NCBI RefSeq assembly: GCF_038025025.1
Contig: NW_027117338.1
Span: 558,001 to 622,000 of the forward strand
DNA: 64,000 nt
Reading direction: 5' to 3'
Origin: Phyllosticta citribraziliensis
Lineage: Eukaryota
The stretch's first letter is position 1; the number at the start of each line of letters is the position of its first letter. The position numbers were made by a program, and so were the translations under genes. Of this stretch, positions 1 through 64,000 are shown in pieces. A model generated the notes under the pieces. It was not told the DNA's origin. It made no database searches and saw only the letters and a program-made list of their open reading frames with translations.

Positions 1-154
1 AGCATGACACTCGGTACTCGACCCACTCCTCTGGAAAGCCCATAGCCCTCTGAAACGGCAAAACCCAGCATCCCGCGCCACAATCACGGGAGATGCGCTT
101 TCGGGAGCCAATCTTCCCGCCCACCAGCCTTGTACTTGCCGTTTCCTCTGGGGA

Positions 155-192
155 AAAAAGAAAAGAAAAAGAAAAAAAAAAAAAAAAAAAAA
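155..192. repeat. Interrupted poly(A) tract
   Basis: About 38 nt of A with three G interruptions (aaaaaagaaaagaaaaagaaaa...). Confidence 0.9.
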
Positions 193-586
193 CGGGTTGT
201 CGTCGCCTAATGCTGGGGGTTTCCGGCATCACTGCCCAATCTGGAGCCAATCCCGACCATGCGAACCCTTCCAAGATTCTACCAAGAGATTTGATCTGCA
301 GCTTTGGCTTTGCTGCTGCTTTCTGGAGCGCTCCATGGGGCGGCATGCGCTTTGTGATGGATTTCTCATTGTTGACCAAGAACTCCAGGCTGCCAGATTC
401 CTCGACTGTCCACTGAGGTGGCCACAGCACCGAGTCGGCGCTCTGGATGGTGAATTTGTTATGCCGGAACTTTTCAAGCCGAACACTTGAAGATTAGTCT
501 TGAGGGGCACCTGCTCCCTTCTATGCCGCCTCCCTCCGCTCTGAAGACGCGGACGAGATGATCGTGACCTCCTGGCAATATGAGTG

Positions 587-701
587 CACTTGGGGAGCAT
601 TCATCTGCTACTTCAGTCACGCTTAAGGAGCATTCATTTACTACTACAACCACACTTAGGGAGCATCCGTTCACTGCTGCATCTCGACTTGGGGAGTCTC
701 C
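587..701. repeat. Degenerate 33-bp tandem repeat, about 3.5 copies
   Basis: Units cacttggggagcattcatctgctacttcagtca / cgcttaaggagcattcatttactactacaacca / cacttagggagcatccgttcactgctgcatctc / gacttggggagtctcc. Confidence 0.8.
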
Positions 702-1277
702 TTTCTTTCTACACCCACTGTGCTGCAACTAAACAGCGCATCGGATTCTTTCCTCTACATGGTTTGACTGAAATGATTAAATACTTCTCTGTGGTTATTG
801 GGCGCGCACCGACTACTATTTGCACACTGACCCATTCATCAGCCTTGCTGAATTCCTGTGGGTGAAATGGTATTTACGCGCTGGGTAAGAGTACTGAGCA
901 AAGAAAGCTGAACGTGATGGTATTTCAGTTCATTTTGCATGATGCAAGGCCAGATTTGATGTTCAAAGACCGAATCATCACCGGTAGGTCAATGCCACCA
1001 CCGAAAACGCTGCTGGCTGTCGGCAATTGACGGCTGAGACCGAGGGAGAAACCAATTCTCCGGGACCGACGGATGGTCTGTGCGCGCTGGACCCTTCTGG
1101 CACCTGCATGTGGCAAGTCGAATGACGCTCTTCAACTTGTCAACTCTACGCCACCGATCTCGCTCTCCAAAAGCAATCAACCTTCAGTCAACCTCTCGAC
1201 CCACGCGCACAAAAGACTGCATTATTTCTTCGCCTCTGACAAACCGAGTTTGGCCGCAAGCGATTTGCAACATCACC

Positions 1278-1709
1278 ATGCCCTCCATCATCAAGCCTCA
1301 GTTCTTCGCCCGCCGCTGCTTCACAACCAGCCTGCGCGCACGCTCAACACCACCGCCCTTCCGCACCGCACCCGGCCCGGAGCGACTCCCGCAAGAAGAG
1401 CAAGAGATCTTTGAAGAGCTCCAGCGACGCTCCACGGGCGCCTTTAGCACCCCCCGAGCTACGCCCGTCGTCAACCAATCTCCTCAAGCTTCATCGTCGG
1501 CCGATCAGGCAGACAGTCGCGACAAATACCAAATCAGTGCGGAAGGTGAAGGCGAGGAACTGCACCCCGATGTCCGGAGAGGAGCACAGCCTGAGTTCGA
1601 GGGTGACGTCAATCCAAAGACGGGAGAGGTGGGCGGTCCCAAAAACGAGCCGCTCAGGTGGGGAGCTCAGGGAGATTGGAGCTTCAACGGCAGGGTTACG
1701 GATTTCTAG
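1278..1709 (+). CDS. SDH8: Succinate dehydrogenase assembly factor 4 (Sdh8/Fmp21, DUF1674), mitochondrial
   Basis: ATG in catcaccATG context; Arg-rich presequence; PGPERLPQEEQEIFE segment and C-terminal NPKTGEVGGPKNEPLRWG...DWSFNGRVTDF signature. Confidence 0.93.
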   Translation: MPSIIKPQFFARRCFTTSLRARSTPPPFRTAPGPERLPQEEQEIFEELQRRSTGAFSTPRATPVVNQSPQASSSADQADSRDKYQISAEGEGEELHPDVRRGAQPEFEGDVNPKTGEVGGPKNEPLRWGAQGDWSFNGRVTDF

Positions 1710-2819
1710 ATGAGATTTGAAGAGAAGGAATCTACAAATTTCTACTCGGGTTCGGTATACCGGTCAACGTTGGCGTGGGATGTTCGGGAGCCCAGGATGG
1801 CTGCATCATATTGTCCAGCGACGACGCTTGACGTGCGTCTTTGCCGTCATGGCCACCCAGTTTCGAAGTTGGTCAAACATCAATCGCGATAGAGGTGCAG
1901 AAGGCTTAGAGCGGAGACGCGTCCGCGGGGGTGAGGTCAGTTAAGCTAATTGGCCTTCGCATCCTCCAATTCATCGCCGTCACCATCTATCAATTCAACC
2001 AGCATTTTCTTCAAGACCGTCGCAGATGCTTACACGGCTAGAGTATATCGCGCTCGCTCGTGATGACGAGCGTCAGTACCATGGCTCTCATCAGGTCTTC
2101 CAAAAGGCCTTACCACCACGATCCCCGCCAAACGGCAAACCCTGCTTGAAACGCGCCTTCCGACTGACCAAAACGCCAATCTCTATAGTCGACTCAGCCA
2201 GGCTGACCACCGCCCGCTGCGACTGGTCAATTCCAGCGCCGCGCCGGCAGCTAAGGCCCTGTCGAAGACCCTTAATTCTACGAACATATGCTTCGATCGC
2301 CTGCACACCACAGCCCATCACCGCCTGGACTGGCTTCGCCCAGCCAGCCCACCACCACCCACATGCTTCCGTCGACGACTGAATCAGGAAGTCGATCATG
2401 TATGGCGTCAGCATTATTATCAACAAACTGCACCGTACCAGCTTCTCCGCACCAAATCTCGATCTTAAAATCCATTACAGTAATGCCATTGCTCGGAGAG
2501 CCTTGAGACTACCTTCTCCAATTTTTGCCTTGCCCGCCGTTCCGTGGTCCAAAGCAAAATCGGTGCGACTCTGGTGGTTATGCTCTGCGCGCTCGATAAG
2601 CTTTCCCTTCCGCCATACCGACCACCCCTTGATATATCGTCTGCAGCGCGTCCAGAACGTCGGTCCTGCATGACTTTTTGCACATTGCATTTTGCTGCTT
2701 TGTGTGCGTTTGTTCGAAGTGCATCATCGATTGTTTGTCTTGTATAAGTGCCAGGTTCTCCCGCGTCATTCTTAGATGAGTTAAGCTCGCTCTGGCAAAC
2801 AGCCAGCGCCCTGTCAGCC

Positions 2820-5136
2820 ATGGCGTACAGCAAACGGCAGATTGTGACTGCGCTCAGCGTAGTGGTATGTGTCAACACCAGCCTTCAAATGTCTAGCTGA
2901 CAAGAATCTAGTACCTTCTCATACTCACGGTTCTGGCCTGGTGAGAAACTCCACGATATCGCAGAACATCCACCAGCAGAAGCTAACACGAGCACTGCGA
3001 CAGCTACGCGCATACGTCTGTTCAACGCTACTCCCTACCATTGTCTTCTTGGATCTCAGGGCTGCTCATCATCACGCCATTCCTGACGGGCATCATCGTG
3101 GATCGTCTCACTCGCATCCGGCCGACTTCCCACACCTCTGCCCTGACAATCTCGCCCTCCGCATCCTACGGCACGTTTCCCGGTCCCGACAATGATAGAG
3201 GCGGCGGCGGCGGCGGCGTTCCGCGAGCTGTCCTGCAGCTTCTGCCACGACACCACCTGCGGACTCAGCTTTCCGCGCTCGGCCTGACCGTGTTTCTCAC
3301 TGCGATGGCCTCTCTCGCTTCGCCGTACGTGACGCAGAATCGCGGACTCACTTGTGCGCTAGACAATGCATGGAGAGACTTGTTTCGGGCGCGCCGGGGC
3401 GGCGAGATTCAGTTGATTCAGGATGCATGGGAGTGTTGTGGATTACACAGTGTGTACGACATGGCGTGGCCGTTTGCGAGACACGCGGGCGGCGTCACTG
3501 AGAGGTCGAGATGCCGGCAGATGTATGGTAGGGAGACGAGTTGCTATGGAGTATGGGAGGAGGAAGAGAGGAGGACAGCGGGCATCGTGATTGGTGTTAC
3601 TGCAGGCGTGTGGTTGTGGAAGGTGTGCTTGACCCCTGAAAACTTGCCCCTGGATGCGAATCCCGACTAACATATCAGATGCTCGTCCTCTTCACGCCTC
3701 GACATCGGCCCTCGTGGCTTTCGACGCACCGGACGCCTCCCCCTGCACCACCGCCACGAGCCATACAGCAAAATGCCCCCTTCTTCCCCCGCGCCCTCAC
3801 CACCGCTCCGCACACCTCACCCCCACCACCCACGCCAGAGACATCTTCTGGCGCCGCCAATTTCTCAGCCACTCGCAACATCGCTCCCAATGCCAACAAA
3901 CCTCCGACCGATGATTCTGCGGACAACAGCTCCGTCACCCCCACCAACAACAACTTCCTCGCCAAATCCCCCTCGCGCAACATCCCCAAACGCGAACGCA
4001 ACCGGCCCTCGCGCCTCAACATCCCATATCACACTGCGACGCCAGATGCTGGCTACGCCAATTCGCCCGGCCCAGAAGTCGGCGACCTCGAGACTTCTTC
4101 ACTGTACCGCGACACATCCGACTCCGAGGCCGGCGACTCGAAACGCGGCGTGCGCTATGACGAGCTATCCTCCTCCGAAGACGAACACGAGCTCTTCGTC
4201 AACGGCGTGCCGTCGCCCGCGCTGCCCCCGCGTCCAGGGGCCGGAGGCGTCGAGGACGCGACGCCCCGGGGCGAATCGCCCGTCCTTGCGCAGTACCACC
4301 TCCGCCTCGCCAACGCGGCCGCCAACAAAAAAGGCGGCGCCAACAACAGCAACAGCAACAGCAGCAGCGGCACCAGCGGCGACAGACGCCCCTCCGCGTC
4401 GTCGCAGTTCGGCGTCCAGCACTACCGCCGCTCGCCGACGGCGTTCAAGTTCCCCATGTCCCCGCTGAGCACGCGCAGCGAGAACACGACGAACACGTCG
4501 ACGTCGGCGTCGGCGCAGAGTTCGCGCCCGCAGAGCCGCGGCGACGGACAGCCGGACACCAGTGGCGATAGCGGTCATGGCGACGCTGTCAACGGCGACA
4601 ACGCTGCCGCCGACCTCGACGCCTCCAGCGGCAACAACAGCAGCAGCGGCGACGACAGCGTGCAGACGGCCGTCGCCATCGACGACAACAACGCTGCGCC
4701 CGCCGTGCCCGTCCTCAAACCGAGTCCGCGCCGCGCCGTGCCTGCTCCCGGTGGTGGTGGTGCTGCTGCTGCTGCTGCCGCCGGCGGTGGCAGGCGCCTC
4801 AGCCCACGCCCGCGCTCGCGACACGCCGTGCTGAACGGCAGCACGGGGATCCCCAAACTGGCGGCCGGCGGCGGCGGCAACGCGCTCAACGGCGCAGCGG
4901 GGGCGGGGCACAAGAAGAGCTTCAGCAATGGGGGAGCAGGAACGTTTGGCTACGGCGCCGGCGGTGGCGGTGGCGGGAAACCGCACACGACGGTGCCCGC
5001 GGTGCTGATCACGGAGGTCGGCGATGATGATGATGATGCCTTTGATGATGGGCGCGTGGGCGAGGGCGGCGAGCAGCGGCCGGCGTCGAGGGAGCGTGTG
5101 CTTGTTAGGGCGGGCGGAGGGGGGGTGGACGAGTGA
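2820..5136 (+). CDS. Fungal tetraspanin (Tsp3-like) with very long low-complexity C-terminal tail; exons 2820-2864, 2912-2940, 3004-3622, 3679-5136
   Basis: Manual splicing gives one open frame: MAYSKRQIVTALSVV|YLLILTVLAC|YAHTSVQRYSLPL...; hydrophobic TM segments; large loop with IQDAWECCG and further Cys; GT..AG introns with gctgac/gctaac/actaac branch sites. Confidence 0.8.
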
Positions 5137-5865
5137 ATGTGGGTAAGAAAGAGGAAGAGCAGGGTGTGTGTGTGTGTGTGTGGTGACGTTGACGGTAGTT
5201 TGTTTTTGCTTCTCAGATACCCGCCTCGCTAGGGTGTGCTTCTTTGCGTTGTGTTTTGATGGCGTTGTTTCTCTTTTCCCCTCTTCTCCTTCATACATCT
5301 TGTTCCCCTTCTTCTCTACGCCTTAGGGAGCGGCGTCCGGTACCTTTGGCGCAAACGGCGACGTCGGTCTTGAGTCTTTTCACTCCGTTTTGGCTGGCTT
5401 TCGCTTGGCTGGTTGGGTCCTGACGAGTGATGACACGACACAATTCACATAAACCATGATAAAAAATGGCAAATACTATCACAAACGAGCTCCGTGGACA
5501 CGAAATGCTTTGTGTGTGCGTTGGTAAAGTCGGAGAGAATAAGGTCGGGGGGGTTGGTATGATAATAGTTGGTACTGATGGTGGGTGATTATGATGTTCT
5601 GCCGATGGCTTATGGTGTGAGAAAGTGATGGTGGGTTGGCAGTCAGGGGCATGCCATCTAGGGCGAGACGAGGACAATGCGAAGTCACGGAACACTGGGT
5701 AGGAAAAGCAAAAGAAGAGAGATGAGAAGTTTGGCCATGTGGTCTAATTCCCAACCCAACGTCCCTCTCCCGTTACATCTCCGAATTCTGTACACAAGAC
5801 AATCCACCACCACCACCACCACCACCACCACAACTCCCCCCTCATCCCTCCCTCATCCAACCCAC

Positions 5866-8412
5866 CTACCACGGCCTCCGCACCCCCCTCGCAACCGTAT
5901 CCGGCTTCTCGCCCGGCTGCGTGCCCTTGGGCCGCCGCGCCTTGACGGCCTTCATGCTCTGCCGCGGCCGCTCCTTGGGCCGCGCCTTTTGCGGCGCGTT
6001 GAGCACGCTGCCCATGAGCGGCCGCCGCGTTCCGATGCACGCCCCGTGCGGGCTGAAGACGTGGATTTGCGGGAACTGGACTTCGGGGCCGCGGGCGACG
6101 GCGTCGGTGTCGGCGTCAGGGGAGGGTTCGGAGGAGGGTTCCGGAGATGGTGGTGTTGCGGAGGCGTCCTCTTGCTGTTCTGCTTCTGGCGATGCTGCTG
6201 CGGTTTCGTGTGGTTGTTGCGCTGCAGCGGCGTCGTCGCCTGTCTTTGCCTCTGCCTCTGTCTCCGAAGCCTTCGCCTCGCCCGCTTCTCCCTGCATCCT
6301 TTTCTTCCCCGCGATCGCGTCTGCTGCCTCCTCGATCCCGTGAATCTTGCCCCTGAACCGCCGCGTCTGCGCCGTCACCTCCACCCACCCCAGCCCCTCA
6401 ATCAGCACATCAACAGCCCACACCACAAACGGCAGGTTGTCCGCCTTCAGGCGCGTCACGTCCTTGCGCACGAGCGGGCCCGCCGCCGTCTTGGTGACGT
6501 CGTAGGCCAGCGGCACGACGCCCGCGCTGCGCATGTGGCGGCGCGCGGCTTCATCCGCCCAGTTTTTGACGCCCGAGCGCTCGTTCTCGAGTTTGCCGCG
6601 CTCACGCGCCACGGCCTTGTTCGTGCTGCACTTGTGCCACGGCAGCTCGACGAACGGGTGCACGAGGTAGACGAGGTCGGTGGTGGCGGGCGTGATGCGC
6701 ACGAGGCCGCCGCCCAGCACGAGCGACTCGTGCGCCTTGAGCACGATGCGCTCAGTCTTGTGTCGCTTATTTAGGAGCAGCTTGGAGCGGTGCTGCGGCG
6801 CGACGTATTGGTCCATGCCGGCGCGGTCGAGGCCCGGGAGGTCGATGAGCTCGCCGCGGCCGCGCGCAAAGGGGATGCGGATGGGTGAGGCGGTCGTGCC
6901 TGGCAGGTGCGATATTATTGGCATGACAGGGTAGTCGACTTCTTTGCGTGGGGGTGGCAGGAGAGAGGTTTCGGAAAAGGAGGTGTAGTCTTGCTCGGCG
7001 CTTGGAGATTCTTTCAAGTCGATGTCTTCTTTGGTGTTTTCTTCTAGACCAGCGTCCGGGTTTTCTGCTTGCGAAATTTCCGACTTGGCTTGCTGGCCGT
7101 TTTTTTCGAGGGCTTGGGCGTCAAACTCATTCTCGACTGCTGTCTCTTCTCCGGAAGTTCTTGTATCTTTCTGAATATCTTCGACTTTTGCCTCATTCTC
7201 CGAAGCTTCCAAGGTTTGCTCTTCCGCTTGAGCCGTTGGATCTTCTTCATTGGATTCTGATCTGACCTCTTGCACCTCTTGATTCACTTTTGGCGAAAGG
7301 TTGGTGTCAAGCTCAGTGTCTTTTCCCTTGGGGGCAGGATCGGAAGTGTCCCAGGATTTCTTCTGGTCCTTTTCAGCTTGCTCTCGAAGCTGGTGAACGT
7401 CGACGTAATCCTTCTTGCCCTTTGGAAAGACGACTTCAAAGAGGCTGCTCTTTCCAACATTGACCTTGCCCACGAACCAGCTCGCGCCGCCGCGCTCGAG
7501 AATCTCTTGCTTGACGGCACTGGTCCACCACCCTCGTTTCGCGCTCACAAGATGGACGTTGCCCAAGCGCACATTGTCTCTGTACTCCCTACCTATTTTC
7601 TCGCGGAGGACGTCAATAATGTACGCCATGAGTCTTCTCGACATGTCCTCCTGCGGCACCAGCAGGTCGGCTCGAGTGATGATGAACTCAACATGAGAAT
7701 GTTTGCCGTCTTGCCATTTTGATTTCGACGCCCTTCGACCGCGCGAACGAAGTGGCGATAAGTCTAGAGCTCTGGTTATGTCAGGGATCACCGACATGGG
7801 GAAATCTGCAGCGTCGACGACATGGTAGATGCAGTTGCGCTTGTGCGGCGACTCTTGGATCATGGCTTTGATGGCCTTTATCGATGGGTGATCAATTGGA
7901 ACCCCTTCACGATGGTTCATCAGCCTATGGCAACGATTGCACAAGGGCGGCGGCGGCGCTGGCTTTGGCGGAGGATTTGTGGATTCAGTGACGCCCAGCT
8001 GCTCCCGTAGGCTTGGATCAAGCTTTGCGACTGCTTCAGCGTATATGTCGTCCTCTCGCTTTTTTGGGAGCTCGGGCTCTTGGTCACGCTTAAGATAGGC
8101 CTTCACATGGTTCATGTCGGCAGAATAGTAGCCAGCGAGGTCCGGGGCCACGGTTTGTGACGGGGCGCCACAGCCTGGACATGACAGCGGCAGTGCTCTG
8201 ATGAGGGAGTTCTTGGACAAGTGGGAGGGTTGTTCTGGTTCAGCTACTGATGAGGTGGTTTCGTCGGCTTGTCGCCATGGAGCCAAGGACGAAAAAGTTC
8301 GCTCCTTTCTGGCAGCTTTCGAGTTGGAAACAAGGTTCGGTAATGTTCCCAGACGACGTGTAGTAGCGAAGGGGAGTCTGATGCGCGAGAGACGGCGTAA
8401 TGAGGGTTGCAT
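5866..8412 (-). CDS. GEP3: Mitochondrial circularly permuted GTPase Gep3/Mtg3 (YqeH/NOA1 family)
   Basis: CPGCG and CNRC Zn-binding motifs, VVDAADFPMS, TRADLL (G4), SAKRGW, GKVNVGKS (G1), PGTT (G2), DLPG (G3); Arg-rich presequence from ATG 8412. Confidence 0.9.
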   Translation of the reverse strand: MQPSLRRLSRIRLPFATTRRLGTLPNLVSNSKAARKERTFSSLAPWRQADETTSSVAEPEQPSHLSKNSLIRALPLSCPGCGAPSQTVAPDLAGYYSADMNHVKAYLKRDQEPELPKKREDDIYAEAVAKLDPSLREQLGVTESTNPPPKPAPPPPLCNRCHRLMNHREGVPIDHPSIKAIKAMIQESPHKRNCIYHVVDAADFPMSVIPDITRALDLSPLRSRGRRASKSKWQDGKHSHVEFIITRADLLVPQEDMSRRLMAYIIDVLREKIGREYRDNVRLGNVHLVSAKRGWWTSAVKQEILERGGASWFVGKVNVGKSSLFEVVFPKGKKDYVDVHQLREQAEKDQKKSWDTSDPAPKGKDTELDTNLSPKVNQEVQEVRSESNEEDPTAQAEEQTLEASENEAKVEDIQKDTRTSGEETAVENEFDAQALEKNGQQAKSEISQAENPDAGLEENTKEDIDLKESPSAEQDYTSFSETSLLPPPRKEVDYPVMPIISHLPGTTASPIRIPFARGRGELIDLPGLDRAGMDQYVAPQHRSKLLLNKRHKTERIVLKAHESLVLGGGLVRITPATTDLVYLVHPFVELPWHKCSTNKAVARERGKLENERSGVKNWADEAARRHMRSAGVVPLAYDVTKTAAGPLVRKDVTRLKADNLPFVVWAVDVLIEGLGWVEVTAQTRRFRGKIHGIEEAADAIAGKKRMQGEAGEAKASETEAEAKTGDDAAAAQQPHETAAASPEAEQQEDASATPPSPEPSSEPSPDADTDAVARGPEVQFPQIHVFSPHGACIGTRRPLMGSVLNAPQKARPKERPRQSMKAVKARRPKGTQPGEKPDTVARGVRRPW

Positions 8413-8741
8413 GTCGAGGTGTGGCGGATATAAAAAATTCCCGGATGGCAGGAGTTCCCAACGCGACCTGGCTACTGTACCGTTCCGTACCCGAAACTGG
8501 ACGCGTCCCGTCGGGCAGAACCGGGCCGGACAGCACGCACCGGGCAAGGCGGTGAAGGGTGAAGACGGCCCAAGCTCCCAAAATGGCAGTCCGAGGACGC
8601 AACAGTCACATCCTTGTCGCTCGCTCTTCTGGGGTAAATAACAGAGTCTCAACTCTCAGACCACTGCCGCCTCCACCCTCTCCACCTGCGTGTCCACTCA
8701 TCTCCTTGCCTCCAGACATCAATTGTCCTTGCATCGTCATC

Positions 8742-10155
8742 ATGATTTCCTCCCGCGCCGCCGTCAGGCACATCTCTGCTCGCCGCATCACCGCCGTCTC
8801 CGCCGTGCGCGCAGCTTCGGCCTGGAGCAAGGTGCCTCAAGGTCCTCCCGACGCCATTCTGGGCATCACCGAAGCCTTCAAGGCTGACAGTCACCCGGAG
8901 AAGATTAACCTGGGTGCGTGTTGAATATTGGCAGTCCAAATCGCAACTGAACCTCTTGCCTTCACCTTTCACTTCTCGGGCGCCGATGCTAACCATGCCT
9001 CAGGAGTCGGCGCCTACCGCGATGACAGCGCCAAACCCTACGTCTTGCCCTCTGTCAAGGCCGCCGAGAAGCACGTCGTCGACTCCAACCTGAACAAGGA
9101 GTACGCAGGCATCACTGGTGTCCCCGAGTTCACTGCCGCCGCCGCCCGCCTTGCCTACGGCGAGGACTCGAAGCCTCTCAAGGAAGGCCGCATCGTCATC
9201 ACTCAGTCCATCTCTGGCACTGGAGCTCTCCGCATTGGCGGTGCCTTTCTCCAGCGTCACTACCCGCACGCCAAGACGATCTACATCCCCACGCCCTCGT
9301 GGGCCAACCACAATGCCGTCTTCAGCGACTCGGGCCTCAAGGTGGAAAAGTACCGCTACTACAACAAGGACACCATTGGCCTTGACTTTGATGGAATGAT
9401 TGAGGACATCAAGAAGATGCCCAAGAACAGCATCGTCCTGCTCCACGCTTGCGCGCACAACCCCACTGGTGTCGACCCTACTCCGGAGCAGTGGAAGGCC
9501 ATCAGTGACGCTGTCAAGGCCGGCGATCACTTCCCCTTCTTCGACATGGCGTACCAGGGCTTCGCCAGCGGCGACACCGTCCAGGATGCCTTTGCCTTGC
9601 GCTACTTCATCGAGCAGGGTCACCTCCCCGCTCTGTGCCAGTCCTTTGCCAAGAACATGGTATGTCGTCCAGGGGTAGTTGCAAACTCGTCTAACCAAGC
9701 CACAGGGTCTCTACGGTGAGCGTGTTGGTGCCTTCTCCCTCGTCACCGAGTCCACCGAGGAGAAGAAGCGCGTCGACTCTCAGCTCAAGATCCTCGTGCG
9801 CCCGCTCTACTCGAACCCTCCCATCCACGGTGCTCGCATTGCTTTGACTGTTCTCAACGACGCTGCGCTCAACAAGCAGTGGCTTGGTGAGGTCAAGGGC
9901 ATGGCTGACCGCATCATCAAGATGCGCGCCCTGCTCAAGGACAACCTGGAGAAGCTTGGCTCCAAGCACGACTGGAGCCACATCACCAGCCAGATTGGCA
10001 TGTTTGCCTACACTGGCCTTTCGGCTGAGCAGATGGACAAGCTTGCCAAGGACCACTCTGTCTACGCGACCAAGGACGGCCGCATCTCCGTCGCTGGTAT
10101 CACGAGCGGCAACGTCAAGAGACTTGCAGAGGCCATCTACAAGGTTGCTGGTTAA
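8742..10155 (+). CDS. AAT1: Mitochondrial aspartate aminotransferase; introns 8914-9003 and 9660-9705
   Basis: Presequence, [47 protein letters not shown]-lysine motif [14 protein letters not shown] across intron 2. Confidence 0.97.
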
Positions 10156-10868
10156 GTACTCCGCGACTAGATTGGACACGGCGCACGGCTTACGGTGGCC
10201 TCATCGGCCCAAAAACCTTTTTGCACGACTCTAGACGAGATGAATGACACGTAGATAGGCAAATCGGCGAGCAATGATGAGCAAGCGAGCGAGCATGATT
10301 CGAGCAAAAACATGAGACCTGGTACCACCATTTGGTGTGAGTGATTTGAAATTGCAAATATTTGGACTGGGAGTTTTGGGCTTTCTCACGTTGGCTGTGC
10401 CCTGCGATGTATTTCATTTGGAAGACTGCAACGGCTTGGTTCAGGGAATCAACAATTTCATGGCAGGATGGATACGATGAGAAGACCAAATGTCTCCCAA
10501 TGTCACGCAAGAATGTGTCTTAGTGCCTTCCGCTATTCCAGTTACGCGGTTGCAGCGTACCAGTGAACGGGTTCGGGTAGGACACACGGCCAAGGTACGA
10601 GCTTCTCCATGGCATGACTCCATCCGCAGTGTCACTTTCAGGACTCGACTCCGCTCCTTCTTTGTTTAGGACCCATTATGGGCGTCACCTCTTGACCGGC
10701 AGGTCAATATCGCGCTTGCCTGTACGACTTGCTCGCAGTACGTTAAAAGCTTTCCTTTTTTACCACCTCTTCTTTCCATCACCACTGCCTACCACTGCCT
10801 ATCGCGACTCTCGATCGATTTTGAATCCTACACCCTACATCACCTTGAAAAGACACAAAACAGCAACT

Positions 10869-11882
10869 ATGAAGATCTCATCACTCCTGGCCGTCGCCCT
10901 GCCCGGCCTATCTCTTGCAGTGCCGTCGCCAAACACCCTCAACACCGACAAAACCAATGACCTTCGCCCTCGCCAGTTCCCCGACTTTGCACCCAACGGC
11001 CCCGAGTTCCGTCTGCAGACCAGACTTGTCGATCAGAACGACACCACCAAGTCCGCCTACAGCGGCCTCTACCTTACGACGTACCACACGGGCGCCGGGC
11101 TCAGCGACGTCGTCTTCGTCGCCAACGAGACGCGCGGCGCGAAGGCGTTCCTGAACGAGTCGGTCCCGGACACGGCGCCAGGAGGCCAGTTGGAGTTTGA
11201 CTTTGGCAACGAGTAAGAACATGACCCTACCTCTTTCTTCTCTTTGCCTCCTGTCTGACAGATGGATTTCTGCAGCTTCCCCTGGGGCTTGCGACTCGGA
11301 TATGAGCCGTACTCCAAATGGTCGTCGGTGATCGTCCAGGCCGGCCTGGGTGACCAGGGCTTCGTGTACGGCGAGCAGGGTCTTGTTTACAACCTGACGC
11401 AGTTTGCAGGCTGGATGGGTACGTCGTCTCTTCTCCTCTTTGAACCGTCCATCTTTTCCCATCACCGCTGCTCTTCCTTCAAAAACCTCGCCGTCACATA
11501 CTCCACCGCCGCGCTCTCTCCTCTCTTCCATCGGCGCCGCCGCGTCTCACAACCAGGAAATTTTCGCTCCCCGTTTGCCCCACAGCCGTTTTGCACTCCC
11601 TCTCTCCCTCGCTTCCCCGCGTGTTTGGTGTCCGTTCGTCATGCGCGCTACATGCGCGAGGCGCCGCCATGCATGCATCTCTCCCTTGTACAACCACCGG
11701 CCCTCGTATAGCGGATTAGTGCGCGGTCGAGTGCATAGTGCTAACAGCGTCGTCGGTCGTCCCTTGCAGTTTGCGACTGGTGGCACAATGTGCCGCAGCT
11801 CTTCTGGCTCTTAGATGTCGTGGGCCCGTATGAGATTCCGAGTAGCTGTGCGGAGGTGCTGTTGCTCAAGACGGATGTTTGA
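10869..11882 (+). CDS. Secreted protein of unknown function; exons 10869-11212, 11276-11418, 11770-11882
   Basis: Signal peptide MKISSLLAVALPGLSLAVP; YHTGAGLSD motif; spliced C-terminus FAGWM|VCDWWHNVPQLFW...PSSCAEVLL resembles a common fungal secreted family; canonical splice sites keep the frame. Confidence 0.8.
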
Positions 11883-12817
11883 GGGTAGTTGGAGTTGAGG
11901 GGTTGAGAATGGAGATGAGCTGGTGTGTTAGGGGTGTGGAGTGAAATGGGGATAGGAGGTGTAGTGATTGAGTGGTTGGCGTTTGTACCTAGGACCTCCT
12001 TCTTCTTCCTATTCTTGTCTTGTCCTTTGAGTCTTCAACGGTAATAATACGAGATAAATTGCCTGTACGGCTGTCGTCTTTGGGCATGTGACGCGAGCTG
12101 GGCTTTTCTTTCTCTGCTTGCTCGACCTGTCATCACTCATCAGAAGACAGATCCTTATGATTTCAAGGAGCACAGTGTTGATGGAGTGGTGATCTGTGGC
12201 TTAGACTGGAGTGATACGTCGAGTTACTACAACGAGCATACGTGAGGGAGTAGTCATGGTATGCAAACAGTTTTCAGGAATTCTTCACATTGAATACTTA
12301 GCCACAGCCGCCATCAGCTGCTACATCCGTCTTCCTCTTTTCCCGACTACAACTGACTATAACTGACTGCTCGAGCGATGGTATCTCTACGAAAACGACA
12401 GAGCAAGTACGTGATATGACGTGACACCTATGAAATGGAAGAGAAGAAAAGGGAAATTAACACCTGGATTGCACCGAGGCCGGACGAGACTTGTACGCCG
12501 ATGTTTTTTGAGGTTTGGGGGTTCCGGTGAGATGGAAGAGGCGGAAGGTATGGGAAAGGAAGAGATCTTTTGTTTGTAGTTATTTGGATAATAGGTGAAG
12601 GTGTTTTGTCGATATTATGTGGTGTTTGGCGTCCATGAGTATACGACGGTTGATCCTTTGTGGTCTGGGGAGTTGCTCCAACGCCGCGTCTTCCAGCGTC
12701 GACAGTGAAAGCTAGACGCGCCAGTGTCGAACAAGGCCAGCGAGGTCATCCCCAGTCGACCTGGTGAGTCGTCCAGTAGTCTGACGAGGAAGTGCGCCCG
12801 CCCCCTGCTGCATGTAG

Positions 12818-13177
12818 TCACTCGGCAATGCCGGTGAGCACGGCGCCCACCACGATGGCCGTGATGACGAGCAGCACGGCAACGATGAGGATAGACCAGA
12901 AGACGGGCTCGATGCAGCCGCAGAACCGGACGGCAGAGCGCCTGGCCGGCCTCTCCTGGCCGTCCCGCAGGGTCCGTTCGGCGCGCTCTGAGTCGAAGTG
13001 GTGCCGCTGTTTGTCGTTGCAGTCGTATTCGATGGGCGAGAGCGGCGATGCAAAGTAGGCCGAGTCGGGCCTGGGGACGGGCGTGATAGCGTGGGGCGAC
13101 TCTGGCCGCGCAAAGGGGTTTATCTGCGGTTGTGTTTGGTTGTGTGGGGGGTCGGGTGCGTTGTGAGTCCAGTCCAT
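12818..13177 (-). CDS. Small hypothetical protein with C-terminal transmembrane helix
   Basis: ATG at 13177 (MDWTHNAP...); Pro-rich N-terminus, then FCGCIEPVFWSILIVAVLLVITAIVVGAVL; 3' end uncertain. Confidence 0.5.
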   Translation of the reverse strand: MDWTHNAPDPPHNQTQPQINPFARPESPHAITPVPRPDSAYFASPLSPIEYDCNDKQRHHFDSERAERTLRDGQERPARRSAVRFCGCIEPVFWSILIVAVLLVITAIVVGAVLTGIAE

Positions 13178-14284
13178 TGTGCTCGTCGTGTGTTGACCAT
13201 GCCCGGTCTGGCTGAAGTGCTGGGTTGTAGGTAATAACTGGATACTGGAGTCTCTTCGAGATAGTCGTTTGGAGTAGAAATTACAGGTCTTTTGCGTATG
13301 GCTGGAGAGGATATCGAAAGTTGTGTGGAAATGCAAGGCGGACAGGATGGAGTATTGAGCAAAAGGGTAAACGTTATGATACAAAAGTACTCTCACCAAG
13401 CCGGCCGCGGTTCACTGTTAGTTTTCCGTTGTCGAATACGAGGACATAAACGCGGACTATCACAGACATGGCAGGAGTCGTCTGTAGCTGCTATTTTGGC
13501 GCTCTGAACACAGTTATGCTTCACCAGCGATTAAGAATCGGGCGGCCAGAGTCCAGTGCCGGAATTTCCAGACCATTACAGCCATTGAATGGGCAGTCGT
13601 GGTCGGCACACTGACTTTTGGAGCAAGCCCTGCTGGTTGCTTACTCTGTCGTCCTGCGCACTCGACTTGGAATTGTGAAACAAATGGCCTTCTAGAAATC
13701 TTGAGATGTTCAAGTCCATGGTGATCAGAGCGACAGCTGGTGAGCGCCAAGGCCAGTCGCGAGGCGCCGTCCAATGACTTCCACCTGTGACCGACGGCGA
13801 GGCTAAATAAGGAACTCCATGAGTCCAAGCTCAAAATTTACCTTAAAAGGCAGCGTTCGGAGAGGCGTTAGAGTTGGAGCGACAGGGAGGTCATCGGCTT
13901 GATCTTCTTGATCTTTTTGTGCGACTCGCCGCGCTCAGGTTTAGGATGTGTCCGGGGAGGAAAGAGACGCATGATAAGCTCGTCTTTTGAGCCCCGAGTT
14001 TCACATTGGGCATCCCAATCCATGCCGGCGCGATAGCAGAAAGGTTTGCTGAATGTCGCTTGTTCGTTGGAAGAGACAGATGGATGGCGGAGTGGAGGAC
14101 CACCCTCGGTCTTTCTGATTGCGCACGGACCTTGTGCGAGGACTGCTCGACGCGTCGCGTCTCCTCGTCTGCCCGCGTCAGCTACACACGCGTGAGGCAA
14201 ATCTACGACGCACTCACAAGCCACGAGCCTCGCGGAAACTGCATCTACATCCTCAAGGCGTACCAAAAGACGCAAAAGTACACC

Positions 14285-14734
14285 ATGCCCTCGATTCCGC
14301 TCCACCCCAGACCGGCTCAGGCCAACACAAACGAGAACCCGCTGCCATCGCTGCTCCAAACGCCCTCGGGTCTCGCAATCCTTGAAATCCAAGGCACGAT
14401 CAACGTTCAAGAGGGCGAGACGGCGCCCAGACATGGCCAACAACAGCCCGAGCACACGCCGATTGGAAAGCTAGTCTTCCCGCTCCTCGACCCGCACGCC
14501 GACAGCTCCGACACGGCGTGGACGAAGCGCGTGCATTTGTACGTCGGCCGGCACCAGCGATTGACGGGCGAGGTGAAGAAGCTGCCGAAGCCATTGGCCG
14601 TGATTCGTCGGAGGACGATTGGGGATGATGGCGCTGCTATGGATGTTGATGGCCCGGAAGAGTTGGAAGTGGTGGAAATCATCAGGTACAAGGTCATCTT
14701 TTCCCACAGACCTGAGCCTGTCAGTGGGGACTGA
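14285..14734 (+). CDS. CTF8: Chromosome transmission fidelity protein 8 (Ctf18-RFC subunit)
   Basis: LAILEIQGTI, IGKLVF, LYVGRHQRLTGEVKKLPKPLAVI, EIIRYKVIFSHRPEP motifs. Confidence 0.93.
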   Translation: MPSIPLHPRPAQANTNENPLPSLLQTPSGLAILEIQGTINVQEGETAPRHGQQQPEHTPIGKLVFPLLDPHADSSDTAWTKRVHLYVGRHQRLTGEVKKLPKPLAVIRRRTIGDDGAAMDVDGPEELEVVEIIRYKVIFSHRPEPVSGD

Positions 14735-17425
14735 GACTTATCCAAGCTGCCTGCTGAGGGGAACGCTAGTCTCTGTAGATTGGCGCATTTTGTGCACGAG
14801 CACGCAGAGGCGTGGGGAAACCCCACACTCTTGGACGGACGTGGAAGATAACCTGCCTGTCCGTCCATGCCTGGCATGGCATTCAAGATGCAGAAATACG
14901 CCAGAGGACATTATGCTGCCGCCGCACCTGATAAAAGTTCATCGTGGACGAATCAGAGCCCAAATCAGGGTAGACTGTCAAGAGATAAATTCCTCACGAC
15001 CAATGAACTAGCTCATCATAAGGGCATGAGAGCCAAGGAGAATTCAGGAATATTTATGCGAGCAACAAGAAGAAACTAAACACCAAACGAATCATTGCTC
15101 GCTGCCGCCCTGCCCAACGGCCAGACCAAACGACCAGAGCCGCACCAAGCGCTCCGCGTCACACGCGCTTACATGAACGAAAAAATCAGGAAAATTCGTC
15201 TACCACAAGCCCGACGCTACGCCATCTGAGCTCTGGACCGCAAATCATTCTTCCATAACACAATCATCAGATCCTCACTCCTCCCACCTATCACCTATCA
15301 CATACGCCACGCGTCTACACAACCGCACCTCCCTCCTCGTGCCTCCCCGCCGAGTTTCAAAGGGTACAGACAAATCAATTATGATCTCGTCTCTCGCGTA
15401 GCCTCGAATCTCGAGCGATGTCGGGAGCCCAAGTCAGCCACTCCAGCCCGACTCGGCCGACTCGGCGCAACCCTCCAACCCAACCTCGCGGCGTCCAGCC
15501 CACAGCAGCCCGGTTCGTCGCGAGCTGTGGGAATGGTGAGGATGCTGGCTGGCAGGCAGGCAGGCAGGCAGGTATCTGACGCCCGATGCGGAGTGAGCTC
15601 TGCGAGGGGAATTAGAAGTGACGGGTCTATACCCCTATCGAAAGAAACCGACTATATCTGGAGATTGCCTCTTTTCTCTTTTCCCTTTGTTCCAATCATT
15701 ACAATTCAAATCCCAGCTACCCATGTGTCAGAGGCGCATCATCAAACACACCTCCCCAAAGCACTCAAAACCACCCTGGTGTATTAGCCAGCCCAGACGT
15801 TCAACAGTCCAAACGAAACAATATGCTCCTGTGGCAGAAGAGCAAAGCGTACACGAGGCTGGCCGGCCGGCCGTGGTGATCTGGGACCCAGCCAGGGGAG
15901 GGAGGGAGGGGGCTGAGAGCGGGGAAGCGGAAAGCGGGAGGCGCACGGCGGACGGCGGATCAGGCGCAGCCGCACCCAACCTGGCCCAGCCTCTGCCGTA
16001 CCTGTCCTTGAAGCACAACTATGTGGTACCTGACCTTAGCTAGGTAGTCTACCTTGGTTCGAGGCACCTCGCCGCAGCGTGTGAGCCCACTGCCGCCGCC
16101 GCCGCCGCCGCCGTGGATTAGGGCAGCGTTGGTGCTATTTAGCGCCGGATCCACTTCTACGATAGATGCGTTTGGGGATTGAGAGAGGCCAGTAGCACAC
16201 AGCACAGAAGCAGCCCACCACGAAAGTTTGGCAGTATTTAGCAGTATCAGCAGAACTACCGGCTATTCTTCCACCGACACCGTCCTCTCAATATGCGGCA
16301 AAGCGAAAAGGTACTTAAAAAGCCATGTGCGCGTCAAACAACGAGCAGGGGGTGCGTTAAGGCTCTAAGTCTGTCGGATGAGTTGAGACGCAGCAGCCAG
16401 CCATACTCTAGCCGCAGCCGCAGCGGCGCTCCGGGTCGTCCTTGGGAGGCAGGGGGGTAATCTATTCCACGCGTAGGGGATTAAATGACGAGAAGATGAG
16501 ACGGACACCAGAGCGAAAGAGGCGAGGCGGGGCGAGGCCCAACCAAGGCGACAGACATGGACGAAATACATGCGTTTTTGAGAGAGGGGGCAGAAGCTTG
16601 GATAAGAACATGGAGCGAGAAACAGAAAGGCGAGCGTAGGTCATTCCTCCCTCTTTGCGACATGCCCTGGTTGTGTGTGCGACAATACAGGAGGTCTAGG
16701 TAGGGCGAACCAGAAAAAAAGGGTAGCAGAGGAGGGGGCGTCTGGCTGTGAAACAACCGGGCAGCGGAGATCGACCAGACCAAACAAACGGTCTCCCCCT
16801 CTCTCTCTTCAACCCCCGCCAGCTAGCGTACGTAGTAAGCAAGCAGCGTTCCCGTTTACCACGTTTTCCTGCCCCTTTGCTCCGCAATTTCTTGTGCGCT
16901 TGCAGCAATGTCTCAATTGGGTCCATTCTTCCGCCCTCTCTTCTCCCCGCGCTCCCTGCTTTCGTCGGCCTTCCTTTGCGTCATTCTCCCGTTTCGTCTT
17001 TGCAATATTCCGTAGTCTCAAAAAACAAGGGCAAGAAGCGGGCAAAAAATAAAAATAGAGCAGTACAAGTTTTTCCTTGTGGTGATGGATGTGATGGTGC
17101 AGATTTAAGCCAGTGGTGGCGGCGGGGATCGACATGTTCGCTGCTGCAGCAAAACAAGAGGAAAAAAAGGAAGGAGAGGTAAAGAAGAATCTCGTTCGTG
17201 TGTGATGCATCCAACACGTAACGACATGCCACACCTCGAATAGACGCCCGACGCGGCGTTCGCGTCCATTCTGTCCCTTGAAGTATTTCGGCGAGCTTGA
17301 CAGAGCGAGGCGTGCGTGCTTGAAGTAGCAGCAGTAAACAAAAAAAGTTGAAAAAGGGGGTTCGTGATTTAAAATCGGCCGGCCGTCCAATGCGCATTGA
17401 ATTTTTTGGGGGGGACATGCTCCGA

Positions 17426-18021
17426 CTAGGCCTGGACGCCCTTCTTGCTGGCTGGTCTCTCAAAATTGCCGGTCTTGTCCGCGGCGGCAGACTGACCATT
17501 GGGCTGCGGGGCTTTGCCCTTTGGAGTGGCAGATTCGTCGTCCGGGCCGCCGCGGGCTTGCTTCAGGCGCTCTTCTGCTGCGCGCAGCCGTGCCTCGATG
17601 GCTTCGAGCTCGGCGTTCTTTGTAGCGAGGGTTTGCTGCCTTTTGCGAAGATTGGTGTCAGCCATTGTTGTTCTTGTTGTTGTCCCCTTCTTGCGACTGG
17701 TCTTTGTTGTTTGGTAGCCGTGCCAAGGAAGGTTTAGGAGAAACGTGTACGTTTGGCAGGCATATTGGAGCGGGATGGGATGGGACGGGATGGATACGAA
17801 GAATAGGTGGCCTACTTTTGATCGAGGTTCTTGTCGACATCGTCAAACTTGCCGTTGAGGTTGAAGATGTCGTCGAGAGCGGCAGAGAAGTTCTGGGCCA
17901 CGGTTCTGGGCAGCGATGGTCAGCAACAGCATGGAGGGGGACAGAGGGTCGCATACGATTGAGGGCGGTTCTTGGGCACCCATTCGCGGTCAGGGCTCGA
18001 GCTTGCGCTTTGGTTGTCCAT
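17426..18021 (-). CDS. Small fungal coiled-coil protein of unknown function, 3 exons
   Basis: Splicing with gtatgc and gtaggc donors and gctgac branch sites gives MDNQSASSSPDREWVPKNRPQS|TVAQNFSAALDDIFNLNGKFDDVDKNLDQK|QQTLATKNAELEAIEARLRAAEERLKQ... Confidence 0.8.
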
Positions 18022-19231
18022 GGCGAGATTCGAGGTTGTAAAAGAAAGCGAGAGAGTGGATACCGGCGGGTTGGAAGAGGCGCTCTGGCGGTGGCTCTGG
18101 CCCGTCGGTGGAGGGGATCAGGATCAGGTTCGGGGGAGGTGGAAAGCTTGGGCCTGAGGCGGATGGCTGTAGTAGTATGACGTGCGGCCGAGACGAGACG
18201 AGACGAGCAAGGTATAGGGCAGCAGGCGGGATGGTGTGAGGAACAAGTGAGCGGCTTCAGTAGGCGTTTGTGGTGGGCAGCAAAGGCAGCTTGCGTCGCG
18301 TGGAGGTGATGGGCATAGCAACGCGGGTCGGGGGAGAGCGGGAGTCTTTTTGAGTAGGCGGTGGGAGGGAAAAGGAGGTGAGGTGTTGGGTCATTTCGGC
18401 GAGAGGGCCGATCGACGTTGGTCAGGGTCAGGTTTCGGCCATCAGCTTGACCTGACCACCTGGGCAACGTTGACGTCTGCGCGTCGGTTCGCGATGCTTG
18501 CGGAATCTTGGTTCTGGTGGCTACAGCTACATAGTGTAAGGTCTCTCTGCTGCTGCCGACCAGTCCAGATACGGATGCGCCGTTCCGTACCGTAACACGC
18601 TGACCGAGATTTGATCTCACACTCCAAGTCATGGTATTGGAGGAGCTCTGCGGAACATGCAGCGGCCAAATCAATCATGCAACTCCCCAGAGCGAGCTGT
18701 AGGGCCATGAAGAATTCCCATTCCTGACATCTGTAGGGCTACGAGCAGGTACAGAACCATCAGGCGTCCTCTCGACGTGGTGGTTGGAACCCCTCACCGC
18801 CCCGCGCCCGGGCCCCAGCAACAGCAACAACCACGCGCACGTGACACGCAGGAATCCAATCCACCTGCAATATGTGGGTGCCTGAGGCCAGGGAGCAGCC
18901 CGCCCGGGCGGCGCCGCGTCTCTTCCGTCCACGTCCACGTCCACCCACGCCGTTCCGTCGCAAACGCCATCTACAACCACCGCACACGACTCCATCGCCA
19001 GACACGCCCGTCCGCCCAACCGCCCATCGCCTCCATCGCCAGACCTCGCGCTGAGCGCTGCTCGTCCCTTCTCTCTCCTCCCGCCCGCCTCGCTCCCTCT
19101 CGTCCCTGTCAGCCGCCCTTTCTTCCCTCTTGTGCGCCCTGCCGTCCGACTTACCAGATCATGCTCAGAAGTCCGACACCCTGGCTCCCATCACGAACTA
19201 CTTTTTGCCCCGCTTGCTGCACAACGGGGGA

Positions 19232-22036
19232 ATGAGCAGCCTGGCCTTCAAGTACACGCCGCTTGAGTCGCTTTTGATATTCCAGTCCCTCGCTTGCCTC
19301 GGCGTCGAATCCCACGTCTTTGGCAGAATCTCTGAGCAGCTGCAATCCAACAATCTTGTGAAGGACGACCTCCCCGGATATGACAAGGCTCGCTTCGCTC
19401 CAGATGCCCTGAGGGATTTCTATCTGGCGCTTTTGAAAGAAGAGGTCAAGCACGAGCAAAACAACGTCCATGACGCCGACGCCCCGATCCAAAATGGCGA
19501 CAGCCCAGCCACGAGAAAGCGCAAGGCTCCGAGCCCGACCATGCCCACTGTCGAGGAAGCTGTTAAGCATGCTCACCTGCTCCCGCAACTGATCAACAAA
19601 CTCTATACAAGATATAGGAGCCAAATTGTGGACGAGATTCGCGAGGATGAGCGCATGTATGACAAGCTGAGCAGGGAGCTGGAAGAGATTGTTCGTGGAG
19701 AACGAGATGGACAAGTTATTCGAGATCGAGAAATCAATCGCACAAAGGAGGTCCCGCAAACCACTCCGCCCGTCTCCAATTCGCCTGCTGCTAGCGCAGA
19801 TGTTGTCATGCAGGATGCGCCGGCGCCTGTCAAGCCTACTCCACAACTTTCGCAATCAAGCCCCCCGGGAAGCCAACCTCAATCACCTGCCCTCTCTCAG
19901 TCGAGCCAACCAGCTCAAGAACACCAAAGGCGATCCTCTGCCAAGATTGAAGCTCTCATCAACCCACCATCCAGCGGCCCGCAAAATGGCAGCGCATCCC
20001 CCCGAAAGAAGTCGGCCCCCTCGCCGTTGCAGACGTCATATCCCCCCATCACACAACCTCCACATCACAGGACACCATCCGGATCTTTGCCGCCCAGTGC
20101 GAGACTACCGCCACCTGCGCCTTCACCGAGCTACCACGCGTCTCCCTACGGACCACCCGGACCACCCGGACCGCCTGTTCCCCAAACCACACCTGCGTCT
20201 GCGCCCTCTCCTAGTTCGACACCTCAAACGACTGTGCCTAATACTACAAGGCCTCCTGGAGCTCCAATTCTTCCACCACCCGCAAACATGCAATTTTCAG
20301 CTCCTCCGGTCCCAGTGCCCTCAATTGTAGAAAGTAGTGGCCCCTTTCGACCACCGTCTGGTTCACCTCACCAATATCCGCGTCCTCTTCCCCCCGGACC
20401 TGGCCCTGGACCTCATGGAACACCGCATGGTCCTCGTTCTCCTGCCACTCATCAACCTACTCCACCACAATCTGGGCAGCATGCTCCGCCACAGGGACCT
20501 TTCTATCCCCAATATCCAGCACAGTCGCCTTTTCCTCCACATCCTCATTTGCAGCATCATGCCTACTATCACCATCCTGGACCTAGGCAACCGGGCGGAA
20601 TCATGCTTCCCCCCTTTCAAGTGGCAGCGCAGGATCCAGTCCGGGCGCATCAAAGGCAGATGCAAGAACAGCAGCGTGAGCAACAGGCGGCTAGCCAACA
20701 CACACCACGAACTGCAAAGTCGCCGAGAGCTCCAGTGGCGGCGCCTGCACCTGCGAGACCTCCACCTACGATTCATCATCCGCAGCCCGCACAGCCCACG
20801 TTGCCTCTTCCATCCCCCTCGGCTAGGCCTCCGTTTCCCTCTCATCGGCCCCCGCCTCTTCGCCTCAATACGGCTGTAGGTTCATGGAAAAAGACGCTTC
20901 CGCCACTTGCCAACGGCTCTCCGAAAGAAAATATTGCCCCCGTTAGCCCCATCAGCCCACCGTCTTCGCCGGAACTGCCCCCTGCGACGACGCCTGCTTC
21001 CGCCACCAGGTCGAAGCGCCCAGTGATATCAAAAGAGATGCCAGCTCCTGATGTAGAGACTCCATTGCCTGGACGAACTCGAAAGGGCGGGAAGCGCGGT
21101 GCTAGGGGCGTCAGCGTTGCGTCGTCTACCCTCACTGGATCTGCCCGTGGAAGAACCCGCAGCCAATCAATTGCGTCCCATGCAGAGGAGGCTTCGGCAA
21201 ACGTAAAGCCTGAACCGAGCACGCCCGCCGAGACCATCGAAACCGATGCTCAGTCGACCACAGAAGCGACCCCTACCTCTGGTGGGCGGCGCACGCGGCG
21301 ACGGGCCGGCACGCTACAGTCTGTGGCTGAACAGCCTACAGGTACGGCCAACAACAAACGAAAGCGTGATACACGAGAGGAATCTGAAACCCCTAGGCCC
21401 GGAGTTGCGGACGAAGTGAACATGGCCTCGCCGGCGCCGCCAAACTACGTGACTGCTTCCAGGAAATTCTACGTAGTTGCTCACAGGAACTTCTCTCGCA
21501 TGAGCGCACCGGTGTTGAACGACATTTCCTCTCACAAGCACGCCAGCCTCTTCTCGACCCCTGTCAAGGCCAAGGATGCCGAAGGTTACTATGACATTAT
21601 TCGCCGTCCACAAGACCTCAAGTCTATCCGGGCAGCCATTCAAAACGGGTCGCGGGCCGTTGCGGCAGCTACCGCGTCAACTGCAGATACGCCACTTGGC
21701 AATTCCCCGGGTCAGGGACCCTCGACTCCTACACAATTCCCGTCCTCGAGTACACAGATCACTCTGCCCATTTCAGAGGATCTGGTTCCACCTAAAGGCA
21801 TCGTCAACAGCGCCCAACTTGAAAAGGAGCTGATGCGATTGTTCGCAAACGCAGTCATGTTCAATGTTGGAGACGACCGCGTCGTAAAGGATGCGGTTGA
21901 AATGGCCACAGACGTCGAGGCTAGCGTTGCGAACTGGCGGGCGGCTGAGAGACCAAGCGCCTTGACGGACGGTCCCACTTCTGGTGTTCTTGAAGATGGA
22001 GACGGCGAAGGCGGTGGCAAGAGGAGGAAGTTGTAG
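19232..22036 (+). CDS. Bromodomain-containing protein (BRD8/Bdc1-like)
   Basis: N-terminal YTPLESLLIFQ domain, coiled coil, long Pro-rich linker, split C-terminal bromodomain (HKHASLFSTPV...AEGYYDIIRRPQDLKSIR ... ELMRLFANAVMFN), terminal KRRKL NLS. Confidence 0.85.
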   Translation: MSSLAFKYTPLESLLIFQSLACLGVESHVFGRISEQLQSNNLVKDDLPGYDKARFAPDALRDFYLALLKEEVKHEQNNVHDADAPIQNGDSPATRKRKAPSPTMPTVEEAVKHAHLLPQLINKLYTRYRSQIVDEIREDERMYDKLSRELEEIVRGERDGQVIRDREINRTKEVPQTTPPVSNSPAASADVVMQDAPAPVKPTPQLSQSSPPGSQPQSPALSQSSQPAQEHQRRSSAKIEALINPPSSGPQNGSASPRKKSAPSPLQTSYPPITQPPHHRTPSGSLPPSARLPPPAPSPSYHASPYGPPGPPGPPVPQTTPASAPSPSSTPQTTVPNTTRPPGAPILPPPANMQFSAPPVPVPSIVESSGPFRPPSGSPHQYPRPLPPGPGPGPHGTPHGPRSPATHQPTPPQSGQHAPPQGPFYPQYPAQSPFPPHPHLQHHAYYHHPGPRQPGGIMLPPFQVAAQDPVRAHQRQMQEQQREQQAASQHTPRTAKSPRAPVAAPAPARPPPTIHHPQPAQPTLPLPSPSARPPFPSHRPPPLRLNTAVGSWKKTLPPLANGSPKENIAPVSPISPPSSPELPPATTPASATRSKRPVISKEMPAPDVETPLPGRTRKGGKRGARGVSVASSTLTGSARGRTRSQSIASHAEEASANVKPEPSTPAETIETDAQSTTEATPTSGGRRTRRRAGTLQSVAEQPTGTANNKRKRDTREESETPRPGVADEVNMASPAPPNYVTASRKFYVVAHRNFSRMSAPVLNDISSHKHASLFSTPVKAKDAEGYYDIIRRPQDLKSIRAAIQNGSRAVAAATASTADTPLGNSPGQGPSTPTQFPSSSTQITLPISEDLVPPKGIVNSAQLEKELMRLFANAVMFNVGDDRVVKDAVEMATDVEASVANWRAAERPSALTDGPTSGVLEDGDGEGGGKRRKL

Positions 22037-22304
22037 GGTGGCAAACGATGTCGTCGTATTGGTGAGCAACATGCAAAAGCCACGATACAACAGCATAAAC
22101 TAGTTAACAATTAGGCAACCAGCTCCTGGTCTGTCCGAAATCAAAGCACAAAATGACAAACGATTTGACATGTGTCGGCGCAAACCTGCAAAGTGAAGAA
22201 TCTACATGATGGTGTCTGGGACTAACTGCCTGAATCGTACAACAAACCGCCGACTGCTGCACCTTGTGATCAGATCCACCCAGTCTCAACAAATCAAGAC
22301 CGGA

Positions 22305-22548
22305 GCTCGGACTTTCCGAGGGTGCAATTCCAGGAACGCACGGGCGACTACATCTACCCCGCGAAACGAGAAAGAAAAGACACTCCCCACAAAGCCCAGC
22401 GACATCCGGGGTAAGCATTCGGGGAGCCTTCGCGAGCCATTACCCCGAGGACGACGCACGCACGCAACACCCTGCAAGCCACGACCGGCGAGCGAGCTTC
22501 CCCAGACTCGGGCGTCTTACCCCAGAGTAACTCGGAAAGGAAATCCGG
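22305..22548. promoter_or_regulatory. Cluster of candidate CreA (SYGGRG) and CGG-triplet sites upstream of the sugar transporter
   Basis: ctcggactttccgag palindrome (CGG-N5-CCG), ctccccac, ccggggtaa, ttaccccg, ttaccccag, cggaaaggaaatccg, all 400-650 bp upstream of ATG 22949. Confidence 0.3.
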
Positions 22549-22948
22549 CAGCGAGCCCGTGACGACATCTCAGCAGCGAGCAGTTGACACGCAGTCTTTT
22601 TCTGGAGACCACCAGCCAGCCCTCCTGCTATCGCGGCGGGCATCCGCTGTGCTAAAACGCTTCTGGGAAGGATTGCCCTCGTGCTCGGCGCCTCGCCTGT
22701 GCTCTGGACGACGCGGTTCCTCGGGGGGAATCGCAGCGAGGGGCCACCAGCAGACTAGGGAGGCGACGTGCGTCGTTGCGAATACGTATAAGCAGAAATA
22801 AGTGTTTGCTGGTACGCACAACCTGCTATCGAAGTCTTTGACGCCCGACCTCCTTCCTTCCTCTCTTCAGCTCTTCCTGCTCGTCTTTCTTGTTCAAGTG
22901 TCTGCGATCTCTGTTTACTGAGTTCGAGCAAGCCAGCGAACGAGCATA

Positions 22949-24687
22949 ATGGCCATCTTCAAACGACGCGCTTTGAAGACCGACGACCATGCCGTCACAA
23001 GCAGCGGCCATTTGACTCTGAAGCAGAGTCTGCTACCAAACTTACTCGGTATGTCTTGTCTCGCTCCTGGGAAAGGAGGAGGGAAAGAATCATAAAGGGA
23101 GAGATGTCGAGCAATCACTGACACCACTCGATCTTGTCCCACACAGTTACCATTCTCTTCTTCCTCTGGGGATTTGCTTACGGTCTCCTGGATGTCCTGA
23201 ATTCGCATTTCCAGACTGGCCTCAACATCACGGCGAGCGAGGCTTCTGGGGTAAGGACAATCTCCCCTGGCCCCCCCCTCACCGACCCGAACCATCATCT
23301 CTTCCCACAAAAAACTAACATATGTTTAAAGCTCTCTGCTAGCTACTTTGGCGCTTATTTCGTATGCCCGTTGACTATATCGGGCTGGATTTTGCGTCGT
23401 TATGGATTCCGCGTTACTTTCATGACTGGTGAGTCTTCCTGGAGTGGGACCCAAGTCCTGAAGCTCATACATCTCAGGTCTTGCTGTTCTGGCCGTCGGA
23501 TGTCTTCTCTTCTGGCCGTCTGGCGTAAAGAGATCGTTTGGCGGCTTCTGTGGCTCCATGTTCATCGTCGGAGCCGGCCTATCTACGCTCGAGACTGGCG
23601 CCGACAACTTCCTGGCCATTTGCGGCCCTCCAAGATACTCTGAAATTCGTCTCAACCTGGCGCAAGGTGTTCAAGGCATTGGATCGTTTGCCGCGCCTCT
23701 GCTTGCTTCACGCGTATTTTTCGCGGACGCAAACGACGAGGTAAGCCGCCGTGCCCTATCTGGCACACAAGTCATCCTAATTCCTAGCAGTCGTCTCTCG
23801 ATAACGTCCAGTGGGTTTACCTCGGCGTCGCTGGTTTTGTCGCTCTCCTCATCATTCTGTTCTTCTTCGCTCCTATGCCCGAGGTGACGGACGCGGATAT
23901 GGAGGCGCAGGAGCAGGAAATCGCGGATCACGAACAAAAGCCGTTCTGGAAACAGTACAACTTGTTCTTCGGAGTCTGGGGACAGTTCTGCTACGTCGGA
24001 GCGCAGGTGGCTGTGGCCAACTACTTTATGAGCTTCTGCCAGGAGGCTGGATATTCTTCTGCGACAAGCTCTAACCTCCTTGCTGTTGGTCAGGGAGTGT
24101 ATACTGCGATGCGCTTCATCGGGAGTGGCCTTATGACCATCCGCTTCTTCAAGCCGCGCTACATGCTGACAGCCTTCCTGACTCTCTGTTTCGTCTTTGG
24201 AATTGCGTCCGTCAAGACCACCGGGGCCACTAGCGTCGCCATGCTGATTCTGGTCCTCGCTTTCGAAAGTGTGAGTGCTCACGAGCTGCCCCTTGACGCC
24301 CTCCAACATGTCTTGTGCTTACACGCGCTCTAGATCTGCTTCGCTACCAACTTCACCCTCGGCCTCCGCGGTCTCGGCAGGCACACCAAGCGCGGCGGCA
24401 GCTGTCTTGTCGCAGCCATATCTGGTGGCGCAGCCATCCCGCCCATCTGTGGCGCTGTGGCCACACGCACAGGGAGCTTCCACACGGCGATGGCGGTCCC
24501 GGCGGCCTTTTACGTCGCAGCATTGGTCTTTCCATTCTACGTAAACTTCTTCAACGCAGAAAATGCAGACTCTCACCGTGACTCGAACGTCAACATTCAA
24601 CAGACGGACGAGGACGGGGAGAAGGGGTTGGACAAGGAGTTTGAGTTGGAAGGAAAGGGTCCAGTAGAGAGGGTTGAAAGGGCTTAG
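22949..24687 (+). CDS. MFS transporter, L-fucose permease / glucose-galactose transporter (FucP) family, about 6 exons
   Basis: TILFFLWGFAYGLLDVLNSHFQ, SASYFGAYF, FIVGAGLSTLETGADNF, RLNLAQGVQGIGS, QFCYVGAQVAVA, RGLGRHTKRG motifs separated by short GT..AG introns. Confidence 0.92.
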
Positions 24688-37402: not shown

Positions 37403-38521
37403 TCACTCTATCCTGCCCACGAAGCTGCTCCCTCTGGAACGCTCCGACGGTTCTTCATCCCACGCGTACCCTGCCTCCTTGGGGCGACGTCCACTGATGC
37501 CCTTTTTCCACGGCGCTGGACCTTGGCTGACCCCCATTTCTCTCCACTTCTTCGGAGGCCTCACGCCCGTGTCGGACAGCTTCTTCCAGACGTTCTCTCC
37601 TCGCTTTTGCCACCGTTTCCTCTTGTCCGTCATTTCCTCGTCGCTCGGCTGGAACTTCGACTTGAGTATCCGACGAACTGCCTCCTTGCTGATTTTGAAC
37701 CGGTCTGCTAGAATCTCAGTGTTGAACGTCGCGGGATCCGACTTGTGCAGCTCGCGAATGCCCAGCACCGCGTCCGGAGACACGCGCTTGGCAGGACGCC
37801 ATGATGCTCCTTCAAACTTCTTCTCCAGTGCCTCTTTTTGCATCCTCCAGTGTGGCACATCTTCCCCTCTCTTTGCTGATTTGTCGCCGCCCTTTCCTCT
37901 CTGCTGTGTGCTCTGTTCTCGGCTCTTGGGCCCCTTCCCCTTCACAGGCTTCGCTTCCTTTGGTTTTTCCCGTGTTCTCTTTGCCGTGTTCGGTTTTTGT
38001 CCCTGGGGCTCCAGTTGCGCCAGCATGGCGTTGGCCTCGTCCTGTTGGATTTTGCCCGTCACTAGTTTAGCTATTATGTCTTCCTTCTGATGATATGCGT
38101 CCTCGTCTTCCTTCGATCGCACATGTGCTTCGCGGTCTTTGGGGCTACCGGGCCGTCTGCCGGTCAATTCGAACAGCTGGCGGTCGATGCTATCGTCTTG
38201 TCCGTTCGATAAGCCTAGGTCTTTCTGTAGTTCGTCCAGGGCAGGTTCTGCGTTGGGCTCAGGGTTGTTCGATAACGAGGCGTCGATTTCGTGATTGGGT
38301 TCAGTGTCGCGCGGTGTAGATGCATGCTTTTCTGCTTCAACATCTGCGTCTCTGGCTATTCTGAGGGTGGACTGGGTGCTGAACAGCGCAGGCGACTTGA
38401 TCCAGCTCTGTGGTGCCTTCAGAGGGGCGAATCGCTGAGGAACGCGCGCGCGAGTAGAGAAAGCGGGAACAGATTGGACCGAGATGGACAGAAGTCGGCG
38501 ACTGCATGTAGCGCAAGCCAT
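37403..38521 (-). CDS. RRG9: Required for respiratory growth protein 9 (neugrin family), mitochondrial
   Basis: Presequence; WRMQKEALEKKF..W.P.KRVSPDAVLGIRELH...LADRFKISKEAVRRILKSKFQP signature. Confidence 0.9.
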   Translation of the reverse strand: MACATCSRRLLSISVQSVPAFSTRARVPQRFAPLKAPQSWIKSPALFSTQSTLRIARDADVEAEKHASTPRDTEPNHEIDASLSNNPEPNAEPALDELQKDLGLSNGQDDSIDRQLFELTGRRPGSPKDREAHVRSKEDEDAYHQKEDIIAKLVTGKIQQDEANAMLAQLEPQGQKPNTAKRTREKPKEAKPVKGKGPKSREQSTQQRGKGGDKSAKRGEDVPHWRMQKEALEKKFEGASWRPAKRVSPDAVLGIRELHKSDPATFNTEILADRFKISKEAVRRILKSKFQPSDEEMTDKRKRWQKRGENVWKKLSDTGVRPPKKWREMGVSQGPAPWKKGISGRRPKEAGYAWDEEPSERSRGSSFVGRIE

Positions 38522-38743
38522 TGTCTATGAAAGGCGCCTGGTGGACGAGCTGCGGAGATGTTGGGCAAGTGGTGAGGGAGGCGGGACTTTTTCAAGTCGC
38601 GGGCGACGCGCAGACTGCGACACGGTCGCCAACGATTCGTGCCACTGCGGCGTCTCGGCTGATTGGCTCCATTCAATCCATGTTACCCACTCGACAGACC
38701 ACCACCTCAACTCTACAATACAACGCGAAAGCCAAATGCAGCG

Positions 38744-40279
38744 CTATTGCCTGTGAACACCAAAGACGCTGGATGCTATTTTGAAACTGACGTAGGTCCC
38801 AAGCGCAATCGCCCCCCCGGCGTAGAGCAACCACCTCAAATTCCTCCACTCAACGCTTCCGCCATACCTCAACTTTGCCCTCTCCGACTTCCCCAGCTCG
38901 GTCAAGATGCCATACTCGGGCACATGTTTGAATTCGAAGCTGGTCGCGCGGCCTTCCAGACCATACTTGCTATTCACAATCATATCCCACATCAGACGCC
39001 GGACGACGGCGACCTTGCTCTTGTCCCACGACGGCACTGCGCGGTTCATGTAGTGCATGACCATGAGGAAGAAACACTGGCCAGCCATGAGCGCCCAGTG
39101 GTACAGCGATGGCTGCGGCAGACCGAGGCGGTCACAGAGCTCGTTGCCGTTGAGCCAGCGGGCCGAGGCAATCAGCATGTCTGCGCTGGCGTACGTCGGC
39201 GGCTGGCTTTCCAGTGCTCTGATAATGTTGTTGGCGAGAATCTTGGACGTCTCCGACGGGTCGACCTCGTAAAGGAGGAGCGTCTCCATGACCGCTTTCG
39301 CCTTTGACGGCGTCGAAAAAGGCTCCGTCGGACATCCGACCAGGTACCCAATGTACCGCCATAGCGCAATGTAGTCGACGATTTCTTGCTCTCGAAGAAA
39401 GATGCCCTGCCGAGGAAAGCTGAGCCAAATCAAGGTCGCTGAAAAAGTGCCGATAGTCGCGATGCTGTCAAGATCGTTGATGGGAACGCCCCATTTCTCT
39501 ATGCTGTAGTAATCGGGTCGAGTTTCGGCAAGCTTCATGATGCGCATTCGGACAGCGGCGTGGAGCAAGCGCACGCGAATGCTGCTCGCGAACCCTTCTC
39601 CGCCGGGCTGTATGCTCTCAAGGCTCTTGGTGCACTGCAAGATGTGCTGCGTGGTCTCGAACAACCGTCTCCGTCCCACTTGGACGCCAAAGCCGCCTGT
39701 TCGCGCGAGAACCTCGACAACTCTTGCGGCGCCCATGCCACCAAGAAGAGACTGGAAACACAGGCCCGTAAGAGCAGCGCCCCCATACCTGTAAAAGACG
39801 TCCTGGCCGCGTGCTATCTGGTCCCAGTCTACCCAGTCCGGTACAGTGTTGACTTCGCGCCACAGCTTGCCCAGCGTCTCATCGTCGCTTGCATGGTCTC
39901 GCAGCAGCGCATACAAGTCTCGATGTTGTGGTTCCTGCTCCTTTGGATTCGCTGGGTTGCGATCGTCGCCCAGCGATCTGTCGACCTCCTCTGGTGCCTC
40001 ATCAGTCTTATCTGTGATTGCGCGACTGGTCCTTCTTCGAGGCAAGCCAGTGGTCTGGGGAGGCGAAATTTCGTTGAGACGCTTGAGTGCTTCTTCACCG
40101 AGAGCATCGTACGAATATGTCAGCGGTATCGCTTGGTCGAGGGTGAGGTGGTCTGGAGTGAGTTCAAAAGTGTACCCCCAGCATCTGCCACCACATTAGA
40201 CGCTACCCGCAGGTACGGTACCAAGTACTTACGATCGGGTATTATCTGTTCGGCGCCGAAACGGATGAGGCCACGCCAT
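38744..40279 (-). CDS. DUF2236 / MpaB-Lcp-like ER-bound oxygenase family protein; one 5' intron (about 40185-40232)
   Basis: Spliced start MAWPHPFRRRTDNTRS|CWGYTFELT; VPDWVDWDQIARGQDVFYRY, RRLFETTQ, RVRLLHAAVR, WGVPINDLD, YIALWRYIGYLVG; C-terminal TM. Confidence 0.88.
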
Positions 40280-41223
40280 AATGCTTGCTGTGAAGAGGCA
40301 GAACTGGACGGCGCGCAGCTGAGAGTGCGCTGTAGGAAATCAAATCATTCCAAGCGCAAAACCTTGGAAATCAAATCACGACACTTGAGAATCGACGTCA
40401 ATGACGCGCATGATCAATTATTACGCTTCGGGCGCCTTCTTTAACCGGGATGATGAGACGCCCGCTGGGCCGCTAGTAAGCTTGATTCGACAACGGCTCG
40501 GATCGAGAAAGCGAGGCTAGGCAATCTCGGTCGCTGGTGCTCGTTGCCACTCAAATCGTGTGCAGAAGGCATCTGGGTGTACCGTTGTCGTCATTGCCCA
40601 GTCGGTGCACCACCACAACTCGCCGAGCTTGGTACGACTGAACGCAACGCCGAAACGTTAAACGAAAAGCTTGTATCAACGAATCAGCTTTCTTCTTCAT
40701 TTCTTTCAGTGATCATTCTTCTGGTGGATCTTGATCAGCTCGAACATTCGCGGAATGCCATCAAACCCATTCACACGTCCATTTCATACCCGACTTCTTC
40801 TTTGATGCATTCCTGGCTTTTCCACAATGCAGAAGATGATCAACGGTGGAGCTGCCTACAGGCAAGAGAGGAGCATTTGCACACTGTCAAGATTCAGGCA
40901 CAACTGCCCACGGAAGCAGATCAAAGGTCCCCTGTCGCAGTCCCGTTACTTATCACGACTCAGATAGTGACGAAGATGTCACAAATTCAATGCCCCCTGA
41001 GCCGCAGCCGATGTGTCTAGAGCTTCGACTGTGGTGTGCGACTGTCTCGAAAAGATGTCGTTTGCTCTGTCTCAGTTCAACATTCACCACTCAATCGCTT
41101 TCTTCTTTCATTGATTGGGCCTTATAAATTGGTAGACAATGAACTACCAAATCATTTTCAGACCAGAACATCCATCACCTCCAACCTTTCCCCTATCGAC
41201 CAGCACATACAACAGCCACAGCC

Positions 41224-41417
41224 ATGAACGACATTCTAGCTTTTGCCATTGTCATCCTCCTTCGGTGATCGGCGCTTTTGTCGAATTCGCATGCGCCCGC
41301 ATCAGAGCAGAGTATTCGCCATGCTATTATACCATCGATACCGAGGATCTTCGTCAGGCGATGCGGGATGCACGCCGTAAAGAGCAATCACAGGCGAATC
41401 AGGCGAAAGAAGACTAA
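41224..41417 (+). pseudogene. Possible frameshifted small single-pass membrane protein gene
   Basis: cagccATG start gives MNDILAFAIVILL then a stop; a 1-nt shift near 41260 continues SVIGAFVEFACAR...RKEQSQANQAKED*. Confidence 0.3.
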
Positions 41418-41807
41418 GAACGCTTATGCCTCAGCGCTTGGAAAGGGAACAGGAGCAGGGTTTCGTAATTTATTTTGCGCGCGATGACTGAATTACTGTT
41501 GATTCCACACAAACTAAGAACGGATTGTCTATCGGCCACTATGAGCGAGTGTGTTCTGCGCTTGTTTGCTTTACTTTCTGCCTTGCGCTTGAGTTGCGGT
41601 GCACCTCTCCTATCTCTTGGATCAGTCTAGAATGATCGTCTCGACGAAAATGCTCGCTCGCAAAGTTGCGTCTTTGCCCTCTTCTTCTCGATCCATCGAA
41701 ATTTTGCAAACACCAGTCAAGCTCCTTTATCAATCTCCGTCAAAAGTGAACCTCTCCCGTTCCCAAGCTCCCCCGTCCCTTCTCCCTCCTCTCCTCCCAC
41801 CCTCAAC

Positions 41808-42134
41808 ATGGCAACTGCAACACCTCCGTGGAGCCAACTCAATCTGCAATTCAAACTGCAACTCGTTTGCTCCATCGAAGGCCTCTTGTATGCCGTCATC
41901 ATCGGCCTCCTCGTTTTCGTGGTGATCATGCTGTGTGTCAACGCACTAGACGACACTGCAGAAAGATGGACAGGAGTTGGCCAGCACCGCCGCGCTTATG
42001 GTCAGCAGCAACAAGAAGAGCAACGCACCCGCGGACGGCGCGTCGGTCGGCAGATTGTCCCGACGCTTTGGCAGTGGATTGCGCTTTGGGTGCGTGTGCA
42101 GAGAGGGGAAATCGGGGTGGTCTTTGAGATGTAA
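41808..42134 (+). CDS. Small orphan membrane protein
   Basis: ctcaacATGg context after a CT-rich leader; strong TM segment LLYAVIIGLLVFVVIMLCV. Confidence 0.45.
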   Translation: MATATPPWSQLNLQFKLQLVCSIEGLLYAVIIGLLVFVVIMLCVNALDDTAERWTGVGQHRRAYGQQQQEEQRTRGRRVGRQIVPTLWQWIALWVRVQRGEIGVVFEM

Positions 42135-42174
42135 TGGGAAAGGTCAGGGGGCGGCTTTTAGAGGGTGTTAGTCA

Positions 42175-42580
42175 GACTTTGGTTCCCGAAACCGACACCG
42201 AAATCAATGACGCACAAAGCGGAAGTGTGACTGCCTGCCTTGTCGCGTAATACTGTACTTGAGCGAAAGTTGAAAGCGAGAGAACCAGATCGGGCGCGTG
42301 GAAAGGGAATGTCTGTTTGGGTCTTGGACTACAGGGAAAGAGATGACTATCTTGGACTACAGGGGAAGAGATCACTACTCAGGCTTGAGTGCGCGGCTTT
42401 GTATAGTGGGCAGGTAGCGTGGTGTTGGTGGAAGAACATTGATGAGGTTTCGGCAATGTAATGCCCGTAAGCTATTAAGCTCCTAGAAGCCTCATAAGAT
42501 AGCTTTTTCTAGACCTACCTTTCCACTTCTAGCTACTTCTCTTTACCTTAAAGAGATGGCCGCATTAAAAGGCGCTTAGA
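42175..42580. repeat. Diverged ~400-bp dispersed repeat, copy 1 (contains a 28-bp tandem duplication at 42322-42377)
   Basis: Collinear matching blocks with 45235-45590: tgactgcctgccttgt, gagcgaa..gaaagc, ggaaaggg, ctcaggcttgag, cccgt...aagc, ccacttc/ccacctc, ccgcat. Confidence 0.75.
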
Positions 42581-42683
42581 ATGGAACTCACGCAGTCTAA
42601 ATCTCATCATTTGAGGTATTCAATCTACCTAACGTCGCTACAACCTTTGTGACCCCTGAGCTCCTGAACGCCGTAGTCATAAA

Positions 42684-43418
42684 TCAGATTTGCGATTGAA
42701 GTTTGAGCGTCCTGCTCATCAAGGAATTCAGGCTCTTTGTTTTTATTAAGCGCGTTCTAAGGAGCTGATTTTCCTTCTCTAACACATTCTTTTGATCTTC
42801 CAACTTCTTCACCTGTCTCTCTTGTTCCGCGATTTCTTGACGTGCCACGCAGAGACTATTCTCGAGTCCCCGGAGTCTCATCTGTTCCATCTGAAGGGCT
42901 ACCCTGAGGTCATTCACTTCCCCAGGATTGCACTCGAGGCGGAACGGGTCGTCAAACCAAGGAGCCGTCAAGGTAGGAACCTCTGTGGCTTGGAACGTGG
43001 CAGGGCCGGTAAGGTTGGTCGGCGGAAACAATAGAAAGTCATCTCTAGGGGTTCCATCGTAGGAGAACGGGGGTTCTTGTTTTGCTTCGTTTCACTTAGC
43101 GATTGCGTTGCGTTCGATGATCAAGCGTTTTCGTCTATACTTGGATGGCACTTACGTGATAGAAAAGACTCCTGGGTGTACCCGCTTCCCATTTCATCCG
43201 AGCCTAGACAAGGGGAAGGCGATGGCGCCATTGATCTATTGGCCACTGCTTCGTTTTGATGTGGGGCACTCTCCAAGTGGGATAGAAGAGAGGCTAGAGA
43301 AGCAGTTAGTCATGGTTTGTTTAGTTTAGCTGGAATCGAGTTAGTACTCACGCGGAGCGATGCCGTGGCTGTTTGCGGTGGATTTTCGAAATTTCCGTCT
43401 CATATTGGATGTAACCAT
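42684..43418 (-). CDS. Orphan coiled-coil protein A, 198 aa; exons 43418-43352, 43293-43156, 43075-42684
   Basis: gaaaATGg start; donors gtgagt and gtaagt; branch sites actaac and gctaag; spliced length 597 nt fully open; heptad-rich C-terminus LRGLENSLCVARQEIAEQERQVKKLEDQKNVLEKENQLLR. Confidence 0.65.
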
Positions 43419-43679
43419 TTTCAAGACGGGCCTGGCTAAGTTATTCTTTCTAGCTATGACTTAAGACACATCTTTATAGAAGGATATAATGGCCAAGAGA
43501 ATAGAGGTATTCTAATAATATTAGTCATTAGATAGGCTATGATAGCATCTATGACTTCCATACCCCTCATAGGAAGCACACGTGAGGAGCTCTGCCTCTG
43601 ACATTGGTTACCAGTACCCATATATAGTGCGAAGGAAGTGTTCTTCATGCTTTCCCTAACCTAGAGCTTCCCGAAGATG

Positions 43680-44130
43680 TGCGCTACCATATTTGAACTC
43701 TACGCGGCTAGTTGACACCAAAAACGCTTCGCCCTTGTGGATTCGAGTCGTAAGAGCCCCGACATCCTTTACATCGACAAGCTGGGCCGCAAGCGCATGA
43801 TGTTATCTGGTCCCATTGGCATGAATGCATGCCAGAGCACTGTCAGCTTCATCAACGCAACATACTTTCAACACTGGCCGAATTTCAAGGGGACTGGCTG
43901 GATTCCGGCAGTTCTCCTTCGCGTCGAGGTGGATTTTGCCGCAGCACTTGCATAGTTTGTTGTGCGCGGCTCAGTCAAGCTAGACGACGGGAACAAATGG
44001 CAAGCGTTTGGCCTGCTAGAGCCCAGGGCCGAGGCGCTATCGGCGTCGAAATTGCGGTACACAGAAAGGAAAAAGTAACTGGAGCCATAGTCATGCTTCT
44101 TTGGCAGGCACTTGCCTAAGGGGAGTAGAC
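43680..44130 (+). pseudogene. Degenerate fragment of an MFS sugar porter
   Basis: ILYIDKLGRKRMMLSGPIGM matches the D(R/K)xGRR/K loop; followed by a GWIP-like segment; stops present, no start, most helices missing. Confidence 0.4.
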
Positions 44131-45234
44131 TTCCTTCAAATGATTCTAGACCATTAAGTGTATGCTGTTTGGGTTGGCTTTCCGGAACACGCGAGAGCAA
44201 GGAAACTTCACGGTGTCTTGGCTTATCATCACTGGCTCGCCTCTTCAACTGTCTGTCTTGACATGAATCAACACACGACTGGACGCGCAGCAAGACGAGC
44301 ATTCGATGGTTATCTGACTTTTTGTTCTTTGCCAGTTGATTGATCAACAGTGACAGAATAATCGAACATACTTCTTGGCCCTCCGGAACGTCATTCGTTC
44401 GATCACACCTGCGATATGATGCCAAACCTCTCGCGCTGCGAATATTTGAAAGAATCTGCAGAGGGCCGCGGAGCATCATGAATCTGGACCTGACCACTGG
44501 ACTAAAGTTTGAGCTTAAAGCCGAGTGCTTTCAACGTTGTGTGTGAGCCGTGAAACGGTGGTGCTGCGCTTGCGAGTGTCGGCGCACATGACTTAGTCGT
44601 CATAGACTTGCAATGGCCAAAAAGAACGAATATACAACAATGATGTGAATAGTCATATGTAAGAAGTCACAATGTCCCCTAAGAGAGGTGCATAAAATGG
44701 AGAAGTGAAGCGGATCAAAGTTTGGGTCCAAGTCCTAATCCATAAGTGCAGGACGAATGTGTGTCTGGTCAATGTACTGTAGACGGACTTGTCTTATCGC
44801 GCCATACCGATGTTTGCAGCTGACTTGTGCCGGGGACACCTCCGGTGACCAGCCTGTGCCCGCTGCTCCGCGAACAGGTTTCAAAGGTGGTGGGTTTTGT
44901 CAGGGATACAGGCCTTTGGAAATTAGCGAAATGGCACGAGTAGCCCCTCTGGATTGGTGCTAGGATGTTGGTAGGATTTAGACATGTGAACAGACAAACG
45001 AGAAGATGTGGAATGGCCGGCGAATTACCTTTTGATAGTTGGGCATCGCTCAAGTACAGCCCAACAACTGCCCGCCTCCCGAGGATGAACAGTCGTCAAG
45101 CAATTCCAGGACAGGGCCAGCAAGCATCCCGGCTTTCCTCCGACGCTTTCGGATATGTGAATTGAGTCAAGGGGGCATAGGACAGGGGGCAGGGGGCAGG
45201 GGGCAAGGGGGCAACTAGTAAGAGGACATTGATT

Positions 45235-45590
45235 GACCGTGGGTTCCTAAAAGGGGAGTAGGGAACCACAACGAGGAGAATGACTGCCTGCCTTGTTGCG
45301 CAAGTTCGCAATTGGAGCGAAGCCGGAAAGCTGGAGAACTGGGTATTCGCGAGGAAAGGGGGCGTTTTCTAGAGCCTGGGCTAACGGCTCAGGCTTGAGC
45401 AGGCAGCTTCAATGCAGAGGAGGAGGTGTGGTGGTGGTGGTAGACCTTCAAAAATGTCTAAGAAAAATTATCCCGTGATATATAAAGCCTTAGGCATCTA
45501 GGAAGCTATGTCCTATTCTCTCCCCACCTCTCCACCTCAGATTTACTGTGTTTGACCAAAAGTGGTTACCGCATGAGACATTGCGCGAAT
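45235..45590. repeat. Diverged ~400-bp dispersed repeat, copy 2
   Basis: Same orientation and collinear blocks as 42175-42580. Confidence 0.75.
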
Positions 45591-45843
45591 TTGCACAGGT
45601 TCATTACTGCTAGGGAATACTCAATTGAAGATTCCTGTCTACCACAATGACACTACAAGCTGTGCATTATCATAGAGGCAGAGAAAGAGTAGAGGTCATG
45701 AGCTGCGGTCGCAATGCAGACCGCAGCAGCTAACTAAAAGAAGGAATGACTATACTATAATAGGAAAGTACTAGTCCCAAATAGTCAAGCGAGGACCAAA
45801 TGAGCAGAGAACCCAAGGAAAACGCGCGAGAACCAGTCTTGCA

Positions 45844-46353
45844 TCAATAATATCCAAGTTCGACAAAAGACCTGGCTTCAAGATTACTGACACGCTCCTC
45901 AAACCTGGCTTCGAGATCTGTGGCACGCTCCAACACCGGCGCGATTCGACCCCATCCCTCAACAACCATCCGCGTCAAAGACGCGTTGTTGGTCCTGAGA
46001 ACCGCGTTCTCTTCCTTTAGCTCGCCGAGCTGATTTTGCAACCGCAAGTATCTCCGCTTCAAGATGTCGAAGCGCATTTGTCCAGGATCGTGTGGCTCCG
46101 GCTCGACGCTTGGCCGCTTGGGCCCCGCGTCGCCGCAGTCACGCCTGTTGCCGACCTTGCAGTCCGGCAGTGTGCAATGGTCAGTTCGACCATCGAGGTT
46201 TGCGTGCGACATCGTCATGGAGCTGACGGAGGGAGGCAGTGCGGTCTGCTCTGCTTTCGGAACTGGAATCTCTTCATTACTATCAGCGACGGCGCCGAGG
46301 GTTCAAGCCAGCTCGCCTGTCTCGGGGCAATACCCACCTGCGCCACTTGACAT
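45844..46353 (-). CDS. Orphan coiled-coil protein B, at least 147 aa; exons 46353-46338 and 46271-45844 (frame open further upstream to 46562)
   Basis: aaaaATG start; gtgggt donor, gctgat branch, aag acceptor; 444 nt open; coiled coil LKRRYLRLQNQLGELKEENAVLRTNNASL. Confidence 0.5.
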
Positions 46354-47605
46354 TTTTTTGTTGTTCTCGGGATGAGCCAGTCGCTGGTTGATGTCCCAAA
46401 TGCGTCGGATCACCGTAGAAGGGTCGGCGAGCGCAGACAAAGCTTGCAGTCCTTGCTCCTGATTGAAGTATAGAAATATTGGGGGAAGAGAGTACGACTG
46501 AGTTTGTTGCGCCTGTGGAAGAAAAAATCCCTCCGATGCATTGAAAGGCAGCGTCTTTATAGCTTACACAAGATAGGACGGGAGCAAAGGCTTAGATAGA
46601 GCTTGGCATACGTGTAAAGAGTTATTCCATCCCGGATCCTACTGGATGCGCGGCTTCTAAGCATTACTAAGGGTATTGAACAGTATTCCCTAGCATAAGT
46701 TCTGGCCGGTGTCGAGGAGTACCAAAGTAAAAGGGGGTGAAAGCTTCCTTCTTCCAGTTGCCAGTCTTGTCAGACTCTGCTTGCATGTGACTGTCCGCGG
46801 ACCCAAAGCACCGGTGTAGATGCAGGTCCTGCGAGCCCTGCCATCCTCCGCATCGAGAGTGATATCTGACCCCTCGACGCGAGCCCTATCGGCGACAACA
46901 TGAGACTAGCCGACGCTTATAGCGGCCAGCTGGATGCATTTCGTGCCCCTGCGAATCGAGACCCATTTCGAAAGCCGTTGCATTAGTGTCGAGCGCCAAA
47001 AAACCCTCATTGCAGCCGAACCTGTTGTGCATGCAGGGGGAAGCTCTTCTTTGGGCCTCTGGCAGCAATAGGCAAGCCAAAAAAAGCTGGAACGCGGGGA
47101 CTAGGTCTGTGCTCGCCATTCGTTATGACTCGAGACTTGTTCTGATATGGCATGCCTCTGTGAGTGGATAGCGCTTTGGCCGACGGAGGATGAGAGCAAG
47201 CCAAATCGCCAGTGCGCAGACATGACGCTCGCGGATTGGTTGCAACCGGACTTCCAATGCGTTTCGGATTAGCCCTTGCGGAACAAGTCTGCAGACCAGA
47301 ATAGCAAAGTTCGCAGCGTCGTTTTCGCAGGTCTGGACCTGGGCAGAAGTGACGAGAAGCTCAGCGGGGTTCCGCTGTGTAAGCGAATGGCGTTGCCAGC
47401 AGGAACTCCAGCTCTGCAGATCGCCTTGCAGCTCGATAACGACTTCGCTGGCGAGCAAGCCGCTGGTGATTTGATGTCATGAACGTAGACATTTGGCGGG
47501 CATGTTGACATTGGCGCTGGAGCAACAGAAAACATGTATAGAAATTGTTTAGCTAGGCATCGCTAAAGTACAGCCCGACACCTGGACAGCTCTCTTCCTC
47601 TCAGA

Positions 47606-48654
47606 TCAACAGTCCTTAAGCACTTCACTGATAGGGACAGAAAGCGTCTCGGATATCATCAACCGCTTTCGGAGACCCAGACTCTGGTGTTGGAGCGTTG
47701 TGATGGTCTCCTGCTGGTGCTTGTTGGTGGTTTCGAGGAAGGCGATTCGACCACCTAGCTGCTGCTTGTACAGAGCCATCACGTGGTCTTTTGCAGTCAG
47801 GCTCATCTCCAAGTGCTGGACTTGCCCTTGGAGGCTGATCTGGAAGTTGAGCTCCGCCTCGCGCCTACCAGTGTCCTCAGCCTGAGGGTCCTTGTGAGCG
47901 CCGCGATTCCCCATCTGGACCCGGTAGAGGCTCTCTCGCGCCTTGCAGAGCTGTTCCAACACGCGTCGACATTTATCTTCTTTAAAGGCAAGCTGCTCTC
48001 TGAGCCCTTTGAGCTCGAGGCGCAGTTCTTCGGCTTCTTTTCGTAAAGGGCCAAGCAGCTGCTCGATGTCATTTATTTCAGAGTAAGGTCCCGTGGAGTG
48101 ACTGCCGTTGCCAGTCGCAATTCCCTGTGACTTCTTGCGATGCTGCATCTGAGCACCGGCGGGAACGAGCGGCGGGGCTGCTGATGGAGAGCCGCCTGAA
48201 TAGATCGGCGTTGTCAAGACTCCATGCGGATTTGGGGCGGAGGGGGCCGTGTGGTGAGGTGCTATGGCACGCCGCGCCGCAGCTTGGTTGGCTTTAGGGT
48301 TGTCAGCAACTACACTAACTCATCCACCTAGAGACGACACTTACATGAAGCGACTTCAATCATCTGAAGCGCGTTGTTTGAGCGCCCTTCGTGGATTCCC
48401 AACACACCAAGGGGTTGGTATGAAGGGTCGACCGAATTGCCCTCTAGTCCACGCACCGTCGTAGTCGATGGTGCAGGGGTTTGGCGTTGCTCGGGACCAT
48501 GCAGAGGAGTCATAAATGATGCTAAAGAGATGTTAGCATTGGCGAAACGGCGGATCTGTCAGGTCGGAGCGAGTTCTAGACGGGGTTTACCTGGGCAAAT
48601 GGGGCATTGGTAGAATTGTTGGTTTGTAGTCGACGCGTGCGGCCTCTGAGACAT
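47606..48654 (-). CDS. Orphan coiled-coil protein C, 308 aa; exons 48654-48591, 48521-48345, 48291-47606
   Basis: Donors gtaaac and gtaagt, branch sites gctaac and gctgac; 927 nt spliced open frame joins ORF-track pieces 48328..48513 and 47606..48217; two coiled-coil blocks. Confidence 0.7.
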
Positions 48655-48744
48655 AGACGGAGCACTGCTGGCACTGGCTGTCGCTCTGAGCTCGCTCTGT
48701 GGACGTTGCATGATGAAGGTCTTGAAAATTCAAGGCGTTGGAGG

Positions 48745-48826
48745 AGCTGGGAAGGAATCGAGCAGCTGGGAAGGAATCGAGCAGCTGGGAAGGAATCGAG
48801 CAGCTGGGTTGGAATCGAGCAGCTGG
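48745..48826. repeat. 19-bp minisatellite, about 4.3 copies
   Basis: agctgggaaggaatcgagc x3, then agctgggttggaatcgagc and agctgg. Confidence 0.95.
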
Positions 48827-48985
48827 TTTGGGTGTATGGTCGCGGAAAATCAAGGCACTGAAGGAGTTGGATCCCCGTCGAGATATCGGACTAGGAAGAA
48901 CTCTTGAGAACCCAGCGAAGATCATGCGGGCGCTGAACCAGTTTGCGAGTCAGCGGCGGTCGGATTACGACCCTTACCTATCATG

Positions 48986-49389
48986 TCGAACTTCACATCT
49001 CCCTGCTTCTACCCTGGCTTACCATGGAGGGCTCAACTCGCTGCCGGCTCCGCGCCTTCCAAAAAAGTCAGTTTACTGGTCTGAGGCGTTTTGCACAGGG
49101 CTTTTGGCTCACCTGGTAGCTCAACTAATGGTCTCCCGTCACTATCACGACGGGCAGAGTATTTGGACGCAGCTCACGACGTGATGGCCCAGACCCGCCA
49201 TATCGAACCTCGCATATCCCTGCTTCTACCTTGGTTTGCGACGGAGGGCGCAACTCGCTGGCCGGCTCTGCAGCTTCAAACTCGTCAGCTGCTAATCTGA
49301 GGCGTTTTGCATAGGGCTTCTGACTCACCTGGTAGCTCCACGGATGCACTGTGTCCTTTACATCAACGACGAGCAGAGTATTTGGACGC
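48986..49389. repeat. Diverged tandem duplication, period about 217 bp (48986-49170 and 49203-49389)
   Basis: Shared blocks tccctgcttctacc, caactcgctg, tctgaggcgttttgca.agggctt, ctcacctggtagctc, gcagagtatttggacgc. Confidence 0.9.
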
Positions 49390-49929
49390 GTGACAAGAAT
49401 GGAAGTGGAATAGTAGCTGAGTGTCTGTTCATTTACGACTACCGATGACTACGGAAGGCGGAGTGGCAACAATCATGGTGTGGTCAAAGTTTGGGGTTCA
49501 CTGGCATAGTTTGGCAGGATGTGCATCGGTACCTACCGACGGATACGGTGGGAGGTGTGGTTGAGTAATGGGTTGGAGAGCGGACATGCACGGCGGCAGT
49601 CGGCACGGTGCGCAGCAAGGCCAAAGATCACCAGGTTCGACATCGAATGGCAGCCCAGCACTTTGGTTACTGAGCTGCCGGGCACAACAGGCACATGCCA
49701 GGTCAAGAGCAGACGAAGGGGAGTGGGGCAAAACTTGCTCACTTACCTGGTGCAATGTGCGGCCCATCACGCAAAGAAGGGGGGGCTTTTCTAAGAAGAC
49801 AGTTCAATTTAATTTCTGTATGCAAGACGAGCAAAAGCAGACTAACCTTTCTTTCAAGAAAGCGACCGTGACCCCAGAAAGGAGGCAAGCCCCCCAGCAT
49901 GTCCGTGTGAAGAGATAGGGACGCTGTCC

Positions 49930-51924
49930 TTACTCCAGACGGATACCCGCAGCGCGATTCTTCCTGGCCGTGGCATCCATGGCCGTGTTCATGCTGGTGT
50001 GCTGACTCGAGTCCAGACTGCTCATCGCCTCGCGCTTCTTCTCTTCTTCGATCTTCTTGAGCCGTTTCTCCGTCTTTTGCTTGCCGGAACCCTTGCCGTG
50101 GAACTGGTGACTGAGGTGCTTGAAAGCTTCTTTTGCGTTCATATGGCGACCATGTTCGTCGACGTACTTGAGGTCGACATTGGGTTTGTATTCCTTGTTG
50201 AAGATTTCGGCCATGCGCTTCGACTCGATCCGGTCGCGGTCTTGATTAGCCTTTTGGGCGAGGGCCTCGCGCTCCCGCGCTGACATGTGCTCCATGCGTC
50301 CACTGCGGCGATCACGCTCGCGTTGCAATTTGGCGCGCTGCTCTGCTTCGACCATGGCCTTGTTGCGCTCGGCAATGAAGCGCTGATGCCCAACGAAGTT
50401 TTCATTGAGTTCCTGCCCGTTCGAATCCTTGACTTGGCCACGCTGCCGGAGAAGCCTGAGTGTAGCGCCAACGCCACGCTCAACGATTTCCTCGTCATCC
50501 AGACCCGTAGTGGTCATGTCGGCAACTGCAGATGCACTGCCTGCCCGGGCCTGGCGCTCTGCTTCATCTTCAACCTCGGCATAGGATTGCTCCATGTTGG
50601 TATCGCCCTCGTCGTCGATCTCGTTGGGTTCAGAACCCTGGCGAGGTGGTTGAGCAGACTTGCTACGCTGACTTTGCGGACGGTCGGCAGGGCCCTGGAG
50701 ATTGGCGATGAATTCAGTCGTTTCGTCGATAACGAGACCCGGCTCTTCCTCTGGAGTCTCGGTGCTGTCCAAAACGCCAGGGGTAGCCGAAGCTTCCTCG
50801 CGGATCTGTCGGGCAAGATCTTCGGGCTTGACCTTCTTCCGCTTCTTCAAAGCCTGTCGTCTCTGCAAGGCCAGCTGTGCTTGCAAGTCCTCATCATCGA
50901 CAAAGTTGTCGTCGAACGTTTTCTTGGGCGCGGATTTGCTCTCGGGCTGGTCAACGTCCATGGCGACAGCGTCAGGCACCTCGGGGGCGGGAAATATGTC
51001 GTCATCGTCCAGGGCCTTTTTCCTCGACTTCTTTTCCTTCTTCTTCTTCGGCTTCTTGACCTTGACTTGAGACGGATCGACGTAGTCCGAGGCGGGTGTG
51101 GATTCGTCTTTGAGAAGGTCGAGGCTGATCTTGATGGATCGGGACGGACCAGACGCATCACCAGCCGTGTTTCTCTCTGCCTCCTCTTTTGTGCGTCCTT
51201 GGCCGTCCAAGGTAAAGAGTTTGCGCTTCTTGCCGTCAATCTCTTCGTCATACTGAGCGAGAATGGCTCCCTGAGTGGTATCATCCAGATTGTTTGGGTC
51301 GTAGGTTCTCTTCCTCTTCTTCGACTCGAGACGTTCATTAACCTTTTCTGCATCCCGAATGTTGACAGCCTCGAGCTCGTCCCCGCCCTCCTCATCGTCA
51401 ACAGCGGTGTCTTTGAGCGTCAAGATGTGCTCCTCGCCTTCCCCAAACTGGTCCAACTCGTGACCGACTTTGACACCAGCTAGGTCGAGCGCAGTGTACT
51501 CGGCCTGAGCCTGGGCCTCTCGCTCTGCCAACTCTTGCTCCAGCTTCTTCAATTTTTCGATCTTCTTCTGTCGTTTCTTCTGTCCTGCGAGCCACGTCTT
51601 GGCATCGACATCGTCGCCGTCTCCAAGTCCCTTGCCTTCGAGTTGCGCAAAGCGCTGGGCCTGCTCGCGTGCCTTTTTGATGGCCTCCTTGCGCGCGTTG
51701 GCTTTGGCCCTGGCCTCTTGCTCGGCCAGATGCTTGCTCCAGTTGCCGTAGCTGGCCTCGGTGCGCGTTTCGAGGGTGCTGGCAGGCTCTTCGTCCGAGT
51801 CGGAGCCTTTGGATTCTTGGAAGACGGGGCCGGATGGGGCTTCCTGGCCGGGGACCGGGAGGGGCTTCATGCCCATGGCCACGCGAATCTTGTTCGCCTC
51901 CTCGATGGAGATGGCGTCGGCCAT
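49930..51924 (-). CDS. SNU66: U4/U6.U5 tri-snRNP protein Snu66 / SART-1
   Basis: N-terminal HIND motif ISIEEANKIRVAMGMKPL; GVKVGH, ILTLKD, YKPNVDLKYVDEHGR, KEAFKHLSHQFHGKGSGKQKTEKRL. Confidence 0.96.
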   Translation of the reverse strand: MADAISIEEANKIRVAMGMKPLPVPGQEAPSGPVFQESKGSDSDEEPASTLETRTEASYGNWSKHLAEQEARAKANARKEAIKKAREQAQRFAQLEGKGLGDGDDVDAKTWLAGQKKRQKKIEKLKKLEQELAEREAQAQAEYTALDLAGVKVGHELDQFGEGEEHILTLKDTAVDDEEGGDELEAVNIRDAEKVNERLESKKRKRTYDPNNLDDTTQGAILAQYDEEIDGKKRKLFTLDGQGRTKEEAERNTAGDASGPSRSIKISLDLLKDESTPASDYVDPSQVKVKKPKKKKEKKSRKKALDDDDIFPAPEVPDAVAMDVDQPESKSAPKKTFDDNFVDDEDLQAQLALQRRQALKKRKKVKPEDLARQIREEASATPGVLDSTETPEEEPGLVIDETTEFIANLQGPADRPQSQRSKSAQPPRQGSEPNEIDDEGDTNMEQSYAEVEDEAERQARAGSASAVADMTTTGLDDEEIVERGVGATLRLLRQRGQVKDSNGQELNENFVGHQRFIAERNKAMVEAEQRAKLQRERDRRSGRMEHMSAREREALAQKANQDRDRIESKRMAEIFNKEYKPNVDLKYVDEHGRHMNAKEAFKHLSHQFHGKGSGKQKTEKRLKKIEEEKKREAMSSLDSSQHTSMNTAMDATARKNRAAGIRLE

Positions 51925-52585
51925 GGTTGCGATGTGGTTTGATGGGTGGTGGAGACGGAATTGACGGTGAGGAGGTGAGAGGTGGTTTGCAGGAGGACGG
52001 GGCGAGGTTCCATTGTCAGCGACGGGCGGGCGACGGCCGACAGCCAGACAAGCGATGCCAAGCTTTGCTCACCGCCTGGTAGTTCTGCCGCGGCACAGGC
52101 CACACTCCGCCAACATAAAAACTTCGCCGGGGGCCCACCATTCTCTCTACCAAAACAAGGACTTGTGTCCAGCACCTCCTGCGCGCTTTCGAGCGTCTGC
52201 GGTCGAGGAGCTGCGACAGTTCGGCTGGCCACGCTTTGGGGCATTTTGCGTTCCTCACGGTAGCCGACAGGTCTGAGATTGAAGCAACGCTCGTCTGAAT
52301 CGTTCCCTTCGGGTTGAGCGCCTAGGGCGAGTGCTTGCCGGCTCCATATTCCTACTCTTGGCATTGAGTCCTCTTCGGAGGGTCGTCGTTTAGACGGTGA
52401 GGCCGGGACTAACCATGGATTGCCAACATGCATGCTTTGGATAGCCTTGAAATTGAATGTTTTATATCTACATGTACACAATTCTCTCCTCAACGTGCTT
52501 GCTCTTGACCAGCTCCTGAGCCTCATTGCCGTGACTGCTTGACCGTACCATGACCGCCTGCCCAGTTCCTTGCCTCCACCAACAT

Positions 52586-53296
52586 TCAAGCCTTGTCCGC
52601 CGTCATGACCTCCGTCTTCTGAACCTTGATCTCCCCTTCTTTTGCCAGCTCCACCTGTCCATCCTTGATATCCTCTTCCTCTGCCAGCTCCACCTGCCCA
52701 TCCTTGAGATCCAGCTCCTCGTCAAACATTTGTATCTGCTTCTTCATCTCCACCGGGCTGACCTTTTTGCCCTGCATGTCCTTCAACTCGTCGTACATGG
52801 TCGTCGGCGGCAAGCCCAACAGTTTTCTTTGCTTCTCGTACCGCTTCTTGACCGCGTCCGTCTGCATGATGCGCCATCGCAGCGCCCATCCGCCCATGCC
52901 CAACTCCTTGATGCGCTCCGCCTTCTCGCCCAGGAGGTACTCGTCGAGGCCGCCGACCTTGCGGATGGTGCGCAGCACGCGGCGCGACACCTTGACTTTG
53001 ATGAGCCGGCCGAGCGAGTCGGAGCGCAGCCGCAGCTTCTCGAGGTTTGGCCGCCACTTTCGGCGTGTCTTTTGCTCGTACTCTTCCGACACCTTGTTGC
53101 CGAATTGGATCCGTGCTCCGCCGTAGAGTCCAAAGTTGGATTGCTTGTACCAGTATGCTTGGCCGTATGGGTATGCTGGGATTTGGGCGTGGTCGTGGGC
53201 CAGACGGTTGCGTGTTGACCTCGCGAGGAAAGGTGTGGTTGTGCTGAAGGTCCGCGTCTGTTGCGCAGCGCATTGGAGGGAGCGGCGGAGCGCCAT
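52586..53296 (-). CDS. MRPL24: Mitochondrial ribosomal protein bL28m (MrpL24)
   Basis: Presequence; YKQSNFGLYGG..IQFGNKVSE...KTRRKWRPN, RVLRTIRKVGGLDEYLL, LGMGGWALRW. Confidence 0.95.
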   Translation of the reverse strand: MALRRSLQCAAQQTRTFSTTTPFLARSTRNRLAHDHAQIPAYPYGQAYWYKQSNFGLYGGARIQFGNKVSEEYEQKTRRKWRPNLEKLRLRSDSLGRLIKVKVSRRVLRTIRKVGGLDEYLLGEKAERIKELGMGGWALRWRIMQTDAVKKRYEKQRKLLGLPPTTMYDELKDMQGKKVSPVEMKKQIQMFDEELDLKDGQVELAEEEDIKDGQVELAKEGEIKVQKTEVMTADKA

Positions 53297-53572
53297 GGTG
53301 GACTTGGGCGATTGGACTGCCGCCCTGTGATTTTTGAGAGGAGGAGCTGAACGTCGAGGCGTCTGGAGGATGGATTGGAGACGGCGATGTCCTCCGCTCG
53401 ACAGGAAGCACTGGCCGGTGGTTTTGCGCGTCGCTCCGACTGCTGTGGCTGGTGTGTGGCTTGCCAGTTGTGCGACTCAGCCACTAGCCTTGTCTGACGT
53501 CGTGGCTGACTTTCTGCTTAGAATTTCCAACGCGGCCGCCATTGCAAGTCAACGCTCCATCCTCGCAGCAAA

Positions 53573-54249
53573 ATGGCTTACGCCTATCGAACTGTCCCCG
53601 TGCCCGTCTTGTGGCTCTTCACCGGAGGCATTGGCGTCCTCAGCGGCATCGTTTTTGGCGGCATGTGGCTTGCAAAGCAAGTCGGCCAAGAAGCGTATGT
53701 GAAAGGCCTCTTAGCAGGGAGATTAGAAGAGCAGGCCAAAACAAAGCGCGAAGAAGAAGAAGAAGCATCAGAAGAGTCAGACTCGGAAGACGAGTCCGAG
53801 TTCGAGGCACAAGAGCTGGATCCTTTCAACGACCGCAACGAAGAATGCAAGCTTGTCTTGGTCGTACGCACCGATTTGAAGATGGGCCAAGGTTCGCAAT
53901 CCTCTCTCGCATCACCTCCACCATATGCTCACAAATAGCAGGAAAAGTTGCTGCTCAGTGCGGCCACGCCACCCTTGCCTGCTACAAAGCTTTCCTGCGA
54001 ACCGCCCCCGACTCGCCCGTCCTCAAGCGCTGGGAACGTTACGGACAGATGAAGGTGGCCCTGAAGTGCACGAGCGAGGACGAGATGCAAATGCTGCAGG
54101 CGCAGGCTCTCAGTCTTGGTCTCTGTGCTCAGATTATTCACGACGCTGGCCGAACTCAGATTGCTGCTGGAAGCGCAACGGTGCTTGGAATCGGACCCGG
54201 TCCAGTTAGTGTGATAAACCAGGTTACGGGACATCTGAAGCTTCTATGA
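53573..54249 (+). CDS. PTH2: Peptidyl-tRNA hydrolase 2; intron 53892-53941
   Basis: N-terminal TM anchor; ECKLVLVVRTDLKMGQ|GKVAAQCGHA, GQMKVAL, IHDAGRTQIAAGSATVLGIGPGP, VTGHLKLL. Confidence 0.96.
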
Positions 54250-55159
54250 TTGAAGTTACATTATGGCATGGAAGCATGGCGAAGGCGTTGTGGGAACATA
54301 CAGGGGGATGGGTATGTCATGGCACAATCAAGACACTTTTACCTGGTGAGGAGCTGTTCTGCTGCTTTGTTGCTCGAAAATGCTGCAGGAATATCAATTT
54401 TGGCTTTCTGACTTGGACAGAATCAATTCTTGTATTCTGGACTCGTTGCGGGCCTCTTCGCCATGTTCGGTGATCGGTAAGTGGACTTTGTTTTCGAAAA
54501 GCAAGACAACGTGGTATCACAAGCAGCCATTGTTCCTGAAAGACGTGATACAGGTTGTGGTGAGACACCACCACAGCTCCGGTCGTCTCTTTCGCAAGAA
54601 TACGTAACGTCCACGACGTGACTTTGTAAAAGAAGGAGTAGAGAATTGCCCAAGAAGAGGTGTGAGACGCACTCTATTTCGCCAAAAGCGTTCACCAGAT
54701 CAGTGAAGCAACATTCAATCCAAATAACAGAATTTCTCGCTCAGTCGTTATCTTTCAAACCGGCATTACTGCCATAGCAAAGCAAGTGTAGTACTTTATA
54801 TCGACGAATGGCGCACCGCTACCCAGCCATCCATCTGTGGAGAAGAGAACAGAAGAAGAAGAGCAACAGGAAATGAATGCAACGCGAGACACGATTGCGC
54901 CCCGTCCAGCCAGCCAGCCATGCAAATATTGCTTGCTTGCTTGCTTCCGTGCCAAACACCGCAAACGACGAGCCACGCAGCCAGAGATGTACGTACCGTA
55001 CCGTACCGTATCGCGCCCGCTCAGACAAGACACCTAACCGACCAGCCGACCAACCAATGCAACACAGCCCGACCCAAATAAAATGCTCAAGAAACAGGAG
55101 ACAGGCAGGAGAGAAAACGACGAACAGGCACGCGGAAACAATTCCCTCACTCTCTCACC

Positions 55160-56619
55160 TCACCCCCGCCTCTTGACGCGCGCAATTTTCTTCCTACTCC
55201 TGTCCCGCTCCCGCTCCCGCTCCCACTCATCGCGGCCCTCAAAGCTGGCCCACTCAACCGTCGTGTCGACTCTTATTCCGCGAGGCCCACCCACACCACC
55301 TCCACCTCCCCCTGCCCGCTTCAACTCGATGAAATCGGCCGCCGCGTCCTTGGTGCCGTTGCCTCTCCCCGAGAAAATCGGGCTGGGCACGCCGGGCAAG
55401 CTGCGCTGCTCGACGACGTCGTCGTCCAGGGACCAGCGCGACACGTTCAGGTTCTTGGCCGACGCGCTATCGTTGTCTTTGACGTTATCGAGGAACCAGG
55501 GCGCCGTGTTGCGGCGCGAGCGGGAGCGGGAGTGACTGCCGCTTCGACTGCCGCTGCCGATACCGTTGATGTTGTTGTTCTTCGTGTTCGGGGCATACTT
55601 GTTGCCGTAGTAGTAGTTGCCGGCGGCGGGGTTCGACTTGGACTTGTTGTACATGGCCCGGTGTGAGCGCGACGAGGGGTTGCTTGCGAAGCCGAGGGCG
55701 TGCAGGCCGCGCATGAGGATCGGACGCAGCGATGGCAGACAGGCACAGACTACCGCAAGGGCGACTTCGATGGCGGACCACATGGCGGGTAATTGATTGT
55801 GTGAGACGGTGTCGTTGCGCTTGAAGCTTGTTGCGACGGCGTGGAGACGCACGATGGAAATGATACAGCTCCTGATGTGTGAGGGCTCGAGGTCAGCTTT
55901 TGGTTCGGCGTTGAGAGACGGAAAGAACAGTACGTACAGTCCGCCGATGCTAAAGGCGACGAGCAACGCAATGTACTGGCTCTTGGAGACTTGCAGCTTG
56001 TTGAGTGCGGGAATAGGGATTAGTATTATCACTAGATCAGTGCTGATATTGAAGCCAGCATTGACGTAATTCGAGATGAGAGGGTTGATGCATTGGCCTT
56101 GGATGCTGCGGTTCCAAAACGCCTCGACAGGTATGCAGACAAAGACACCCACCAAGATTGCTTGGAGCGTGTACACAATCACAAAGGCCATCGTGAGCCA
56201 TGTGAGTAGCCTCGTGCGTCGATCGAGGAAGATGCGCAGATACTGCGTGAGGATCGAGAGTTTTGACAGTCCCAGCGCTATCATGTGCACCCACACAGTC
56301 GCCCAGAAGTATTGGAGTACCGACGACAGGTTGTGAGGGGCAAGCTCTTCAGCGTGGTAGCCCATGCCATTGTTTGCCTCTGTTTTCCGTCAGCCGCGGA
56401 TTACGAGCCAGTTGAGAGTAGAGTAGACTTGCGTAGATGTATCAAGACAACCAGAGGTATTAGTGAAATCCACGCTACCACTACGAGCGCGTCATCGAAC
56501 CCAAGCCCACAAGTGACTCGATATCGTACACCGATTTTGAGACACACAAACAAGAGGGACAGGAACAGATTAGCGTAGGCGACAATGACTGCCCGTAAAG
56601 CCCCAGAGGCAATCTGCAT
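55160..56619 (-). CDS. PTH11-like (fungal rhodopsin-domain) integral membrane protein without CFEM, 3 exons
   Basis: GLGFDDALVVVAW, GMGYH, SKLSILTQYLRIF, VCIPVEAFWN..G.C, NISTDLVIILIPIP, SIVRL, WSAIEVALAVVCACLPSLRP; introns near 56380-56431 and 55872-55938. Confidence 0.88.
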
Positions 56620-58605
56620 TGTTAATCCGACTGCAGACGAGGAATAGACACGGGGAACTCGAGAAAGGCATGGGTGGTTCAGGTGGAGTCGGAAAAGAAG
56701 GTACTCGGAAAGTCACAGGCAGAGAGTTGGTCCAGCTGCTTCTTGTGCCATCTGCAGCGCTGCAGCATCCATAAGCGCGGCAGAAAACACAATTCCTTGT
56801 GAGGGACCCGACAAGCTTCCCCAGATCAACATGCGACGGCCCGGTGACCGCGTTGAAACACTAACCTTGTCCCTGCAGCGCTGGAGAACGCATTGATGAC
56901 TGCAGGAGCGAGGTGTGGTGGTTTGCAGCAATATCCACATGGAACCGGGGCGTTGATCAAGCAATGTTATCATTTCTCACCAAAGACGTGGAAATATTTG
57001 TCCAACTCGACATGTCGAAACTGGTCTTTCTTGGTAGGTTGACGTTAGGGTAAGGTTAAAGGAGAAACAAAGTAAGCCTACCTTGACAAAAGTCAAACAG
57101 TCCAGGGTAGGAGACGGGACCGAGTCTTGAGCCAAGGCGAACAGAGCGCCCGGTCTGACCAGGCAAACCATCTTGAAGCAACAGTGACGCCACAAGGAAT
57201 CCGAGCCCTACTGTTGGCAGGGCCAAGCAGCCACAGTTGAACAAACAAGCGAGTGCGGCTGAATGATGGCCACTTGAATACTTTGACTGCGGACGTAGCT
57301 GAGATAAGCGACAGCTGTCGAAGTATACTGAAGTAGCAAAAATACCGCATCGTGCAAAAGAAGTCTGCTCTGGATGCTCCTCCTGCGCCTTGTTGACCGG
57401 TGGTTCAACAGCATGTCATGTGCTGATATCGACAGTCTCGGCAGCCTTGGCTGGTGCGACGAAGTGTTGGTAGGGGTGACAGTTGCTGCAATGTCAATGC
57501 TTCTGGGAGAGTGCGGGGGGCTTGGGGTCGGCGACTTGGAGGGACCAAGCCGTTGTGTATCCCTTGTGCTGACATTTGATAAATGCCGAGATGTGACCCA
57601 AAACATCTATTTCATGAATCTGGAATTCTCAGCCGCAGTGATTTCGAGTCATGACTGCCGCAATAGCCTTGAAATGGCTTTTCACAGAGAGCCGGCATAC
57701 TCAGTTGACAGGTTAGTGGTCGATCTGGCGGCTGACAGATGAGGGTCCTTCGGTACTGACACCGCTCGAATGGTAACAAAGGCGAGCGAGCCGTAGCTAT
57801 TCTGGGTGTTTGGTGAGCGCGGGTAGACCTGGAGCAGCCCAACTGGGGGGTGAAGTCGTGATTGGGTTGAGGTTTCGCGCGCTACTAGCCTCGAGTTTCA
57901 GCTACGAGGCGCGCTCCCGCCCGCATGATCAACAGCTCGCCGCACAGCGCAAGCCTCGCATGAGGCCAGATGCGTGTTTTCAGAATGGCAATGACGCATT
58001 TCGGCTGAGTAACTTTTCAGAGTCGGTTGATGGCATTCGGTAATCGGTCGGGTGATGCAGTCGAACGGCACGTTGGCGATTAGGCTTGATATATAAGCAT
58101 CTTCGCTGTATTTTAGCTCAAGGCGCGTCGATCCCGAGGAAACCCTGTCCTGGCACTTTCCTAGGACCTGGTCGGTCATGGTTACCAGAAGCGTTCATCT
58201 GGAGGAAAGAGCTGTTGTCCACCAGTCGAAGTCGAGGTCGGCGATGGGAGAGGGTGCGGTGATCAATTGAGGGTTGGCGAGGCGAGCCAAACTTCGATTG
58301 TGCGTGAGTTGGCAGCAGACAGACGACAGGGTGGGTGTGTTGTTGAGGAAGGTGGAGAGTGACTGCCTCAAGCCCTCAACGGACCCGGACACGGACCAGC
58401 CCCGTGGCTCGCTTAGCGCACGGACCATCGCAGCGCCCTCCATGTCCATGTCCGGACTCCCGGGTTGGAGACATTGCGGTGGACGCATACCGCGTTCCAT
58501 GCAATTTGTGTTGGATGCTTTCGTCTGCTTCTTATTCAGGCTTTTGCCTTGACTGGGACTTTGAAGATGAGCAATAGATAACGCAGCTGTATGTACACAT
58601 GTTGT

Positions 58606-60386
58606 CTACTGGTGGAGCTTCGGGCCCTTGGACCACCACCAGTCGCACTCTTTCCTCGCCCACTCGTCATCAACCATCTGCGTCGTAACGCCAACACCAG
58701 AACCACCGGCCTGCTCGTCGTTGCCCAGCCCAAAGATCATCTTCTTTTCCGCCTCGCCCTTCTTATACGGCAGCCATTCTGCGCGCTCCGGTCCCTTGCC
58801 CTTCAGCGCGTTGGGGTCGCCCTTTTGCGTAATGAAGCTCGTCCAGTACGCGTGAACCTCGCCGGCAAGCTTCTCCTGGAAAGCCGACACCTTACGAGGA
58901 CCGGGCGAGTACGTCTCGTAAACGTACTGGTTTCCGTGGTTGGCCCCTTCAAGGACTGTCTGATTCACAGCCCAGTGGTACAGGTACACGGGCTCCTCCT
59001 GCCCAGCCGACGCGTGCAAGACTGTAGAGTGTACCGGACATACGTAAGCGTAGTGCGCATATGCAGCCTCGGCACGCTTGTACTGCTTGCCCAAGCTGAG
59101 AGGACGCGTATCCAGGTATGGCGACGCGCTGTCCTTGGACGGGTCAGGGTACAGCTTCTCCAGCTCAGAAATGTCCTTTTCTGAAAGATCGGGATGCAGC
59201 GTCTTGAAGTACTGCGGAAACTCTTCGGGCTTGTCCAAAGAAGTCGGCACATACGACGCAGCCTCGTTGGTGGTGAACCCCGTGAGGATCGGAATCTTGT
59301 GCCAAATGCCAGATTCCCATGCCTCGGTCGGCCGCCCCTTGAGAATCTTTCCGTCAATGGTAGGCTGGAATGCCCACCGGAGAGAAGGGTTGTACTCGTC
59401 AAACACGGCAAAAGACGCTTGAATGACCTTGTCGGCTGGAGCCTCGCGCAGACACTCAAAGACCGAGTCTTCGGAAACGTGGCCACAGCCGGCCAGCTTG
59501 ACGTATTTTTCAAACTGGTCCTCGTGCAGAGGAGCACTGGGCTTGTGGACGGCCCGTGCCGTCGTACCTCCAGACTCAATGATGGCGCGTTGGAAGAAGG
59601 GCTCGTCGGTATTCATAATCATGTGCCCAATCGCGTGGGCGCCGGCGCTGAGACCAAAGACGGTGACATCCTCGGCGTCGCCGCCGAATTCTCCAATGTT
59701 CTCCCGGAACCAGTTGAAGAAAAAGATCATGTCGCGCAGTCCAAGATTCAAAAGGCCTTCCTTTTCCGTGACGTGCGAGGGGAGGAATCCGAGGGCTCCA
59801 ATGCGATATTGGAAGCTGACGCCGATAAAAGGACTCTCAGACCAGCCCACCATCGACGGTAGATCCGTCATGTGAGCATAGCCGCGGTTGAAGGCGCCTC
59901 CGTGAACGTAAAGAGCGACCGGAAGCTTCGCCGTGCTGTTGACGCCTGCAGGGCGGAAAACATTCACCACCAAACAGTCCTCGTCGTACGGCGCGGCCAT
60001 TCCACGGAACGACTTTCCAGGGCAGACTGGGCCATACTCTGCGGCGTCAAAGGTCCTGTTCGATTGTGGCAGAGGCTCCAATGGCTTGAATCTCCTAGAA
60101 CCGGCGGCATCCTGGGAATAGGGAAAGCCGCGGAAGGCCTCTACGGGATGAGGCCAGTCTCCATTGAGCGTTGTGCCGACGACTTTGCCTTGGGACAAAG
60201 TTACGGCGGGCCGGTCGGTCTGCGCGGAGAAGGGGAGGTAGCTACGAATCTGAGATGAGTGGAATGTCGCGTCATGTCAAGAGGTCAAACGTACGGAGCG
60301 AGAAACTGCTGAAGCTCAAACGTGTGAGCTAGCGCAAGAATAACCGAGAGCGCCAAAACCAGCGCTGAAACCCGTACAAAGGCCAT
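58606..60386 (-). CDS. Secreted type-B carboxylesterase/lipase; intron about 60243-60294
   Basis: Signal peptide MAFVRVSALVLALSVILALA; FRGFPY, EDCL, VHGGAF oxyanion hole, YRIGALGFL, GLSAG nucleophile, TTNE, GANHG. Confidence 0.93.
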
Positions 60387-60970
60387 TGCAAAGCAAACAA
60401 CTTCAACGAAAAGGCTCTACAAACTCTTCGCCATGAACACGATTTCGCTTCATTATATACGCTCCACGCAACCGCCCCTGCACCCCCGCAGTGGATGCCG
60501 TTCTGTTGATTCCCGTCGGCTTGGACCCGATGGCGGTCAACGTCGGCATCAAGAGCCACGCCCCGAAGACCTCAAGTGCAACACCCGCCGCCAAAGCCTG
60601 AGACTCTGGTCACATTGTGCCCTTGCTCAAATCCCAAAAGATATCCGGCATCAAAAGTGACTCCGGTTCAGGCACGCCAGTCGAGGCGGTGATGTCAGTC
60701 GATCCGTCGGCGAATAGCGTGACAATCCGATCTTATCCAAGCCAAGACTGCATTATCAAGTCCGTGTGCATACACATCAGTACGAGATGGACTATGTCGC
60801 TCGACTTCTTTCTCCAGTCTTGGATTCAGGCTATCTGCCACTATCAGGTGGCTTATCACGCGTAGTGGCGATTTCAGCTTCAATAAGTAGTGGTGCATCA
60901 AAATGGCTTTCGTCGACGTCCGTCCCGATTCACATCTTCGAGAACCGTTCCTTCACAATTCCAAATCGCC

Positions 60971-62806
60971 ATGAGCTCTGAAAAGCACATGGACGGCGCC
61001 TACGAGGCCGAATTGGCCACCGCCAAATCAGACCTCGAAAAGTCATTGTCGATAACCCAAAAATCCGTGGGAGAAGGAGAGGTTGTCGAGCTCGATCAAG
61101 CCGAGGTGTTTCTTCGCGAAAATGGCTACGACTGGGGACAAGTTGAGACCATCCTCGACGACAAGCAAAAGATGAAGGCGTTGTACAGAAAAGTGGACAA
61201 GCTCCTGCTTCCCCTGCTCTGCGGCACCTACGTGCTACAGTATATTGACAAATCGACGACCTCTTACGGCGCAGTCTTTGATCTGCTGAGCGCGACCAAC
61301 ATGAGCGGAGACCAATACTCTTGGACTGCAAGCATCTTTTATTTTGGTAAGTCCAGGTCTGGAGTGGAAGTGATCAATGCCTGACTTGTTTTAGGCTATC
61401 TGTTTTGGGAATATCCAGCCAGTTACCTCGCTCAGCACTACAGAACCGGCAAGGTCGTCGCTGGCACCATCATCGGTTGGTCCAGCGTCCTGATGTTGAC
61501 TGCAGCCTGCGAGAGCTTTGGTACCATCGCTGTTTGCCGGTTCTTCCTTGGATGTTTCGAAGCGCCAATCACGCCCTGCTTCATGTTGATCGTCTCCATG
61601 TGGTACACTAGAGAACAACAACCATTCAGAGCAGGTTGCTTCTACTGCTGCAACGGAGTCGGCTCTTGCGTACGTGTTCGTCAAGCTTCCGACACAAAAC
61701 GCTAACTTTTCAAAGCTCGGCGGTATCTTCTGCTACGGAATCGGCCAAATTGACTCGTTCCCCGTCTACAAAGCCATCTTCCTGATCTGCGGTGGATTGA
61801 CATTCCTCTGGGGTCTCGTTGTGATGTGGTTCCTCCCCGACAGCCCCATGACAGCGAAAGGGTTCACCTTGGAGGAGAAGGCAGCCCTGCTTGGAGTTGG
61901 CCGGAGAAACCAAACGGGCAGTCTGAACAGGACCATCAAGCCGAACCAGATCAAGGAGGCATTCATGGACCTGCAAGTCTGGATTCTGTTCTTCTTCGTT
62001 CTTCTGAATGAGCTCATCAATGGTGGCGTTGCAAACGTAAGCCTTTCGCCGAACATTCGTGTTGAACCACACTGACATCGTCCAGTTTGGCAAGCTCATC
62101 ATCAAGGGCCTCGTTTCGGACCCTCTGTCGACTACGGCACTTGGAATCCCCCAAGGCGGCTTTCAAGTTCTCTTCGTCCTGTCCGGCGGCTTTTTTGCCT
62201 CGTACTTCAAGAACTCGAGGACAACAATCATGGCCATATACCTGCTTCCAACCATCGCCGGATCGTGCATGCTGTGGAAAGTTCCCAGGACCGACAAGAT
62301 TGCGAGTCTTTTTGGCTACTACATTGTAAGTCCCCTTGTATCCCCTTTCTCACACAGTCGCTGACTCCATCAGGTCGGAGCCTACGTCGCATCACTCACA
62401 ATCGCGCTCCAAATGCCCGCAACCAACATTGGAGGCTACACCAAGCGCGTGACAGCAACAGCCTTCGTCTTCCTGGCCTACTGCATCGGCAACATCATCG
62501 GCCCGCACGCCTTCCTCGACTCCGAAGCGCCCATCTACCAAACCGGAATCAAGATGATTCTGTGCTGTGCCTGCATCCAATTCGCGCTTGCAGTCTTTTT
62601 GCGCTTTTGGCTCACGAAGCGGAACAAGGAGCGCGACGCAAAAGCGGCAGCAGCAGGAGTCGACGGCGCGGCGGAAGACGAGCCGCTGTGGGACAAGACG
62701 GATTTCGAGGTGCGTCCATCATCATTTCCCTGTCAGAAATGTCGTGTCCCCGGGTACTTTACTGACTCTCCTTGCTTAGAACCCGGCGTTCCGCTACTCG
62801 CTATAG
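60971..62806 (+). CDS. MFS allantoate/anion transporter (Dal5-like), about 6 exons
   Basis: RKVDKLLLPLLC...LQYIDKST, QYSWTASIFYFG, RFFLGCFEAPITP, MWYTREQQPFR, FLPDSPMTA, NIGGYTKR, AYCIGNIIGP, DKTDFE|NPAFRYSL. Confidence 0.93.
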
Positions 62807-63132
62807 AAGGCGCCAGGGGTGCCGAAACACGTTTTTCTTTCCCTCGTTACGCAAGGCCATGTAATTTCTTTATTCTCACTCTGATATCCTAGATATGTAA
62901 AATGTGACGCATTTGACGATTTTACAAGAGAATTCGGCTTTTTTCTTGCTCAAAGCGTGTTGGGCTGCTTGAAGAGCATTCGCTGGGTGTGTGACAAGTG
63001 CGACTTTCCATGCAAGTCTGGCGGGTGCATGCATGCAGAGAGCCCGACAATTCCCCCCATCCGACATTGAATTTAAGAGCGTCTGACACCTGTCAAGCCT
63101 CTCATCAATATGACCGTTTGCTTCCAGGAAAT

Positions 63133-64000
63133 ATGGCGCCGCGCAAGTTCTCATTGGCCGCGTTTGCCTCGCTGCTGAGGAAGAAGCCGGCGGCAAAGGA
63201 CAAGATTCTCGTGTGAGTTGACCGGAATTGTCGGACCGCGGGGCTGAGCTGACGAGATAACAGATTGGGCGCTGGAGAGCCCGTTGGAGGAGCAGTTCTG
63301 GCCGCCATTGTCCAAAAGTACTCCAAAGATCTCAACATCGTGGCCGCCGTATCGACGCGTCACGAGGCGCAGAAGCTACAACAGCAACACCCAAGCATCC
63401 GAACAACCATCGGGAATGTCGAGAACCCAGCGTTTCTCGAAACGGCAGCGCAAACGGCCAAGATAGTCATCAGTACAGTCCAAGGCACCTCCAAGGCAAA
63501 TCCAAAATTCTAAAGTCCTCTGTGTGGATAGATACCCATGCATCGCCCAGCTCGAGCGCTGCCACGGCCGCCGCACACCTAGTCCACGTCCTCTCACACA
63601 ACGCGTGCACGCACACCTTCTACATCCACACCAGCAGCATCGCTGTCCTGGAGGCTTCGCCCAGCGATCCCACGGCCCAGCGTAGCGAAACCATCACCAC
63701 AAAAGCCCGCGAGGAGACGCAGCTGAAGCGGAAGGGTGATGTGCGGGCAAGCGTGCACAGAATCTGGAACGACGTCGCCGACATTGACGAGATTCGCGCG
63801 CGGCCGGCGAGTGATGGATACGCGCGCGTCGACGCGGCTGTGCGGGAGGCTGTACGGGCGGCGGAGAAGCGGAGCGGAAAGAGGAGGAAGAAGGGCGGGC
63901 AGCAGCGTGTTAGGCTGGCCGTTGTGGCACCCGGCGTTGTATATGGGAGTGCATCGTTATCGACCCATGGCTCAGGCTCACCTCAAGAGATTTCTGGAGG
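63133..64000 (+). CDS. NAD(P)-binding Rossmann-fold protein (epimerase/NmrA-like), 3'-truncated by the window, at least 2 introns
   Basis: KILV|IGAGEPVGGAVL, AKIVI|N, FYIHTSS, WNDVADIDEI, RVDAAV, LAVVAPGVVYG resemble fungal atypical extended SDRs. Confidence 0.65.

Follow-up and report, generated by a model that had tools for sequence, protein, structure and literature searches.

A gap of about 9 kb separates an mpaB-like gene from the SNU66/SART-1 gene in the citrus-leaf fungus Phyllosticta citribraziliensis, and a preliminary description had placed in it three spliced minus-strand genes, here A, B and C, as a tandem array and perhaps one fast-evolving family. Are these genes real, what kind of protein would they encode, and do they descend from one another? 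We addressed these questions in a window of 64,000 nucleotides, the whole stretch of DNA that was analysed. The reading towards which we lean is that of a gene-turnover region of the P. citribraziliensis / P. citrichinensis lineage, with three real spliced genes for coiled-coil proteins of putative scaffold type.

The interval and its flanking genes

Pfam identifies both flanks: the left ORF (38747-40195, minus strand) matches MPAB_Lcp_cat, the former DUF2236, at 3.9e-23, and the right ORF (49933-52068, minus strand) matches SART-1/SNU66 at 2.2e-182. No family scored above cut-off in the five ORFs scanned from the interval between them, which bears out the earlier picture of a DUF2236-SNU66 gap (there given as about 9.5 kb) with no recognisable housekeeping gene. 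RNA contigs refine both flanking genes (Table 1). In the mpaB-like gene, a contig of run X1 splices 38738-40184 onto 40233-40471 across a 48-nt intron (40232-40185), and the 5' exon extends to at least 40471. The 3'UTR of SNU66 contains a 56-nt intron (49846-49791), whose joint 49790/49847 is present in both RNA runs, with the contig of run X2 covering 49439-49790 and 49847-51632. Four metagenome contigs with relatives of SNU66 (33-62% identity) carry none of the 13 other window proteins tested, and hence share no synteny with this region.

Table 1. Features of the interval and its flanks, in window coordinates
Feature	Position	Strand	Basis or remark
mpaB-like oxygenase gene, left flank	38744..40471	-	Pfam and RNA contig
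Candidate small ORF, 108 aa from first Met	41808..42134	+	within ORF 41631-42134
Element E_A, non-coding	42200..42460	.	about 380-470 nt downstream of A stop; homologous to E_B
Gene A, 201 aa	42684..43418	-	translation equals NCBI model P0002 (J3D65DRAFT_654476)
Relic of the last 22 codons and 3'UTR of C, stop lost	45036..45153	-	about 700 nt downstream of B stop
Element E_B, counterpart of E_A	45230..45480	.	about 480-580 nt downstream of B stop
Gene B transcript	45656..46506	-	RNA contigs, both runs
Gene C transcript	47592..48774	-	both joints in contigs of both RNA runs
Tandem repeat, 19 nt x 4.5 copies	48741..48826	.	TRF score 151, 95% matches; repeat family D1
Unit D, transcribed, twice spliced, without long ORF	48779..49431	-	joints in both RNA runs
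SNU66/SART-1 gene, right flank	49439..52160	-	Pfam and RNA contigs; stop 49932-49930

Transcripts and gene models

Each of the seven joints found in the RNA contigs (runs X1 and X2, from two studies) is bounded by GT-AG on the minus strand; six, among them the single intron of B and the two of C, are seen in both runs. The one junction of B and the two of C occur exactly in these contigs. With the RNA-supported introns removed, the frames are open from ATG to stop for 147 codons in B and 327 codons in C.

The coding sequence of C (48711-48591, 48521-48345, 48291-47606) encodes 327 aa from the first in-frame ATG and is interrupted by phase-1 introns of 69 nt (48590-48522) and 53 nt (48344-48292), identical to those of the preliminary description. 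Starting at ATG 48711 yields a first exon of 121 nt, and the ATG at 48654 chosen earlier yields one of 64 nt; the NCBI model P0001 (BC567DRAFT_217198, 234 aa) begins within exon 2 and uses intron 2. Gene B (46353-46338 joined to 46271-45844, 147 aa) has a single phase-1 intron of 66 nt (46337-46272, GTGGGT..AAG), and both runs have contigs that join 46271 to 46338 (in X2, 45656-46271 with 46338-46506); both this intron and the ATG at 46353 agree with the span 45844-46353 first proposed. The deposited model of B, P0003, uses a 54-nt GC-AG intron and was rejected as unsupported, the RNA contigs showing the 66-nt GT-AG intron instead. Gene A comprises exons 43418-43352, 43293-43156 and 43084-42684, with phase-1 introns of 58 nt (43351-43294, canonical GTGAGT..ACTAAC..TAG) and 71 nt (43155-43085, GTAAGT..AAG). 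The acceptor of intron 2 had been set 9 nt further downstream, in frame and with three residues fewer than P0002; apart from this shift, the coordinates of all three genes hold. The deposited models of the two assemblies conflict with each other and with the RNA (the B intron is wrong and C is truncated), so annotation is not independent proof.

As had been claimed, every coding intron of A, B and C (5/5) is in phase 1. Phase frequencies of fungal introns are about 0.42/0.31/0.27, and given these values the probability of five introns falling in one phase by chance is roughly 0.02. The exons that precede the introns measure 67 and 138 nt in A, 16 nt in B, and 121 or 64 and then 177 nt in C, the middle exons of A and C both being frame-neutral.

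It is improbable, in our judgement, that the three loci are non-functional as protein genes, being instead non-coding RNAs that are spliced, or pseudogenes in decay whose ORFs arose by chance, A being the most plausible case. The interval does yield a spliced RNA lacking an ORF (unit D, see below), the two deposited annotations give differing gene models, and the first exons are neutral in codon score, the codon-usage log-likelihood per codon (0.007 and -0.073 for exons 1 and 2 of A, -0.062 for exon 1 of C). However, splicing keeps the frames open across two to three exons, and the last exons score 0.095 (A), 0.121 (B) and 0.116 (C), at or above the 90th-95th percentile (0.085 and 0.11) of 404 window ORFs of 75-240 codons, where 16 Pfam-supported window ORFs average 0.161 and all scores are inflated by open frames being stop-free by construction. 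Their GC3 is 0.58-0.65 versus 0.64 in the training set. The same alternative is disfavoured by a coil in B that is conserved while its surroundings are not, and by very confident helix and dimer models for A. The evidence supports A, B and C as real genes.

A candidate small ORF on the plus strand (Table 1) contains a single hydrophobic, membrane-span-like stretch, has no Pfam family above cut-off and scores 0.075 per codon; the bin that contains it (41769-42235) has a mean word depth of 11 in run X1.

Predicted protein architecture and likely mode of action

The description of all three proteins as an S/P/T-rich N-terminus followed by a C-terminal coiled coil agrees with their composition, the S+T+P fraction of the N-terminal parts being 0.33 (A), 0.30 (B) and 0.33 (C), and with AlphaFold2 for A and C, where a disordered N-terminal part precedes long C-terminal helices. 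In A, residues 1-121 are predicted as unstructured and residues 122-200 as one helix with pLDDT 95-99, and 10 strong 28-residue heptad windows compare with a maximum of 5 in 300 shuffles. For C (P0001, 234 aa), residues 1-72 have pLDDT below 50 and two helices follow (75-134 and 142-222), with block means mostly of 86-94, falling to 63-71 near the break between them. B and C pass only the weaker threshold of a crude heptad score. On these single-sequence predictions and the composition, a shared architecture is supported.

Two copies of residues 115-201 of A were modelled as a parallel, in-register dimer with ipSAE 0.47 in 3/3 runs (best of three controls 0.00), at least 93% contact agreement between runs, partner pLDDT of at least 85, and i-to-i contacts spaced 3-4 from residue 120 to 198. 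The mark of the dimer tool is reached by 21/30 solved same-chain pairs and 0/23 single chains of microbial proteins, and by 17/29 pairs and 0/30 single chains of eukaryotes, with only 1/7 among eukaryotic pairs lacking an older solved relative. Any amphipathic helix tends to come out as a dimer in such models. The modelling supports, rather than shows, pairing of the C-terminal helix of A.

Known coiled-coil families offer partial likenesses. The best Pfam match of A is ATG16 (PF08614; last-exon residues 52-114, E 0.0053), yet it reaches 17.4 bits against a cut-off of 33.7, covers the generic coiled-coil part only, and leaves the ATG5-binding N-terminus of ATG16 without a match in A. The long amphipathic helix of A in its modelled dimer recalls leucine zippers of the bZIP type, as does a weak match of B to HALZ (E 0.071). 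However, that match has 13.7 bits, far under the 28.1-bit cut-off, the last exons of A, B and C give no match to bZIP_1, bZIP_2 or bZIP_Maf at E <= 1, and no basic DNA-contact region is recognised.

We picture A, B and C as putative non-secreted proteins in which an S/T/P-rich disordered front would be followed by a long C-terminal helix pairing into a coiled coil, of about 11 heptads in A and of two long helices in C. Through the coil the proteins would associate as dimers or larger oligomers, and short motifs for binding would sit in the disordered arm. Their most likely mode of action under these models would then be that of small cytoplasmic or nuclear scaffolds or adaptors. Nothing was found that points to a specific cellular process. 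The sexual-stage, non-self recognition and drive roles guessed at earlier gain no support: no HET domain (E <= 1e-5) and no HMG/MAT or transposon domain turned up in 98 ORFs scanned out of the 111 of at least 140 aa in the window, a scan that could miss spliced or shorter genes. The 13 other ORFs either were scanned separately with Pfam or overlap the two flank genes out of frame.

Taxonomic restriction

Searching 1,835,955,588 representative sequences with phmmer returned one match to C at E <= 0.001, namely C itself, and a word-based search of 5.77 billion proteins likewise gave one match among 744 candidates. Word-based searches limited to targets of 0.55-1.75 times the query length gave one match among 20 candidates for A, in its own species only, and two among 31 candidates for B, both in Phyllosticta. 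The relative of B in the sister species P. citrichinensis, P0004, is partial: it is 90% identical to the last 77 residues of B, and only to that stretch. The coil starts at a Met in both species and the parts upstream are unrelated, and D-like stretches near it are only 47-87% identical to the sister species, in shifting frames. As judged by these searches, which find no homologue outside a narrow lineage, A, B and C are taxonomically restricted (orphan) genes, as the preliminary description had proposed.

Lineage-specific genes have been described in comparable settings. Wang et al. 2023 (PMC10684091) report 670 such genes in Neurospora, clustered near telomeres and beside HET-domain genes. 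A, B and C resemble them in being domain-less, narrow in lineage, clustered and transcribed. They differ in lying among housekeeping genes, with no HET domain in the 98 window ORFs scanned, and in sharing a disordered and coiled-coil build and an intron phase. Orphan genes whose homologues escape detection through fast evolution, as treated by Weisman, Murray and Eddy 2020 (PMC7660931), are a second likeness: our proteins combine short length, disorder and low complexity, and similarity is gone even against the sister species, the coil of B excepted. In these terms the locus, though well documented, is a cluster of lineage-restricted genes of an ordinary kind.

Such isolation would also be expected of three unrelated young genes, arisen de novo or from other sources and neighbours by chance in a permissive gap between conserved genes, a reading that we consider possible, if less probable than the one we lean towards. 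No architecture comes more easily to a new protein than disorder combined with an amphipathic helix, C stands alone among the representatives searched and A has no match beyond its own species, and the sister species keeps only the coil of B recognisable. On the other hand, a gene of 327 codons and three exons, such as C, is long for a de novo gene, and the common intron phase is left unexplained.

Similarity among the three genes

Smith-Waterman alignment scored 45 for A-B (shuffles 30.3+-5.0; reached by 14/1000 composition shuffles), 49 for A-C (35.7+-5.5; 26/1000) and 29 for B-C (32.4; 763/1000, that is, no similarity). When the disordered and helical halves were shuffled apart, these counts rose to 31/1000, 115/1000 and 835/1000, respectively. 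BLASTP of A against C gave E 0.05 as a single comparison. An A-B motif, LEDQKNVLEKENQLLRT in one and LQNQLGELKEENAVLRT in the other, scores above 986/1000 shuffles and has an hhalign E of 0.008, at a probability no higher than 4.9%; in hhalign runs the B pair reached 4.9% against A and 0.25% against C. By these measures, pairwise similarity is marginal for A-B and A-C and absent for B-C, and neither Smith-Waterman, BLASTP nor hhalign finds the significant pairwise or profile similarity expected of a family. Gene structure, by contrast, is shared in the phase of all five introns and the frame-neutral middle exons, where positional equivalence needs an alignment. At the DNA level, blastn and shuffle comparisons detect no similarity between the three genes in their coding regions or at their 3' ends (A against C 3' regions: score reached by 487/500 shuffles).

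Old local duplications

The non-coding element behind A is homologous to the one behind B: 42213-42307 and 45267-45360 are 71% identical over 96 nt (blastn, E 1.6e-6), and a MAFFT alignment has conserved blocks across about 290 columns. E_A also contains a 28-nt x2 tandem at 42322-42377 (TRF). The relic of C is 72% identical to 47550-47673 over 124 nt (E 3.7e-13), with a local alignment score of 50 versus 9.3+-1.3 that 0/500 shuffles reach, and tblastn aligns residues 213-234 of P0001 to it at 41%. With no more than 72% identity between the relic and C, the duplication looks old, and a C-like sequence probably predates the species.

Unit D adds a third case. It holds a 217-nt tandem duplication (48971-49170 and 49188-49389; 77% over 204 nt, E 8e-37) with one intron per copy, 49328-49274 (55 nt) and 49112-49056 (57 nt). 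Once spliced, its longest stop-free frame inside D is 60 aa, frames of 79-99 aa extending into the SNU66 3'UTR or the leader of gene C. D is homologous to the N-terminal part of P0004, with a frameshift and stops (tblastn: residues 1-15 at 87%, 13-39 in another frame, 15-64 with stops). A signature of RIP is absent, with transitions to transversions of 23:14, 11:18 and 29:32 in three repeat pairs and normal RIP indices. To judge from these alignments, the interval carries old local duplications.

How far do these traces carry the idea of a single family? That scenario starts from an ancestral gene that had phase-1 introns and encoded a disordered front ahead of a coiled-coil tail; it would have been duplicated on the spot, its copies then diverging past alignment. 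The common strand and order, architecture and intron phase, the A-B motif, the similar offset of element E behind A and B, and the relic, which shows gene duplication at the locus, all speak for it. Yet the absence of B-C similarity and the drop of A-C and A-B under the stricter shuffle speak against it, weak matches arise from heptad periodicity alone, it would be unusual for coding sequence to diverge faster than non-coding element E, and no RIP signature accounts for fast decay. We regard it as rather unlikely. The earlier proposal of a tandemly expanded family is retained as to restriction, architecture and local duplication, and is not supported as to a single family, the profile alignment it had called for giving hhalign probabilities of 5% or less.

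Chance neighbourhood of unrelated genes fits the lack of significant likeness among the proteins, and the ORF-less spliced transcript D is raw material expected for gene birth; it leaves element E unexplained, and a C-like sequence that probably predates the species speaks against it. Under the gene-turnover reading, old local duplications would have assembled and reshaped the region, as the C relic, element E behind A and B, and the tandem exon-intron unit of D suggest. Given these duplications, descent of one gene from another is probable for at least some of the three, though their sequences no longer prove it. We place paralogy of two or more of them a little short of even, and paralogy of all three is doubtful.

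Upstream of C, the 19-nt tandem repeat has CAGCTG in every unit and lies 30-115 nt from the ATG at 48711. To judge from record lengths, RNA contigs from both sides terminate within it.

Gene structures between the mpaB-like gene and SNU66

The stretch of about 9 kb between the mpaB-like gene and SNU66 holds a cluster of real, small, lineage-restricted genes (A, B and C), whose products would most likely each join a disordered arm to a coiled coil that dimerises. Both flanking genes are matched by Pfam as what the preliminary description had named them (DUF2236 and SNU66). Contigs assembled from two public sequencing runs of two studies (X1 and X2) skip seven stretches, all seven with CT..AC ends on the plus strand, that is, GT..AG introns on the minus strand. 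The run records do not state the source molecule, and we read the contigs as RNA-derived because they skip such introns; as assembled contigs, they inform on junctions and cover, not on strand, transcript ends or expression level.

The three genes lie where the preliminary description had placed them. The joints of B and C are present in the RNA contigs, both introns of C being found as predicted in both runs, and the exons of A are those of the deposited model P0002 (J3D65DRAFT_654476), except that the second acceptor is 9 nt upstream in P0002. With both introns removed, the frame of C is open for 327 codons from ATG 48711, which has an A at -3, to its stop at 47606. ATG 48654, previously taken as the start, is the second in-frame Met, and the deposited model P0001 (BC567DRAFT_217198, 234 aa) begins within exon 2, leaving out 93 upstream in-frame codons. 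Read from ATG 46353 with its 66-nt intron, B has 147 codons; the deposited model P0003 (BC567DRAFT_45758) uses a 54-nt GC-AG intron at 46316-46263 that is seen in no contig. Two deposited gene models are corrected here: B in its intron and C in its start. Neither run covers the six bins from 42236 to 45037, which comprise gene A and the A-B spacer; this is uninformative on whether A is silent.

The last exons of A, B and C look like coding sequence, with codon scores of 0.095, 0.121 and 0.116 per codon, respectively (against a mean of 0.161 for the window's Pfam-supported ORFs and a 95th percentile of 0.11 for all 404 ORFs with 75-240 codons), and the short first exons score neutral. The alternative that the three are non-coding RNAs with chance frames is in our judgement improbable, less so for A.

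Features of the interval and its flanks
Feature	Position	Strand	Remarks
mpaB-like flank	38747-40195	-	MPAB_Lcp_cat, formerly DUF2236; Pfam 3.9e-23
Candidate ORF	41808-42134	+	108 codons
Repeat in element E_A	42322-42377		28-nt unit, tandemly duplicated (92% identity)
Gene A	42684-43418	-	spliced, predicted coiled coil
Relic of C	45036-45153		downstream of B; 72% identical to the final 22 codons of C and its 3'UTR, stop lost
Gene B	45844-46353	-	spliced, predicted coiled coil
B intron	46337-46272	-	66 nt, GT-AG, skipped in both runs
Gene C	47606-48711	-	spliced, predicted coiled coil
C introns	48590-48522 and 48344-48292	-	each seen in X1 and X2 contigs
C leader repeat	48741-48826		19-nt unit, 4.5 copies, palindrome CAGCTG in each; 30-115 nt ahead of C's first ATG
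Unit D	48779-49431	-	spliced, ORF-less
D introns	49328-49274 and 49112-49056	-	each in both runs
SNU66 3'UTR intron	49791-49846	-	56 nt, 83 nt past the stop
SNU66 flank	49933-52068	-	SART-1/SNU66; Pfam 2.2e-182

Orphan status and predicted architecture

A phmmer search with C against 1.84 billion cluster representatives returned C itself only, and word-based searches of 5.77 billion proteins with A and C returned the species' own models only; for B, the same kind of search adds one model from P. citrichinensis, P0004. Searches of the ESM Atlas, PDB sequences and folds gave no match above noise. In the Atlas, where feature scores count as a lead from 0.9, A reached 0.87 (best structural TM 0.45) and B 0.84. 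The best E values against PDB sequences were 0.52 for C (a ROCK1 coil) and 0.27 for A, with none at E <= 1 for B. For C, Foldseek against the PDB gave a best E of 7, and VIA-align wide a best Z of 8.2 to assorted helical hairpins, below the tool's stated long-helix noise level. Within the interval no Pfam match reaches the cut-off, the best matches being generic coiled-coil noise, and an Rfam and tRNA scan of 40000-50500 returned no match.

Ser, Thr and Pro make up 30-33% of the N-terminal parts of A, B and C, so that the S/P/T-rich N-terminus is indeed shared, and long C-terminal helices are predicted for A and C. For A, AlphaFold2 without alignment models residues 1-121 as unstructured and residues 122-200 as a single helix at pLDDT 95-99. 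For C (P0001), AlphaFold2 gives pLDDT below 50 to residues 1-72, followed by predicted helices at 75-134 and 142-222, with block-mean pLDDT mostly 86-94 and 63-71 near the break that separates the two.

Two copies of A residues 115-201 were modelled as a parallel in-register dimer with contacts each 3-4 residues from 120 to 198 (ipSAE 0.47 in three runs, the best of three controls reaching 0.00; contact agreement between runs at least 93%; pLDDT at least 85). In microbes, 21 of 30 homodimers of solved structure reach the mark of the dimer tool and none of 23 single chains does; in eukaryotes, it is reached by 17 of 29 homodimers (only one of the seven without an older solved relative) and by none of 30 single chains. 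Pairing of the A helix with itself is supported by the model, short of being shown. Judged from their sequences, none of the three products has a hydrophobic N-terminus, and they are therefore read as intracellular; most plausibly, they would act as scaffolds or adaptors.

Relationship among A, B and C

A, B and C had been proposed to form one diverged tandem family, and all five of their coding introns are in phase 1, as was noted then. The family itself cannot be shown, pairwise and profile similarity being marginal or nil. Smith-Waterman-type scores are 45 versus 30.3±5.0 for A-B, 49 versus 35.7±5.5 for A-C and 29 versus 32.4 for B-C, and are reached by 14, 26 and 763 of 1000 whole-sequence shuffles, respectively. 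Under a stricter null, in which the disordered and helical halves are shuffled separately, the corresponding counts are 31, 115 and 835 of 1000. BLASTP aligns A and C at E 0.05, and hhalign with a two-sequence B profile gives a probability of 0.25% against C and of 4.9% against A, the latter over 21 columns around ...ENxxLRT. Heptad periodicity by itself can yield A-B and A-C signals as weak as these. A true single family is a somewhat unlikely reading; unrelated young genes that arrived at the same build by convergence are a possible one, short of probable.

A likeness between the 3'UTRs of A and C, seen by hand, was ruled out, as 487 of 500 shuffles reach its score. RIP was also rejected as a cause of fast divergence: it does not explain the absent similarity, since the repeat pairs have no transition excess (transitions to transversions 23:14, 11:18 and 29:32) and the RIP indices are normal.

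Local duplication, unit D and the sister-species model

Local duplication has shaped the interval. The relic, a degraded copy of the 3' end of C, is detected at E 3.7e-13, with a score of 50 versus 9.3±1.3 that none of 500 shuffles reaches. Homologous non-coding elements, E_A and E_B, lie about 380-470 nt past the A stop and about 480-580 nt past the B stop (71% over 96 nt, E 1.6e-6), their conserved blocks spanning some 290 alignment columns; the 28-nt duplication of E_A is absent from E_B.

Unit D, transcribed between C and SNU66, includes a 217-nt unit duplicated in tandem (77% identity, E 8e-37), with one intron per copy. Once spliced, its longest internal stop-free frame is 60 aa, and frames of 79-99 aa around it run past its limits into the 3'UTR of SNU66 or the C leader. 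RNA contigs from both sides stop inside the C leader repeat, probably at an assembly break, and because they end there D may be a separate RNA, a leader that precedes C or SNU66 read-through.

The P. citrichinensis model P0004 relates to both D and B. Its residues 133-209 match B at 46077-45847(-) with 90% identity, a match limited to the last 77 residues of B; the conserved stretch starts with Met in both species (residue 71 of B) and the upstream parts are unrelated, so that the conserved B product might be a coiled-coil microprotein of 77 residues. Residues 1-102 of P0004 are homologous to D, which has a frameshift after residue 15 as well as stops, and P0004 reads through sequence that is intron in D. 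In its annotation the D-like sequence is joined directly to the B-like coil; here, the two are separated by C and by the front of B. We infer from these alignments that either the two species differ structurally at the locus or P0004 is a mis-join.

The cluster would sit in a repeatedly duplicating, decaying gap between conserved genes. That this gap is a birth-and-death gene nursery, to which C was added after or near the species split, is a proposal we hold to be unlikely at present. On that proposal C, with its 327 codons and two introns, would have been gained or moved to its place then, since it lies between sequences that are joined in P0004. Such a nursery would keep expressed orphan genes alongside gene relics, exon-intron units in duplicate and transcripts that are spliced but non-coding (D) and, if true, would be a rare case in which the passage from spliced non-coding RNA to a gene for a coiled-coil protein is readable in one locus across close species.

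If the reading of a lineage-restricted cluster in a duplicating gap holds, the locus would illustrate, in compact and well-documented form, how such genes are carried and renewed among the housekeeping genes of filamentous fungi: within 9 kb it has three orphan genes, each either expressed or annotated, together with a spliced transcript that lacks an ORF and duplication relics that can be dated, and genomes of several sister species, Phyllosticta from citrus, exist for comparison. It opens no long-standing question and offers no clue to pathogenicity, mating or incompatibility. The closest described case is that of the clustered lineage-specific genes of Neurospora; unlike those clusters, as presented in the accessible part of the source (PMC10684091), the one in P. 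citribraziliensis has no link to telomeres or HET genes.

Organism and gene neighbourhood

Database proteins identical to the candidate exons are all assigned to P. citribraziliensis. P. citribraziliensis is a citrus endophyte whose nearest relative, according to the accessible text of Buijs et al. 2022 (PMC9073689), is P. citrichinaensis; the four protein numbers do not occur in five supplementary files of that study. The Pfam scan covered 98 of the 111 window ORFs of at least 140 aa, the other 13 being scanned separately or off-frame overlaps of the flank genes. It depicts an ordinary housekeeping neighbourhood (an aminotransferase, Ctf8, a bromodomain protein, APP1, SLAC1, Rgp1, ribosomal L28, PTH2, a carboxylesterase and others). 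The sexual, recognition or drive roles once guessed at find no support, with no HET, HMG/MAT or transposon domain among the 98 ORFs scanned. Four fungal metagenome contigs carry SNU66 relatives (33-62% identity); none of the other 13 window proteins tested matches them, and L28, PTH2, the mpaB-like gene, Neugrin and Rgp1 are absent from their available flanks, so SNU66 gene order is not conserved at that distance.

Two long frames of the window, 5869-8655(-) of 929 codons and 3640-5133(+) of 498 codons, have no Pfam family at E <= 1e-5. The candidate ORF on the plus strand encodes one hydrophobic, membrane-span-like stretch (codon score 0.075, low cover in one run) and could represent a fourth small gene here, encoded opposite to A, B and C. 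ORF 43871-44530(-), of 220 aa, is probably no gene (codon score 0.008, without a Pfam family). The SNU66/SART-1 mRNA has a spliced intron within its 3'UTR, with the joint present in the contigs of both runs; an intron that far 3' of the stop is an arrangement able to mark an mRNA for nonsense-mediated decay.
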